DNA of 64,000 nt from assembly GCA_963761535.1 (NCBI GenBank), contig CAVXGS010000002.1, positions 1,189,852 through 1,253,851 of the forward strand, written 5' to 3'. This document shows positions 1 through 64,000 of the stretch, piece after piece; the stretch's first letter is position 1; each line of letters opens with the position of its first letter. A model generated the notes under the pieces. That model was given only the letters and a program-made list of their open reading frames with translations, was not told where the DNA came from and did not search any database. The position numbers and the translations under genes are program-made. This DNA is from an uncultured Coriobacteriales bacterium. GTDB taxonomy: Bacteria; Actinomycetota; Coriobacteriia; Anaerosomatales; CAVXGS01.

Positions 1-575
1 ACGCTCCCAGCGACCTGCATCGCCCGCTCGAAGCTGCGGCCAAGGAACCAGCCGATCGCACACATGATCGAGGTGTAGGTGATCGCGCCGAGGAGCGTCC
101 ACAGCTCGAACCAGAACAGCCCCATGCGAGAGGCGCCCGCGACGACCGGCATGAAGTTCTTGAGCCCCCAGGCGAAGCGCGATACGAAGATCGTCTTCGA
201 GCCGTACTTGGTGAAGTACTCCTCGGCCTCGGCCATCGAGCCGCGGTGGATTCCGACGATCCGTCCGATGCGCGTCCCCTCTAGCCGCGTGCCGAGCGCA
301 TCGAGGGCTGCGCGTCCCTTGAGATGGCCGAAAAGGTAGCTGATGTTGCTGCCGAGGACGGTACCTACCACGGATGCGAACCACACAGCCGGCAGCGACA
401 GCCCGCCCTGGGCCGCGACGAACGCCGCCGCCATGACCACGGTCTCGCCGGGGGTCGCACTCCCGACCACAAACAGGTTCTCGAAGATCGTGATGCCGAA
501 GACGATCCAGTACCCGTAGGCCTCGAGCAGACCGACGATCCAGTCGATGATCGCGTTTCCGGTGGACGGGACCAT
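1..575 (-). CDS. DedA/VTT-domain family inner-membrane protein, partial (3' end lies beyond window start)
   Basis: Absent from ORF track (no stop inside window). Reverse translation from ATG at 575 reads MVPSTGNAIIDWIVGLLEAYGYWIVFGITIFENLFVVGSATPGETVVMAAAFVAAQGG...KYGSKTIFVSRFAWGLKNFMPVVAGASRM, the DedA/SNARE-associated pattern. Starts 9 nt after the nadC stop on the same strand. Confidence 0.7.
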   Translation of the reverse strand, partial: MVPSTGNAIIDWIVGLLEAYGYWIVFGITIFENLFVVGSATPGETVVMAAAFVAAQGGLSLPAVWFASVVGTVLGSNISYLFGHLKGRAALDALGTRLEGTRIGRIVGIHRGSMAEAEEYFTKYGSKTIFVSRFAWGLKNFMPVVAGASRMGLFWFELWTLLGAITYTSIMCAIGWFLGRSFERAMQVAGS

Positions 576-584
576 GGTCCGGCT

Positions 585-1491
585 CTATCCCTCGTCCAAG
601 CCCAGATCGAGCGGGTTCGCCAGCGTGATCGCGCTGGCCGAGACGCGGTCGAGCCCAAGCGTCCGCAGGGAAGCCAGGCGTTCGAACGTCACGTTGCCGC
701 TCGCTTCGAGCAGCACATGACGACCGCGCCTCCCCGAGGCTTCACGGCACGCCCTCACCGCCGAGGCGAGAAGCCCGTCGTCCATGTTGTCGAGCAGTAC
801 CAGGTCGGCTCCCGCTTCCACGGCCGCGACGGCGTCGGCAACATCGTCGGCCTCGATCTCCACCAGCAGCTCGGGGTGCTCCTGGCGTGCGCGCGCGACC
901 GCCTCGCGGCACACCGCCGGCGAGCCGTCGGTGGTTGTCCTTGACGAGCACCATATCGAACAGCCCCATGCGATGGTTGGTCGCACCACCCACGCCGACC
1001 GCGTACTTCGACAGCGCCCGAAACCGGGCCACGTCTTCCGCGTGTCGCAGACCGCGAGGCTCTCCCCTGCCGCTTGCTGCCAGCGTCGCGCCTCGGTGGC
1101 GATGCCGGAGAGCACCATCAGGAAGTCGAGTGCGGTTCGCTCGCCCGCGAGCACGGCGACCATCGGGCCCGACACCTCGGCAACCGCGAGCGCCGGCGCT
1201 CACCGCGCTCCCCTCGGGGACCAGCGGGAAGACCTCGACGGCGTCCGGCAAGCCGGCCGCCGTGCAGAGCGCATCGTAGACGGCGGCGACCACCGGCATG
1301 CCGCAGATGACTCCGCCTCGCCGGGCGCGCACGTGCCCCGCGAAGTGCGTCTCGGGAGGGACGAGCGACCACGTGGTGACGTCGCGGGCAAGGACGTCGG
1401 GGAGTCCGGGCGGGTCCGAGGCGAACCACGCAGGGTCGACGCCGAGGTCCTCGGCAAGTGCGAGCGCGATGATCTCGCCGCTGTCGGGCAT
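585..1491 (-). pseudogene. nadC: quinolinate phosphoribosyltransferase NadC, reading frame broken three times (true pseudogene or consensus indels)
   Basis: NadC-like segments alternate between two minus frames. [17 protein letters not shown]...[14 protein letters not shown] and [31 protein letters not shown] lie in the frame of ORF 742..1617. [30 protein letters not shown]...DTRKT and [23 protein letters not shown]...LLDNM...LEASGNVT lie in the frame of ORF 585..1175. Junctions are near 1185-1200, 1017-1021 and 905-940. Length 907 nt is not a multiple of 3. Confidence 0.8.
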
Positions 1492-1505
1492 CTCGAACAA
1501 TCCGC

Positions 1506-3158
1506 TCACCCGCCTTCGCCTACGGCGATCGATCGGGTACTGCCGTCCCGACGCCACGCGAGGCGGCGACGCCACGCGGCATCGTCGCGCTCGGGGAAGT
1601 CGAGTCGGCTGTGGCACCCGCGGGACTCGGTGCGCGCGTCGGCGGCGAGCGCGATCAGTGCGGAGACGGTCGCCAGGTTCACGGCCTCGAGCGACCGGGG
1701 GTCTCGCTCGGCGGGAGTGACGCGCTCGGCGACCTGATCGATGATCGCCAGGGCCTCCTTGAGGCCGGCATCATCACGCGACATCGATACGTGCTGGGAC
1801 ATCTCGGCGTGGAGTATGTGCAGGGCGTTCTCGCGATCGGCGGCGTCCGCGGCGGCAGGTGAGGTGGTCGCGGCCGCGGCGGCGGGGTTCGATCGCAAGG
1901 CGGGGTCATGGACGTCGTGCTCGGCACCAGGTCCGGGGCGGTCCTCGTCGATGGCGCGGGCGATCCGCCGGGACAGCACGAGTCCCTCGAGCAGCGAGTT
2001 GCTCGCAAGGCGGTTCGCGCCGTGCAGGCCGCTCGCAGCACACTCGCCACTGGCGTAGAGGCCGGGAATCGAGGTGCGGCCGTCGACGTCGATGAGCACC
2101 CCGCCGATCAGGTAGTGCGCGGCCGGGGCCACCGGCACGAGGTCGTGGGTGAGGTCGTATCCCGCGTCCGCGCATGCGGCGACGATGGTGGGGAACCGCG
2201 CCTTGAGGTAGTCGTCACCCAGATGCCGTGCGTCGAGCCATACGCTGTTCCGCCCGCACTGCTGCATGACGCGCTCGATCTCCCGAGACACCACGTCTCG
2301 AGGGGCGAGCTCGGCGAGCGGATGCACGTCGGGCATGAACCGTTGCTCGTTGCAGTCGAGCAGGTACGCTCCCTCGCCTCTCAGCGCTTCCGTGATCAGG
2401 AATCGGGGGCGCCGCTCGTGATCGAGCGCGGTGGGATGGAACTGGACGAACTCCATGTCGGCGATCTCGGCACCAGCGCGCCACGCTGCTGCCACCCCGT
2501 CGCCGGTGGCCACGATCGGGTTGGTGGTGACGCGATACGCCTGGCCCGCGCCTCCGGAGGCGAGCACGACTGCCCCGCAGCGCACGGAGACCACGTCACC
2601 GTGGCGGGTGTCCATCACCGCGGCGCCGACGCACGGGCCGCCGTCGGTATCGGTGAGCAGATCGACCAGGAACGCCCGCTCCCACACCTCTATGCCGATG
2701 GCAGCGCGGGTGGCGTACGTGAGCGCTCTCAGGATCGCCGCACCGGTCGCGTCGCCCGAGTGCAGGACGCGAGGGAGCGAGTGGCCGCCTTCGAGAGCGA
2801 GCGCCACCTCGCCACCCTCGGCGAGGTCGAAGCGCATCCCGCGGGCCTGCAGCGCTGCGAGAGCCTCGGGCGCCTCCTCGATCACGGCGCGCACGACTCG
2901 CTCGTCGCACAGGCCCTGCCCCACCACGAGCGTGTCGGCGATGTGCAGCTCGACGCTGTCGGCCTCGCCGACGGCGCCCGCGATGCCGCCCTGCGCGTAC
3001 CACGTGCTGGTCTCGGCGAGGACGTCCTTGGTCACGACGATCACCGAGAGTCCCGCGTCCGCGAGCTTGAGCGCTGCGGTCAGCCCGGCGATCCCGCTTC
3101 CGATCACCAGCACGTCGGTGAGCCTGAATGCGTCGAACGCGGGCACGCTGCCGAGCAC
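1506..3158 (-). CDS. nadB: L-aspartate oxidase
   Basis: Part of ORF 1506..3623. Has the FAD-binding N-terminus [19 protein letters not shown], then [15 protein letters not shown] and [28 protein letters not shown]. Start set at GTG 3158 ([22 protein letters not shown]) because the upstream part of the ORF overlaps nadA out of frame. Confidence 0.9.
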
Positions 3159-3211
3159 CCACCGCTGCGAGAGTGCGGGAGGAACGCTCGCGAGCGCCTG
3201 ACGAAACGCCG

Positions 3212-4140
<929 letters not shown>

Positions 4141-4144
<4 letters not shown>

Positions 4145-5044
4145 TGCCGAGCCACACCGCCCTCCGCTCCAGACACCGTGCCCGCGGCCGTCTCCCGCAA
4201 GGGCGCGATCTCGCAGTTGTCGATCAGCCGCGTGCCACCGACTCTACCCGCGACGATCGCCCGGGCGACCTCCGCGAGCGCCGAGACCGGCTCGAGAGTC
4301 GCGGCATCCACGATCTCGGCGTAGTCGAGCGCGACGCCGCGCTCCTCGGCCGCCTCGCGCATCGCTGCCCGGAGCGCACCGGCGTCGGTCTCGCCCCAGG
4401 CAGCCGCGTGCACCGCCGCTTCGAGCGCCTCGGGAATACCGCGCGCGGCCACTCGCTCCTCGGCGGAGAGGAAAGCGTTGCGGCTCGACAGGGCGAGCCC
4501 GTCGGCGTCACGGACGGTGGGGACGCGGACCACTCCGACGCCCAGATCGAGGTCGGAGACGAGCTTCTCGACGACGAGCAGCTGCTGGTAGTCCTTCTCG
4601 CCGAAGAAGGTCAGGTCGGGGCGCACCGTGTTCAGAAGCTTGGTGACGATGGTGGCGACGCCGTCGAAATGGCCGGGGCGGATCTCGCCCTCCCATCGCC
4701 AGCGCGAGGCGACCCGGATCCACGGTGACGAGCGGATCGGGGCCGTACATCACCTCAGGCGTGGGTGCGAACACGATCTCGACGTTCTCGGCGGCCAGAA
4801 GCTCACAGTCGCGGTCGAGGTCGCGCGGATACCGATCGAAGTCCTCGCCTGGGGCGAACTGGGTGGGGTTCACGAAGACGGAGACGACGACGAATCGGGT
4901 CCGCGCGCACGCGGCCCTCACGAGCGCAAGGTGGCCTTCGTGCAGCGCTCCCATCGTCGGCACGAACCCGACGGTCTTGCCTTCGCGACGGGCCGCTCCG
5001 ACCGCGGAACGGATCTCGGCCTTGCTGGCGACGCGCTCGATCAC
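4141..5044 (-). pseudogene. panC: pantoate--beta-alanine ligase PanC with one frame break (probable 1-nt insertion)
   Basis: N-terminal half is in ORF 4508..5044 ([17 protein letters not shown]...[10 protein letters not shown]). The C-terminal half, starting [36 protein letters not shown], is in ORF 4141..4626. Junction near 4690-4705. Total length 904 nt (3n+1). Confidence 0.85.
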
Positions 5045-5053
5045 TGCTGTGCG

Positions 5054-5950
5054 CTACCTCCCACCGGACCGCTTGGGGCGGCGTCCGTCGAGCGAACGGC
5101 GCACCTCGGAGATCGCCGCCGCGTCCATGTGAGTCGACTGTGCTTCTCCGGGGAACTCGCCGTCGCGCACCTCGTCGGCGTACGCGCTCACCGCTTCGCG
5201 AACCAGCGCGCCGACATCGGCATAGCGCTTCGCGTGGCGCGGCACGAACTCCCCGCCAAGACCGAGGAGATCGTGGAATACCTGTACCTGGCCGTCGCAC
5301 CCCCCGCCCGCACCGATACCGATCGTGGGCACGTGCAGCTCGGCGGTGACCATCTCGGCGAGCTCGACCGGTATGCACTCGAGCACGATCGCGAACACGC
5401 CGGCATCCTGAAGCGCCTCCGCATCGTCGACGAGCCGCATCGCCTGCGCGGCCTGCTTCGCCTGGACCTTGTAGCCGCCCATGGCGTTGACCGACTGCGG
5501 CGTGAGCCCGAGATGGCCCATGACGGGGATCCCCGCCGAGACGATCCGGCGCACGGTCTGGGCGACATCCGCCCCGCCTTCGAGCTTGACCGCCTGCGCG
5601 TGACCCTCTGCCACGAGCCTCCCGGCATTGCGCACGGCATCGTCGATGCTCGCCTGGTAGCTCATGAACGGCATGTCGGCGACGATGAGCGACCGCGTCG
5701 CACCGCGCGAGACCGCCGCGGTCGCGCTGACCATGTCGTCCATCGTGACGGGGAGGGTCGAGTCGTAGCCGAGCATGGTCATGCCCAGCGAGTCGCCGAC
5801 GAGAATGGCGTCGACGCCGGCGGTGTCGACCAGCCGGGCGGATGACGCGTCGTACGCCGTCACCATCACGATGGGACGCCGAGACGCCTTCATGGCCTGG
5901 AGCATGGGTGCGGTGACGCGGGGCATCTGCCCGCCCGGTGCAGCGCTCAT
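5054..5950 (-). CDS. panB: 3-methyl-2-oxobutanoate hydroxymethyltransferase
   Basis: Carries IVMVTAYDASSARLVDTAGVDAILVGDSLGM, ADMPFMSY, VKLEGG, PVMGHLGLTPQS and AIVLECIP. Start ATG 5950 is preceded by GAAGGAGA. Confidence 0.9.
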   Translation of the reverse strand: MSAAPGGQMPRVTAPMLQAMKASRRPIVMVTAYDASSARLVDTAGVDAILVGDSLGMTMLGYDSTLPVTMDDMVSATAAVSRGATRSLIVADMPFMSYQASIDDAVRNAGRLVAEGHAQAVKLEGGADVAQTVRRIVSAGIPVMGHLGLTPQSVNAMGGYKVQAKQAAQAMRLVDDAEALQDAGVFAIVLECIPVELAEMVTAELHVPTIGIGAGGGCDGQVQVFHDLLGLGGEFVPRHAKRYADVGALVREAVSAYADEVRDGEFPGEAQSTHMDAAAISEVRRSLDGRRPKRSGGR

Positions 5951-6082
5951 GATGCTCTCCTTCTCGGTTCCGCCGTCGCAGCTCGGCCCGGTAGCCGAGT
6001 CCACGCAGCGCCTCCGACCTGTCGAGGGACAGCAAGTATACACCCCGGCACGGGGTGCTCCGACATCATTCCGAATGGCTTG

Positions 6083-6435
6083 CTACCTGCCGTTTTCCGG
6101 CTCGCCCGGCAGCTCGGGGCCAGACGTCGGACCCGCCCTCGTCGACGACGGGCGATTCCGCGAGCTCCTCGGCAAGAGCCGATGCCTCGGCGTAGCGCTC
6201 CTCGGGCACGTAGAGACCGACCCCGGTGAACCCCTCGCGACCCACGCCCATCCCCTCTCCGGGACGATGTGGGAGGAACTGGCACCGGATATGCGTGGTC
6301 GGCAAGCACCTGCTCGAGCAGCAGCAGGCTGAAGTCGGTCGAGATGAACCCGGGGCCCTCCATGCGGCCCTCGCCCACCCGTTTCCAGCCCTCGATCTCC
6401 GGGAACGGCGGGCCACTACTGAACCACGAGAACAT
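6083..6435 (-). pseudogene. small hypothetical protein resembling the DUF2007-like C-terminal module of the adjacent FolK; apparently two frame breaks
   Basis: ATG 6435 has GAGGAAGG 9 nt upstream. It reads MFSWFSSGPPFPEIEGWKRVGEGRMEGPGFISTDFSLLLLEQVLADHAYPVPVPP, then continues in a second frame (PGEGMGVGREGFTGVGLYVPEERYAEASALAEELAESPVVDEGGSDVW) and a third (PELPGEPENGR, stop 6083). The last junction is at a GGGG run, 6116-6119. Reconstruction is tentative. Confidence 0.3.
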
Positions 6436-6467
6436 GCCGGCAGCCTTCCTCGTCGAGACCGGCAGGT

Positions 6468-7325
6468 CTACTGCTCGTCGGCAGCGTCGCGGGCGCGGTC
6501 TCGCTCGACCGGGTCCTCGGGCTCGGCCTCGATCGCGAACTCGACCTCCTCGTCGAGCACGGGGCTGGCGGCGGCGACGTCGGCGAGCAGCGCGCGGGCG
6601 CGCTCCTCGGCCAGGCACGGCACGAGCAGCCGCAGCGTGACGCCCAGGCCCCACGGGTTCGTGCCCTCGGCGGGATTCCAGGGGTCCCACGCGATGGGGA
6701 TCCCCTCCTCCTGCAGGAGCGAGGCCTGGTACATGATGCCGAAGTCGGGGCTTGCGACCGCCGGTGTCGCCTCGGTGGTCTCGGCAACCGCGACCCAGTC
6801 CATGTCGCCGACGGGCCGGTTGTGCTCGGCGCCCTCGTCGACGATGGGTCCGAGATCGCGAACGATGCGGCCTAGGACGGCGTCGGCCTCGACGACCGGC
6901 GAGCCGTCGGGCCAGGTGATGTCGGGAGCGATGCACAGCAGGGGCTTCACGACGAAAGCGCGCTCGGCGGCCCGAGGGTGCGGGATCGTGAGCTCTTCGC
7001 TCGTCATCTGGTCGGTGCCGAACAGCACGACATCCAGATCGATCGGGCGGGGTGCGTTGCGGGGAGAGCTCTCGTCGCGCCCCATCGCACGCTCGATGTC
7101 CTCGATCGCCTCGAGCAGCTGGAAGGGCGTGAGGCTGGTGGACACCTCCACGACCGCGTTCGCGTAGAGCGGCGCGTTCGGGTCCGGCCACGGCTCGGTC
7201 TCGTAGGCGTGCGACACGGCCTCGACGTGCGTCGCCTCCACGTCGGAAAGCCGATCGATCGCCTCGGCGAGGTTCGCCATTCGGTCACCCAGGTTGCTGC
7301 CGATGCTGATGTAGACACCGTCCAT
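6468..7325 (-). CDS. folK: 2-amino-4-hydroxy-6-hydroxymethyldihydropteridine diphosphokinase (HPPK) fused to a ~110-aa DUF2007-like C-terminal domain
   Basis: N-terminal ~160 aa: YISIGSNLGDR...ETEPW...RPIDLDVVLFG...LTIPHPRAAERAFVVKPL. The C-terminal part, DWVAVAETTE...MYQASLLQEEGIPIAWDPW...LRLLVPCLAEERARALL, is not part of canonical FolK. Confidence 0.8.
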   Translation of the reverse strand: MDGVYISIGSNLGDRMANLAEAIDRLSDVEATHVEAVSHAYETEPWPDPNAPLYANAVVEVSTSLTPFQLLEAIEDIERAMGRDESSPRNAPRPIDLDVVLFGTDQMTSEELTIPHPRAAERAFVVKPLLCIAPDITWPDGSPVVEADAVLGRIVRDLGPIVDEGAEHNRPVGDMDWVAVAETTEATPAVASPDFGIMYQASLLQEEGIPIAWDPWNPAEGTNPWGLGVTLRLLVPCLAEERARALLADVAAASPVLDEEVEFAIEAEPEDPVERDRARDAADEQ

Positions 7326-7472
7326 GTCAGAAGCTCCCTTCGTCTCACCTCTATCGTTGCCGAGCAGCGACAGACCCTAACCAGCGAGCACGTGGCGGCG
7401 GTGCCGCTCGGCGACCACCCACCACCACCTGCCGTACTCGTTCTGATGCTTGCGGGTTCGCCGATATTCGTC

Positions 7473-7481
7473 TGTTAGAAT
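7473..7481 (+). promoter_or_regulatory. candidate extended -10 promoter element (TGtTAGAAT) for hppA
   Basis: TGTTAGAAT lies 69 nt upstream of the hppA ATG, in the divergent folK/hppA intergenic region. GGAGGG sits 5 nt before the ATG. No experimental support. Confidence 0.35.
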
Positions 7482-7549
7482 GACCGCGTCTTTGGGAGGG
7501 GCGCGGCGTCTCGTTCGGGGTGCCCGTCTTCGTCTGACGTGGAGGGAAC

Positions 7550-9688
<2,139 letters not shown>

Positions 9689-9728
9689 GCACTGCTCCTG
9701 CGGCTCACCGCAGGCATCGGAGACACGA

Positions 9729-9756
9729 GAGGCCCCGGCATCGCCGGGGCCTCTTT
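9729..9756 (+). terminator. rho-independent terminator after hppA
   Basis: GAGGCCCCGG-catcg-CCGGGGCCTC (10-bp perfect stem) followed by TTT, 41 nt after the hppA stop. A smaller hairpin, CCTGCGG-ctca-CCGCAGG, lies at 9697-9714. Confidence 0.7.
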
Positions 9757-9836
9757 GCGTGGACGCGGCGCCAGTCGCGGCGTAGAGTCCAGCTGGCAAC
9801 GAGAGCGTATCGCTCGACTTTGAGGGGAGTCGCGAT

Positions 9837-10214
9837 ATGGTGCGGAGACTCGTACTTCTCGTGCTCGCATGCGCGCTTGTGCTCGTGGTGGGGGGATGTT
9901 CGTCGAAGACCACGCCGCAAGACACCGCCGAGACGAGCACTCAGAAGACACCGGCGAGCAACATCGCCACGAAGAGCGGCGAGGGGTCCCTGCCTCAGAC
10001 CGATCAGGTGAAGGTCCCCGACGAGGTCGGGTTCGGGATGACCACGGCACGCATGAACTTGGCCGAAAGCCACCTGACCTTCGAGATCAAGGCAGAACCG
10101 CCTGGCGCAGATCTGCCCATGGACAACACCGTGGTCGTCGTCGCCCAGGACCCGCCGGCGGGAACCTTGGTCGACAGCGGCAGCACGGTGGTGCTCACGA
10201 TCAAGAAGAAGTGA
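9837..10214 (+). CDS. lipoprotein with a single PASTA-like domain
   Basis: Signal peptide plus lipobox (LVLVVGGCSS), low-complexity linker, then VKVPDEVGFGMTTARMNLAESHLTFEIKA...VVAQDPPAGTLVDSGSTVVLTIKK, which resembles a PASTA repeat. Confidence 0.55.
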   Translation: MVRRLVLLVLACALVLVVGGCSSKTTPQDTAETSTQKTPASNIATKSGEGSLPQTDQVKVPDEVGFGMTTARMNLAESHLTFEIKAEPPGADLPMDNTVVVVAQDPPAGTLVDSGSTVVLTIKKK

Positions 10215-10247
10215 TCGGAGCCGCACTCGGCCGCTCCACATTGGGAC

Positions 10248-11102
10248 TCAGCGGTCGACTCGTCCGCCTGCTGCCTCGATCGCGCTCCACACCGACACGG
10301 CCTCGACCGTCTCGGCGACGTCGTGAACGCGGAGCACGTGCGCACCGGCTTGGAGCGCAGCGATCCCCGCGGCAAGCGAGCCGGCGAGACGGTCCGCCGG
10401 CGTCTCGATGCCGGTGAGCGCGCCGATGAACCGCTTGCGCGAGACGCCAACGACGACCGGGTAGCCCAGCTCCGAGATCTCATCGACCCGCGCGAGCAGC
10501 TCGAGGTTGTGCTCGAGCGTCTTGCCGAACCCGATGCCGGGATCGACTGCGATCCGCTCCGGCGCGACCCCTGCGTCGACCAGACTCGCCGCCTGACCGG
10601 CGAGGTAGTCGACGACCTCGCTCACCACGTCTTCGTAGCGCGGGTCGTCCTGCATCGTCCCCGGCTCGCCGAGCATGTGCATGACCACCACACCGGCATT
10701 CGACTCCGCGACCACCGCGACCATCTCGGGGTCGCGAAAGCCGCTCACGTCGTTCACGATCGTCGCCCCCGTTTCGATCGCGGCGCGGGCGACGGGAGCG
10801 CGGCGGGTGTCGATCGAGACAGGCACGGGCAGCGTCGCCAGTGCGGAGATCACCGGGATCACCCGCTCCAGCTCCTCGGCAACGTCGACCGGTGCGGATC
10901 CCGGGCGCGTCGATTCGCCGCCAACGTCGAGGATCGCGGCGCCCTGCTCGGCGAGCGCCCGTCCCCATGCGATCGCGCTGTCTGCGTCGGCGTGGGCTCC
11001 TCCATCCGAGAACGAATCCGGGGTGACGTTCACGATCCCCATCACGAGGGGGCGGTCGAGTGCGAGGACGAACGAACCGCAGTTCCACATCCGAGCCGAC
11101 AT
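10248..11102 (-). CDS. folP: dihydropteroate synthase
   Basis: VMGIVNVTPDSFSDGG, ILDVGGESTRPG, VSIDT, IVNDVSG, DPGIGFGKT and GVSRKRF. Start ATG 11102 (MSARMW); the alternative is 11090. Confidence 0.9.
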   Translation of the reverse strand: MSARMWNCGSFVLALDRPLVMGIVNVTPDSFSDGGAHADADSAIAWGRALAEQGAAILDVGGESTRPGSAPVDVAEELERVIPVISALATLPVPVSIDTRRAPVARAAIETGATIVNDVSGFRDPEMVAVVAESNAGVVVMHMLGEPGTMQDDPRYEDVVSEVVDYLAGQAASLVDAGVAPERIAVDPGIGFGKTLEHNLELLARVDEISELGYPVVVGVSRKRFIGALTGIETPADRLAGSLAAGIAALQAGAHVLRVHDVAETVEAVSVWSAIEAAGGRVDR

Positions 11103-11160
11103 CGATGCCCCTTCTATCGCCGAGGCGCACGGTGGCGCCGGCAGTAGTATAGGGGTGACG

Positions 11161-12720
11161 ATGCCCAGCTCGGACGACATGGCAGCACCTCGAGCCCTAC
11201 GCACCGCGGCCGACGAAGGCACCGGGGCGCCGAACGGCGGCGACTCGGACCTGGCTCGTGCGCTCGAGGCGCTGCGCGCGCTCGCTACCGATGAGGGCCG
11301 GCGGGCGTGGGTCGTCGGCGGCACGGTGCGCGACCTGTTGCTGGGACTGCCCGCCCGCGATCTCGACGTCGCCGTCACGGGCGACTCACTGGCGCTGGCC
11401 CGCATGCTCGCCGATTCGCAGGGCTGGTCGTTCGTGGCACTCGACCGCGAACGCGGCACCGGACGGGTCGTCACCGAGCACGGGTACGAGATCGACATCA
11501 ACGCGCTGGCCGGCGGCAGCATCGAGGAGGACCTCGGCCGCCGAGACATCACCGTGAACGCGCTCGCCGTTCCGCTCGAAGTGATGCCGACCACCGAGGC
11601 CGCGCCGCCGCTCGACGCAGCCCTCGTGCTCGATCCGTTCGGAGGAGTCGACGACCTCGACTATCAGCTCGTCCGGCTCGTCTCGGCGACGGCGATCGTC
11701 GACGACCCGCTTCGCGCACTACGCGTGTTCCGGTTCTCGACCCAGCTCGGCTTCATCATCGAACCCGACACGCTCGCGGCAGTCCGCGAGCACGCCCCCC
11801 TCCTGGCGCAAGTCGCGACCGAGCGCGTCACGGTCGAACTCGCCGAGATCCTCCGCGATACCTGCTCTGCCGCGGTGCTGCGGCGCATGGACGAAGTGGG
11901 GTTGCTCGGCGTCGCGCTGCCCGAGCTCGAGCCTGGACGCGGCATCACGCAGAACGAGTACCACCACCTGGACGTGCTCGATCACAGCCTGCTCGCGCTC
12001 GACCGCCTCGAGCGGCTGCTCGGCGATCTCGAGTCGGTGTTCGGCAGCCACGCGGACGAGGTCGCGGGCTACCTCTCCCGCACGCTCGCGGCGCAGCGCC
12101 CCCGGCTGTTCTCGGTGAAGCTCGCCACGCTGCTCCACGACGCAGGCAAACCCCCCACGCGATCGACCGATCACGGGCACGTGACCTTCTACCAGCACAA
12201 CGTTGAGGGAGCGGACATCGGCCGGGACCTCGCGCGCCGATTGCGGCTCTCCTCTGCGGAGACGGAGGAGATCGCCTACTACGTGCACGGCCACATGGTG
12301 CCGGGCGACGTCGAGAAGACGGCGTTCGAGGCGGACGCCGGGGCGGCGCGGCGCGCTGTCACGCGGTACGCCACTCGGCGCGGGGAGGCCGGACTCGTGC
12401 TCGCGCTGATGGCGGTTGCCGACTCGATGGCGATGTCGGGGCCGCTCGCCGACCCCGAACGCCCCCAGCGGCTGCGCGAGTTCGCCTGCCGGGCGGCAGC
12501 GGCATTCTACGGCGACGTCCGGCCACGCATCGACCATCCCGCGCTGCTCGACGGTGCCGAACTCATGCGGCGCTTCGGGCTCGAAGAGGGACCGCAGGTG
12601 GGCCGGGTGCTTGCGCGGCTCCGCGAGCTGCAGCTCGAGGGCCGCATCGTCACGCGCGAAGACGCGCTGGCGGAAGCCGCGCGGCTGCTCGCCGCGCCCG
12701 GAAACGCTAGCGCTGGTTGA
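11161..12720 (+). CDS. cca: CCA-adding tRNA nucleotidyltransferase / poly(A) polymerase-family protein with HD domain
   Basis: Nucleotidyltransferase head [23 protein letters not shown], then RDITVNAL and HD-type motifs [10 protein letters not shown] and LLHDAGKP. Start ATG 11161 inside ORF 10675..12720. Confidence 0.75.
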
Positions 12721-13270
12721 TCAGCGACATCGCCTCGGCGCGCGTCCGGGCGTCCTCCCGGAACTGCCCCCGCACCGCCGAGGTGACCGTCTTCGACCCG
12801 GGCTTGCGCACCCCCCGCATCGACATGCACAGATGCTCCGCCTCGATCACCACGAGCACGCCGGACGGATCCAAGTGCTCGACCAGGGTGTCGGCGATCT
12901 GAGACGTCATCCGCTCCTGCACCTGGGGCCGCTTGGCGAACACCTCGACCACGCGCGCCAACTTCGAAAGCCCGCAAATGCGGCCGTGCTTGCCCGGCAC
13001 GTAGGCGACGTGCGCCTTCCCGATGAACGGCACGAGGTGGTGCTCGCACACCGAGTAGAGCGGGATGTCCTTCACGAGCACCATCTCCTGGTGCCCCTCG
13101 TCGAAGGTCACGCCGAAGTGCTCGGCGGGGTCCTCGGAAAGGCCCGCGAAGATCTCCTCGTACATGTCGGCGACACGCCGCGGCGTCTGCAGCAGGCCCT
13201 CGCGAGACGGGTCCTCACCGATGCCGTCGATGATGAGCCGGACGCCGGCTTCGATCTTGTCGCGATCCAC
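12707..13270 (-). CDS. folE: GTP cyclohydrolase I
   Basis: [51 protein letters not shown] and [15 protein letters not shown] start 13270 is preceded by GAGGAG. The 3' end overlaps cca convergently by 14 nt. Confidence 0.9.
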
Positions 13271-13290
13271 GTGTGACTCCTCGTTCCGCT

Positions 13291-13310
13291 TCGGTGGCGA
13301 TCGGTGGCGA
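13291..13310. repeat. tandem decamer TCGGTGGCGA x2 (plus a degenerate third copy) just upstream of folE
   Basis: tcggtggcga tcggtggcga tcgtgccga read directly at 13291-13319, about 20 nt upstream of the folE start codon. Confidence 0.6.
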
Positions 13311-13416
13311 TCGTGCCGACAAAGGACGGATGGACGATACCAGTGAAGCGTACCGCCCATCCGTATCTTCTGCTGTCAGCGACGGTGTCGGCGCACTCGC
13401 GCCGTCCCGCACGCGG

Positions 13417-16400
13417 CTACTTCACAGAGATCGACCTGTACCCGCTGTAGGTCGCCGTGTGGCTGGAGTCGCCGTGGTAGGCCCGCATGCGCCACGAACC
13501 CGCGCTCGGCAGCGACAACGTGCCGGAGTACCGCGTGTACCCGCTGTAGTCCGACGCGTAGAGCGTGACCGTCTTGCGAAGCACCCAGGAGCCCCGCTCG
13601 TACCGGTAGCAGTACAGCTTGACTGCCCCCGTTCCGGCTTCGTGCCGAGGCTTCAGGTAGCCGACCGCCTTGAAGCTGGCTCCTCGGCGAACCGAGGACA
13701 CCGCGATCGGCGTGGTGAGATACGCACGGGCCAGGACACGGACCGCCGGCGAGGAGGCAGCGGCCCACGTCGTGCTGCCGGGGTAGTCGAGCTTGAAGTA
13801 CGTGCACCTGGGCAGGCGGACGCTCGTGCTGTAGAGACCCGTGGACGACGTGAGCAGTCGATAGACCGACCACGTCCGGCCGTCCGAGGAGCGCATCAGG
13901 CGGACGGTCTTGCCCCTGAGCAACACGCCGCGGTCGTTCCTGAGCGAACCGCGCAGCGTGACGATCCCGTTGTAGCTCACGACCGCCGTGCTGCGGCTGA
14001 GACTGGTCGTGGTCTTGCGAACGATGTTGAACGTCACCGTCTGCTTGGCCTCGGTCCGGCCGCTGGTGTCGATCGACCAGAACTCGAGCGTGTGGCTGCC
14101 GTAGCCGGCGACCGCGACGATCGTGCCCGAGGTCTCGGCGCCGCCATCCAGCCGGTAGAGCGTCTGCTTGACGCCCGATCCGTCGGTGGCGCTGAGGCGG
14201 ATCGTGGCCGAGGTGACGTAGGTCGGCTTGGCGTCGCTCGTCGTGACCGGCGGCATGGTGTCCACGACCTCGAAGTCGTGGGTCTGGTGGACCTCCTCGT
14301 TACCGGCCTTGTCGATCGACCAGTACTCGATGGTGTGCACGCCGGCCTTGGTGATGACCGCCGTCGAGCCGGTGAAGATGCTTCCCCCATCCAGACGCCA
14401 CTTCGTCTCTCTCACGCCGCTGCGGGCGTCCGTGGCCTGGAAGGCGATGGTCGCGGTGTCGTCGTAGGAACCGACTCCGTCCATCGTCGTGATCGGCTTC
14501 GTCGTGTCGATGCCGAAATGCACCACGTCCGAGTCGCTCGTGCCGAGCGAGCTCGTCGCGGAGGCCTCCACGGTGTAGTCGCCCTCGGCGGTGAGGGTGA
14601 CGGGCACCCAGGGCACGCCGTTCAGCGCGACCTTCTTGCTGGACTCGACGATCTGGGGCCCGATGAAGCTGACGACGGGAGTGACGCCGTGGTTGTAGTA
14701 CGCGCCGTCCTCGACGCCGCCGATGGTGACGCTGACCGGCGGGGCGAAGGCCTGAATCCGGTCGTTGCCACTGTCCGCGACGTAGACGAGGCCCTCGGCG
14801 CTGACCGCCACGCTGCGCGGCAGGTAGAGCTCGCCCTCGAGCGATCCCTTCTTGCCGAACTGCGACGCGAAGGTGCCGTCGGGGGTGAACACCTGGATCC
14901 GGTTGTTGTCGGTGTCGGCGACGTAGACGTTTCCGGCGGCATCGCAGGCGAGCCCGCGCGGGGATTTGAACTGGCCGGGCAGGGTGCCCATCGAGCCCCA
15001 CGACCCGAGCACCGTGCCACCCGAGCTGAAGCGGACGATCTTGTTGTGTGCGGTGTCCGCCACGTAGACCGAACCGGCGTTGGGCGATCCGTCCGGCGCC
15101 ACGGCGATGCCCGAGGGGTTGGAGGAGAGGCTCGGCATGGTCCACGACCCCACCTGCGTGAGCGACGGCGTGCCGTGCGTGAGCGTGAAGATCTCGATGC
15201 GGTTGTTGCCGGAGTCCGCCACGTAGATACGGTCGGTGTTCGCGTCGATAGTGCGGGCCGCGATCGCCTGCGGATTGCGGAAGCGCACGGAACCGGTGCC
15301 CCACGCGCCCCAGACGTACACGGAGGCAGCGTCGGGGTCGCCCGATCCGAGGTCGGGACTCAGTTTCTGCACCCGGTGGTTACCGGCGGTGCCCAGCGGC
15401 CGACCGCTCGAGTAGGTCTCGTCCTTCCCCTCTTCGATCACGAACACATCGCCATCCTCGGCGACCGCCACGCCCTGCGGCGTGTCGAAGTGCCCGAGGT
15501 TGGGCAAGGCCATGGGCGGCAGCATGCTCGGGAGCCACTGCTCGAACGTCCCTTGGCTCCCGAAGGTCTGGACGCGGTGGTTGTCGGTGTCCGCGACGTA
15601 GACCTTGCCGGTGGGTCCTACCGCCACGCCGCCGGGGTTGGCCATCCAGCTCTTGCCCTTGCCCCAGCTTGCGTTGTAGCCGACCGTCTCGCCGTAGTCG
15701 TCGAAGTCGCGAAGCATCGACTTGCCTTGGTCGGCGACTCGCACGCGCACGGCGCCGTTCTTGGTGAAGGTCGCGACTCCTCCGAACTTCTGAGCGGCCA
15801 TGGCTCCGTCGTCGGTGAAGTTGTTCCAGTGGTAGCGCCCCTGCTGGTTCAGCACCAGATCGGCACTGCCGCTGGTGTTGGCCTGGAAGCGCTGCAGCCG
15901 GGGCCCGAGGATGTCGTTGTCGGCGACCCAGATGTAGCCTTCCCCGTCGACGCTGATGCCACCGGGGAAGCGGAACTTGCCCGGGGCGTAGAGGTTGGTG
16001 TACCCGCCGAACATGCCCAGATGCTCGCCACTGGCGTTGAAGTGCTGCACGTAGCAGTTCTCGGTGTCGCCCATGCCGCCCGAGCGATCGAGGACCCAGT
16101 TGGTCCCGTCGGGAGCGATGGCGATGCTCGACGGCGCGTAGAACAGGCTCGGCCCTGTACCCGGCGAACCCCACTGGTCGAGGTACATGCCCGAGGAATC
16201 GTACTTCTGCACCCGGCAGTTGCCGGTATCGGCCACGTAGACGTCGCCTGCCTGATCGACCGCGATCCCCTCGGGGAGCATGAACTCGTAGCGGCCGTCG
16301 TCGGCGAGGCTCGGCCCGCCCTGGACGCCCCAGTGGTCGAGATAGACGCCGGATCCGCTGTACTTCTGGACCCTCGAGTTCCCGGTATCGGCGATGTAGA

Positions 16401-16761
16401 CCACCGCGCCGTTCGAACTCACGTCGATGCCCTGGGGCTTCTTGAACTGCCCGCCGGGGTTGCCGGCACCCGTCCACGTCGCGACGAGGTCGCCGTTGGG
16501 GTCGAACTTCAGCACCTGGCTGTTGTAGGTGTCGCACACGAAGGTTGTGCCGTCGGCCGTCATCGCGACATCGATGCCCGCCCCGTACGTGGAGGCGGTG
16601 GGCACCAGCGTGCTGAGCGCCGTTGGACGCGGTCCCATGTGCCATGTCGGCTTCGGCCATCGGGCGACCACCGAGTAGCTCGGCGCGGCCCATGCGGTCG
16701 CGGCCGACAGTCCAACAGCAAGGGCGACGGCCACGGCTATCGCGGCACTCCAGCGTCGCAT
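13417..16761 (-). CDS. large secreted NHL-repeat beta-propeller protein with C-terminal Ig-like/beta-sandwich modules
   Basis: Sec signal MRRWSAAIAVAVALAVGLSAATAWA. At least seven clear NHL-type repeats (VYIADTGNSRVQKY, VYVADTGNCRVQKY, VYVADTDNHRVQTF, IYVADSGNNRIEIF, VYVADTAHNKIVRF, VYVADTDNNRIQVF, VYVADSGNDRIQAF). Two tandem ~85-aa modules follow (DTTKPITT...HTIEYWSIDKAGNEE and DTMPPVTT...HTLEFWSIDTSGRTE). Start moved to ATG 16761 (GAGGAGGA 5 nt upstream) from the TTG at 16776 in the track. Confidence 0.8.
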   Translation of the reverse strand: MRRWSAAIAVAVALAVGLSAATAWAAPSYSVVARWPKPTWHMGPRPTALSTLVPTASTYGAGIDVAMTADGTTFVCDTYNSQVLKFDPNGDLVATWTGAGNPGGQFKKPQGIDVSSNGAVVYIADTGNSRVQKYSGSGVYLDHWGVQGGPSLADDGRYEFMLPEGIAVDQAGDVYVADTGNCRVQKYDSSGMYLDQWGSPGTGPSLFYAPSSIAIAPDGTNWVLDRSGGMGDTENCYVQHFNASGEHLGMFGGYTNLYAPGKFRFPGGISVDGEGYIWVADNDILGPRLQRFQANTSGSADLVLNQQGRYHWNNFTDDGAMAAQKFGGVATFTKNGAVRVRVADQGKSMLRDFDDYGETVGYNASWGKGKSWMANPGGVAVGPTGKVYVADTDNHRVQTFGSQGTFEQWLPSMLPPMALPNLGHFDTPQGVAVAEDGDVFVIEEGKDETYSSGRPLGTAGNHRVQKLSPDLGSGDPDAASVYVWGAWGTGSVRFRNPQAIAARTIDANTDRIYVADSGNNRIEIFTLTHGTPSLTQVGSWTMPSLSSNPSGIAVAPDGSPNAGSVYVADTAHNKIVRFSSGGTVLGSWGSMGTLPGQFKSPRGLACDAAGNVYVADTDNNRIQVFTPDGTFASQFGKKGSLEGELYLPRSVAVSAEGLVYVADSGNDRIQAFAPPVSVTIGGVEDGAYYNHGVTPVVSFIGPQIVESSKKVALNGVPWVPVTLTAEGDYTVEASATSSLGTSDSDVVHFGIDTTKPITTMDGVGSYDDTATIAFQATDARSGVRETKWRLDGGSIFTGSTAVITKAGVHTIEYWSIDKAGNEEVHQTHDFEVVDTMPPVTTSDAKPTYVTSATIRLSATDGSGVKQTLYRLDGGAETSGTIVAVAGYGSHTLEFWSIDTSGRTEAKQTVTFNIVRKTTTSLSRSTAVVSYNGIVTLRGSLRNDRGVLLRGKTVRLMRSSDGRTWSVYRLLTSSTGLYSTSVRLPRCTYFKLDYPGSTTWAAASSPAVRVLARAYLTTPIAVSSVRRGASFKAVGYLKPRHEAGTGAVKLYCYRYERGSWVLRKTVTLYASDYSGYTRYSGTLSLPSAGSWRMRAYHGDSSHTATYSGYRSISVK

Positions 16762-16801
16762 CGTGATCCTCCTCAAGAATCCTTCGCGGGTAAGACAGCG
16801 A

Positions 16802-17728
16802 CTACATGCCGAGCAACACGACGCCGATGCGGATGATCGCCGGGCCGAGAATGACGATCAGCGTGCACGGCAGGATGCAGAAGATGAGCGGGAACACCAT
16901 CTTGACCGGCGCGCGCTGCGCGTTCTCCTCGGCGCGCTGGCGGCGGCGAAGACGCATGTCCCCGGCCTGCGCGCGAAGCACCTGCGCGATGCTGACGCCG
17001 AACATGTCGGCCTGCACGATGGATGCGACGAACGCGGAGAGCTCGCTCACGTCGACGCGGTCGGCCATCGCCTTGAGCGCGTCCTTGCGCGACGAGCCCG
17101 ACTGGACCTCCTGCAGCACCCGGCCGAACTCCTCGGCCAGCGGGCCGTGCGAGTTCTTGACGAGCTTGCCGAGCGCGCTGTCGAACCCCATGCCCGCCTC
17201 CACGCTGATGGTGAGCATGTCGAGCATGTCGGGGAGGTCGCGCACGATCTGGTTCTTGCGCGACGAGATCTTGGCGCGCAGCCACAGATCGGGGGTCAGC
17301 ACGCCGACGACGCCGGCGAGCAGAGCGAGCATCGCGGTCTTGCCGAGACCCCACTGCGAGAGCACGCCCGCTGCGATGAACAGCGACGACAGACCCAGGA
17401 CAGCCACGAGCTGCGAGAAGATGAAGCGGTCGGCGTCGAGGCCGCGGGGATGGCCCGCTTCCTCGAGCCGGCCCGCGAGCTGCTCGCGGTATGTCGTCGG
17501 GAGTGCCGAGCGGGTCGCCCCGCCCACCGACTTCGCCGCCGGCACGACCACGCGCTGGCCGAACGACTTGAGCATCGGCTGCGCTTCCTTGGTCTGCGCG
17601 ACCTCGTAGCTGGTCATGTCCTTGAGCCGGCGGCTCACTCGACGGTCGTCCGACGCGACGAGCGAGAGCAGCCCGTACGCGCCGAGTGCGACCGCGACGA
17701 ACACCGAGGCGACAAGCAAGTACAGCAT
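16802..17728 (-). CDS. tadC: Flp pilus assembly platform protein TadC (T2SS-F family)
   Basis: 308 aa, N-terminal TM, cytoplasmic T2SSF-like domain (LPDMLDMLTISVEAGMGFDSAL...) and C-terminal TM helices. ATG directly abuts the stop of the upstream tadB fusion (TAGATG). Confidence 0.8.
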   Translation of the reverse strand: MLYLLVASVFVAVALGAYGLLSLVASDDRRVSRRLKDMTSYEVAQTKEAQPMLKSFGQRVVVPAAKSVGGATRSALPTTYREQLAGRLEEAGHPRGLDADRFIFSQLVAVLGLSSLFIAAGVLSQWGLGKTAMLALLAGVVGVLTPDLWLRAKISSRKNQIVRDLPDMLDMLTISVEAGMGFDSALGKLVKNSHGPLAEEFGRVLQEVQSGSSRKDALKAMADRVDVSELSAFVASIVQADMFGVSIAQVLRAQAGDMRLRRRQRAEENAQRAPVKMVFPLIFCILPCTLIVILGPAIIRIGVVLLGM

Positions 17729-19657
17729 CTAGACCTCGATCCGAGTCACGCTGAAGAGCCACAGCGAACCGACGATGAGCAGCAGCACGGCGAGGATCGC
17801 GAGGAACCCGCCGAAGAACGTCGTGGTGAACGGCTCCATGTAGCCGGGGTTCATGACGAGCAGGGCGACGGCCTCGAGAATCGGCAGCGCGATCAGGATG
17901 TACGCCGAGAGCCGACCTTCGGCCGTGAGCGCGCTGACCTGACGGCGCAATGAGCCCCTGTCGCGGATGGTGGCGGCGACGATATCGAGCACCTCGGCGA
18001 GGTTGCCGCCCACCTCCCGCTGGATCGAGATCGCGGTGACCGCAGCCTTGAAGTCGTTGCTCTGGATCCTGGCCGCCATCCGCTGCAGCGCGTCGTCCAT
18101 AGGGATGCCCAGGCGGATCTCGGTCTGGACCCGGCGGAACTCCTCGGCGGCCGGCGGACCGGCCTCCTGGACCACCAGATCGATGGCCTGCTGGATGCCC
18201 CAGCCGCCGCGCAGCGAGCTCGACAGCATGTTGAGGACGTCGGGGAGCTGGTCGTCGAAGCGGTTGCGGCGCTGGTCGATCGCGATGTTGAGCACCAGGA
18301 TCGGCACCACCGTCACCGTGATGATCGCGAGGATCGCGAGCAACAGGCGCCCGGTGATCAGCTCGACCGCGAAGCCGCTGATCACGACCGCGAGGATGTG
18401 AAGCGTCATGTACTCCGCCGGTCGCAGGGGCAGCCCGGCGGCCTCGAGCTTCTGGCGCAGCGCGCCGGTGAACCCGCGCTTGCCCGCGACGTACCCGACC
18501 GCGTCGACGACCTTCATCCGCATCCCGTTGGGATCCGCGGTGTCGTCCAGGTTCCGCTCGGACTGGAGCTGGTCGTAGTACTTGAGGTACTCCATGCCCC
18601 TCGAACCGGGCAGCACCAGCAGCGCGACCGCCGCCACAAGGAGCGCGACAGCGACGAACGCCAGCGCGATGGCCCCCATCATCGCCATCGGGTTGTCGCG
18701 CATCTGGGGCATCGTGATCGCGGCTGGCGCCGCAAGCGTCGTGAAGGTCGGGTTCGGGTAGGCGACCTCCGCCGAGGCGGACTTGGCCCCGACCGTTGCC
18801 TTCACGTTGAGGTCGACGTCCTTGGTGACGGGCTCGCGGCTGGTGTAGGTGACCGTCCACGCGTCGCGAAGCTCGCGGGCGATCCCCTCGAACAGCGCGC
18901 CGAGCTGTGCCGACTTCTCGACGGGCACCAAGCGTCCTCCGCTGCTGCCGGCCACGATGCCCAGCGCCTTCGGGTTGAAGTCCTTCGACCGCAGCGCGAC
19001 CGCGTACACCGGCACGCCACGTTCCTTGACCGCCGAGATGGCGTTCTCCAACGAGTTGCCGCTCACGGTGTCGGTGCCGTCGGAGAGGAGCACGATGCTG
19101 CGACGTCCCGGCGTGAGCGCGGGAACCATCAGCCGCGCCGAGGTAACGAGACCGTCGTAGACGGAGGTCTCGCCCTTGGCCTCGATCGAGGAGATAGCCT
19201 GCGTGAGCTTGTTACGGTCTCTGGTGAAGGTCACGAGCACCTTGGGGTCGTCGGCGAAGGACACGACCGAGATCAGCGCGTTCTCCCCCATGGTGTCGAC
19301 GAACCGCTTGGCAGCCGCCTGGGCGTCGGCCATCGGCTCGCCTTTCATGCTGCCGCTCGCGTCGATCGCGAGCACGACGAAAGCCGGCTCCGCACCGGCC
19401 TCGATGCCTGCGACCTTCACATCGCCCACGGCCTCGCCGTTCTCGGCGACCGAGACCTGCGGCTTGGCGCTGCCCTCGCCGACCATGCTGCCGGGCAGCG
19501 AGAGCTGGAAGGTGACCTCGGGGTACTTCGCGGTCGACAGGTCGCGCACTGTCAGCGAGTCAGCGGCGAAGGCCGTCGGAGCGGCGATCGCGAGCACGAG
19601 TGTCGCCGCGAGGAGTGCGCGAATGAGCGTGCGTGCCACCGTCGTCACCCCGCTCAC
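17729..19657 (-). CDS. tadB: fusion of an extracytoplasmic von Willebrand factor A domain to TadB (T2SS-F platform protein)
   Basis: Signal peptide (LVLAIAAPTAFAADS), VWA with MIDAS motif VVLAIDASGSMKG and LLSDGTD, one TM (AMMGAIALAFVAVALLVAAVALLVL), then a TadB-like region (LPDVLNMLSSSLRGGWGIQQAI...RMAARIQS...). GTG start overlaps the tadA stop (GTGA). Confidence 0.8.
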   Translation of the reverse strand: MSGVTTVARTLIRALLAATLVLAIAAPTAFAADSLTVRDLSTAKYPEVTFQLSLPGSMVGEGSAKPQVSVAENGEAVGDVKVAGIEAGAEPAFVVLAIDASGSMKGEPMADAQAAAKRFVDTMGENALISVVSFADDPKVLVTFTRDRNKLTQAISSIEAKGETSVYDGLVTSARLMVPALTPGRRSIVLLSDGTDTVSGNSLENAISAVKERGVPVYAVALRSKDFNPKALGIVAGSSGGRLVPVEKSAQLGALFEGIARELRDAWTVTYTSREPVTKDVDLNVKATVGAKSASAEVAYPNPTFTTLAAPAAITMPQMRDNPMAMMGAIALAFVAVALLVAAVALLVLPGSRGMEYLKYYDQLQSERNLDDTADPNGMRMKVVDAVGYVAGKRGFTGALRQKLEAAGLPLRPAEYMTLHILAVVISGFAVELITGRLLLAILAIITVTVVPILVLNIAIDQRRNRFDDQLPDVLNMLSSSLRGGWGIQQAIDLVVQEAGPPAAEEFRRVQTEIRLGIPMDDALQRMAARIQSNDFKAAVTAISIQREVGGNLAEVLDIVAATIRDRGSLRRQVSALTAEGRLSAYILIALPILEAVALLVMNPGYMEPFTTTFFGGFLAILAVLLLIVGSLWLFSVTRIEV

Positions 19658-21000
19658 TGCCGCGCCGGAGGTTCGTACTCGAACAGCTCGGCCGGAAGCC
19701 GGATGCCCAGGTCCTCCAGATGCCTCGAGAACTTCGGGCGAACGCCGGTGGACTTCAACCTGCCCAGGAACCGGCCGCTGTCGTCCACGCCGGCCGAGTA
19801 GTCGAAGTAGGCGATGTCCTGCATCACGATCGTTTCGCCTTCCATGCCCTCGATCTCGGCGATGTGGGTCACTCGGCGGGAACCATCGCGCAAGCGGGTC
19901 AGGTGGACGACGATGTTGAGCGCCGCACTGACCTGCTGGCGGATAGCCTTGACCGGCAGTTCGAAGCCGGCCATCAGCACCATGGTCTCGAGGCGCGACA
20001 TCGCGTCGCGCGGCGAGTTGGCGTGGACGGTACAGAGCGAACCGTCGTGGCCGGTGTTCATCGCCTGGAGCATGTCGAGCGACTCGGCGCCACGCACCTC
20101 GCCGACGATGATGCGGTCGGGGCGCATGCGCAGCGTGTTCTTCACGAGGTCGCGAATCGTGATCTGACCCTTGCCCTCGAGGTTCGCGGGACGGGCCTCG
20201 AGACGCAGCACGTGGGCCTGGTGCAGCCGCAACTCGGCGGCGTCCTCGACGGTCACGATCCGCTCGTCACCCGGGATGAACTGCGACACGACGTTCAGCA
20301 GGGTCGTCTTGCCGGTTCCGGTACCGCCGGAGATCAGGATGTTCATCCGTCCCCGCACGCACGCGTCGAGGAGCACCGCGGTGCGCTCGTTGAGCGTCCC
20401 GAACCGAATGAGGTCGTCGATCTGGTACGGGTCGCGGGAGAACTTCCGGATGGTGAGGATCGGTCCGTTGATGGCCAGCGGATGCACGACCGCGTTCACG
20501 CGAGAACCGTCAGGGAGGCGAGCGTCCACCATGGGCGACGACTCGTCGATCCGCCGTCCCACCTGGCCCACGATCTTGTCGATGATCCGGCGCAGATGGG
20601 TCTCGTCGAGGAACCGCGCGTCAGTAAGGTAGATGCGGCCGGCCCGCTCGATGTAGATGCTGGACGGGTTGTTGACCATGACCTCCGTCACGGTCGGGTC
20701 GTCCAGGAACTCCTGGATCGGCCCGTAGCCCAGGACGTTGTTGATGACGTCGACCACGATCTCCCGGCGGTCCGCCGCCGAGAGGGGCGTCGTCTCCGAA
20801 TCGAGCAGCTCGTTGAGCGTGGCCTCGATCTTCAGCCGCAGCGCGACGTCGTCGTCGGTCTCGGCATCAAGCTCGGTCGAAAGCTCCTCGACCAGTTGCC
20901 TGTGCAGCTCGCGCTTGATCTCGTCCTTCGCTGCGGCGGGTGCGGCAGCGGTGAGCTGACCGTTCTCCCCTACCTGAGAAAGACGCTCTCTGAGAGACAT
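19654..21000 (-). CDS. tadA: Tad/Flp pilus secretion ATPase (CpaF/TadA)
   Basis: Walker A ISGGTGTGKTTLLN, then IVTVEDAAEL, RMRPDRIIVGEVRG and GHDGSLCTVHANS. Confidence 0.9.
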   Translation of the reverse strand: MSLRERLSQVGENGQLTAAAPAAAKDEIKRELHRQLVEELSTELDAETDDDVALRLKIEATLNELLDSETTPLSAADRREIVVDVINNVLGYGPIQEFLDDPTVTEVMVNNPSSIYIERAGRIYLTDARFLDETHLRRIIDKIVGQVGRRIDESSPMVDARLPDGSRVNAVVHPLAINGPILTIRKFSRDPYQIDDLIRFGTLNERTAVLLDACVRGRMNILISGGTGTGKTTLLNVVSQFIPGDERIVTVEDAAELRLHQAHVLRLEARPANLEGKGQITIRDLVKNTLRMRPDRIIVGEVRGAESLDMLQAMNTGHDGSLCTVHANSPRDAMSRLETMVLMAGFELPVKAIRQQVSAALNIVVHLTRLRDGSRRVTHIAEIEGMEGETIVMQDIAYFDYSAGVDDSGRFLGRLKSTGVRPKFSRHLEDLGIRLPAELFEYEPPARQ

Positions 21001-22161
21001 CTACGACTCCTTCTTGGGCGGCTCGGCCGCGATGGTCTGGGCAAGCCCCAAGATGCTGCGCGAGACGCTGCACCTCGGGACGTCGGTAATCACGGGCACG
21101 CCCTTGTTGACCGCGCGGGGGACGCACCTGTCGCTGGGGATGTGCGCGACGACGCGGTCACCAAGGGCGCGCTCCACCTCAGCCGGTTCGAGCAGCACTT
21201 TGCTGTCAGACCGGTTGAGAACCAGGTTGACTCGGCCGTTGACGAAGCCGAGCTGGCGGAGTTTCTCCAAAGAGATACGAGTGTTCTTGATGCTGGCGAC
21301 ATCCATCGTGGTGATCACGAAGATGGAGTCGCTGCGGTCGAGCGCGGCGAGGACCGCGTCCGAGAACGACGGGGACGTATCGATCACGACGTAGTCGAAG
21401 GTGTCGCGCATCAGCTTGATCACGTGGGCGACGCGCGCTGCCGAGATGGACTCGGCTTCCTCGGGGCGCACCGGCGCGAGCATGACCTTCACGCCGCTCG
21501 AATGCGTTTGCATCAGACCGACGAGCATCTCGGGGTCGAGGCGGTCGAACGACTGGACCGCGTCGTAGAGCGTGTGCGCGGGCTTGAGGCCGAGCATGAT
21601 GCCCACATCGCCGAACTCGAGATCGAGGTCGAGCATCGCGACGCGCTTGCTGGTGGTCTTCGCCAGCGCGACCGCGAGGTTGGTCGAGAGCATCGACTTG
21701 CCCACGCCGCCCTTGGTCGAGAACACCGTCACGACCTTGCCCGGGGCGTGGTTCTCGCCGACGCAGGCGCCGCTCTCCTGCGGATGCATGCGGCGGCCCG
21801 CCGCGACGGCACGTGCGATCGCGCCCGGCATCTCGGCGTCGAGCTTGCCGTACTCGACCACGTCGGTGACCTGGCTTCGCATCGCCGCCCTGAGCGTCTC
21901 GGTCTCGAGAGATTCCGGGACCACGATCGTCGCGCCTTTGCTGGCCTGGGCCAGATAGGCTGCGAGCTCGAACGCGAGGTCGCCCACGAGCGTGGGACCG
22001 ACGACGAGCGCGTCGATGACGTGCTGCTCGGCGTGGTCGAGTGCGAGCTCGAGCGAACCGACGACTTCGACGGACGGCTGGGGGTCGAGGCTCGCGATCA
22101 CGGCGGTCGACAGCCGCTGTGCGTTCGCAGAGCCCGGTTCTGCAATGAGGATGGTCGTCAT
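21001..22161 (-). CDS. tadZ: TadZ/CpaE pilus-localisation protein (receiver-like N-domain + ParA/MinD-type ATPase)
   Basis: The N-terminal ~120 aa is receiver-like. A deviant Walker A, VVTVFSTKGGVGKSMLSTNLAVALA, follows. Confidence 0.8.
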   Translation of the reverse strand: MTTILIAEPGSANAQRLSTAVIASLDPQPSVEVVGSLELALDHAEQHVIDALVVGPTLVGDLAFELAAYLAQASKGATIVVPESLETETLRAAMRSQVTDVVEYGKLDAEMPGAIARAVAAGRRMHPQESGACVGENHAPGKVVTVFSTKGGVGKSMLSTNLAVALAKTTSKRVAMLDLDLEFGDVGIMLGLKPAHTLYDAVQSFDRLDPEMLVGLMQTHSSGVKVMLAPVRPEEAESISAARVAHVIKLMRDTFDYVVIDTSPSFSDAVLAALDRSDSIFVITTMDVASIKNTRISLEKLRQLGFVNGRVNLVLNRSDSKVLLEPAEVERALGDRVVAHIPSDRCVPRAVNKGVPVITDVPRCSVSRSILGLAQTIAAEPPKKES

Positions 22162-22180
22162 CGGCTTGGACGTCCTCTCG

Positions 22181-22963
22181 CTACTTCGAGACGCTGATCA
22201 GCGTGATGGCCGAAGGCATCTGGAGCTTCGAGCCGGCGGCAGGCAGCAGCGCGAGGCGCGTAGAGCCTTCCTCTTGCGCGAAGACGAGCTTGCCGGCCTC
22301 TTGGGTCGTGAGGGCGAGCGTGACGGTCTTGGCGACGTCGCTGCTGCCTCCCGAACGGCCACCCAGCGCCCCACCGCCCTTGTTCTGCGCCTGCTCCTCG
22401 GCCATCGACGCCGAAGCCTCGACGCCGATCTTGTTGCCCACGGCGAGGACGCGGGCGCGCGGGATCAAGACGACGGTGCGCACGGACTGATCGCCACGGC
22501 GCACGCCGCCCTTGACGGTGGCGTAGACGACCACGTAGTCGCCCGGCTTCAGCAGCCCGGCAACGCCACCTACTTCGTCCACCTCGGCGGAGATGGCCAC
22601 GAGGTCCTCAGGGACGCTGTAGGCGAGACCCGCGTCCTGCGGATACGAGAACCGCGTACGCGTGATCTGCTCTCCGGTACCGATCGGCACGGCGAGGACC
22701 TGGTCCTGTACGCCCCGAAGCGACGAGATCGCGTCTGCCGAGACGAACTGCCTGGGCACCTTGCGCAGCTCGACGAGCTTGCGCTGCATGAGCTCCTCGG
22801 CGGTCAGCCCCCGGGGCAGCTCCTGTGTGGCGACGAGCACCTCGACCGGCTGGTTCTGAGCAGCGATGTCGGTGCGAGCGCTACGGAGGTAGGTCGCCGC
22901 GAAGATCGCTGCCAGGCCGCCCAGCACGAGGGCGAGCACGATGATGAGCACCTTGGAGCGCAT
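22181..22963 (-). CDS. cpaB: Flp pilus assembly protein CpaB/RcpC (SAF domain)
   Basis: N-terminal TM (VLIIVLALVLGGLAAIFAATY) followed by VLVATQELPRGLTAEEL...VPIGTGEQITRTRF. GGGAGGA precedes the ATG. Confidence 0.8.
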   Translation of the reverse strand: MRSKVLIIVLALVLGGLAAIFAATYLRSARTDIAAQNQPVEVLVATQELPRGLTAEELMQRKLVELRKVPRQFVSADAISSLRGVQDQVLAVPIGTGEQITRTRFSYPQDAGLAYSVPEDLVAISAEVDEVGGVAGLLKPGDYVVVYATVKGGVRRGDQSVRTVVLIPRARVLAVGNKIGVEASASMAEEQAQNKGGGALGGRSGGSSDVAKTVTLALTTQEAGKLVFAQEEGSTRLALLPAAGSKLQMPSAITLISVSK

Positions 22964-23003
22964 GAGTTCCTCCCAGATCCGGTGTTGCCTACGTCGCGAG
23001 CTG

Positions 23004-24587
23004 TCAGAAGTCGAGCCGGTTGTTCACGAGATGCGCGGCCTGGGTCGCGAGGTTGTTGGGCGGGTTGCCGCCCACCACGAACCAGCCGGGAGCTGTCCAT
23101 TCGATGAACCGGCCGTTCACCGTGTCGTTGCCGACGACCTTCGACTCCAGGAAGAAGGTCGCGAAGCTGACGACACGCAGCACGGCGCGGCCGTTCTGGT
23201 CTTCGATCCGTTCGCAGATGGGGATGATGCACAGCTGCTTGGTCTCGGGACGCCCCGCGGCCTCCCACTGCTCCAGACTCAGCAACGGGCTGATGCCCGC
23301 GAGGCGGTCGGTGACGCCTTGCTTGGTCGGGCCGATCATGTCGCCGGGCTTCGTGGTCACGAAGTCGCCGAGGTGCGCCACGATGCTCGTGTTCCCGACG
23401 ATGTTGTCGCGGTAGTCCGATCCACCGCTGTGACCGGGGTCGTTGATCACCGGGAAGCCACAGGTGGAATGGTCCAGCGAGTCGAAGTCGAGTGCTTGGA
23501 AGTTGCCTGTGCTCCCGGTGCCGCCTTCGACCTTGAGCTGGTATGCAGCGCCATAGGTGAAGTCGAGGGTCTTGACCGCGACGCTGACCGCTTCACCCGG
23601 AGCCGGGAAGATCGGGTCGACCTGGAGGTCCTGCACCAGGAAGTTGGCGCGGCGCAGCAGAAGCCCGCAGCTGACCGCCGAGGGCACCGCCTTGCCGTCC
23701 TCGTACACGGTGACGGTGAGCGGCCGCACCAGGTAGGGGTCGCCAGTGGTACCGATGGGAACGGCGCCCTGGAAGTTCAAGCGTGCGGCGTCGGGGGTCA
23801 GCGATACCTTCGACGTCCCGATCTCGGCCTCGACCTTGTACTTGTTGGCTGCGCCGGTCGCGAGCGGAGTGCGCAGGGTCACGCTGACCCACGCCGCGTT
23901 GTCCACACCCGAGGTGAAGGTCGTCTGGTCGACATCGACCGAGGCGATCTTGCCCGTCGCGGGGATGGTTCCCACCGAGACCAGTCCGCTGAAGATGTCG
24001 TGGTAGCCCTGGGCGTTGACCGCGTCGAAGGTGAGCGGTCCGGTGCCACCGGCGAACGTGCCCTCCCAGTAGCCGTCGGACTGCTCGGTGAAACTGGCTG
24101 TGTAGCCTCCCAGCTCGCCGCTCAGGTCGCCGATACGCAGGATCGAGAGCCCCCACGGTACCGGCGCCCTGCCACCGGCGAGCCAGCCGAGTTCGGCAAC
24201 CGCCTGCGCGCGTACGAGCGTGGTCCCGCGGTTGAGGATCCACCGCGCGAGGAACACGCCGGCATCTGCCTCGGTGGTCACCTTGACGTAGTCGGCGCCG
24301 ATCTCGGTCGACGCGACCCGGGCGTTGCCGATAGGCAGCGGGTTGGTGAAGTTGCGCTGGGCGAAGGTGTTCACCTCGCCCTGGATCTGAACAGCCGTTC
24401 CATCGTGCCCGAGCTCAGTCGCACCGGCGAGCGCCGCAGCATCCGCGGCGGACTGCAGCTGCCGCTTGCACGTGTACCAGTAGCCCACGTCCACGGCGAG
24501 CGCGGAGATCGCGATGATCGCGAACGCCATGAGGGCGAACAGGACGGCAACCGCGCCCGTATCGTCATATCGCAGCTTCCGCATCAT
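23004..24587 (-). CDS. TadG-like pilus assembly protein / pseudopilin (Tad_N / TadE-G-like N-terminus)
   Basis: N-terminus RKLRYDDTGAVAVLFALMAFAIIAISALAVDVGYWYTCKRQLQSAADAAALAGA is typical of TadG-family proteins. A large beta-rich extracellular part follows. Confidence 0.7.
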   Translation of the reverse strand: MMRKLRYDDTGAVAVLFALMAFAIIAISALAVDVGYWYTCKRQLQSAADAAALAGATELGHDGTAVQIQGEVNTFAQRNFTNPLPIGNARVASTEIGADYVKVTTEADAGVFLARWILNRGTTLVRAQAVAELGWLAGGRAPVPWGLSILRIGDLSGELGGYTASFTEQSDGYWEGTFAGGTGPLTFDAVNAQGYHDIFSGLVSVGTIPATGKIASVDVDQTTFTSGVDNAAWVSVTLRTPLATGAANKYKVEAEIGTSKVSLTPDAARLNFQGAVPIGTTGDPYLVRPLTVTVYEDGKAVPSAVSCGLLLRRANFLVQDLQVDPIFPAPGEAVSVAVKTLDFTYGAAYQLKVEGGTGSTGNFQALDFDSLDHSTCGFPVINDPGHSGGSDYRDNIVGNTSIVAHLGDFVTTKPGDMIGPTKQGVTDRLAGISPLLSLEQWEAAGRPETKQLCIIPICERIEDQNGRAVLRVVSFATFFLESKVVGNDTVNGRFIEWTAPGWFVVGGNPPNNLATQAAHLVNNRLDF

Positions 24588-24593
24588 CGGCGA

Positions 24594-24974
24594 TCACTCC
24601 AACCTCTGAACGGCGGTGCTGGTGATGGTGGCGGGCAGCGGGACTCCGGGCAGCGGAACGATCTCGGTGCGCGTGTAGCGTGCGGTGACGGTGACGGAGT
24701 AGTTCCCGGCGTCGGTCGCGACGGTGATCTGCAGCCGCGCCGGATTGAGTCCCGGCGCGGCCGCCTGCGCACGCGATACCACCTGACCGGGAGCGCCAAG
24801 CGCGGCCCACCGAACGCCCTCGCGGGCGGCGTGGGCCACTTGGATGTACTCCCAGAAAGTGAATCCGAATTGAACGATACCGATGAGCAGGGCGACCAGG
24901 ATGGTCGAGACGAGCGCGAACTCGACTGCGGCCGCGCCCTCCTGCTTATGACGAAGATGTCGAATCCGACTCAT
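24594..24974 (-). CDS. tadE: TadE-like pseudopilin
   Basis: QEGAAAVEFALVSTILVALLIGIVQFGFTFWEY matches the TadE N-terminal motif. 126 aa. Confidence 0.75.
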   Translation of the reverse strand: MSRIRHLRHKQEGAAAVEFALVSTILVALLIGIVQFGFTFWEYIQVAHAAREGVRWAALGAPGQVVSRAQAAAPGLNPARLQITVATDAGNYSVTVTARYTRTEIVPLPGVPLPATITSTAVQRLE

Positions 24975-25039
24975 CGGTCCTACCGATCCGTTGACGTGCC
25001 TGCTTGCCAGTCATGGGGGACCGGATGAGTAGATTGCTG

Positions 25040-25085
25040 CTTCGCGAGGGCGACGGCCGGTGTGCCGACCTTCGCCCTCGCGAAG
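25040..25085 (-). terminator. strong stem-loop between flp and tadE (possible attenuator or terminator without a U-tract)
   Basis: CTTCGCGAGGGCGA (25040-25053) and TCGCCCTCGCGAAG (25072-25085) are perfect reverse complements: a 14-bp stem with an 18-nt loop. It begins 9 nt downstream of the flp stop on the minus strand. Confidence 0.45.
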
Positions 25086-25093
25086 CGAAGGGC

Positions 25094-25255
25094 CTAGATG
25101 CTGCCAGCGATCGTGTTGAACAGGTTGGTGAGGTTACCGCCCAGGAGCGTGACGGCGCCGATGATAACGACGGCGATCAGCGCAACCATGAGGCCGTACT
25201 CGACGGCGGTCGCACCCTCCTCGTTACGGACGAGCGAAGTGAGCTTGGTGAGCAT
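25094..25255 (-). CDS. flp: Flp/Fap-family type IVb pilin (53 aa), not in the ORF track
   Basis: Reverse translation gives MLTKLTSLVRNEEGATAVEYGLMVALIAVVIIGAVTLLGGNLTNLFNTIAGSI*. The G/ATAVEYGLM processing motif and hydrophobic helix are typical of Flp pilins. GGGAGG lies 8 nt upstream. Frame cross-checked against overlapping ORF 25224..25442. Confidence 0.8.
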   Translation of the reverse strand: MLTKLTSLVRNEEGATAVEYGLMVALIAVVIIGAVTLLGGNLTNLFNTIAGSI

Positions 25256-25274
25256 TGCGTGACACCTCCCCCCG

Positions 25275-25296
25275 AAGGGACATCCCCATGTCCCTT
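25275..25296 (-). promoter_or_regulatory. hairpin in the flp 5' leader
   Basis: AAGGGACAT-cccc-ATGTCCCTT, a 9-bp perfect stem ending a few nt upstream of the flp Shine-Dalgarno. Confidence 0.35.
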
Positions 25297-25610
25297 TGGT
25301 CCACCGCCGAGTGATTGGGGCTTTGCTTGCGGGCAGTGGCCGTTGTCAGTGGTCCCCCACGGACATTTCTAAACCTCGCAAGCCCCCGGCGGTATCCGCC
25401 AAGCCGTCCAAACCCGAACACGCCGGAGGGACAGCCCGTCATACGCGCGGAGGATGCAGCCTCATCCTGCTGCCAGTCGTCCTTGTCACTCCCGCGAGTG
25501 ACCGACAGCAGCGAAACCGAGACTGCCGCGCGACGGGCCGCGCCCTTGTTGAGCTGGGCAAATGGGACCCGGGAGAAAGGCGCGCGTGGAAGAGCGGCGC
25601 GCTGAGAGAC

Positions 25611-26252
25611 TCAGTCGCGGGCGAAGGCCGGCGTCCATCGGCCGACCCAGCCGACGCGGTCGGCGTACTCGCGGTACTCCTCGGGAAACGCCTCGGCGAG
25701 CACCTGTTCCTCGGCGCGAGCGCGGATGTAGAGGAGCACGACCATGACCGCCGAGAGAACCACGATCACGAGCGACTGCGCGATCAGGATCTGCAGCGCG
25801 AACATCGCAATGTAGGTCACGTACAGGGGGTGCCGCGAGATCGAGTAAGGCCATCGCGTCACGAGTCTGCGGGCCTCGGGTACCACGGTGAGCTGCGCGC
25901 CTAAGACCCATACCCCTGCGGCGTACATGGGCACCAAGGCCAGCGTGCCGAGCACGCCGATGGCCGCAAGCCACGGAATGCGAGCGGGATTGACGAGCGG
26001 TACGCCCAGGAAGTACAGGACGGCATACGCGTTGGAGGCGACCACAGCCGCGACGAGCATGGTCCACCGCTCGTCGGTCTTGATCGGCTTGGAGAACAAC
26101 GATGCCACGAGCATGACGACCGCAGCGCCGTTCGAGAGCAGGTACGGCAGCGCGATGAGGAGCGCAGCCGAACCGTCATTCGCCAGCAGGACATCGACGA
26201 TGTACGCCACGTTGATGACGATGGTCACGAGCGTGGCGGCGAGGCTTCGCAC
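25611..26252 (-). CDS. isoprenylcysteine carboxyl methyltransferase (ICMT)/phospholipid methyltransferase-family membrane protein
   Basis: Polytopic, with C-terminal signature TRWPYSISRHPLYVTYIAMFAL...RAEEQVLAEAFPEEYREYADRV. GTG start lies 24 nt after the response-regulator stop. Confidence 0.7.
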   Translation of the reverse strand: MRSLAATLVTIVINVAYIVDVLLANDGSAALLIALPYLLSNGAAVVMLVASLFSKPIKTDERWTMLVAAVVASNAYAVLYFLGVPLVNPARIPWLAAIGVLGTLALVPMYAAGVWVLGAQLTVVPEARRLVTRWPYSISRHPLYVTYIAMFALQILIAQSLVIVVLSAVMVVLLYIRARAEEQVLAEAFPEEYREYADRVGWVGRWTPAFARD

Positions 26253-26276
26253 GGCGGAGACCCGATACGTCCGGGG

Positions 26277-26936
26277 TTAGCGGCTCAGCCGGATCATGCC
26301 CGCCTTGACCGCGGCGAGCACCGCCTGCGTGCGGTCCTGCTGGCCGAGCTTGCGCAGGATATGGGAGACGTGTGTCTTGACGGTCGTCTCGCTGATCCAG
26401 AGGGCCTGGCCGATCTCCCGGTTCGACATCCCGTCGGCCATCAGCTGCAAGACCTCGATCTCGCGTTCCGAGAGCGGCTCGCCCTCGCCGATGGACTTGG
26501 GAGTTTGGGGGCCGGCGATGATGCGACCGGCGACGGACCCGTCGAACACCGACTGCCCGTCCTTGACCGCGCGGATCGCGTAGATGATCTGTTCTGGGCG
26601 GTTCTCCTTGAGCAGGTAGCCGTCGGCGCCCGCGTTGATGGCGCCGAAGACCTCGTCGTCCTCGTCGTAGCTGGTGAGGACCAGGATCTTGATGTCGGGA
26701 CACTGCTCCTTCACGGCGGCACAGACCTCGATGCCGTTGGACTCGGGCATGCGCAGGTCAAGCACCACGACGTCGGGTAGCAACTCGCACACCTCGGATT
26801 GGGCGCGCGCGCCGTCGGCCGCCTCCCCGATCACTTCGATGTCGGGTTCCGACTCCAGCAGGCTCTTCAGCCCGCAGCGCACGAGACCGTGGTCGTCGGC
26901 GAGATAGACCTTGATGGGACCGGCTGCTGCGTTCAT
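26277..26936 (-). CDS. NarL/LuxR-family response regulator
   Basis: Receiver domain (KVYLADDHGLVRCGLKSLL...VVVLDLRMP...KILVLTSY) plus a LuxR HTH (LSEREIEVLQLMADGMSNREIGQALWISETTVKTHVSHILRKLG). ATG 26936 shares one base with the kinase stop. The rest of ORF 26277..27806 is out-of-frame overlap. Confidence 0.9.
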   Translation of the reverse strand: MNAAAGPIKVYLADDHGLVRCGLKSLLESEPDIEVIGEAADGARAQSEVCELLPDVVVLDLRMPESNGIEVCAAVKEQCPDIKILVLTSYDEDDEVFGAINAGADGYLLKENRPEQIIYAIRAVKDGQSVFDGSVAGRIIAGPQTPKSIGEGEPLSEREIEVLQLMADGMSNREIGQALWISETTVKTHVSHILRKLGQQDRTQAVLAAVKAGMIRLSR

Positions 26937-28072
26937 CACGACCCCAACGTCAGTTGTACGGTGATACGCGTGCCTCGACCGTCGAGGCTCTCGATGCTGA
27001 GCTTGCCGCCCTCGCCGCGCACGCGGTCTTGGATGCTCTTGAGGCCCATGCCCCCGGAATCCTTCTGCATCTCGGGATCGAACCCCTTGCCGTCGTCGCT
27101 GACCGTCATCTTGACCCAACCTGGTCCGTGTACCAACCGGACATCGACGTTCTTGGCATCGGCATGGCGCACCGCGTTGCTGACCGCTTCCTTCGCTACT
27201 CGATACAGGCATGCCTCCTCGCGAGCAGTCAACGAAGGCGACTCGCCCTCGATGATGAACCGACCGCGCACGGGAGTGCCGGAGGTCACATCTCGAATCC
27301 AGTACTGCACGGCGCTTGCGAGACCGAGCTCGGACAGGCGGGCGGGCTTGAGGTCGTAGATGTAGCGCCTGAGCTCCGCGGCGGCCATGTTGAGCTGGTC
27401 CTGCAGCTCGTCGAGCCGCTGGTACACCTCGGTGGGATCGCGGTAGATGCCCTTCTTGCACACTTCGAGGGCGAGCGACATCGAGAACAGCGACTGCATG
27501 ACGCCGTCGTGAATCTCCCGCGCAATGCGCTCGCGCTCGGAGGACAGCAGCATCGTCGCGGTCTGCTCGCTCAGCCGAGCGCGCTCGATCGCGGTCGCCG
27601 CGAAGGCGGCGAGCACGGTGAGAGCGTCTCGGCGGGCGGTGTCGAGCGAGCGGTCCGGCGAGTTGATCGCGCAGATGATCCCGATCGGCTCGCCGTGCAA
27701 CCGCATCGGGACGGCAACGAGCACCGGCTCGGACCCGTCTCCGGCGTCCGTCACGATCTCGCCCAGCGAGGCCGGCTGCGCCACTCGGCTCAGCCGCTCT
27801 TCCCACGCCGCCTGCGGGTGCTGGTCGCGCATGCCGCGTACCACCAGCGAGTCGGGATCGAATAGACCGGTGTCCTCGTCGTAGAGGAGGATCGCGAGTT
27901 TGTCGGCGCGAGTCGCCTGACGGGCCTGTTCGGCGATCACGCTGAGCACCTCAGTGGTCGACATCGCGGACGAGACGGCCACCGCGGCGTCGGTGAGCAT
28001 CGAGATGAGGTCGTCGGTCTGCCCGGTCGTCCGCCGGCCGTTCTTGGAACGCGCGAACAGAGTGCTCAGCAT
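26936..28072 (-). CDS. cytoplasmic GAF-domain histidine kinase (HisKA_3/NarX-type)
   Basis: No TM segments. GAF-like N-terminal half, H-box ERERIAREIHDGVMQSLF and HATPase motifs (EAVSNAVRHA, DDGKGF, GGMGLKSIQDRV). Start placed at ATG 28072 (GGGGAGGG 7 nt upstream) rather than the ORF-track ATG 28144, which lacks an SD. Confidence 0.85.
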   Translation of the reverse strand: MLSTLFARSKNGRRTTGQTDDLISMLTDAAVAVSSAMSTTEVLSVIAEQARQATRADKLAILLYDEDTGLFDPDSLVVRGMRDQHPQAAWEERLSRVAQPASLGEIVTDAGDGSEPVLVAVPMRLHGEPIGIICAINSPDRSLDTARRDALTVLAAFAATAIERARLSEQTATMLLSSERERIAREIHDGVMQSLFSMSLALEVCKKGIYRDPTEVYQRLDELQDQLNMAAAELRRYIYDLKPARLSELGLASAVQYWIRDVTSGTPVRGRFIIEGESPSLTAREEACLYRVAKEAVSNAVRHADAKNVDVRLVHGPGWVKMTVSDDGKGFDPEMQKDSGGMGLKSIQDRVRGEGGKLSIESLDGRGTRITVQLTLGS

Positions 28073-28142
28073 CGCCGAACCCTCCCCGCCGCGCGCGGCA
28101 CCGTTCGCCGGCCTGTTGCGTGCGTCGTCCAGGACACTCCCC

Positions 28143-28188
28143 ATCCGACTTGTCGGATCCCGCGCCCGCGGGGCGCCCAGATGGGCGC
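28143..28188. promoter_or_regulatory. two 7-2-7 perfect inverted repeats upstream of the kinase/regulator operon (candidate operators)
   Basis: ATCCGAC-tt-GTCGGAT (28143-28158) and GCGCCCA-ga-TGGGCGC (28173-28188). A 2-nt spacer is too short for an RNA loop, so protein binding is the more natural reading. Confidence 0.3.
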
Positions 28189-28266
28189 ATGATGTCGGCC
28201 TCCCCTAGCCTTATCGGCCAGTATAGAGGGTGAGTGAACCCCGGAGCCCTCGAGCAGGAGCAGGAA

Positions 28267-28658
28267 TCAGCCTGCGGAGGTGCGGCGACGGTAAGCGGCA
28301 AGTACCCGCCGAGACCAGCGCTCGAGCCTCGCGGCGACCATCGGCGTGCGGTGCTCGAGACGATCGATGCCCGGCCAGTGCCAGAAGTGGCCGTGGACAC
28401 CGTGACCGAGCGTGTCCTGAACGGCGTGCAGCGACTCGCCGAGCAGCGCGAGGTCGCGGCGCCCGACGGCAGCCTTGAAACGCCGAAGCGCTACCACCGG
28501 CGAGCCGAAGATCGGCCAGTGGTAGCGCTTGTCGGAAAGCGTGTGTATGTACTTCGCGTCGCAGGCCCAGTCGGCGGCGGCTATCTGTTCGGCCTCCTCC
28601 TCGGAGAACCCTTCCTCCAAGGCCCAGCGACGGGTCAGATCGTAGTGGACCTCCCCGT

Positions 28659-28662
<4 letters not shown>
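28267..28662 (-). CDS. 131-aa hypothetical protein translationally coupled to ftsH (His/Asp-rich motif, possible metal-binding)
   Basis: GTG 28662 overlaps the reconstructed ftsH TGA (GTGA). Sequence [19 protein letters not shown]...[32 protein letters not shown]. In the ORF track it appears fused to FtsH only because of the upstream frame break. Confidence 0.5.
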
Positions 28663-30671
<2,009 letters not shown>

Positions 30672-30695
30672 CTAAGTCTCCAAGCTCTCCAGGCT

Positions 30696-31241
30696 TCAGC
30701 CGCCGTACACGGCTGGCTTGAGGACGCCGAGATACGGCAGGTTGCGATACTTCTCGGCGTAATCGAGTCCGTACCCGACGACGAACTCGTCGGGAATCTC
30801 GAACCCCACGTACTTGCAAGATATGGATACCCGCTGTTTGCCCTGCTTGTGGAGCAATGTCACCACTTCCAGCGACTTCGGATTCCTCGAGGCGAGGTTC
30901 TTCAGCAGGTACTTCAAGGTCAACCCCGTGTCGAGGATGTCCTCAACCACCAATACATGTCTTCCTTCGATGTCCTCATCGAGGTCTTTCAAGATTCGTA
31001 CCACTCCCGAGCTATGCGTAGAACTTCCATAGCTCGATACCGCCATGAAGTCGATCTCGACCGGACAGCTCATCTCTCGGGCAAGGTCGGCGACGAACAT
31101 CGCCGCGCCGCGAAGCACGGCGACCAGCAGCACCGGCTCGTCTCCGTAGACCGCCGAGATATCGTCGCCGAGCTCGGCGACACGCTCGCGGATCCGCTCC
31201 TCGGTCAGTACGATCGACTCGACATCGTCGTGCTGGTTCAC
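30696..31241 (-). CDS. hpt: hypoxanthine phosphoribosyltransferase
   Basis: LLVAVLRGAAMFVADL, HVLVVEDILDTGLTLKYL and VGYGLDYAEKYRNLPYLGVL. GTG 31241 overlaps the tilS stop (GTGA). Confidence 0.9.
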   Translation of the reverse strand: MNQHDDVESIVLTEERIRERVAELGDDISAVYGDEPVLLVAVLRGAAMFVADLAREMSCPVEIDFMAVSSYGSSTHSSGVVRILKDLDEDIEGRHVLVVEDILDTGLTLKYLLKNLASRNPKSLEVVTLLHKQGKQRVSISCKYVGFEIPDEFVVGYGLDYAEKYRNLPYLGVLKPAVYGG

Positions 31242-32701
31242 GCCCCCGCCCTTTCGGTCGCCTGTCGCGGCTCCCACGTCAGTCTGATCGCTCGTGTCGT
31301 GCCGGGACCCACCCGGTACTGCTCGCTCATCCGCACTCCAGCCAGCCAGACGATGCGCTCGCCGTCGCGGACCACGGGGTGCGCCATGCGTTCGTGACGA
31401 GCGACCTTCGCGTCCACGAACACGTCCGACAGCTTCCTTGTTCCTTCCATACCGAGCGGCCGCATCCTGTCGCCAGGACGCATGCAGTCCGCGACCAACG
31501 GCTCATCGATTGAGGAAGCGTCGATCACGATGGACTCCGGCGTGCCCCACAACTCGTCAGAACCGACCTCCTCGGCGCGGATAGAACCGCCATCGCCGAG
31601 GTCTGCGGTACCCGGAATCATGAGCAAGGAGGGTGCCACGCACCGGGGCGTTTCGCCGGCCCTGATGACCACGAGTGTATCGTAGCGAGACTCCGCCCGA
31701 AGCCCGCCTCCCAAGTCCCTGGCGAAGCGCTCGTCGCCCATCGCCGCCACGATCGCATCCACATGCTCGGCCTCGATCCGGGATGCCTCGGGAAACGCCG
31801 CCACCAGCGCCTGCCGAACCGTGCGCCGCAGCATCGCCCGGGACAGCGTGAGCATGAGCGCGCGGTTGAAGACGACCTCTACGTCAGGTTCGACTTGCGC
31901 GAAGTCGCGGGAGAACTGCTCGGCCATCGCCGAGAGAAGCGAATCCTCCTCAGCGAGGATGTCGAGCGTGCGCGCGAGCGTCTCGTCGAATGCGGGGTTC
32001 AGGGCGCGGAAGCGCGGCGCCAGCTCCGCCCGAACCCGCGCTCGCACGCGGTCGAGATCCGCATTCGACGCGTCCTCGCGCCACGACAGTCCGCGCGCAC
32101 GGAGCCAGTCGCGGAGCTCGGCCCGACCCACGTCGAGCAGCGGGCGCACGACGCGCCCGCGGACGTAGGGAATCGCCGAGAGCCCCTTGGCGCCCGACCC
32201 CGAGGCCAGCCGCATGAGGAAGGTCTCGGTGCGGTCGTCTCGGGTGTGGGCGGTGGCGATGCGGCCGAGCTCGGGCGACACCCCGTGGGCGGCGCACCGC
32301 GCGTCCAGCTCCTCCTCGGCGAAGCGATAGCGCACCCGCCGGCCTGCGTCTTCGAGATTGAGCCCGGCTTCCTCGGCGTAGCCGGCGACGTCGTAGCGGA
32401 CCACGCGGCAGTCAATACCGAGCTGCGAGCATTCGGCCTCGACGAACGCCGCATCGGCCTCGCTCTCGGGACCGCGCAGCCCGTGCTCGACGTGAAGGAC
32501 CGCCAGGTCTCCGAGCTGCGGCAGATCTCCGAGCGCGCGCTCCGCGAGCAGGTGGAGCAGGGCGATGGAGTCGCCGCCGCCGCTCACCATGACCAGCACC
32601 GGACCTCCGAGCTCGAACATCCGTCGCTCGGCAACCGTGGATCTCGCGATGTCCTCGATGGTGCTCACCACGTGAGGGTACCCCAGTCGCGCGGGCGCCA
32701 C
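31238..32701 (-). CDS. tilS: tRNA(Ile)-lysidine synthetase
   Basis: PP-loop VLVMVSGGGDSIALLHLL, then HVEHGLRG and TAHTRDDRTETFLMRL, plus a C-terminal substrate-binding domain (RPGDRMRPLGM...KLSDVFVDAKV). Start codon uncertain (GTG 32701 or a downstream GTG). Confidence 0.85.
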   Translation of the reverse strand: MAPARLGYPHVVSTIEDIARSTVAERRMFELGGPVLVMVSGGGDSIALLHLLAERALGDLPQLGDLAVLHVEHGLRGPESEADAAFVEAECSQLGIDCRVVRYDVAGYAEEAGLNLEDAGRRVRYRFAEEELDARCAAHGVSPELGRIATAHTRDDRTETFLMRLASGSGAKGLSAIPYVRGRVVRPLLDVGRAELRDWLRARGLSWREDASNADLDRVRARVRAELAPRFRALNPAFDETLARTLDILAEEDSLLSAMAEQFSRDFAQVEPDVEVVFNRALMLTLSRAMLRRTVRQALVAAFPEASRIEAEHVDAIVAAMGDERFARDLGGGLRAESRYDTLVVIRAGETPRCVAPSLLMIPGTADLGDGGSIRAEEVGSDELWGTPESIVIDASSIDEPLVADCMRPGDRMRPLGMEGTRKLSDVFVDAKVARHERMAHPVVRDGERIVWLAGVRMSEQYRVGPGTTRAIRLTWEPRQATERAGA

Positions 32702-32731
32702 GCCATGCGTAGGGGAAGCGACGGGTCGCGC

Positions 32732-33247
32732 TCAGCGGAGCTGCAGGGACCCGTTCTGCTCGGCGATGTCGAGAACCCAGCGGGCTGCGCGACCGACGAG
32801 AAGCGTGCAGTGAGCCCACCGCTCGGGATCGTCCATGTCCCCGATGCGAGAGACGACCTCTTCGCAGGTCTCCGCGCCCTGGTCGGCGACCCACCGCTCC
32901 CTGAGTCTCGCCGTCGCGTAGTAGCTCGGCTCCCAGCGCTCCGAGGCCGATTCACGACCGGCGATGAGGCCGAGCGCCATGGTTCCGCCGGCCAGGGCAC
33001 CGCAGATGCAGCGGGACCCGCCGAGTCCCTCGCAGAAGCCTGACGCCAGGCGAGATACTTCGGACGGCATCGGCGTGCCCAGCGCCTCGTTCACGGCCAT
33101 GAGCACCGACTCGGCGCAGTTGAAGCCCTCCGAGTAGTGCTCCGCTCCGAGTTGCTCGGCGAGATCGGCCGGAGTGAGTCCGGGGCAGGCTGACGCCGGC
33201 AACGGAGGCTGCGGGACGGTGGCGCGCTGTGGGTGGTCGGTCAACAT
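32732..33247 (-). CDS. C_GCAxxG_C_C-family putative redox-active protein
   Basis: GFNCAESVLMAV...GFCEGLGGSRCICGALAGGTMALG...ETCEEVV...CTLLV reproduces the C-GCAxxG-C-C cysteine pattern. Confidence 0.75.
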   Translation of the reverse strand: MLTDHPQRATVPQPPLPASACPGLTPADLAEQLGAEHYSEGFNCAESVLMAVNEALGTPMPSEVSRLASGFCEGLGGSRCICGALAGGTMALGLIAGRESASERWEPSYYATARLRERWVADQGAETCEEVVSRIGDMDDPERWAHCTLLVGRAARWVLDIAEQNGSLQLR

Positions 33248-33402
33248 GGTGGGCTCATAGTATCAGGAGAACCGCAATCTTGCTATAAGGAGACCAGAAT
33301 TCGTTGGGCGGATGGCCGCCCCCCATGATGGGAGCCCGCCGGGGTGGCCGGACGCGGGAGCCGTAAGCGGTGGCAACGACCCAGCTCACCGGTGGCTCGC
33401 CG

Positions 33403-34233
33403 TCAGTCGGAGTTGCGGGCCTGCCGCGTCGACACGGTCCTCCCCAGCACCTTCTCCGTCGCCGCCAGGAAGGCGTCGAGGATGAGCGCGAGTCCCGCAG
33501 CCAGCAGCGCACCCTGAAGCGTGACCGCCGGATCGAGGTTCGCCAGTCCGCTGATGATGGGACCGCCGAGACCTCCGGCGTTGATCGTGGCCCCGATCGT
33601 GGCCGTGGCCACGCCGACCACGACCGCGACACGCACGCCGGCGAAGATCACCGGTGCCGCGACGGGCAGCTCCGCGCGCCAGAGCACCTGGCCGGGCCGC
33701 ATTCCCATCGCCCGAGCGGACTCGAGCACGGTCGAAGGGACGCTTCGCAGGCCCTCGATGGTGTTCTGAAGCACGGGGAGGATGCCGTACAGCGTCAGGG
33801 CGAACACCGTGGGCCGGAAGCCGAGCCCGAGCAGGGGGACCGAGAGGGTGAGCACGGCGATGGGCGGGAACGTCTCGCCGAAGTTCGCAAGGTCCGAAAC
33901 GGTGTCGTAGAAGTCGGCGCCGGCGGGCCGGGTCACGAACACCCCGAGCCCTATCCCGATCAGCGTGGACAGCGTCGCGGCGACGGCGACCATGGCGAGA
34001 TGCTGCCCGATGAGGGTGAGCATGTCCGCGTTCTGGTAGAGCAGTCGTCGCTCGTCCGGGAACAGCGCGTGGAGCACGGCTCGCCACAGGTTGGGCATTG
34101 AGGCGAGGACGAGGTAGACCACCGCCGCGACGATCGGGCCCCTGAACGCCTTCCAGAAGCGAGTGGCACCGCCACGCCTGCCGGGAGTGCGTGCGGCGGG
34201 TCCTTCCAGGGCTGCGGGTGCCTCGCCGCTCAT
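33403..34233 (-). CDS. glycine betaine/choline-type (OpuC/ProU-like) ABC transporter permease
   Basis: Polytopic BPD_transp_1-type permease (ESARAMGMRPGQVLWRAELPVAAPVIFAGVRVA). ATG overlaps the ATPase stop (ATGA). Confidence 0.8.
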   Translation of the reverse strand: MSGEAPAALEGPAARTPGRRGGATRFWKAFRGPIVAAVVYLVLASMPNLWRAVLHALFPDERRLLYQNADMLTLIGQHLAMVAVAATLSTLIGIGLGVFVTRPAGADFYDTVSDLANFGETFPPIAVLTLSVPLLGLGFRPTVFALTLYGILPVLQNTIEGLRSVPSTVLESARAMGMRPGQVLWRAELPVAAPVIFAGVRVAVVVGVATATIGATINAGGLGGPIISGLANLDPAVTLQGALLAAGLALILDAFLAATEKVLGRTVSTRQARNSD

Positions 34234-35228
34234 TCCACGGGCTCCCTGAACGGTCTCATGACGTCATCCAGCGACACGGAGCCGATCGTGTTCCCGGCCG
34301 CGTCGCACACCGGCAGCACCTGCGTCGCCGCCTCGAGCAGCTTGGCGAGCGCCAGTCGAAGGTCGGCGTCTTCGGGAATCGAGAGGGTGTCGCGCGACGC
34401 CGCCTGAGCTGCCGCGATCTGCTCGGCGATCTCACCGCTCTCCGCACGCTCGCGAGGCCCCATCACGCTGGAGACGCGGTTGAGGGACAGCCGCTTGAGC
34501 GCGCGCTCGCCGCCCACGAACCCGGCGACGAAGTCGTCACTGGGGTACGCCAGCACGCGCTCGGGCACGTCGTACTGCACGAGCGCCCCTTCGCGCATCA
34601 CCGCGATCCGATCCCCCATCTTGATGGCCTCGTCCATGTCGTGGGTCACGAACACGACCGTCTTGCGCAGACGGGCCTGGATGCCGAGAAACTCGCGCTG
34701 GAGCCTGTCGCGCGTCAGCGGATCGACCGCGCCGAACGGCTCGTCCATCAGCAGCACCGGCGGGTCGGCGGCAAGCGCCCTGGCGACTCCCACGCGCTGC
34801 GCCTCGCCGCCGGAGAGCTCGTCGGGATACTTGCCCGCGTAGACCGCGGGATCGAGACCGACGAGCGCGAGCAGCTCGTCGATGCGGGCGTCTCGGCGAG
34901 GCTGGTCCCAACCCAGAAGCCAGGGGACGGTGCCGATGTTGTCGTGGACGGTCCAGTGCGGGAACAGCCCCACGCCCTGGATGGCGTAGCCGATCCCCCG
35001 GCGCAGCGTCTCGAGCTTCATGGATCGGACGTCGGTGCCGTCGAGCTCGATGGTGCCCGAGTCGGGTTCGATCAGCCGGTTGATCATGCGCAACGTGGTC
35101 GACTTGCCGCAGCCGCTCGGTCCGATCAGCACGACGACCTGCCGGTCGGGGATGTCGAGGGTCAGGAAGTTCACGGCGGGCCGCTCGTGCCCCGCGTACG
35201 CCTTGGTCACATCCCGCAGGGAGATCAT
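34230..35228 (-). CDS. osmoprotectant ABC transporter ATP-binding protein with C-terminal CBS pair
   Basis: Walker A GPSGCGKSTTL, signature LSGGEAQRVGVARAL, Walker B LLMDEPFGAVD and a CBS-like tail (VSSVMGP...LPVCDAAGNTIGSVSLDDVM). Confidence 0.85.
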   Translation of the reverse strand: MISLRDVTKAYAGHERPAVNFLTLDIPDRQVVVLIGPSGCGKSTTLRMINRLIEPDSGTIELDGTDVRSMKLETLRRGIGYAIQGVGLFPHWTVHDNIGTVPWLLGWDQPRRDARIDELLALVGLDPAVYAGKYPDELSGGEAQRVGVARALAADPPVLLMDEPFGAVDPLTRDRLQREFLGIQARLRKTVVFVTHDMDEAIKMGDRIAVMREGALVQYDVPERVLAYPSDDFVAGFVGGERALKRLSLNRVSSVMGPRERAESGEIAEQIAAAQAASRDTLSIPEDADLRLALAKLLEAATQVLPVCDAAGNTIGSVSLDDVMRPFREPVE

Positions 35229-36418
35229 TCGACCCGCCCTTCTGCTCGGAAGTGCCTCGGCGTGACCGCTCGCTGCACGCCTCGCAGCAGGATGTCGACA
35301 CTGAGCGCGAGCGTGACGAGAGCGATCGATCCAAGGATGACGAGGTTCGGTGCGGTCTGGGAGACGCCGGTGAAGATGATGCGGCCCAGGGTCGCGGCGA
35401 ACACGAAGTAGCCGAGCGTGGCGTTGCCGATCGTCTGCTGGGACGAGACTCGGATGCCGGAGAACAGGATGGGCATGGCGAGGGGGAGCTGCACGCGTCG
35501 GAGCACCTGCGACTCCGAAAGCCCCATGCCCCGCGCCGCCTCAACGGTGGCCGCCGGCACCGCCTGAAGACCCACGTAGGTGTTGCGCACGATCGCGAGC
35601 AGAGCGTACAGCGTGAGCGCGATGAGCAGCGGCGCCCACCCCAGAACGCTGACGCCCAGCCCTCGCGCGATCGCCGAGCGGGCCGAGATCGCTCCGAGGG
35701 GTATCGCCAGCAGGCCGATCATCGCAAGCCCGGGGATGGTCTGGAACACGGAAGCCACGCCGAAGACCGGCTCGGCGAATCGCGGTACGCGGAAGGCGAG
35801 TACGCCGAGCGCGACGCCGAATACGATCGCGAGAAGGATCGCGACCACCGAGTAGAACAGGTGCAGGCCCACGAGCGTCCAGAACTCGGTCGACCAGTTG
35901 CGGAACTCCGCGGCGATGCCGAGCGAGGAAAGCGCGCCGGTGATCGCAAGCGCCACGAGCCCCACCGGAACCGCGACCATCATGAGCCACGAGAGCGGCG
36001 ACCCGATGCCTGTCTCCCGACGCGACGCGATCAGCAGCATGAACGCGAAGACCGCCGAGAGCCACAACGCGCCGCCGATGGAGTAGCGCGCGAAGGTCCC
36101 GGCGGAGGGGACGACCCGAGCGGCCACGACGCCCGACAGCCAGAAGCCGCCCACGATGATCGCTGCCGCGAGCAGGCCGCGGGTGGCACTCGCCCACCTC
36201 GGCCCGGGCCGTCCACCGGCAAAGAGCGACAGGAGCAGACACGCCACCCACGCAAGGACGAACGCGGCGGCGCCGGCCCTCGGCACGTCGGGACCGAGGA
36301 TCCCGAACCCGACCGGGTTCGAGATCCGGGATTTCGCGACCGCCCCGAACCCGCCGAGCGCGAGCGCGGCGAGTCCGGAGGCGGACGCGACGAGACCTAC
36401 CTTATGGATGCGCAGCAT
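35225..36418 (-). CDS. osmoprotectant ABC transporter permease with an extended N-terminal membrane domain
   Basis: 397 aa. C-terminal half is permease-like (EAARGMGLSESQVLRRVQLPLAMPILFSGIRVS). The N-terminal ~180 aa adds extra TM helices. Confidence 0.75.
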   Translation of the reverse strand: MLRIHKVGLVASASGLAALALGGFGAVAKSRISNPVGFGILGPDVPRAGAAAFVLAWVACLLLSLFAGGRPGPRWASATRGLLAAAIIVGGFWLSGVVAARVVPSAGTFARYSIGGALWLSAVFAFMLLIASRRETGIGSPLSWLMMVAVPVGLVALAITGALSSLGIAAEFRNWSTEFWTLVGLHLFYSVVAILLAIVFGVALGVLAFRVPRFAEPVFGVASVFQTIPGLAMIGLLAIPLGAISARSAIARGLGVSVLGWAPLLIALTLYALLAIVRNTYVGLQAVPAATVEAARGMGLSESQVLRRVQLPLAMPILFSGIRVSSQQTIGNATLGYFVFAATLGRIIFTGVSQTAPNLVILGSIALVTLALSVDILLRGVQRAVTPRHFRAEGRVE

Positions 36419-36445
36419 GGGAGCCAGCGTCCGACCGCGGCCCCG

Positions 36446-37432
36446 CTACTGGATGAACCCGCCCTGCTTGAGGTAGTCCTCGGCGACCTTCTTGGCGTCT
36501 TCACCCTGCACCTGGATCCGGGCATTCAACTCCTGCAGCCGCTCGATGGTGAGGGACTCGAAGACCGGTGCGAGCAGCCCGGCGATCTCGGGGTACTTGT
36601 CGAGCGTCGCCTTGCGGATGGTCGGCACGGGCCAGTAGACGAGCTGCGCTTCCTTGTCGTCCTGAAGCACCTGAAGGCCGAGATCGGCCAGCGCGCCGTC
36701 GGTGCCGTAGGCCATGCCGAAGTTCACGCCGTCGGTCCCGTCAGCCACGGCCTTCTCCGTCTGCGCGGTGTTCCCGCCCGAGAAGATGACCTTCTGGCCC
36801 TTAGCGAGGTCGAACCCGTAGACCTTGGCGAAGGCCGGCCACGCGTCGACGTTGTTGAAGAACTCGTCGGAGGCGGCCACCTTCGTGGGCTTGCCGCCCT
36901 TCACGTACGCAGCCATGTCCGACATCGTCTCGACCCCGTTGGCCGCGGCGAAGTCCTTCTTCACGGCGATCGCCCACGTGTTGTTCGCCCTCGCGGGGGC
37001 GAGCCACACCACGCCGTTGGGCGCGTCGAGCCGCTTGACGGTCTCGTAGCCCTTCACGGGGTCCTTGAACGTCTCGGCGGTCGCGTCCGCGTTCCCTTCG
37101 AAGAACAGCAGCCCGGAGCCCGTGTACTCGGGATAGACGTCGATGTCGCCTGCGAGCAGCGCCTTTCGAACCACGTCGGTCTGACCGGTCTGGCTCTTGT
37201 CCTCGACGGTGAAGCCGGCGTTCGCCAGCGTGAGCTCGATCATCGAGGCGAGCAGCTCGCCTTCGGTGTCGATCTTCGAACCGACCTTGATCGGTCCCTT
37301 GGCTTCGGACGCGCCGCCCGTGGTGCTCGAGCCGCTGTCCTGACCCGAACCTCCGCCCGCGCAGCCTGCGACGAGCGCCAACACCGCCACCGCCGCGAAC
37401 AGGGCCGCAGCCATTCTCCAGCTCTTTCGCAT
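36446..37432 (-). CDS. glycine betaine/choline-binding lipoprotein (OpuAC-family substrate-binding protein)
   Basis: Lipobox LALVAGCAGG, then the OpuAC-like KVGSKIDTEGELLASMIELTL...DVYPEYTGSGL...NTWAIAV. Confidence 0.8.
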   Translation of the reverse strand: MRKSWRMAAALFAAVAVLALVAGCAGGGSGQDSGSSTTGGASEAKGPIKVGSKIDTEGELLASMIELTLANAGFTVEDKSQTGQTDVVRKALLAGDIDVYPEYTGSGLLFFEGNADATAETFKDPVKGYETVKRLDAPNGVVWLAPARANNTWAIAVKKDFAAANGVETMSDMAAYVKGGKPTKVAASDEFFNNVDAWPAFAKVYGFDLAKGQKVIFSGGNTAQTEKAVADGTDGVNFGMAYGTDGALADLGLQVLQDDKEAQLVYWPVPTIRKATLDKYPEIAGLLAPVFESLTIERLQELNARIQVQGEDAKKVAEDYLKQGGFIQ

Positions 37433-37511
37433 GTCCCACTCCCCTCGGCCTGCGGCCTACCGAGCCGCACGTGCTGCACGTCCGTGCTGGTTCTATTTGT
37501 ATGGTTGATGC

Positions 37512-37540
37512 ATTCTATAAGGAAAAGCCAAGTACGTGAA
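37512..37540 (-). promoter_or_regulatory. candidate sigma70-type promoter of the osmoprotectant transporter operon
   Basis: On the minus strand: TTCACG (37540-37535), 17-nt spacer, TAGAAT (37517-37512). It sits in the most AT-rich stretch of the window, about 80 nt upstream of the binding-protein ATG. Confidence 0.4.
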
Positions 37541-37758
37541 CTGTTGTCCCGCTCATGCGTCCTGCGCCGCGACGGGAGTACGAGCAATCCCCCGCAGACT
37601 AGCGCGCTGGGCAAATCTACCAAGAGCGTACCCCTTCTCACCCAAGCGACCTGCCCTGCTCGTTCGATGGGGAGTAGTAGGATGGACGCGGTTTTGCCCG
37701 CTTCTGCCGCTCGTCACAATAAGTCGAACGTCGTCCAGCAGTTCGCCGAGGAGGACAC

Positions 37759-38907
37759 GTGCCCAGCTTTCGCCTGATCGATCCAGCACTGGAGCCCATC
37801 GCGGATAAGCTTGCCGCCGGAGAGCGGCTGTCCCGCGAGGACGGCATCGCGCTGTATGCGAGCTCGGACCTGGTCGGGATCGGGCAGCTGGCCGACTTCG
37901 CCCGGCGGCGCCTGAACGGCGAGCGCGTCTACTTCATGGTCAACCGACACATCAACCCCACCAACATCTGCCGCAACCGCTGCAAGTTCTGCGCGTTCGC
38001 CCGGTCTGCAGGTGAAGAGGGGGCGTACGAGATGACGCTCGACGCGGTGGCCGAGGCAGCGGCGGAGGGTGCGGCCGACGGTGCGTACGAGATCCACATC
38101 GTCTCCGGGCTACACCCCGACTGGAGCTACGACTTCTACGTGGACATGGTGCGTCGCGTCCGCAACGCCGTGCCCAAGCAGGTGATCGTACAAGCCTTCA
38201 CAGCCGTCGAGATCGAGCACATGGCGATCATCAGCGGCAAGCCCACCCTCGAGGTGCTGCGCGACCTCAAGGACGCCGGTCTCGACGCGCTGCCGGGAGG
38301 CGGTGCCGAGATCTTCAGCGACCGCACGCGGATGGCCGCGTGGGACAAGAAGACGAAGTCCGACGTCTGGCTGCGCATCCACGGGGAGGCACACTCGCTC
38401 GGCATCAAGACCAACTGCACGATGCTCTACGGACACATCGAGACCCACGAGGAGCGCGTCGACCACCTGATCCGCCTGCGCGAGCAGCAGGACGCGAGCG
38501 GCGGGTTCCTCGCGTTCATCCCGCTCGCGTTCCACCCCGCCAACACCGAGCTCGAGGACCTGCCCGGCACCACTGGCTTCGACGATCTCAAGACGCTCGC
38601 CATCGCCAGACTGATGCTCGACAACATCCCGCACATCAAGGCGTTCTGGATCATGGTCGGGCTCAAGATCGCGCAGATCTCGACCTGCTTCGGCGTCGAC
38701 GACATCGATGGCACCGTGGTGGAGGAGAAGATCACTCACATGGCGGGTGCGACTACGCCCGAGGCGCTGTCGAAGGACGACCTCGTCGGAATGATCGCGC
38801 AGACCGGCCACGTGCCCGTCGAGCGGGACACCCTCTACCGAATCGTCCACACCTACGCCGAGGAGCCCCACGCACCGGCGTGGGACGCGGGCCCGATCGA
38901 GGCCTGA
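37759..38907 (+). CDS. mqnE: aminodeoxyfutalosine synthase (radical SAM, MqnE-type)
   Basis: GERLSREDGIALY...VNRHINPTNICRNRCKFCAFA (CxxxCxxC), TMLYGHIETHEERVDHLIRLREQQD and GGFLAFIPLAF follow my recollection of MqnE rather than MqnC. GTG start with GAGGAGGA upstream. Confidence 0.75.
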   Translation: MPSFRLIDPALEPIADKLAAGERLSREDGIALYASSDLVGIGQLADFARRRLNGERVYFMVNRHINPTNICRNRCKFCAFARSAGEEGAYEMTLDAVAEAAAEGAADGAYEIHIVSGLHPDWSYDFYVDMVRRVRNAVPKQVIVQAFTAVEIEHMAIISGKPTLEVLRDLKDAGLDALPGGGAEIFSDRTRMAAWDKKTKSDVWLRIHGEAHSLGIKTNCTMLYGHIETHEERVDHLIRLREQQDASGGFLAFIPLAFHPANTELEDLPGTTGFDDLKTLAIARLMLDNIPHIKAFWIMVGLKIAQISTCFGVDDIDGTVVEEKITHMAGATTPEALSKDDLVGMIAQTGHVPVERDTLYRIVHTYAEEPHAPAWDAGPIEA

Positions 38908-38949
38908 CGAGCCCCGCAGGCGATCGCGCGAACTAGCGGGCCGCGCTCG

Positions 38950-40242
38950 CTAGTGGGTCGAGCAGGAGATGCACGGGTCGTACGAGCGAACCAGCATCTC
39001 GAGCGCGAGACGGATCTCGTCCTCCGTCTTCTCGGCGGCGAGCAAGCGCGGCAGCAGGACGTCGAAGTCGCCCTGGATGTTCGCGTGGTTCTGGTTCGTG
39101 GGGATGATGCAGTTCGCCTCGGTGCAGAATCCTTCGGCGTCGTAGGTGTACTCGTGGAAGAGGATGCCGCGAGGCACCTCGACCGCCGAGGCCCCCGTAC
39201 CGAATCCCTGCGGCTCGACGAGCGGCTCGTGCTCGAGTCCGTCATCCAGCAGTTCGTCCATCAGCCGGAGCGCCTCGTGGTACGAGTGCACGATCTCGAC
39301 GACCTGGGCGACGGTGTTGAAGTAGGGGTTGGTGCAGACCGGCTGGATGCCGAGCCGCTCGGCGGCCTTCTTCGCCTCGGGGTGGAGCTGGTCGTAGTTG
39401 ACGTTGAACCGGGCGAGCGCGCCGGCGGCGTAGCTGTCGAGCCGGTTGCGGGTGTACTTGGCGGTCGACTGTGGCGAGACGTACTCGTTGGTGCAGGTGC
39501 GGTAGTCGGCGACGGGGTAGCGCTCGCGGCTCCCGTCGGCGAGGACCGTCTGTACATCGCCGTCGTAGAGGCCGTACTCCGTGTCCGACGACAGGGCCAT
39601 GTACTCGGTGGGCCTGTCGAAGCTCGGAACGTTCAGGGCGAGCGCCGCGATCGTCTCGAGGGTCGCCTCGAGGTCGGGAGCTGCTGCGGCGAGCCGATCG
39701 CGCATCTCGGCGAGCTCGGCGGTCTCGGGCACCTTCGAGAAGCCGCCGGGGAGGACCGTCGTGGGGTGCGTGGTGCGGCCGCCGACGAGCGAGCCCCACT
39801 CGTGTGCCAGCCGCTTGAGGCGCAGCGCCCGCGCGACGATCTCGGCGTGGGTCGGCACGAGTGCGAACGCCGAGGGGGCGCCCAGCAAGTCGGGGGCGGC
39901 GAGCAGGTAGACGTGCAGCACGTGGCTGTCGAAGTTCTCGGCATGCTTGAGGAGGGTGCGGAGCTTGCGGGTCTGCTCGGTGACCTCGATGCCCAGTGCG
40001 GCCTCGGTCGCCTTGACCGACGCAAGGGTGTGGCCGATCGAGCAGATGCCGCAGATCCGGCTCGTGATGCGCGCGACCTCGGAGTAGTGACGCCCCCGGC
40101 ACATCGCCTCGAAGAAGCGCGGCGCCTCGGGAACCTGCCACTCGCAGCGCTCGATGGCGCCGTCGGTCACCTTGATCGCAATGTTGCCGTGGCCCTCGAC
40201 CCGGGTCACGTGATGGACGTCGATGGAGATGTTCCGGGGCAT
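38950..40242 (-). CDS. hyhL: [NiFe]-hydrogenase large subunit, group-3b-like
   Basis: N-terminal Ni-binding motif RICGICSIGH. C-terminal motif DPCISCSTH forms the last residues before the stop. 430 aa. Confidence 0.85.
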   Translation of the reverse strand: MPRNISIDVHHVTRVEGHGNIAIKVTDGAIERCEWQVPEAPRFFEAMCRGRHYSEVARITSRICGICSIGHTLASVKATEAALGIEVTEQTRKLRTLLKHAENFDSHVLHVYLLAAPDLLGAPSAFALVPTHAEIVARALRLKRLAHEWGSLVGGRTTHPTTVLPGGFSKVPETAELAEMRDRLAAAAPDLEATLETIAALALNVPSFDRPTEYMALSSDTEYGLYDGDVQTVLADGSRERYPVADYRTCTNEYVSPQSTAKYTRNRLDSYAAGALARFNVNYDQLHPEAKKAAERLGIQPVCTNPYFNTVAQVVEIVHSYHEALRLMDELLDDGLEHEPLVEPQGFGTGASAVEVPRGILFHEYTYDAEGFCTEANCIIPTNQNHANIQGDFDVLLPRLLAAEKTEDEIRLALEMLVRSYDPCISCSTH

Positions 40243-40249
40243 GGGGCGC

Positions 40250-41002
40250 CTAGCTCCTCAGGTTCGCGGTGAACATGCGGGACTTGCTGACCGCGCGCCG
40301 TTGGCTGAAGCCGGCGCGCTCCATGAGCACCTTCTCGAGCGCGGGCAGGTTCGCGTCGAGGACGAAGCCGCGGCACGCCTCGCACGGGATCCCGTCGGCC
40401 GGGCACGGCGCGCCACAGCCGGCACGGGCGACCTGGCCCATGCAGTGGTCGCCCTCGTCGTAGCGGCAGATGTTCTCTCGGCGCTTGCACTGCACGCACA
40501 CCGGATACGTCGGTGCGACGTATGCCGTGCCGTGCAGCAGGTTGGAGATGACGTTGAGAAGCTCGAGCCTGTTGATGGGGCAGCCCATGACCTCGTGATC
40601 CACCTGGATCGCCGCCGAGATGGGCCTCGCGGTGCCGCTGCGGAGGTGCGGCATGCCGGCGTCGTCGCCGTACACGTAGTCCGCGAAATCGTCCTGATGG
40701 TTCTTGAGGGCGTTGATGCCCCCCGTGCACGCACAGGCGCCGTATGCGACGACCGTCTTAGCCCGCTTGCGGATGGACTCGAGACGGGCGCGGTCCTCCT
40801 CGCGGGTGAAGCTTCCCTCGACGAAGGCGATGTCGATGCGCCCGGTGGTGGTCTCGGTCATCGCCTCGCGGAACTCGACGATGTCGACGTGGTTGAGAAG
40901 CTCGAGGATGGCCTCGTCACCGTAGTTGGTGAACTCGATCTGGCAGCCCTCGCAGCTCGCGAAATCGAAGAACGCGACCTTGGGCTTGGGGATCTCGGGC
41001 AT
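40250..41002 (-). CDS. hyhS: [NiFe]-hydrogenase small (delta) subunit
   Basis: Start ATG 41002 inside ORF 40250..41113. Carries FASCEGCQ, GACACTGGI and Cys-rich distal clusters (CVQCKRRENIC...CMGQVARAGCGAPCP...CEAC). Confidence 0.8.
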   Translation of the reverse strand: MPEIPKPKVAFFDFASCEGCQIEFTNYGDEAILELLNHVDIVEFREAMTETTTGRIDIAFVEGSFTREEDRARLESIRKRAKTVVAYGACACTGGINALKNHQDDFADYVYGDDAGMPHLRSGTARPISAAIQVDHEVMGCPINRLELLNVISNLLHGTAYVAPTYPVCVQCKRRENICRYDEGDHCMGQVARAGCGAPCPADGIPCEACRGFVLDANLPALEKVLMERAGFSQRRAVSKSRMFTANLRS

Positions 41003-41004
41003 CG

Positions 41005-41877
41005 TCAGATCGCCTCCTCGAGTTGCTGGATCTCGGCGAACGTGAACACCGGTCCGTCGATGCAGCAGTACTTGTCGTTGATCTGGCAGTGGCCGCACTT
41101 GCCCACGCCGCACTTCATCCGGCGCTCGAGGTCGACGTAGATGTTCTCGCGCTTGATGCCGGCTTGGTCGAGCTCGCGGATCACGAACTCGAACATGACC
41201 GGCGGGCCGCAGATGACGACACGCGTGTTACCCGAGAGCTGGGTGTTGCGGAAGAGCGTCGTGATCACGCCGACGTTGCCGGTCCAGGAGATGTCGGCGC
41301 GATCGACGGTCTCGTGATACTCGATGCCGTGCGTCGCACGCCACACGCCACGGTCCTCGGGGAACAGCAGCTGCAGCGGATCGCGGGCCCCGTAGAACAG
41401 CACGAACCTGCCGAAGTCGTCGCGCTGGTCGGCGATGTACTGGATGAGGCTGCGAGTGGGGCAGATCCCGATGCCGCCCGCGACGATCAGGACGTCGTGT
41501 CCGCGCAAGGCGTCGACGTCGAACCCGTGGCCCAGCGGGCCGCGGACCCACAGCGAGTCGCCGACCTTCTTGTTGTTGATCGCCGTGGAGACCCGGCCGA
41601 CTCGGCGCACCACGATCTCGAAGGTGTTGGTGCGGGTGGGCGAGCTGGCGATACCGATGGGTATCTCGCCGTAGCCCATGACGCCGACCTCGAGGATCTG
41701 GCCGGGCTGGAACTTCAGGGGCGAGCCATCGGCGAACTGCAGCGTGAAGTGCTTCTCGGTGCTGGTGGGCTGGTGCGTGTGGAGGATCTTCGCCTCACGC
41801 GGCAGGAACAGGCTCTGGCGCGCGTCCTCGTCGGCACACTGGCACTCGTGGGTCTCGGCATGGGTTTCGGCGGACAT
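41005..41877 (-). CDS. hyhG: hydrogenase gamma subunit (FAD/NAD(P)-binding oxidoreductase with 2Fe-2S; AsrB-like)
   Basis: Ferredoxin-reductase fold (LIVAGGIGICPTRSL, VICGPPVM) and C-terminal CGVGKCGHCQ...CC motif. ATG 41877 overlaps the hyhB TAA by 1 nt. Confidence 0.8.
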   Translation of the reverse strand: MSAETHAETHECQCADEDARQSLFLPREAKILHTHQPTSTEKHFTLQFADGSPLKFQPGQILEVGVMGYGEIPIGIASSPTRTNTFEIVVRRVGRVSTAINNKKVGDSLWVRGPLGHGFDVDALRGHDVLIVAGGIGICPTRSLIQYIADQRDDFGRFVLFYGARDPLQLLFPEDRGVWRATHGIEYHETVDRADISWTGNVGVITTLFRNTQLSGNTRVVICGPPVMFEFVIRELDQAGIKRENIYVDLERRMKCGVGKCGHCQINDKYCCIDGPVFTFAEIQQLEEAI

Positions 41878-42908
41878 TACGACCTCTCCATGATCGTCGT
41901 GACCACGCGGACGGGATCGGCGATGTCCGCGGTGCACGCCATCGAACAGCGGCCGCAGCCGGTGCACGCGGGACTGCCGAGCTTCTCGTTGAGGTATGCG
42001 CCCTTGCGCATGAAGCGGTGACGGAAGCGCGACCGGTGATGCTCTCGGAAGTTCTCCTTCAGCCCGCCAGGCATCGAGATCGCGGCGAACTCCTTGGTGA
42101 GGCACGCGTCCCAGTACCGGCTACGCGAGCCCGACATCTGGTCGAGGTTCCACAGGTCCTTCATGTCGAAGCAGTAGCACGTCGGGCAGACCGTGTTGCA
42201 CGAGCCGCAGCTGAAGCAGTCGAGCGAGAGCTCGCCCCACAGCTCCTCGTCGTCGAACGACGCGCGCACCTTCTCGGCGATCTCGGCGCTCGAGTACGGG
42301 AGCCGCTCCTGGCACTCGGCGGCGGCCGCGGCGTTCACAGCCTTGGCGGCCTCCACCTCGGCCTTCGTCGCGTCGCGGAAGGTGCCGTGCGCGAGCAGCG
42401 CCTCGCCGGCGGGCGTGCGGGTCTCGAACACGTAGCCACCGTCGATGGCGGTGAGGAACGCGTCGTGACCCTCGGGCTGCTTGCGGTCGATCATCGACGC
42501 CCAGAAGGCCCGAGGGGCGACCCGCTGCACGTTGGACGCGACGATCGTGGTCCGCTCGCGCTGCGCCAGGTAGTCCCAGTCGGCGTTGCGCTCGCGGAAC
42601 AGGAAGTCGGTCATGTCGATGCCGCGGACGTCGTAGGGGTGCACGCCGAGCAGCACGGTGTCCACCGGAACCACCGAGCCCGTCACCGAGGTCTCGTCGA
42701 AGTGCGCGATCTCCTGCTTCGGCGGGAAGAAGACCTTCTTCGGCGGCAGGATCGTGATGTCGTAGTCGAGCCGCAAGACCTCGGCCGAGGCGATCTCGCC
42801 GAAGACGAACTTCGAACGCTTGGCGACGGGCCCCACAACGCGCCCGGCCTGTACGAGCGCGTCCACGAAGGGACCGAAGTCGCGCGCCTCAATGTAGAAG
42901 CTGCTCAC
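41877..42908 (-). CDS. hyhB: hydrogenase beta subunit (4Fe-4S protein; AsrA-like)
   Basis: Cluster motifs CFSCGSCNTVCPTCYC and CTGCGRCSMAC. GTG start preceded by GAGAGGTGGA. Confidence 0.8.
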   Translation of the reverse strand: MSSFYIEARDFGPFVDALVQAGRVVGPVAKRSKFVFGEIASAEVLRLDYDITILPPKKVFFPPKQEIAHFDETSVTGSVVPVDTVLLGVHPYDVRGIDMTDFLFRERNADWDYLAQRERTTIVASNVQRVAPRAFWASMIDRKQPEGHDAFLTAIDGGYVFETRTPAGEALLAHGTFRDATKAEVEAAKAVNAAAAAECQERLPYSSAEIAEKVRASFDDEELWGELSLDCFSCGSCNTVCPTCYCFDMKDLWNLDQMSGSRSRYWDACLTKEFAAISMPGGLKENFREHHRSRFRHRFMRKGAYLNEKLGSPACTGCGRCSMACTADIADPVRVVTTIMERS

Positions 42909-43084
42909 CGTCCACCTCTCGCCGTACCAGATTCGGCAGTCCGAGTAACCCTATAGATGGAGCCGCGCGGGGGCAAGTTCTTTCGGCGGAGTGAACCTTC
43001 GTGGAGCGTCGCTTGACACGGCCATCCGGGGGGACGAACCTCGACGGCGGACCCTCGTCAGACGCCCCGAACGAACGGTGACCA

Positions 43085-43942
43085 GTGCAGACCCGTCCCC
43101 GTCTCGGCCACATCCAGTTCATCAACTGCCTGCCGCTGTACTACGGCATGGTTAAGAACGACGTCCTGCTCGACGTCGACCTCGTGAAGGCGAATCCCGC
43201 GGACCTGGCCGTCGATCTCGTCGGAGGCTCGCTCGATCTCGCCCCCATCCCCGCCATCGAGTACGCACGGCACGCCGACGATCTCGTGCTCCTGCCCGAC
43301 ATCGCGATCTCCTCGGACGGCGAGGTCCAGTCGATCCTGCTGGTGTCGAAGCTGCCCGCCGAGGAGCTCTCGGGCCGGACCGTCGCGCTCGCGGCGAACT
43401 CCCGCACGTCGCAGGTCCTCGCCCGCGTCCTGCTCGAGCAGCGGTGGGGCGTGACGCCCGAGTACACCGAGATGCCACCCGACCTTCCCGCGATGCTCCG
43501 CGACGCGGACGCTGCACTGCTGATCGGCGACGAGGCGATCCGGACCTACTGGGAGCCGCCCGAGAACCTGCACACCTACGACCTGGGCACTGAGTGGAGG
43601 GCGTGGACCGGACTGCCGATGGTGTACGCGGTGTGGGCAGTCCGCGGCGACTACGCTGCCGAGCAACCCGAAGCGGTCGCCGAGGTGCGCGACCTGCTCA
43701 ACGCCTCGCTCGGGTACTGCCGGGTCCACCTCGACGACATCTCCGAGTACGCCGCGCGCTGGGAGCCCTTCCCCGCCGAGCGGTTCCGCAGCTATTTCGA
43801 CGCGCTCAAGTTCCGCTTCGACCCGCCGTACCGCGAGGGCCTGCGGCGGTACCTCACCGAGGCGGCATCCATCGGACAGCTGGAGCGCGTTCCGGAGCTG
43901 CGCGTCTTCGGCGAGTACGTGGACTCGGAGGCGGCCCGGTGA
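43085..43942 (+). CDS. mqnA: chorismate dehydratase (futalosine pathway)
   Basis: RLGHIQFINCLPLYYG...LAPIPAIEY...ISSDGEVQSILLVSK...TSQVLARVLL is the MqnA/VitK2_biosynth pattern. GTG start. Confidence 0.8.
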   Translation: MQTRPRLGHIQFINCLPLYYGMVKNDVLLDVDLVKANPADLAVDLVGGSLDLAPIPAIEYARHADDLVLLPDIAISSDGEVQSILLVSKLPAEELSGRTVALAANSRTSQVLARVLLEQRWGVTPEYTEMPPDLPAMLRDADAALLIGDEAIRTYWEPPENLHTYDLGTEWRAWTGLPMVYAVWAVRGDYAAEQPEAVAEVRDLLNASLGYCRVHLDDISEYAARWEPFPAERFRSYFDALKFRFDPPYREGLRRYLTEAASIGQLERVPELRVFGEYVDSEAAR

Positions 43943-45111
43943 ACCGCGATCTGGACCGCCTCACCTACGACGAAACCCCCCGAGGCGAGCAGGCGGCCTA
44001 CGCCGCCGAACTCGCGCACGCCGTGGCCCGCGGGGCACAGCGGCTGACCGAAGCCGACGCCCTCCTGCTGCTCGAGACCGCCGATCTGCTCGACCTCGCG
44101 GCTGCCGCTGGCGAGATGCGTCGGCGGCTCGTACCCGGCGACGAGGTCACGTTCATCGTCGACCGCAACGTCAACTACACCAACGTCTGCGTCTCGGGAT
44201 GCCGCTTCTGCGCGTTCTACGCTTCCCCCGGCGACGAAGGCGCGTACGTCCTCACCCGCGGGGAGCTCGCCGAGAAGGTCCGCGAGACGATCGACCTCGA
44301 GGGCACGGCCATCCTGCTGCAGGGCGGCATGCACCCCGACCTCGACGTGGCGTGGTACGAGCAGATGCTCCGCGCCATCAAGGAGGACAACCCCGGGATC
44401 CACGTGCACGGCTTCGGACCGCCGGAGATCGTCCACATCTCGCGCCTCTCCGGCATCTCCGTCGAGGAAGTGCTCCGCCGGCTGCGCGACGCCGGGCTCG
44501 ATTCGCTTCCCGGCGGCGGCGCCGAGATCCTCGTCGACCGCGTCCGTAGCCACGTGTCGCCCAAGAAGGCGACGAGCGCCGAGTGGCTCGACGTGATGCG
44601 CGAGGCACACAAGCTCGACATCTCGACCACCGCGACGATGATGTTCGGCGGCCTCGAGACGCTCGACGAGCGGGTCACGCATCTCGCGCGCATCCGTCAG
44701 GTGCAGGACGAGGCGGTGGCTGGCGGGCACGTGGGCTTTCGGGCGTTCATCCCCTGGTCGTTCCAGCCTGGCAACACGCAGCTCGCGGCCGACGAGTACT
44801 CGGCGACCGGCGTGCCGCTCGACGCCGCGACGGGCTGGGAGTACCTCCGCACGCTCGCGGTATCTCGGCTGTTCCTCGACAACGTGCGCAACATCCAGGC
44901 GTCGTGGGTCACCCAGGGCGGGAAGATCGGGCAGGTCGCGCTGGTGTTCGGGAGCAACGACATGGGCTCGACGATGATCGAGGAGAACGTCGTCGCGGCG
45001 GCGGGAACGCGGTTCATGCTCGCGCGCGACGAACTCGTGCGCCTCATCCGTGACGCCGGGTTCACGCCGGTGCAGCGAGACACCCTCTACCGCGAGGTGC
45101 GCCGCTTCTAG
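43939..45111 (+). CDS. mqnC: cyclic dehypoxanthinyl futalosine synthase (radical SAM, MqnC-type)
   Basis: FIVDRNVNYTNVCVSGCRFCAFYA, LLQGGMHPD, GFRAFIPWSFQPGNT and GSTMIEENVVAAAG. GTG 43939 overlaps the mqnA stop (GTGA). Confidence 0.75.
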   Translation: MNRDLDRLTYDETPRGEQAAYAAELAHAVARGAQRLTEADALLLLETADLLDLAAAAGEMRRRLVPGDEVTFIVDRNVNYTNVCVSGCRFCAFYASPGDEGAYVLTRGELAEKVRETIDLEGTAILLQGGMHPDLDVAWYEQMLRAIKEDNPGIHVHGFGPPEIVHISRLSGISVEEVLRRLRDAGLDSLPGGGAEILVDRVRSHVSPKKATSAEWLDVMREAHKLDISTTATMMFGGLETLDERVTHLARIRQVQDEAVAGGHVGFRAFIPWSFQPGNTQLAADEYSATGVPLDAATGWEYLRTLAVSRLFLDNVRNIQASWVTQGGKIGQVALVFGSNDMGSTMIEENVVAAAGTRFMLARDELVRLIRDAGFTPVQRDTLYREVRRF

Positions 45112-46502
45112 ACCGCGGCGGTGGCGTCGGCGGCGGCGTCGGCGTGCGTGGTCTCTGCTTCGGCCGGAGGCGCCAGCCCTCGCAGCAGTCCGAACCCGAT
45201 GGCTCCCGCGAACGCCGACGTGAACAGCACCGCGATCTTCGCCTCGGCGAGCAGCACGGGGTCCTCGAACGCGAGCGTCGCGATGAAGAGCGACATCGTG
45301 AATCCGATGCCGGCCAAGATGCCGCCGCCCACCATCTGGCGCCACGTCACGCCGCGCGGTAGCTCGGACCACCCCATCCGCACCGCAAGCCACGAGAAGA
45401 GGCTGATGCCGAGCGGCTTGCCGACCAGCAGCCCGAAGAAGATGCCGAGAACGACGGGCTGGAGGATCAGGCGCTCGACGTCGAGGCCGACCAGGCGGAT
45501 GTCGGCGTTGGCCAGCGCGAACAGCGGCAGCACGAAGAACGTCGTGAACGGGTGCAGGGCGTGCTCCATCCGCTGCAAGGGCGACGCGATCTGCGGAGAC
45601 ATCCTGCGGATCTCGAACGCGGCTTCCTGCTGTGCGTCGTCGTCGAGCACGTGCGCGGCGGGGTCGTGGTGCTCCTCGATCTCGTCCAGCTTCTCGCGCG
45701 CGAACTCGCAGTAGTCGAGGGGCTGCATCCTCGAGCGGGTCGGGATCGTCATCGCCACGAGCACGCCGGCGATCGTCGCGTGCACGCCCGAGTTCAGGAA
45801 CGCGAACCACACCAGCACCCCGACGATCGCGAAGGGAACGGTGCTGTCGACACCCCAGCGATTGAGCAGCGCGAGCACCGCGATCAGCAGGGCAGCGACA
45901 CCGAGCCACCCCCACGCCACTCCGGCCGAGTAGAACACCGCGATCACCACGATGGCGCCGATGTCGTCAGCGATGGCCAGCGTCGTGAGGAACAGGCGGA
46001 GCTTTCCTGGCGCCCGGCTCCCAAGCGCGGCGAGCACCCCGAGGGCGAAGGCGATGTCGGTGGCCATCGGGACGCCCCAACCCCGCTCGCCAGGTCCCCC
46101 CGCGTTGAACGCCAGGAAGATGAGTGCCGGTGCGAGCATCCCCCCGAGAGCGGCGAACACGGGAAGGAACGCCTGCCGGGGTTTGGAGAGCTCTCCGACC
46201 ACGATCTCCCGCTTCACCTCGAGCCCGATGACGAAGAAGAAGATCGCCATCAGTCCGTCGTCGACCCAGTGCTTGAGCGATTGCTGGAAGTCCCAGCTGC
46301 CGATGGTCAGTCCGATCTCGGTATGCAGGACCCGCTCGAGGGCGCCGTAGGCGTCGGTGTTCGCGAGCACGAGGGCGACAACGGTGGCCACCAGCAGGAC
46401 CACGCTGCCGGCGATCTCCAGCTTCATGAACGCCGAGAAGTCGTCCCGCACGCCGCCGAGCCCGCGGGGCCAGCGTGGTGCGCGCACCTTCGCCTCGCTC
46501 AT
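45108..46502 (-). CDS. nhaA: Na+/H+ antiporter NhaA
   Basis: 464-aa polytopic ORF with DDGLMAIFFFVIGLEVKRE, WGVPMATDIAFALGVL and TLAIADDIGAIVVIAVFY. Its stop shares the CTAG tetranucleotide with the convergent mqnC stop. Confidence 0.9.
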   Translation of the reverse strand: MSEAKVRAPRWPRGLGGVRDDFSAFMKLEIAGSVVLLVATVVALVLANTDAYGALERVLHTEIGLTIGSWDFQQSLKHWVDDGLMAIFFFVIGLEVKREIVVGELSKPRQAFLPVFAALGGMLAPALIFLAFNAGGPGERGWGVPMATDIAFALGVLAALGSRAPGKLRLFLTTLAIADDIGAIVVIAVFYSAGVAWGWLGVAALLIAVLALLNRWGVDSTVPFAIVGVLVWFAFLNSGVHATIAGVLVAMTIPTRSRMQPLDYCEFAREKLDEIEEHHDPAAHVLDDDAQQEAAFEIRRMSPQIASPLQRMEHALHPFTTFFVLPLFALANADIRLVGLDVERLILQPVVLGIFFGLLVGKPLGISLFSWLAVRMGWSELPRGVTWRQMVGGGILAGIGFTMSLFIATLAFEDPVLLAEAKIAVLFTSAFAGAIGFGLLRGLAPPAEAETTHADAAADATAAV

Positions 46503-46671
46503 CTCGCGGCGCCCTCGCTTCCTCGTCGCTCCCCTGCGGCGCGCGGGCTGCTACTCGAACGCGCGGCCGCGCGGGGCCCGCCTCGGCTGGCGCCGGCAGG
46601 CGGGCGGCCCCCGCAATTGTGGCAGACGGACGCCACACCGCGACAACCGCGCCTGATGGCGCGAGCGTGGA

Positions 46672-49227
46672 TTACGCGAGCCCGAGCCGAGCGCGCACGC
46701 CCTTGGTGATGGATTGGCGAGCCGAGCCGATGTCAGCCCACGGGTCGGGCATCGCGAGGCGCGGGCCGACGTTGAGCACCGTGAACTCGGGGCGCTCGGG
46801 CATCTCGGCGAGCTCCTCCCACGACAGCGGCACCGAGATGGGCGCGCCGGGTCTCGCTCGCGTGGAGAACGGCGCGATCGCCGTCGCCCCGCGGCTGTTG
46901 CGCAGGTAGTCGATGAAGATCTTGCCTGTCCGCTCGGCTTTGCGCATGTTCGCGGTGAACATCCTCGGCTCGATGGCGACGATCGAGTCGACGAACGCAC
47001 GTGCGAAGTCCTTGGCCGGCCCCCACTCGAGTCGGCGAGTGACGGGTAGGACGACGTGGAGTCCCTTCCCACCGGTCGACTTGACCCAGGAGTCGAGGCC
47101 GAGCCGCTGCAGTTCGCTTCGCAGCAGCATCGCCGTCGCGGCGAGCTGCGACCACGGCAGATCGGTATCGGGATCGAGGTCGAACACGATCCTGTCCGGC
47201 TTCTCGATCTCGTCCTCCCGAGACCCCCACGGATGCATCTCGAGCACGCCCATCTGCGCGAGCCCGACGATGCCGCCCAAGTCGTGCACCACCGCGTAGG
47301 GCAGCTTCTCGGCCCCCGGTTCCGCGATGCGCACCGTGTCGACCGACTTCGGGAAGTTCTCGACGTGCTTCTGGTAGAAGCACTCGCCCGTGTAGCCCTG
47401 GGGGCAGCGCACCAGCGACAGCGGCCGGCCTGCGATGTGCGGCAGCATGCGCTCGGCGACCTGTTCGTAGTACCGCGCGAGCCCGAGCTTCGTGAACGGG
47501 ACGTCGGGCCAGAGCACCCGGTCCGGGTTCGTCAGCTGAACGCCGGCCACCGTCGCCTGGTCGGCCTCCGTGGCCTGGGCCGCACCCCCACCGGCGGGCT
47601 TCGAGGCCGTGGCCACCGCGTCCGCCTCGCTCGCCGAGGGCGTCTCGGCGGGGCTCTCGATCACGATCTCGTCGGCCGCCTTGTCCTCGCGCAGGCCGGA
47701 GAAGGACGGGTGTCGTAACGAGCCGTCCTCGGTGAACTCGGCGAAGGCGACCTCGACGACAAGACGAGGCTCGACCCAGTGGATGCCCTTGGCCTCGACC
47801 CCCTTCGGCGGGTTGACGACCGGCGGGGCATCACGCTCGAGCGGCTGCAGCTGGGCGTAGAGGTCTTCGAGACTGGCCTCGGTGAACCCGGTCCCGACGC
47901 GACCGACGTAGGTGAGCCCCTTTTCGGTGTTCGCCGCCACTCCCAACGCGCCGAACTTGCTGCGGCTGCCGCCGGGATCGGTGAATGCGACCACCACGAA
48001 CTCCTGCTCGAGCAGGCACTTCGACTTCAGCCAGTCGTGTCCGCGCCCGGAGCGGTACGTGCTGCCCCTGCGCTTGGACACCACGCCCTCGAGGGAGTAC
48101 TCGCACGCCCGCGCGTAGAACACGTCGCCGTGCCCGTCGATGTGGTCGGTGTAGTGGAGTATCGGGTCGCGTTCGGGGACGACGGCCCGCAGCAGCTCCT
48201 TGCGATGCTCGAGCGTGCAGCGCCGCAGGTCATAGCCGTCGAGGTAGAGCAGGTCGAACGCGAAGTACTCGAGGGTGGCCGCCCTCCCCCGCTTCACGTA
48301 GTTCTGGAGCGCCTGGAAGTCGGTCGTGCCGTCGGCGCGCTGCACCACCATCTCGCCGTCCAGCACAGCCGAGTCGATCTCGAGCCGTTTGAGAGCTTCG
48401 GCCACCGCCGAGAACCGCTCGGTCCAGTCGATGCCGTTGCGGCTGATCAGCCGCACCTCGCCCGCGTGCAACCGTGCGAGGATCCGGTAGCCGTCGAACT
48501 TCACCTCGTGGATCCACTGGTCGCCCTCGGGTACCTGCTTCACGAGCGTCGCGAGTTCGACGTCGAGCCTCGAGGGCATCGCAGCCAGCTCCGCACCGGG
48601 GACCTGCGCCAGGTCCGGCAGCGCGGGGTGCGAAGCCGAGTGCCACACCGCGTCGATGTCGGCGGCTATCTGCTCCATCGTCCGCCCGGTCGAGACGCTC
48701 GTCATCCACTCCTTGGTGGCGTCGAACTCCGACCGCGGACGGACCTCCTCGTCGCGCTCCTTGAACAGCAGCCAGCTGTCCCGGTTCCCGCCGTAGCCCT
48801 TGGTGCGGACGAGCATCCACTTGCCACGCAGGCGCTCTCCGTACAGGTAGAACTTGAGGTGCCCTTGCGCGAGATGCTCGGCAGGATCGCCGTGGTCGGG
48901 CACCCACGTCCCGAGGTCCCACAGCATCACGGTGCCGCCACCGTACTCGCCCTTGGGGATCACCCCCTCGAACGTCCCGTACTCCAGCGGATGGTCCTCG
49001 ACGTGCATCGCGAGGCGTTTGTCCGCCGTGTCGAGCGAGGGCCCCTTCGGCACCGCCCACGACAGCAGGACACCCCCGAGCTCGATGCGGAAGTCCCAGT
49101 GCAGACGCGACGCGGCATGCTTCTGGATGACGTAGAGCAGCCCCTCGTGGGGCATGGGCTCTTCACCTGTGGGCTCGGGCGTCTTGCCGAAGTCGCGTTT
49201 GTGCCGGTACTCCTCGAGGGGTGTCAC
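46672..49227 (-). CDS. ligD: multidomain NHEJ ligase LigD (3'-phosphoesterase - ATP-dependent ligase - polymerase/primase)
   Basis: PE domain (KRDFGKTPEP...YVIQKHAASRLHWDFRIE...WAVPKGPS), ligase adenylation motif HEVKFDGYR and polymerase domain (LTNPDRVLWP...GRPLSLVRCPQG...FYQKH). GTG start overlaps the ku stop. Confidence 0.9.
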   Translation of the reverse strand: MTPLEEYRHKRDFGKTPEPTGEEPMPHEGLLYVIQKHAASRLHWDFRIELGGVLLSWAVPKGPSLDTADKRLAMHVEDHPLEYGTFEGVIPKGEYGGGTVMLWDLGTWVPDHGDPAEHLAQGHLKFYLYGERLRGKWMLVRTKGYGGNRDSWLLFKERDEEVRPRSEFDATKEWMTSVSTGRTMEQIAADIDAVWHSASHPALPDLAQVPGAELAAMPSRLDVELATLVKQVPEGDQWIHEVKFDGYRILARLHAGEVRLISRNGIDWTERFSAVAEALKRLEIDSAVLDGEMVVQRADGTTDFQALQNYVKRGRAATLEYFAFDLLYLDGYDLRRCTLEHRKELLRAVVPERDPILHYTDHIDGHGDVFYARACEYSLEGVVSKRRGSTYRSGRGHDWLKSKCLLEQEFVVVAFTDPGGSRSKFGALGVAANTEKGLTYVGRVGTGFTEASLEDLYAQLQPLERDAPPVVNPPKGVEAKGIHWVEPRLVVEVAFAEFTEDGSLRHPSFSGLREDKAADEIVIESPAETPSASEADAVATASKPAGGGAAQATEADQATVAGVQLTNPDRVLWPDVPFTKLGLARYYEQVAERMLPHIAGRPLSLVRCPQGYTGECFYQKHVENFPKSVDTVRIAEPGAEKLPYAVVHDLGGIVGLAQMGVLEMHPWGSREDEIEKPDRIVFDLDPDTDLPWSQLAATAMLLRSELQRLGLDSWVKSTGGKGLHVVLPVTRRLEWGPAKDFARAFVDSIVAIEPRMFTANMRKAERTGKIFIDYLRNSRGATAIAPFSTRARPGAPISVPLSWEELAEMPERPEFTVLNVGPRLAMPDPWADIGSARQSITKGVRARLGLA

Positions 49228-50132
49228 GCCTGCTTCCTCTTCGACTTCGCCGAGTCACCCTCGGCCGAGCCGGCCGAGTCCCCACTCGCAGTCTCCTCGG
49301 TGCCGCCGGAATCGGCGCCCAGACCGGGCTTCTCGGCCTCGGCGGCTTCGACGCTTCGGCGCAGGAGATCCATGATGTCGACCACCTGGCCGGTGGGTGC
49401 GGGCGGCTTGCCGGGCATCTCCGTGATCGTGCGGCCGCCCGCCTCGACCTTGGCCTTGATGAGGTCGAGCATGTCGTTGCGGAAGGTGTCCTCGTACTGG
49501 TCGGGGTTCCACTGCTCGACGAGCGCTCCGATCAACTGCTCGGCGAGCGCGACCTCCTTCTCGCTGACGCCGACCTCGCCCAAGTCCGCCGAGGGCAGGT
49601 CGAGCTCCGAGGCGCTCCGGAGCTCATTCGCGTAGCGCAGCAGGTCGAGCACGAGTGCGTCGCCCTCGGGAACGAGCGCGGCAAGGTACTGGCGGGTGCG
49701 GATCACGACACGAGCGACCGCGATCTGACCGTTCTTCTTCAGAACCTCGCGCAGCAGCGCGTAGGGCTTGCGGCCGGCGGTCTCGGGGACGATGTAGTAC
49801 GGCTTCTCGAAGAACACCGGCTCGATGCAGTCCCGACACACGACCGCGACTATGTCGATGGTATGGGTCGCCTTGGGGTTCGCGGCCTCGATCTCCTCGG
49901 GCTCGAGCACCACGTACCGGCCGCTCTCGTACTCGTAGCCCTTCACGATGTCGTCGAAGGGGACCTCTTCGCCGGTGGACTCATCCACCCGCTTCTGCCG
50001 CACCCGCGACATCGTCTTCTTGTCGAGCATGTGGAAGTTGATGTCGGACTTGGTGTCCTCGGCGGAGACCAGACCCACGGGGATGGTGACCAGTCCGAAG
50101 GAGATCGCGCCCTTCCAGATCGCACGCGCCAT
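49224..50132 (-). CDS. ku: Ku DNA end-binding protein
   Basis: MARAIWKGAISFGLVTIPVGLVSA... is the canonical bacterial Ku N-terminus. It has a basic/low-complexity C-terminal tail. GGAGG upstream. Confidence 0.9.
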   Translation of the reverse strand: MARAIWKGAISFGLVTIPVGLVSAEDTKSDINFHMLDKKTMSRVRQKRVDESTGEEVPFDDIVKGYEYESGRYVVLEPEEIEAANPKATHTIDIVAVVCRDCIEPVFFEKPYYIVPETAGRKPYALLREVLKKNGQIAVARVVIRTRQYLAALVPEGDALVLDLLRYANELRSASELDLPSADLGEVGVSEKEVALAEQLIGALVEQWNPDQYEDTFRNDMLDLIKAKVEAGGRTITEMPGKPPAPTGQVVDIMDLLRRSVEAAEAEKPGLGADSGGTEETASGDSAGSAEGDSAKSKRKQA

Positions 50133-50315
50133 TGAAGACCTCCGTGTTCTCGAACGCGACGTTCTCCCAGTATGTGCCCTAGTTGTAACCGGATTCGTGC
50201 GCCATGCCGCACATCACGGCAGCGCCCATTCTCCGTCGCAGTCTCGCTGGCGTCTCGGCCGGTCAGGTGGTGCCGGCAAGTGCCTTCGGGTAGCCTCTAG
50301 CCGAAGGAGGAGCCC

Positions 50316-51174
50316 ATGCCGGAGCAGCTCGTACCCCCAGCTCAGATCGGTGTCATCGGTGGGAGCGGGTCCCTGTCGTTCGAGTTCCCCGCCGCACTCG
50401 GGGACGACCGGGTCGAGGTCCTCGCCGAGAACCTCGTCTTCGACACACCGTTCGGGCGCTCTCCAGCGCTCACGCACTTCCGCGTGACCGGCTCCCGCGG
50501 CCCACGCGAGGCGCTGGCGGTGAAGATGCACGGGTGGCGGCGCGGCGTGAAGCGCGCCGACGCGTCGCTGCAGCTGTTCTGGGTGTTCGCAGAGGCGGGA
50601 ATCTCGAAGGTCGTCGCCGACGGCGGGGTGGGATCGCTCAACCACCTGCTCGACCCGCGCGACGTCCTGGTCCCCAACGACTTCATCGACCTCACCGCCC
50701 GCCAGGACATCTACGTGCGCGGCGACCACCTGCTCATCATGCGGCGGCCCGATCTGTCCCGAACTCTCGGATCACCTGCTCCGAGGCGCCAATGAGTCCG
50801 GCGCGTTCCCGCGCGTCTTCGGGCGCGGCACCTACCTCGTCACTGACGGCCCTCGGTTCGAGTCGGTGGCCGAGGTCGACTACATGAAGCGGCTCGGCGC
50901 GGACGTGATCGGCCAGTCGCTCGCCCCCGAGGTGTTCCTCGCGCGCGACATCGGTGCCTGCTTCGCCGGCATCTACATCGTCGTCAACTACGGCGAGGGC
51001 GTGGTCAAGGAGTGGGAGCACGCAGAGCTGAAAGCGATCTTCTTCGAGGAGTCCGAGACCATCGCACGCATCGTCCTCGACACCGTCGCCGAGGCCGACC
51101 TCGATGCCGACTGCGGCTGCATGGAACACCGCAAGCCGTCGCTGCTCTCGATTCCCGACGAGCGCTCGTCCTAG
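50316..51174 (+). pseudogene. MTAP-family (5'-methylthioadenosine / 6-oxopurine nucleoside) phosphorylase with one frame break at a C-run
   Basis: IGVIGGSG...FDTPFG...HGW in ORF 50316..50795. After ...HLLIMRRP the sequence continues one frame over as ICPELSDHLL...GTYLVTDGPRFESVAEVDYMKRLGADVIGQS (joins ORF 50866..51174). Dropping one C of CCC at 50748-50750 restores MRRPICPEL. Length 859 nt (3n+1). Confidence 0.75.
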
Positions 51175-51187
51175 CGGGAGCCACACA

Positions 51188-52477
51188 GTGCTGCTAACCG
51201 CCGACTGGGCCCTGCCCATCTCGCGCCGTCCAATCCCCCAGGGCGCCGTCCTGGTCCGCGGCGACCACATCGCCGAGATCGGTCCGAGCGACGAACTCGT
51301 TGCCCGCTACCCCGCCGAGGAGCGCGTCGAGCTGCGCGGGTGCGTTCTCATGCCGGGGCTCGTGAACGCCCACACCCACTTGGGACTCTCGGCGGTGGAC
51401 GGGCTGCTCGAACCGGCACCGTTCACCGACTGGCTTCCGCAGATCGTCGCTGCGATGCGGGCGTGGACCGCGGAGGACTACGCCGCGTCGACGGCACTGG
51501 GCGCGGCGCGATCGCTCGCGGCGGGCGTCACCGTCGTCGGCGACATCGCATACAACATGCCCTCGGTCGAAGCCGCCGCCGCGACGGGGCTCGCGGGCAC
51601 GTTCTTCTTCGAGGTGCTCGGCATCCAGCCCCGTGCCCTCGATGCGAGGCTCGACGAACTCGGGTTCGGCGACTGCCGGGGGTTGGCTCCCCGCATCAGG
51701 TGCGGCCTCTCGCCACACACGCTGTACTCGTCGGGTCCGAGCCTGCTCCGTGCCGTCGCTGCCCTCGCACGCGACCGCGAGCTGCCCATTGCCCTCCACG
51801 TGGGAGAGACCAGCGCCGAGGCCGAACTCGTGCAGAGCGGCGGCGGCGGTCTCGCTCCGGTCGCACACAAGCTCGCGCCCGACTTCCGGCCCGACGGCAG
51901 CACGCCGGTGGCATACCTGGACCGGCTCGGCGTGCTCGACGGCGCCACCGCGATCCACCTCTGCCAGACCTGGCCGAGCGACGTCGCGAGACTCGCGGCC
52001 ACGACGAGGGGCGCAGTGACGTGCCCGCGCTCGAACGCGTGGCTGCACAACGGCATCGCCCCGGTCGAAGCGATGATCGCGGCCGGCGTTCCGGTGGGAC
52101 TGGGCACCGACTCTCTCGCCAGCACTCCCGACCTCGACCTCATGGAAGAGGCCCGCGCGTTGCTCGGGCACTTCCCCCGGCTCACGCCCGCGAGTCTGCT
52201 CGAGATGCTCACGCTGCACGGGGCCGTCGCCATCGGGGCGGAGGAGCGATTCGGGGCGCTGGAGCCCGGCATGCAAGCGGACGTCGTTGCCTACCGCCTC
52301 GCAGCAGACAGCGACCCGGAGGCGGCAGTGGTCGCGCATGCCGGAGCGAGTGTGGTGGAAGCCGTGATCACCGGAGGCGAGTGGCGCGTGCGGGACGGGG
52401 TCGGGCTGCTCGACACGGCAGCGATCGAAGCGGCGGCAGCGGAGGCCAGGGCGAAGGCGGCGGAGGCCCTCGGCTGA
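51188..52477 (+). CDS. amidohydrolase-superfamily nucleoside/nucleobase deaminase-like enzyme
   Basis: Metal-binding LMPGLVNAHTHLGLS, then HVGETSAE and LGTDSLAS. GTG 51188 lies 13 nt after the MTAP-like stop, preceded by GCGGGAG. Confidence 0.7.
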   Translation: MLLTADWALPISRRPIPQGAVLVRGDHIAEIGPSDELVARYPAEERVELRGCVLMPGLVNAHTHLGLSAVDGLLEPAPFTDWLPQIVAAMRAWTAEDYAASTALGAARSLAAGVTVVGDIAYNMPSVEAAAATGLAGTFFFEVLGIQPRALDARLDELGFGDCRGLAPRIRCGLSPHTLYSSGPSLLRAVAALARDRELPIALHVGETSAEAELVQSGGGGLAPVAHKLAPDFRPDGSTPVAYLDRLGVLDGATAIHLCQTWPSDVARLAATTRGAVTCPRSNAWLHNGIAPVEAMIAAGVPVGLGTDSLASTPDLDLMEEARALLGHFPRLTPASLLEMLTLHGAVAIGAEERFGALEPGMQADVVAYRLAADSDPEAAVVAHAGASVVEAVITGGEWRVRDGVGLLDTAAIEAAAAEARAKAAEALG

Positions 52478-52962
52478 TGGAGCCGCTGGTCGAGTTGCTC
52501 GCTCCCGACGCCGCCGGCGTCTCCCGCCTCGGGGCGCTGCTTCGGCGCTACGTCGCCGAGCAGGGCTGGGACGGCGACCCCGCCCACCTCGAGGAGATCG
52601 CCGCGCTGCCCGGCGAGTACTCGCCCCCGAAGGGCGCGATGCTTATGGCGTCGGCCGGGGAGGTCGATGTCGGCTGTGCCGTCATGCGGCCCATCGAGGC
52701 GTGGTGCGGCGAGTGCGTCGAGATGCGGCGGCTCTACGTGATCCCCGAAGCGCGGCGACAGGGCGTGGCGCGCGCGATCCTCGACAGCGCCGAGGCGTGG
52801 GCGTCCGCTGCCGGATACGAACGCCTGCGGCTGGTAACCCTGCCCCACATGACCGAGGCCATCGAGCTCTACCGGCTCGCCGGGTTCGCGTTCGTCGAAC
52901 CCTACCGCCCATCGACCGCCGACGATGCGATCTTCATGGACAAGCCGCTCGTCCAGCCCTAG
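52477..52962 (+). CDS. GNAT-family N-acetyltransferase
   Basis: 161 aa. MRRLYVIPEARRQGVARAILDSAEAWA...YERLRLVT is the acetyl-CoA-binding motif A region. ATG shares one base with the upstream TGA. Confidence 0.7.
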   Translation: MEPLVELLAPDAAGVSRLGALLRRYVAEQGWDGDPAHLEEIAALPGEYSPPKGAMLMASAGEVDVGCAVMRPIEAWCGECVEMRRLYVIPEARRQGVARAILDSAEAWASAAGYERLRLVTLPHMTEAIELYRLAGFAFVEPYRPSTADDAIFMDKPLVQP

Positions 52963-52968
52963 CCGCTC

Positions 52969-53024
52969 GTCCGGCGCCGGCCTCGCCGGACGCGGAAGGG
53001 GCGGCACCACTCGGCACCGCCCCT
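52969..53024. terminator. two tandem GC-rich hairpins between the convergent GNAT and livF genes (bidirectional terminator candidates)
   Basis: GTCCGGCG-ccggcct-CGCCGGAC (52969-52991) and AGGGGCGG-12 nt-CCGCCCCT (52997-53024). No clear U-tract. Confidence 0.45.
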
Positions 53025-53048
53025 CCGGGTTCACGATGAGTTCCTCGG

Positions 53049-53759
53049 CTAGCTCTCGCCGAGATACGCCTTGCGGACCTCTTCGTTCGTAAGCAGTTCC
53101 TTGCCGGGACCGGACAGCTTGATCTCACCGGTCTCGAGCACGTAGCCGCGATTGGCGATCGAAAGCGCGAGGTGCGCATTCTGCTCGACGAGCAGGATGG
53201 TGATGCCCTCTCGGTTGAGCTGTTCGATCGTCTCGAAGATCGTCTCGACCACCACGGGCGCGAGACCCATCGACGGCTCGTCGAGCATCAGCAGCTTCGG
53301 CGTGGCCATGAGCCCGCGGCCCATCGCCAACATCTGCTGCTCGCCGCCGGACAGCGTGCCGCCCTTCTGGCTGCGCCGCTCGGCAAGACGCGGGAAGAGC
53401 TCGAACACCCGCTCGATCGAGGCCTTGATCTCGGACTTGTCCTTGCGCAGGAACGCGCCCATCTCGAGGTTCTCGGTAACGGTCATGCGGGAGAAGATGC
53501 GTCGACCTTCGGGAACCTGCACGATGCCGAGCTCCGCCACCTTGTGCGCGGGCATGCCGGCGATATCGGTACCCGAGAACTGCAGCGTGCCTGCAGACGG
53601 CTTGAGCTGACCGGAGATGGTCTTCAGGGTCGTCGACTTGCCGGCACCGTTCGCGCCGATGAGCGTGACGATCTCGCCCTGCTCGACGTCGACGCTGATG
53701 CCCCTGAGCGCCTCGATCTTCCCGTAGCTCGTGACGAGGTTGTCGACCTGGAGCAGCAT
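53049..53759 (-). CDS. livF: branched-chain amino acid ABC transporter ATP-binding protein
   Basis: GANGAGKSTTLK, LSGGEQQMLAMGRGL, LLMLDEPSMGLAP and the typical LivF C-terminus (EEVRKAYLG). Confidence 0.85.
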   Translation of the reverse strand: MLLQVDNLVTSYGKIEALRGISVDVEQGEIVTLIGANGAGKSTTLKTISGQLKPSAGTLQFSGTDIAGMPAHKVAELGIVQVPEGRRIFSRMTVTENLEMGAFLRKDKSEIKASIERVFELFPRLAERRSQKGGTLSGGEQQMLAMGRGLMATPKLLMLDEPSMGLAPVVVETIFETIEQLNREGITILLVEQNAHLALSIANRGYVLETGEIKLSGPGKELLTNEEVRKAYLGES

Positions 53760-53768
53760 GGGTTCTCC

Positions 53769-54713
53769 TTACTCCTGGTCCTGCGTCTCGCCGTCGGGCT
53801 CAGGTGCGCCGTCGGGCTCGCTCGCGGGTACGTCGGACAGGTCGGTCTCGGCGGTCGATGCGCCCTCGAGCGGCTCTTCGGCAAGCATTGCCGCCTCGAG
53901 CGCCTCGGCGACGTCGCCGCCGCTCTCCTCGGCAGCTGCGAACGCCTCACCGGCGGCCTTGCCGAGATACGCCTCGATCACGCGCGGGTTGCGCTGGATC
54001 TCGAGGGGCAGGCCCTCGGCGATGAGCGTGCCGAAGTCGAGCACGTAGATGCGCTCGGCGATATCCATGACGACCTTCATGTCGTGCTCGATGAGCAGCA
54101 CGGTGATACCGAGGTCGCGGACGCGGCGAACCAGCTCCACCAGGGAGGCCGACTCCTGCGGGTTCATACCGGCGGCCGGCTCGTCGAGCAGGATGAGCTT
54201 GGGCTGCGTCGCCAGCGCGCGGGCGATCTCGAGACGGCGCTGGTCGCCGTAGGGCAGGTTCTTGGCCAGCTCGTTCGCGTGCTGGTCGAGGTTCACGAAC
54301 CTGAGCCACTTCAGTGCCTCGTCGACCGTCTTCTGCTCCTCGCGCTTGAACTTGCCGGAGCGCAGAACGGCGGCGAGCGGCCCGGCGAGAGTCCTCGTGT
54401 GCCGGCCGACCATCACGTTCTCCAGCGCGGTCATGTTGGAGAACAGGCGGATGTTCTGGAACGTACGGGCGATGCCCATCTCGCAGATGACGTTGGGCTT
54501 CTTGCCGCCCACGGTGGTCCCCTCGTAGGTGAGAGTGCCCTCGGTGGGGGTGTAGATGCCGGTGAGCATGTTGAAGAACGTGGTCTTGCCCGCGCCGTTC
54601 GGTCCGATGAGGGCGACGATCTCGCCTTCGTCGATGTGCATGGTCACGTCGTTCACGGCCTTGAGGCCGCCGAACTGCATCGTGACGTTGGCTGCGTCGA
54701 CCAGTCGTGTCAT
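53769..54713 (-). CDS. livG: branched-chain amino acid ABC transporter ATP-binding protein with an acidic C-terminal tail
   Basis: GPNGAGKTTFFN, LPYGDQRRLEIARAL, LILLDEPAAGMNP and IEAYLG, followed by a ~60-aa E/A/D-rich extension. Confidence 0.85.
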   Translation of the reverse strand: MTRLVDAANVTMQFGGLKAVNDVTMHIDEGEIVALIGPNGAGKTTFFNMLTGIYTPTEGTLTYEGTTVGGKKPNVICEMGIARTFQNIRLFSNMTALENVMVGRHTRTLAGPLAAVLRSGKFKREEQKTVDEALKWLRFVNLDQHANELAKNLPYGDQRRLEIARALATQPKLILLDEPAAGMNPQESASLVELVRRVRDLGITVLLIEHDMKVVMDIAERIYVLDFGTLIAEGLPLEIQRNPRVIEAYLGKAAGEAFAAAEESGGDVAEALEAAMLAEEPLEGASTAETDLSDVPASEPDGAPEPDGETQDQE

Positions 54714-54731
54714 TGCGCTACTCCCCCCTTC

Positions 54732-56075
54732 CTAAAGGTCTTCGCCGGGGACGTTGACGTCGTGCTGAGCTTCGTACAGAGCCTCGTTCTCGTCGTCGAG
54801 CATCTTCTCCGTCTCGGGATGGAGCTCGCGTGCACGACGCTTGGAGGGGAAGATGCCCTGCGGCCTCCAGGCCATCATGACCACCATCAGGAGGCCAAAG
54901 ACCAGGTAGCGGTAGTTGCCGATCAGCGTCGCGGTTCCCGGATCGATCGGCAGCTTGCCCGAGGCGGCCATGCCCTGGATGAACGCAGGCACGCCCGTGA
55001 TGAGCAGGCCACCCACGATCGCGCCGGGGATCGATCCCATACCGCCGAGAACGACGATGGAGACCACGAACACCGACTCCATGAAGTTGAAGGTCTCGGG
55101 CGTGACGCTTCCCTGCAGGTTGACGAAGACGAGACCGGCCAGTCCACCGGACAGAGCGCCGAGCGAGAACGCCCACAGCTTCGAGGTCATGATGTTGACG
55201 CCCATGGACGACGCAGCGACCTCGTCCTCGCGCATCGCGGTCCATCCGCGACCCAGACGGGAGTCGTCAAGCCTGCGCACCACGAAGATCGTTGCCAGGC
55301 AGAACAGCACGATGACGAAGTACCAGTACAGGTTGGGGTCCACGTAGAACTGCGAGTTCCCCAGCCGCAGTGTGAGGTTCTCTGACATCCACTTCAGCCC
55401 GATCGGGTCGGGCAGGATGACGCCCGCACGAGGCAGGCCCGCCGCACCTCCGGTCAGACCGAATGCGTTGTTCGTGATGATGATGCGGACGATCTCGCCG
55501 AAGCCAAGCGTCACGATGGCGAGGTAGTCCCCGCGCAGGCGCAGGACCGGCGTGCCCAGCATGATGCCCGTTGCAGCGGCGCCGGCGGCAGCCAGCGGGA
55601 TGCAGATGATGAACATCCACGGCAGGATCGCGCTGCTCGAGCTGACCGAGCGGATCGCCGTGGAGAACGCCGGGTCTGACGCGAGCTGCTGCATCGGGGC
55701 GTTGTAGGTCATGATGCCCCACAGGTTCAACCCATCGGGCACTTGGCCACCCGTGTTCGCGAAGGCGGCTACCGACTGCGACAAGATCACCGTCTGAGTG
55801 ACGATGACCGACACGTAGGACCCGATCGCGAAGAACGCGATATACCCCAGGTCCAGCAGACCCGCGAACCCGACGACGATGTTGAGACCCAGTGCGAGCA
55901 TCACGTACAGGCCCACGATGGCCAGGATCCTCACCATGAAGCCCCAGCCGATCGTCTGGAACATGATCGGCGCCAGGACGACCGCCGCCGCGATGGCGAG
56001 GTACATCAGGACGCGGCCCCACGTCATGCGGCCGGAAGAGACCTTGGTCGAAACGTCCATTTTGCTTCCGCCCAT
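54732..56075 (-). CDS. livM: branched-chain amino acid ABC transporter permease
   Basis: 447-aa polytopic ORF, LivM-like (GLLDLGYIAFFAIGSY...GDYLAIVTLGFGEIVR). The start could instead be the internal ATG (MDVSTK). Confidence 0.8.
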   Translation of the reverse strand: MGGSKMDVSTKVSSGRMTWGRVLMYLAIAAAVVLAPIMFQTIGWGFMVRILAIVGLYVMLALGLNIVVGFAGLLDLGYIAFFAIGSYVSVIVTQTVILSQSVAAFANTGGQVPDGLNLWGIMTYNAPMQQLASDPAFSTAIRSVSSSSAILPWMFIICIPLAAAGAAATGIMLGTPVLRLRGDYLAIVTLGFGEIVRIIITNNAFGLTGGAAGLPRAGVILPDPIGLKWMSENLTLRLGNSQFYVDPNLYWYFVIVLFCLATIFVVRRLDDSRLGRGWTAMREDEVAASSMGVNIMTSKLWAFSLGALSGGLAGLVFVNLQGSVTPETFNFMESVFVVSIVVLGGMGSIPGAIVGGLLITGVPAFIQGMAASGKLPIDPGTATLIGNYRYLVFGLLMVVMMAWRPQGIFPSKRRARELHPETEKMLDDENEALYEAQHDVNVPGEDL

Positions 56076-56077
56076 GG

Positions 56078-57064
56078 CTACACCTTCTCCACAACGGCTT
56101 CGCCGAGCAGACCGCCCGGACGGAAGATCAGGACAAGGATCAGGATCGCGAACGCGATGACGTCTTGGTACGCGTTCGAGATGAAGCCCGCTGCAAGCGA
56201 CTGCACGAGGCCGAGGACCAGGCCGCCGAGCATCGCGCCGCGGAGGTTACCGATACCACCGAGCACCGCGGCGGTGAACGCCTTGATGCCCGGAACGAAT
56301 CCCATGTTGAAGATGACGCTGCCGTAGTACATGCCCCAGTAGACACCGGCGACGGCGCCGAACGCCGGGCCGATGAAGAAGGCCAGCGCGATGACGCTGT
56401 TGATGTCGATGCCCATGAGGCCGGCGGCTTCACGGTCTTGAGAGGTCGCGCGCATGGCCTTGCCGATCCGGGTCCGCGACACGAACTGGTCGAGACCGGC
56501 AAGGAGCACCAGCGCGGTGACGATGATGGCCAGCTGCAGTGACGTCAGCGTGGCTCCCGCAATCTGGATCACCGGCGTGACCGGGAACACCGCGGGATAC
56601 GGGATCGGCTTGGAGTCGATCCACAGCAGGACAGCGTTCTGCAGGAAGATCGACACACCGATCGCCGAGATGAGGGGCGCGAGTCTTGGCGCGTGACGCA
56701 GCGGCCGATACGCGAACCGCTCGATCAGCACGCCGAGAAGGCCCACCGCGATCATCGACACGAGGAAGACGATCGTGAACAGAACGATCAGGCCGAATCC
56801 GCTGCCGGTGAAGAACTCGCTGGCAGGTTTCAGCCACGACATGAACGGCATCGCCTCGGTCACCGCCGCGATGGTGTCCGGGTTCGTGAGCAGCAGCAGC
56901 ACGCCCAGACCAACGTAGGCACCGATCATGAACATCTCGCTGTGAGCGAAGTTGATCATGAGCATGATGCCGTACACCATCGTGTAGCCCAGCGCGATCA
57001 GCGCGAACAGGCTACCCAGCGTTATGCCGTTGAAGAGCTGCTGGATAATGATGGATGCGGACAC
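56078..57064 (-). CDS. livH: branched-chain amino acid ABC transporter permease
   Basis: IIQQLFNGITLGSLFALIALGYTMVYGIMLMINFAHSE is the LivH N-terminus. Start set at GTG 57064; the ORF-track start 57121 remains possible. Confidence 0.8.
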   Translation of the reverse strand: MSASIIIQQLFNGITLGSLFALIALGYTMVYGIMLMINFAHSEMFMIGAYVGLGVLLLLTNPDTIAAVTEAMPFMSWLKPASEFFTGSGFGLIVLFTIVFLVSMIAVGLLGVLIERFAYRPLRHAPRLAPLISAIGVSIFLQNAVLLWIDSKPIPYPAVFPVTPVIQIAGATLTSLQLAIIVTALVLLAGLDQFVSRTRIGKAMRATSQDREAAGLMGIDINSVIALAFFIGPAFGAVAGVYWGMYYGSVIFNMGFVPGIKAFTAAVLGGIGNLRGAMLGGLVLGLVQSLAAGFISNAYQDVIAFAILILVLIFRPGGLLGEAVVEKV

Positions 57065-57180
57065 GTGGATACCTGTCTCGTCATATTGCGAAGGAGTCTC
57101 GCTCAGCAACCGGGCTGGCATCGCTCGATGCCAGCCCGGTTATCGCTTGAGCGTAGGTCACACACGAAGGAGCGCGCGAC

Positions 57181-58392
57181 TTACTTGGTCCACGGCTCCC
57201 AAGCGCCGTTCTTCACGACGTACAGCGTGATGGCCTTGTTGGTAGTGTCGCCGTTCTCGTCGAACGAGATGGCGCCGGTGACGCCCTCGGTGTTCGTCGC
57301 AGCAACGTTCTTGATGATCTCGGTGCGACCTTCGGTCGCGGTCACCTTGTCGGCGCCGACCGTCTCGGAGGCCTTGAGGACCGCGTCGATGATGACCTGG
57401 GTGGCGTCGAAGGCGTACGCGTCGTAGGCCGCGATGTCCTTGCCGGGGAACTGCTTCTCGAACGCGGTCTTGAACTCGCCACCCTTGGGCAGCTGGTCCA
57501 GCGGGAGACCGACGGACGTGCAGTAGTCGCCCTCGGCGTTGGCCGCACCGGCGAGCTCGATGTAGGTCGGATCGTACATGCCGTCGCCGCCCATGATCGG
57601 GGCCTTGCCGCCGGCCTCACTCCACTGCTTGGCAAGGATGGCGCCGGAGTTGTAGATGCCGCCGTAGTAGACGACCGCCGGGTTGAGCCCCTTCATCTTG
57701 GTGACGAGGGCGTTGAAGTCGGTGTCCTTGTCGGAGGTCTTGGCGGTACCAAGCACCTTGCCGCCGTTCGCCGCGAACTGCTTGGCGAACTCGGACGCGA
57801 GACCCTCGCCGTACGGCGTCGAGTCGTCGATGACGTAGGCCGACTTGAGGCCAAGGTCGTTGTAGGCGTAGTCAGCGCCGGCGGGACCCTGGACCGAGTC
57901 GATCGTGCAGACGCGGAACACGTTGTCGAGACCCTGCAGGGTGAGCTGCGGGTTCGTCGAAGCCGGCGAGACCTGAACGATCTTCGCGCGGTTGTAGATC
58001 TTCGAGGCGGGGATCGAGACACCCGAGTTCAGGTGACCCATGACGCCGACGAGTGCGGGGTCGGAGGCGAAGGTGTTCGCCACGTTGCCGCCCTTGGTCG
58101 GGTCGCCCTGGTCGTCGCCCGGAACGCCAACGAACTTGATGCCGGCGGCCTTCGCCGCTTCGCTCTCGTTGGCCTGGGAAATCGCGAGCTCCGCGCCACG
58201 CTGCATACCCTCGCCGAGCGCGACGGCGCCGGCGGTCAGCGGGGCACCAATACCGATCTTGACCTCAACGGTCTCGCCGCTCGACTCGCCGGTCGAGCTG
58301 GTGCTCGAGCCGCCGCCACAACCGGCAGCGACCATCGCGACGAAGACAAGCGTCGCTACGAGCGCAAGAAGCGACCTCTTCCTCAACTTCAT
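57181..58392 (-). CDS. branched-chain amino acid ABC transporter substrate-binding lipoprotein (LivJ/K-like)
   Basis: Lipobox VAAGCGGG, then the type-1 PBP pattern (KIGIGAPLTGAVALGEGM...VGVMGHLNSG...). GGGAGGAAG precedes the ATG. Confidence 0.8.
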   Translation of the reverse strand: MKLRKRSLLALVATLVFVAMVAAGCGGGSSTSSTGESSGETVEVKIGIGAPLTAGAVALGEGMQRGAELAISQANESEAAKAAGIKFVGVPGDDQGDPTKGGNVANTFASDPALVGVMGHLNSGVSIPASKIYNRAKIVQVSPASTNPQLTLQGLDNVFRVCTIDSVQGPAGADYAYNDLGLKSAYVIDDSTPYGEGLASEFAKQFAANGGKVLGTAKTSDKDTDFNALVTKMKGLNPAVVYYGGIYNSGAILAKQWSEAGGKAPIMGGDGMYDPTYIELAGAANAEGDYCTSVGLPLDQLPKGGEFKTAFEKQFPGKDIAAYDAYAFDATQVIIDAVLKASETVGADKVTATEGRTEIIKNVAATNTEGVTGAISFDENGDTTNKAITLYVVKNGAWEPWTK

Positions 58393-58743
58393 CTTCCTCC
58401 CTTGTGCTTAGGACTCCGGATGAGCAGCTGATCACTTCTTCGAGCAGCGTGCCCCCAACCCCATCGAGGGGAATCGGACGAAGCGTAGCAGAACGATGCA
58501 CAGTGCAACAGATGAACGAAACGTTCTCGCGCACGCGATTGCCTCTGCGTGTCGGGGCGAGTCGCCACGCTCTCTGACTGTACGTCAGCTCAGCAGCGGC
58601 CTGCCGGTCGTCGCGAAGGTGTCGCTCGCGTATGCTTCTGACAGCCCGAGGGGACAGCCCGAGTGCCGTCGGGGTCGGTCGCTTTTCGCGCAGACGCACG
58701 GCGGCCGCAACGAACACGCAACCGCAGGAAGGGGTGTCGAGAC

Positions 58744-58968
58744 ATGCTGCCGCTCTCGTTCTGGGCGTGGCTCGTCGTCGCCGCGGTCTGCGTGCTCTAC
58801 GAGCTGGCCGACACCGAGATGCTCTCACTGTCGTTCGGCCTGGGAGCGCTGGCCGCGGCGACCGCGGTCCTGCTCGGCCTCGGCCCCGGCTGGCAGTGGG
58901 GATCGTTCTTCGCGGTCACCCTCGCCGGGTTCGTGCTGCTGGCCCGGTGGTGGGCTCAGGGACGGTAG
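58744..58968 (+). CDS. 74-aa two-helix membrane protein of unknown function
   Basis: ATG 58744 with GGAAGGGG upstream. Sequence MLPLSFWAWLVVAAVCVLYELADTEMLSLSFGLGALAAATAVLLGLGPGWQWGSFFAVTLAGFVLLARWW. Resembles the membrane part of NfeD-like proteins, but there is no soluble domain. Confidence 0.4.
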   Translation: MLPLSFWAWLVVAAVCVLYELADTEMLSLSFGLGALAAATAVLLGLGPGWQWGSFFAVTLAGFVLLARWWAQGR

Positions 58969-59636
58969 TCGACCGAGACCCACACGTAGCCGTCGTGGAC
59001 CGAGACGGGAAACGTGGCCACATCGGCGTTCGGGTGATCGGTGGTACCGTCCCGCACGTCGTATCGCCAGCCGTGCCACGGGCACAGCAACATAAAGCCG
59101 TCGACGAACCCATCGGACAGCGGCCCGAACGCGTGGCGACACAGGTTCGAGAGCGCGAAGTACGACCCCTCGGTGCGGGCGACGGCGATCTCGCGCTTCC
59201 CGATCTTCGCCCGGCGGACCGAACCCTCGGCGAGCTCGCCCTCGGCGAAGACGGGAACCTCGACCGGTCCCGCCTCGGCGTCGATCACGCCGATCAGATC
59301 CGCGCCGTCCTCGACATCGCTACGGATGAACAGGCCGCACCAGCATTTCCGCATCGCCGAGAACTGGTCGCGGTAGAACGGGATGCACGGGCAGACGATC
59401 GCTATGTCGGCCTTGGGGTCGCCGGTCCTGATGCGACAGGGGCAATAGACGTCCCCGTCGCGGTCGAGGATCTCGATCTCGGAGGTGAGGACCTCGTCGA
59501 CGAAGTCGGTCTCGGTGTTGAGCTTGTAGCCCAGGTGCGCGACGAATGGGACCATGTAGGCCTTGAGATCGTCGATCGTGGTTCCCGCCTCGAAGCGGCG
59601 GCGTGGACTGGGAGACGCGCCGTGCGTCTCGGTCAC
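58956..59636 (-). CDS. fusion of a ferredoxin:thioredoxin reductase catalytic-subunit-like domain with a Rieske [2Fe-2S] domain
   Basis: YCPCRIRTGDPKADIAIVCPCIPFYRDQFSAMRKCWCGLF (CPC-x14-CPC-x13-CWC, FTR-beta-like) in the N-terminal half. CRHAFGPLSDGFVDGFMLLCPWHGW (CxH-x17-CxxH Rieske signature) in the C-terminal half. GTG start overlaps the upstream redoxin stop (GTGA). Confidence 0.7.
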   Translation of the reverse strand: MTETHGASPSPRRRFEAGTTIDDLKAYMVPFVAHLGYKLNTETDFVDEVLTSEIEILDRDGDVYCPCRIRTGDPKADIAIVCPCIPFYRDQFSAMRKCWCGLFIRSDVEDGADLIGVIDAEAGPVEVPVFAEGELAEGSVRRAKIGKREIAVARTEGSYFALSNLCRHAFGPLSDGFVDGFMLLCPWHGWRYDVRDGTTDHPNADVATFPVSVHDGYVWVSVDYRP

Positions 59637-59884
59637 AGGTCCAACAGCTCCTTCAGGCGCACCTTGTTGAACCCGACGATGACTTCGTCGTCGACCTTGA
59701 TCACCGGGAACGATGTGCCCCCCGACAGCGCCTTCACTTCGTCGACCGTGCTCTGCTTCTCTTCACCGGTCAGCAGGTCGACGTCGACGAACTCGTACGG
59801 CACGTTGTTCTCGGTAAGGTACTTCTTCGTCATGCGGCAGTACGGGCATGTGGACAGCGCATAGATGAAGACGTTCTTGGCCAT
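59633..59884 (-). CDS. glutaredoxin/NrdH-like small redoxin (CPYC active site)
   Basis: 83 aa: MAKNVFIYALSTCPYCRMTKKYL...SFPVIKVDDEVIVGFNKVRLKELL, a thioredoxin-fold glutaredoxin pattern. Confidence 0.8.
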   Translation of the reverse strand: MAKNVFIYALSTCPYCRMTKKYLTENNVPYEFVDVDLLTGEEKQSTVDEVKALSGGTSFPVIKVDDEVIVGFNKVRLKELLDL

Positions 59885-60007
59885 GAGAACTCCTCGCTAC
59901 CGGTGGGCGCGCCGCGACCCGCGCGACTCTTGTATTCCCAGTCGTCGCTTCATCGATGCCCCGTTTCTTCCAGCATGAGACAAGCCTCGATTGTCGGCGC
60001 CCTACGC

Positions 60008-60013
60008 TACACT
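60008..60013 (+). promoter_or_regulatory. candidate -10 box (TACACT) placed for a leaderless MBL-hydrolase transcript
   Basis: TACACT ends 6 nt before the ATG at 60020 and there is no Shine-Dalgarno in between. This geometry is typical of leaderless mRNAs in Actinomycetota. Confidence 0.3.
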
Positions 60014-60019
60014 GCCCGC

Positions 60020-60859
60020 ATGCCCACCGGCCCACACGCCCACGCCCCGAATGCCGACACCCGCGCGACCCGAGTCGTCGTACTCGGCAGCGGCTCGTCG
60101 GGCAATGCCATCGCGGTGACCGACGAGGTCGACACGCTGCTCGTCGACTGCGGGTTCTCGGCACGAGAGACGTGTCGTCGGCTCGCGAGCGCGGGCATCG
60201 AGCCGGCGACCGTGCGCGCCGTTCTCGTCACGCACGAGCACACCGACCACACCCGCGGGCTCGAGGTCTTCGTGAAGCGCCGGGAGGTCGAGGTGTGCGC
60301 GACCCACGGGACGCGCCGGGCCGCGGGCCTCGACGGACTCGCCCCCGAGGTGCGGACGCTCGCAACGGGGCAGTCCCACAGAGTGGGAGGCTTCGAGGTC
60401 GTCCCCTTCCGCACCTCCCACGACGCCGCCGAGCCGTGCGGCTACCGCATCCGCGCGCGGAGCGGAGAGACGATCGGGCTGGTCACCGACACCGGCGTCC
60501 TGACGCCCGAAACGCGCGAGGCGCTCGAGGACTGCGACGTGATCGGCATCGAGAGCAACCACGACGTGCGCATGCTGCAGGTGGGTCCGTACCCGGCGTT
60601 CCTGAAGCGCCGCATCGCCTCTGAGCGAGGCCACCTGTCCAACGCGGCGGCGGCCGAGGCCCTCCACAATCTCACCTCGTCGCGGTTGCGTCAGGTGATC
60701 GCGCTGCACCGCTCGAGGACCAACAACACCCGAGAGCTGGTGCTCGCGTCGCTCAGGGAGCGGCTCGCTCAGCTCGGATACCAGGGCGAGCTCGTCGCAG
60801 CCGGACAGACCGAGGCGTGCGGTGATCTGCCATGCCGGCAGGAGACGCTGTTCGGCTAG
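60020..60859 (+). CDS. MBL-fold metallo-hydrolase (YycJ/WalJ-like)
   Basis: VVVLGSGSSGNA...LLVDCG...VLVTHEHTDHTRG...TSHDA...ESNHD...GHLSN. Start ATG 60020 within ORF 59603..60859. Confidence 0.75.
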   Translation: MPTGPHAHAPNADTRATRVVVLGSGSSGNAIAVTDEVDTLLVDCGFSARETCRRLASAGIEPATVRAVLVTHEHTDHTRGLEVFVKRREVEVCATHGTRRAAGLDGLAPEVRTLATGQSHRVGGFEVVPFRTSHDAAEPCGYRIRARSGETIGLVTDTGVLTPETREALEDCDVIGIESNHDVRMLQVGPYPAFLKRRIASERGHLSNAAAAEALHNLTSSRLRQVIALHRSRTNNTRELVLASLRERLAQLGYQGELVAAGQTEACGDLPCRQETLFG

Positions 60860-62166
60860 GCGTCGTCATCTGCGCCGTGAGCGAGCTCCGAGACGACCCG
60901 ATCTGCCTCGTCGCGGTCCGCGACCACCCGGGCACCCGCACCGACCGCCTGCTCCCACAGCCGTTCGGCCTCGCCGCCGGTGAAGTCGCGGTCCGCGATC
61001 GACCCGATCAGCACGCCGGACACACCACCTTCGACAGCCGACACGGCGGCGCGGAGGTTCTCGACGTTGCCGTGGCCGAACGGCACGTCGGTCACTACCA
61101 CGACGTCTGCAGCAGCCGCGAGCCGAGCGGCTTCGTCTGCCGCTGCCGCGTCCATTGGGCCGAACGGGGGAATCGCCGGGAACTCGACGTCGAGCGCGGT
61201 GGCCACTGCCTCGTCGGCGTCGCCCGCGTTCAGCGCGCCCGAGCTCACCTGCCACCCCGCGAGCACGAGGCGACGCAGCAGGGGCGCGGCGGCTCCCGAG
61301 CCCCCGACGACGAATGCGCGTCCGCGCTCCCCCGACTCGACCGCCTCGTCGCGCAGCACCGGCACGACGTTGACCGCGCCGGTAACCGGGTCGAGCCCGA
61401 CCACCGCGCGCACGCCGAACACTCGCCTGACCGTCTCGGCGGTGAGGACAGCCTCGGGCTTCTCGGCGGGGCTGATACCGCCCTCCGAGACCACCGCGAT
61501 GCGATCGGCGTAACGCGCGGCGAGATCGAGGTCGTGGAAGACCACGAGTACCGCGAGCCCGACGCGGGCGAGGTCGCGCACGAGGTCGAGCACCTGGAGG
61601 CGATGGTTCAGGTCGAGATGGCTCGTGGGCTCGTCGAGCAGCAGCACGCTCGGTTCCTGGGCAAGCGCCTGCGCGAGCGCCACCCGCTGCATGTCGCCGC
61701 CGGACAGCTCCTCCGCGTGGATGTCGGCGAGGCGGGCGGTGTCGGTCATCGCCATCGCGCGGCCGACGACCGCCGCGTCGGTGGGTCCCGGCTGGCCGAA
61801 CCGCGGCAGGTGCGCGTGACGGCCCATCATCACCACGTCGCGTGCCGAGAAACCCGGCGCCGGCACGAGCGCCTGCGGAACCACCCCCACCAGCCGCGCA
61901 CGCTCGACGTGGGCGAGCGCGCTGATGGCGTGACCGCCAATCTCGATGGCGCCGCCGAGAAGCTCCGCATCAGTGGTGACCGCACGCAGGAGCGTCGACT
62001 TGCCGGCGCCGTTGGGGCCCACGAGGCCCACGATCTCGCCGGCATCGACGTCCAGCGAGGCGTCGCTGACGACCGCTCGGTCGCGGTATCCCACCGTCGC
62101 GTGGAGAAATCGCAGTGGTGCGGGCGCGGCGACGGGCGTGGTCGCGTCGGTCTCGGCGGGCGTCAT
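60856..62166 (-). CDS. FecE/BtuD-type ABC transporter ATP-binding protein with an extra ~180-aa C-terminal domain of unknown function
   Basis: GPNGAGKSTLLR, LSGGDMQRVALAQAL and LLLDEPTSHLD in the first ~255 aa. An alpha/beta-looking extension follows (RAFVVGGSGAAAPLLRRLVLAGWQVS...DVVVVTDVPFGHGNVENL...GVLIGS). ATG 62166 overlaps the permease stop (ATGA). Confidence 0.8.
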   Translation of the reverse strand: MTPAETDATTPVAAPAPLRFLHATVGYRDRAVVSDASLDVDAGEIVGLVGPNGAGKSTLLRAVTTDAELLGGAIEIGGHAISALAHVERARLVGVVPQALVPAPGFSARDVVMMGRHAHLPRFGQPGPTDAAVVGRAMAMTDTARLADIHAEELSGGDMQRVALAQALAQEPSVLLLDEPTSHLDLNHRLQVLDLVRDLARVGLAVLVVFHDLDLAARYADRIAVVSEGGISPAEKPEAVLTAETVRRVFGVRAVVGLDPVTGAVNVVPVLRDEAVESGERGRAFVVGGSGAAAPLLRRLVLAGWQVSSGALNAGDADEAVATALDVEFPAIPPFGPMDAAAADEAARLAAAADVVVVTDVPFGHGNVENLRAAVSAVEGGVSGVLIGSIADRDFTGGEAERLWEQAVGAGARVVADRDEADRVVSELAHGADDDA

Positions 62167-63159
62167 CGCCGCCCCTTCACGAGCAGCCACACGAAGAAGG
62201 GTCCGCCCAGGACCGCGGTGACGATCCCGACCGGTATCTCGGCGGGGGCGAGAACGGTGCGCGCGACAAGGTCGGCGAGCACGAGCACGATACCGCCGGC
62301 CAGCAGCGACGCGGGCAGAAGCACCCGGTGATCGGGCCCCAGGACGAGCCGCACCATGTGGGGCACCATCAGCCCGACGAAGCCGATGAGCCCCGCCACG
62401 GCCACAGCGGCGGCGGTCAGCAGGGAGCCGACCGCGAGCGCGAACAGCTTGAATCGCTCGACGGGCACGCCGAGCTGGCCCGCCCGCTCGTCGCCCAGTA
62501 GCATCAGGTTCAGCTCGCGACTGAACGCGAACGGCAACGCCGCGCCCACCACGAACATCGGCGCGATCATCGCCACGTACCCCCACGTCGCGCCGGTCAG
62601 CCCGCCCATCGTCCAGTACACGACCGTGGTGAGCGACTCGCGCACCGACAGCATCACGAACGACATCAGCGCCGCGAACGTGTAGGAGACCGCGACGCCG
62701 GCGAGCAGCAGCGAGGTCGTGTCGAGCCGGCCCCCCACCGAGGCAAGCCGCACCACGAGCAGCATCGTGAGCAGCGCGCCGAAGAACGCGGCGACGGGCA
62801 CCAGGCCGTAGCGCAGACTCGTGGCGTGCACCGTGGCGGCCAATACGAGCACCGTGGCCAGTCCGGCTCCGCTCGACACGCCGAGGATGTAGGGGTCGGC
62901 GAGCGGGTTGCGGAAGAGCGCCTGGTACAGCACGCCTGCGCCGGCGAGGGACGCGCCCACGAGTGCGGCGAGCACGACCCTCGGCAGGCGAAGTCCGAGC
63001 ACCAGCGTGGTCACGAGCGGTTCGGACCCCGGCGCGCGCGACGGCGCCCAGCAGGTCCGCGAGCGGAATGCGCACCGCGCCCAGCAGTACGCTGGCCACC
63101 ACCGACACCGCGAGCGCGGCGCCGAGGGTGATCAGCACGACTGCCGGGCGGTGTCGCAT
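62163..63159 (-). pseudogene. FecCD/BtuC-family ABC permease with one frame break at a homopolymer
   Basis: N-terminus MRHRPAVVLITLGAALAVSVVASVLLGAVRIPLADLLGAVARAG is in the frame of ORF 60856..63159. The remainder (SEPLVTTLVLGLRLPRVVLAALVGASLAGAGVLYQALFRNPLADPYILGVSSGA...) is in ORF 62163..63014. Removing one base of the CCCC run at 63027-63030 joins them. Length 997 nt (3n+1). Confidence 0.8.
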
Positions 63160-63160
63160 G

Positions 63161-64000
63161 CTACTGCGCTGCCTCGGGGAACTGCAGCTGTGGGTGCAGC
63201 ACCTTCGCGACCGCGAGCAGCCCCTCGGTGATGCGAGGTCCCGGCCGGGTCACGAGGTTCTCGTCCAGCACGTAGACGCGGTTCTCCTTGGCGGCCCGCA
63301 GCGAGGCGAGCTGCCCCTTCTTGATGTTCTTGGGATCGCCCATCGAGCCGAGCGTCGCGAGGTACACATCGGGGTCGTCCTTGAGCACCTGCTCGTTCGA
63401 GTACGCCACGTAGCCGGGCTTGGTCACGATGTTCGTGCCGCCTGCACGCGTCACCAGATCGTCGAGCAGCGTGCCGGTCCCCACGGCGTACAGCGGGTTC
63501 TGGCCGATCTCCAGAAACACCTTCACCGGCCTGTTGTCCGAGCGAGCCGCGAGCGCACCCTCGACCGCCTGGATCTGACCGCGCATTTTCGCCGTCAGCT
63601 CCTTGGCCTCGGCTTTCGTCCCGGTCGCCGCGCCCACCTTCTCGATATCGCCGAGCACCCCGTCGATCGTGGCCGGATCGATCGCGACGACCGGCGCGCC
63701 CAGCGCCTCGAGCTTGGCCAGCACGTCGCCCTGGACCCCGGTAGTCACGAGAATGAGGTCGGGTTTCGCGGCGGCGATCGCCTCGACGTTCGGGTTCATG
63801 AAGTCACCGACCTTGGGCAGCGACTTCACGCTCGGCGGGTAGTCGCAGTAGGTGGTGACTCCGGCGAGCTTCTTCTCGAGCCCGAGGGCCGCGACGATCT
63901 CAGTGTTCGCCGGAGCGAGCGAGACGATCCGTTCGGGCCGAGTATTCACCGTGACGGTGCGCTTCGTGTCGTCGGTGATGGTCACCGGGAAGTTGTGCGC
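63161..64000 (-). CDS. periplasmic-binding-protein type 8 (BtuF/FhuD-like) substrate-binding protein, partial (5' end beyond window)
   Basis: RIVSLAPANTEIVAALGL...VTTYCDYP...KPDLILV...VYVLDENLVTRPGPRI. The frame stays open to the window edge (…AHNFPVTITDD), so the N-terminus is missing. Confidence 0.75.
   Translation of the reverse strand, partial: AHNFPVTITDDTKRTVTVNTRPERIVSLAPANTEIVAALGLEKKLAGVTTYCDYPPSVKSLPKVGDFMNPNVEAIAAAKPDLILVTTGVQGDVLAKLEALGAPVVAIDPATIDGVLGDIEKVGAATGTKAEAKELTAKMRGQIQAVEGALAARSDNRPVKVFLEIGQNPLYAVGTGTLLDDLVTRAGGTNIVTKPGYVAYSNEQVLKDDPDVYLATLGSMGDPKNIKKGQLASLRAAKENRVYVLDENLVTRPGPRITEGLLAVAKVLHPQLQFPEAAQ

Follow-up and report, generated by a model that had tools for sequence, protein, structure and literature searches.

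Only two enzymes, ferredoxin:thioredoxin reductase (FTR) and ferredoxin:disulfide reductase (FDR), are known to use an Fe–S cluster for the reduction of a disulfide. The plant-type enzyme, FTR proper, is an obligate heterodimer with a variable subunit, receives electrons from a free [2Fe-2S] plant-type ferredoxin and reduces a WCGPC thioredoxin; its six Cys residues follow x16/x8 spacing, and the catalytic His sits in a CHC motif. In the FDR of Methanosarcina acetivorans (PDB 4TPU), the FTR-like domain has the arrangement CPC...CPC...CxC, with x14 between the first two motifs and a Tyr (CYC) in place of the plant His, and is fused to a C-terminal one-electron metal-centre domain of the rubredoxin type, Fe(Cys)4, for which a role as single-electron relay has been proposed. 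We know of no Rieske partner of this FDR. FDRs are described as Fe–S enzymes related to FTRc that reduce a thioredoxin, a small thioredoxin-fold protein, in M. acetivorans (PMC6262447). Table 1 of that paper gives FDR as the reductant for a thioredoxin with the motif ACPYC while its text names a different one (MaTrx5), which makes the match to a CPYC motif uncertain (PMC6262447). A further FTR-like protein, Desulfotalea psychrophila 7PWE, combines a Grx-like redoxin and an FTR-like domain of the CYC type in one unit; since it is described as a glutaredoxin/ferredoxin disulfide reductase fusion, it provides a structural precedent for a Grx-like partner of this enzyme family.

Rieske ferredoxins are at home in another kind of pathway. 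Those of dioxygenase systems, such as BphF/BphA3, CarAc, TodB and the NDO ferredoxin, are free-standing shuttles that carry electrons from a flavoprotein reductase to an oxygenase in aerobes. A literature search found no paper on a Rieske–FTR association, in keeping with the statement in the preliminary description of this locus that no characterised Rieske::FTR fusion was known. The locus is, judged from its sequence, a conserved two-gene unit of anaerobic Actinomycetota that encodes a CPYC redoxin and a putative Rieske-bearing disulfide reductase of the FTR type, a variant, so far uncharacterised, of a familiar kind of enzyme. Such systems are of interest because, in strict anaerobes without NADPH-thioredoxin reductase or not dependent on it, thiol–disulfide homeostasis is only partly understood.

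The two genes and their domains

The unit lies on the minus strand of the window, that is, the whole 64,000-nt stretch of DNA from an uncultured Coriobacteriales bacterium that was analysed, and has the following features.

59890..59895, minus strand: GAGGAG, a Shine–Dalgarno-like hexamer 5 nt 5′ of the redoxin ATG (sequence reading)
59633..59884, minus strand: gene for a CPYC glutaredoxin-like (thioredoxin-fold) redoxin of 83 aa with the motif STCPYC, the proposed disulfide substrate (ORF, Pfam Glutaredoxin)
59837..59848, minus strand: CPYC active-site codons of the redoxin, aa 13–16 (sequence reading)
59633..59636, minus strand: GTGA stop/start overlap of redoxin and fusion, a signature of translational coupling (sequence reading)
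58956..59636, minus strand: FTR-like::Rieske fusion gene, 226 aa, GTG start (ORF, Pfam and homologues)
59304..59564, minus strand: FeThRed_B (FTR catalytic/FDR-like) domain, aa 25–111 (Pfam, PDB matches)
59436..59444, minus strand: first CPC, C65 and C67 (alignment to 2PVD and 4TPU)
59385..59393, minus strand: second CPC, C82 and C84, predicted [4Fe-4S] ligands (alignment and conservation)
59337..59345, minus strand: CWC, C98, W99 and C100 (alignment and conservation)
59010..59258, minus strand: Rieske [2Fe-2S] ferredoxin-type domain, aa 127–209 (Pfam, Foldseek)
59133..59141, minus strand: CRH, C166 and H168, first Rieske ligand pair (conservation)
59073..59084, minus strand: CPWH, C185 and H188, second Rieske ligand pair (conservation)

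The plus strand reads TCAC at positions 59633–59636, hence GTGA on the minus strand, so that the TGA of the redoxin gene and the GTG of the fusion gene overlap by 4 nt. Both ORFs, the 83-aa CPYC gene directly upstream of the fusion and the overlap of its stop codon with the GTG, agree with the preliminary description, and so does the 226-aa frame with CPC(65–67)-x14-CPC(82–84)-x13-CWC(98–100), which is exact. The Rieske motif pair given there also stands, but its spacing does not: CRH(166–168) and CPWH(185–188) are separated by x16, and the x17 of that description was a small miscount. The distance from the FTR motif to the Rieske motif, earlier put at about 70 aa, is 66 residues from C100 to C166. 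A scan of the locus for promoters and terminators gave no signal above shuffle expectation.

All three domain assignments suggested earlier from motifs alone are borne out by profile searches. The fusion matches FeThRed_B (PF02943) at aa 25–111 with 61.3 bits against a cut-off of 22 (E = 1e-16) and Rieske (PF00355) at aa 127–209 with 63.9 bits against a cut-off of 20.3 (E = 1.3e-17), and the 83-aa redoxin matches Glutaredoxin (PF00462) with 57.7 bits against 22.9. The redoxin falls into none of the named NCBIfam equivalogs (YruB-family, NrdH, mycoredoxin, Grx3) at their cut-offs; the best model, YruB-family glutaredoxin-like, scores 60.9 bits against a cut-off of 88.55, and NrdH 47.8 against 85.75.

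The comparison with FTR made in the preliminary description holds at the level of the superfamily, in that the fusion shares with plant-type FTR the Pfam family, the six-Cys arrangement and the predicted active site of a [4Fe-4S] cluster beside a disulfide, but the nearest characterised relatives are the archaeal and bacterial FDRs and not the plant enzyme. Sequence matches of the FTR half in the PDB were 4TPU (3.7e-9) and 7PWE (1.6e-8), with only a weak match to 2PVD (0.017), the plant type; this half thus stands much nearer to the two FDR structures than to FTRc of plants or cyanobacteria. When an AF2 model of aa 1–120 (pLDDT 72) was searched with Foldseek, all matches with a probability of at least 0.2 were FDR or FTR structures, 7PWE being the top match and 4TPU the third, followed by FTRc. 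The TM score of this model reaches only about 0.5, since the cluster-binding loops are poorly predicted when no cluster is present; confidence in these loops, aa 61–100, is low (pLDDT 58–69). Identity to 4TPU is only about 26–30%.

By alignment to C55/C57 of FTR, C65 is predicted to be a cluster ligand and C67 the exposed redox-active Cys; C82, C84 and C98 are the other predicted ligands of the [4Fe-4S] cluster, and C100 the predicted disulfide partner of C67. W99 aligns with His86 of plant FTR and with the Tyr of FDRs. The replacement of the CHC His by Trp, already recognised in the preliminary description, is thus real, but it is not as singular as it appeared, for 4TPU and 7PWE carry Tyr at this position; the change from His to an aromatic residue is a trait of the clade, and Trp alone is particular to the subfamily.

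The Rieske half is modelled with high confidence (pLDDT 83–98) as a β-rich domain, which superimposes with a TM(target) of 0.7–0.8 on the dioxygenase Rieske ferredoxins 5BOK, 3DQY, 1FQT and CarAc, with which it shares the fold and the ligand motif. C166 and C185 are its only Cys residues, so it is of the low-potential type of these ferredoxins and lacks the extra disulfide of the high-potential bc1/b6f-type Rieske proteins. In contrast to the dioxygenase ferredoxins, it is fused to a putative disulfide reductase in an apparent anaerobe, and there is no oxygenase gene in the neighbourhood of the fusion.

Conservation of the fusion and of its redoxin neighbour

The fusion is by no means confined to the window. 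A protein-cluster search covering 5.8 billion proteins revealed at least 120 clusters with the fusion architecture, and each of the top 120 contains both the FTR-like and the Rieske domain, at 64–85% identity and lengths of 209–245 aa; the same architecture occurs at no fewer than 80 species-level genome loci, and the carriers in both sets are nearly all Coriobacteriia MAGs. Independent assemblies that contain the fusion number in the hundreds. The FTR half alone as query gave 16 matches, mostly partial, which are uninformative on architectures. The residues C65, C67, C82, C84, C98, W99, C100, C166, H168, C185 and H188 are invariant in all 73 species-level orthologues, so that the six FTR Cys, whose conservation had been in question, are without exception, and the same FTR Cys, W99 and Rieske ligands are invariant in 42 protein clusters as well. 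The linker between the two domains, GVIEEPEGP, is also conserved. In addition, metagenome contigs from run X1, which derive from close relatives at low depth, span the domain junction (59244–59402) and the gene junction (59435–59659) without gaps, which is supportive, if not decisive, for continuity of the frame.

The exact fusion protein of the window has no identical database entry, and a syntenic orthologue of 85% identity, P0002, served as a stand-in locus for gene context. At every one of the 79 loci that could be evaluated, the gene next upstream of the fusion on the same strand encodes a redoxin homologue, as the preliminary description would lead one to expect, and the TCPYC motif of this redoxin is invariant in all 79 orthologues. 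Of 73 related loci, 47 share the RTGA overlap of the redoxin and fusion genes; among the remaining 26 are one with an overlap of 11 nt and others in which the two genes stand 1 to 39 nt apart. It should be noted that the 80 genome loci form one related clade, so that linkage by itself could reflect shared ancestry, and it is the distant lineages that make the case.

The same modules in other arrangements

In other lineages, stand-alone CWC-type FTR-like genes sit within operons of the order Rieske–Grx–FTR–Rieske. Of 80 metagenome loci of this split operon, all 74 that could be evaluated for Grx contain it, and a Rieske gene occurs upstream in 59 of 59 and downstream in 70 of 72. A third arrangement consists of Grx::FTR(CWC) fusions, found in three families, which align end to end with 7PWE and have a Rieske gene on both sides. 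By comparison, the fusion partner of the FTR-like domain in 7PWE is the redoxin and not an electron-entry module, and no Rieske gene lies near its close homologue P0292, the only CYC-type Grx::FDR relative examined. The metagenome collection holds at least 488 related CWC-type stretches, and CWCGL is invariant across all Rieske-associated relatives seen, whereas 4TPU, 7PWE and P0292 have Tyr.

The modules of the split and Grx-fused cassettes are homologous to those of the window, with identities of 44% (Grx), 37% (FTR) and 36% (Rieske) between the window and the split operon, and like the window unit each cassette is self-contained, with genes tightly packed or overlapping. They differ in that the modules are split or differently fused and in that there are two distinct Rieske proteins, both with CxH...CxxH in the representative split-operon proteins read, where the fusion has a single Rieske domain, closest to the upstream Rieske of the split operon. 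These uncharacterised cassettes belong to other lineages, of 42–57% GC, and occur in unrelated genomic contexts without a conserved regulator; in one lineage, the gene next upstream encodes a peroxiredoxin. The three modules thus recur in three gene and fusion arrangements, since unrelated lineages have them either split into separate genes or joined in another way, and this lends independent support to the earlier idea that the Rieske domain, the FTR-like domain and the redoxin work together.

Possible electron flow and alternative readings

All functional assignments are based on sequence and gene context, from which we infer the cluster types, the direction of electron flow, the identity of the substrate and the role of Trp99. 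The most probable reading, with a probability of about 0.6, is that the two genes encode a self-contained Fe–S disulfide-reductase module of the FDR/FTR-like kind, in which the Rieske domain acts as a one-electron relay and the co-encoded redoxin is reduced. The N-terminal half of the 226-aa protein would bind a [4Fe-4S] cluster through C65, C82, C84 and C98, beside a redox-active C67–C100 disulfide. The C-terminal Rieske [2Fe-2S] centre would take single electrons from a donor and hand them to the [4Fe-4S]/disulfide site, where two electrons would reduce the active-site disulfide and, by thiol–disulfide exchange, the CPYC disulfide of the co-translated redoxin. Reduced redoxin would then serve downstream targets; enzymes of the peroxiredoxin type and others that depend on thiols are candidates, but no gene for any of them is present here. 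The preliminary description had proposed that the Rieske domain replaces ferredoxin or the variable subunit; standing in the place of the C-terminal rubredoxin of FDR, it more likely serves as an internal relay than as a replacement for an external donor, and no gene for an electron donor is encoded within the two-gene unit.

Electrons could also run the opposite way, with the dithiol of the redoxin, or another thiol, oxidised at the [4Fe-4S]/disulfide site and electrons passed singly by way of the Rieske centre to an acceptor, in which case the protein would be either a thiol:acceptor oxidoreductase or a relay for disulfide generation or sensing. Dioxygenase-type Rieske ferredoxins, the type that the domain matches, typically have potentials near −150 mV and CPYC redoxins near −200 to −250 mV, which would make flow from thiol to Rieske downhill, and leave the forward direction somewhat uphill, barring tuned potentials or removal of the product; nor is a low-potential donor encoded nearby. 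Reverse flow nevertheless appears unlikely, because, to our knowledge, all characterised FTR and FDR enzymes are reductases, because the peroxiredoxin encoded directly upstream of the cassette in one lineage would consume reduced redoxin, and because reducing power is the usual need in apparent anaerobes with a cytoplasmic [NiFe] hydrogenase. The FDRs in particular are described as reductants of thioredoxin (PMC6262447).

A reading in which free ferredoxin feeds the [4Fe-4S] cluster directly, and the Rieske domain is off the main electron path, being either regulatory or structural and shielding like the variable subunit of FTR, has somewhat different merits. The catalytic subunit of plant FTR depends on a β-barrel partner to shield its cluster, and the Rieske domain too is rich in β-structure; moreover, the genes called at distances of up to 10 kb from the 85%-identical orthologue include none for the FTR variable subunit (FeThRed_A, PF02941). 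However, no fused sequence examined departs from the four Rieske ligands and CxH...CxxH is kept in the split-operon proteins read, which argues for a retained, functional cluster, and the strict co-occurrence of CWC with Rieske, as opposed to the one CYC example without Rieske, points to electron transfer between specific partners, so that a merely structural or regulatory Rieske domain seems quite unlikely.

It is more doubtful still, indeed improbable, that the unit is a sensor of redox state, oxygen or NO, or a factor for Fe–S handling or repair, with the clusters and the CPYC protein as signal or carrier. Such a role would fit the Rrf2-family regulator and cysteine synthase genes found 1–3 kb downstream in about 26 relatives, and some glutaredoxin-like proteins do act in Fe–S handling; against it, all catalytic Cys residues of FTR/FDR are conserved without exception, the redoxin is a dithiol CPYC protein rather than a monothiol CGFS protein like the Fe–S glutaredoxins, and the cassette contexts share no regulator. 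Finally, that an assembly or frameshift error fused two separate genes, as the FTR-like and Rieske modules are in other lineages, is refuted by the continuous form, seen throughout the top 120 clusters and across 80 species genomes assembled by many groups, together with the invariant residues, the conserved linker and the independent contigs that cross the junction gap-free, and the indel artefact considered in the preliminary description is thereby excluded.

Beyond the two-gene reductase module itself, it is conceivable, though well short of probable, that CWC FTR-like enzymes with obligate Rieske partners and a Grx-like redoxin constitute a distinct and widespread class of Fe–S disulfide oxidoreductases in anaerobic bacteria of soil, peat and sediment, supplied from a source other than ferredoxin. 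The Rieske proteins would then connect the thiol pool with a donor or acceptor of higher potential, for instance a flavoprotein, a quinol-level carrier or a hydrogenase, possibly with Trp-dependent cluster chemistry or with reversibility, and the window would hold the most compact, fused form. If the constant Rieske partnership, the invariant Trp and the dedicated CPYC redoxin hold up, this would be a new route of electron input to Fe–S disulfide reduction, and the system could explain how abundant uncultured Coriobacteriia-related anaerobes maintain reduced redoxins. The compact two-gene form lends itself well to expression, spectroscopy and structure work, and the natural split, Grx-fused and Rieske-fused variants indicate which proteins should interact.

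The wider neighbourhood was clustered with a GC3-based gene filter against the antisense shadow ORFs typical of DNA of 68% GC. A Pyr_redox_2 flavoprotein, which reaches no NCBIfam model above its cut-off, has its gene upstream and in divergent orientation in only some 27 of the 80 relatives, and the 64-kb window contains no homologue of it; the flavoprotein was rejected as a dedicated donor and is only a candidate for the electron donor. Likewise, an MBL hydrolase, NfeD/SPFH, CysK/Rrf2 and Liv and Btu-like transporters were set aside as parts of the system, since they are absent near the cassette in other lineages and follow the synteny of the clade. The hosts appear to be anaerobes that possess a cytoplasmic [NiFe] hydrogenase.

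The gene pair and its conservation

The pair consists of two co-directional genes:

59633..59884, minus strand: redoxin gene, 83 aa, STCPYC near the N-terminus
58956..59636, minus strand: fusion gene, GTG start, 226 aa

The redoxin ATG is preceded, at a distance of 5 nt, by a GAGGAG hexamer, and since plus-strand TCAC at 59633-59636 is GTGA on the coding strand, the redoxin stop overlaps the fusion start by 4 nt, in agreement with the translational overlap put forward in the preliminary description. The FTR motifs are exactly as claimed there, CPC(65-67)-x14-CPC(82-84)-x13-CWC(98-100), and the Rieske motif CRH(166-168)...CPWH(185-188) is likewise present, its spacing being x16 rather than the x17 first reported. 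The expected Pfam domains are recovered, FeThRed_B on aa 25-111 of the fusion (E = 1e-16, 61.3 bits vs a cut-off of 22), Rieske on aa 127-209 (E = 1.3e-17, 63.9 bits vs 20.3), and Glutaredoxin on the redoxin (E = 1.4e-15). No NCBIfam model is passed by either protein; those nearest to the redoxin, YruB-family glutaredoxin-like and NrdH, stay under their cut-offs.

A search of 5.8 billion protein clusters with the fusion gave 647 hits, and the best 120 (64-85% identity, 209-245 aa) all contain both Pfam domains; these come from Coriobacteriia or Actinomycetota MAGs and bear only generic names, such as 'ferredoxin-thioredoxin reductase catalytic domain-containing protein' and 'Rieske 2Fe-2S domain-containing protein'. 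Scanning a single genome from each GTDB species yielded 205 encoding stretches; both halves are matched in each of the best 80, nearly all of which are Coriobacteriia-affiliated MAGs, including an Anaerosomatales MAG and Coriobacteriaceae bacterium EMTCatB1. When 73 of these 80 loci are aligned, the six Cys of the FTR half (C65, C67, C82, C84, C98, and C100), whose conservation had been at issue, are invariant, as are W99, C166, H168, C185, and H188, and a second alignment of 42 clusters gives identical invariance at all these positions. Among clusters at 50% identity, no more than two full-length representatives were seen (P0121 and P0123), and the fused family is thus phylogenetically narrow. 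One MAG (CAYXQU01) has a redoxin-fusion pair on each of two contigs (67% and 69% identity to the window protein), representing either paralogous copies or a mixed bin. An assembly or indel artefact is refuted by the conserved architecture, with support from contigs of an independent metagenome run that continue unbroken across both the domain boundary and the gene boundary. For a close relative, the redoxin gene is represented in a soil metatranscriptome contig.

The proposed linkage to the redoxin also holds across relatives: in 79 of the 80 loci, tblastn places a redoxin homologue directly before the fusion and in the same orientation, the remaining locus having only 64 nt of upstream sequence (hence 79/79 evaluable), and TCPYC is invariant in all 79 redoxins. 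The RTGA overlap occurs in 47 of 73 loci; among the other 26 are one pair overlapping by 11 nt and pairs spaced 1 to 39 nt apart.

Further genes are syntenic within the clade, namely a divergent MBL-fold hydrolase, Btu-like ABC transporter genes, a convergent NfeD-like small membrane protein with an SPFH protein and, further out, CysK with an Rrf2 regulator and a Liv transporter; since the cassettes of other lineages lack these neighbours, they are treated as genomic backbone. The small two-helix membrane protein gene of the window (58663-58968, plus strand) is NfeD-like by appearance only, without a Pfam hit. Convergent with the fusion gene, it overlaps the latter's 3' end by 13 nt, and its homologues occupy the same place in 33 relatives, often beside an SPFH/band-7 gene. 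Within 1-3 kb after the fusion, many relatives encode a cysteine synthase, recognised by the look of its sequence, and an Rrf2-family regulator, assigned by Pfam (26 and 21 loci; representatives L003 4582-5595 and L059 7855-8271); neither is at that position in the window, where a Liv ABC transporter comes directly after the fusion. In 21 loci (L027, L032, L042, L060, and L074 among them; about 4300-4740), about a quarter of the relatives, the redoxin gene is directly preceded, in its own orientation, by the gene for a 120-aa DUF5671 membrane protein, which possibly shares its transcript there and is absent from the window. In about 27 of the 80 relatives, a flavoprotein gene without a homologue in the 64-kb window is divergently upstream of the redoxin gene:

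L014 (related genome locus) 3349-4623, minus strand: Pyr_redox_2 FAD/NAD(P)H oxidoreductase, 425 aa, about 140 nt from the redoxin gene; about 26 further loci

The encoded protein, which passes no NCBIfam cut-off, is a possible reductase of the Rieske domain.

Relatives of the two halves

The FTR half matches the Methanosarcina acetivorans ferredoxin-dependent disulfide reductase (FDR) 4TPU (E = 3.7e-9) and 7PWE (E = 1.6e-8), recorded as a 'glutaredoxin/ferredoxin disulfide reductase fusion protein from Desulfotalea psychrophila', whereas the match to the cyanobacterial FTR catalytic subunit (FTRc) 2PVD is far poorer (E = 0.017). The aligned third motif is CYC in 4TPU and 7PWE, CHC in FTRc, and CWC in the fusion. 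With a model of aa 1-120, Foldseek hits at a probability of at least 0.2 are only 7PWE, 4TPU, and then FTRc entries, at a TM of about 0.5, a modest value due to poorly modelled cluster loops. On sequence grounds, the fusion is a member of the FeThRed_B superfamily in its FDR-like branch, the aromatic residue in place of the plant His being an FDR-clade trait and Trp being specific to the window subfamily.

The Rieske half matches the free Rieske ferredoxins of ring-hydroxylating dioxygenases in sequence and in fold (TM(target) 0.7-0.8) and, having two ligand Cys only, is without the extra disulfide of high-potential Rieske proteins. In 4TPU, a C-terminal rubredoxin domain stands in its place. 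The fusion differs both from plant FTR, defined by CHC and a variable subunit (FeThRed_A, for which no gene was called within 10 kb of the 85%-identical syntenic orthologue), and from Methanosarcina-type FDR, defined by CYC and rubredoxin, and is best regarded as an uncharacterised FDR variant with a Rieske domain as its input module. Both domains are already picked up by annotation pipelines, and no curated family model names the fusion; a literature search found no paper on a Rieske-FTR association, although key FTR/FDR papers were outside its coverage and an earlier mention elsewhere is possible.

CWC-type relatives with separate Rieske genes

A search of representatives recovered stand-alone CWC-type FTR-like proteins of 107-117 aa and the Grx::FTR(CWC) fusion P0165. 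The gene contexts of these and related proteins are as follows:

P0289, P0290 (stand-alone FTR): Rieske (103-105 aa) - Grx (84-90) - FTR (116) - Rieske (109-150)
P0165, P0285, P0283 (Grx::FTR(CWC) fusions): Rieske - Grx::FTR - Rieske, genes overlapping or abutting
P0292 (CYC-type Grx::FDR, 7PWE-like): no Rieske neighbour

Scanning metagenomes with a CWC-domain alignment turned up at least 488 encoding stretches, and in the best 80 loci, Grx is upstream in 74/74 evaluable cases, a Rieske gene precedes Grx in 59/59, and another follows the FTR gene in 70/72; no further conserved genes were found around these 80 cassettes. Each of the three window modules has a homologue in the split operon (Grx 44%, FTR 37%, and Rieske up to 36% identity), the fused Rieske domain being nearest to the upstream Rieske protein (E = 1e-17 vs 1e-12 for the downstream one). 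Both the window and the 80 genome loci lack a second Rieske gene. Encoded by three kinds of separate genes, by Grx::FTR with Rieske, or by Grx with FTR::Rieske, the three functions show a classical signature of proteins working together.

In the P0165 lineage, one more gene is directly upstream of the Rieske-Grx::FTR-Rieske cassette:

L086 3056-3667, same in L087: peroxiredoxin (AhpC/TSA) gene

It is called as two ORFs, separated by an in-frame TGA that falls exactly where the peroxidatic Cys is expected (FYPADFTFV-TGA-ATE); the product is probably a selenocysteine peroxiredoxin, and this one hint makes it a candidate target of the redoxin.

Proposed electron relay and genomic surroundings

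With a probability of roughly 0.6, the fusion is a Rieske-relay disulfide reductase acting on the co-translated redoxin. By homology with FTR/FDR, C65, C82, C84, and C98 are predicted to bind a [4Fe-4S] cluster, and C67-C100 would be the redox-active disulfide. The Rieske centre would take up electrons singly from an external donor and pass them on to the [4Fe-4S]/disulfide site; once two had arrived, the active-site dithiol would reduce the CPYC disulfide of the redoxin, which may then serve cellular targets. FDRs, which are FTRc-related Fe-S enzymes, reduce a thioredoxin in M. acetivorans; Table 1 of that report pairs FDR with an ACPYC-motif thioredoxin, whereas its text names a different one, MaTrx5 (PMC6262447). 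Another article cites work on an FDR reported to deliver electrons to the class III ribonucleotide reductase of M. barkeri (PMC5704485).

The two Rieske proteins of the split systems, vs one fused domain in the window, count as a weakness of the relay proposal. Rieske centres of the ferredoxin type typically have a potential near -150 mV, and if the fused centre is at this value, forward flow looks uphill; electrons running in reverse are nevertheless judged unlikely beside the reductase activity of FDRs. Marginally less probable, the Rieske domain may lie off the electron path, yet Rieske genes neighbour every CWC-type gene in the samples examined and are missing beside the single CYC-type relative looked up. 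A sensor or Fe-S handling role is the least probable of these readings.

A conceivable source of low-potential electrons is encoded in the window (68% GC):

38950-42908, minus strand: [NiFe]-hydrogenase large subunit (430 aa), small subunit (Oxidored_q6), and 4Fe-4S dicluster subunit

This hydrogenase looks like a cytoplasmic group-3 type and indicates an anaerobic lifestyle. The window also contains an MqnC-like radical SAM gene, an H+-pyrophosphatase, and an Na+/H+ antiporter, and closely related sequence turns up in metagenomes from soil, sediment, wetland, and wastewater. These features fit an anaerobic actinobacterium related to Coriobacteriia.

Several other genes of the window, all on the minus strand, were noted. 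The 767-aa ORF at 60856-63159 does not represent a single gene: the strand encodes a FecCD-type permease (62163-63014) and an ABC ATPase whose C-terminal domain is MJ0874-like. The Arg-rich N-terminal part of the ORF results from reading the upstream FecCD permease gene out of frame, and the syntenic relative L081, whose fusion orthologue is 85% identical, has Peripla_BP_2, FecCD, and ABC_tran genes at that place. Ku-like and LigD-like genes (non-homologous end joining) at 46672-50132 were recognised by N-terminal sequence and by the Pfam hits to Ku and LigD in L081. A 171-aa C_GCAxxG_C_C family protein ('putative redox-active protein') is encoded at 32732-33247, and a gene run at 16802-24974 resembles, by N-terminal sequences only, a Tad/Flp-type pilus assembly cluster.
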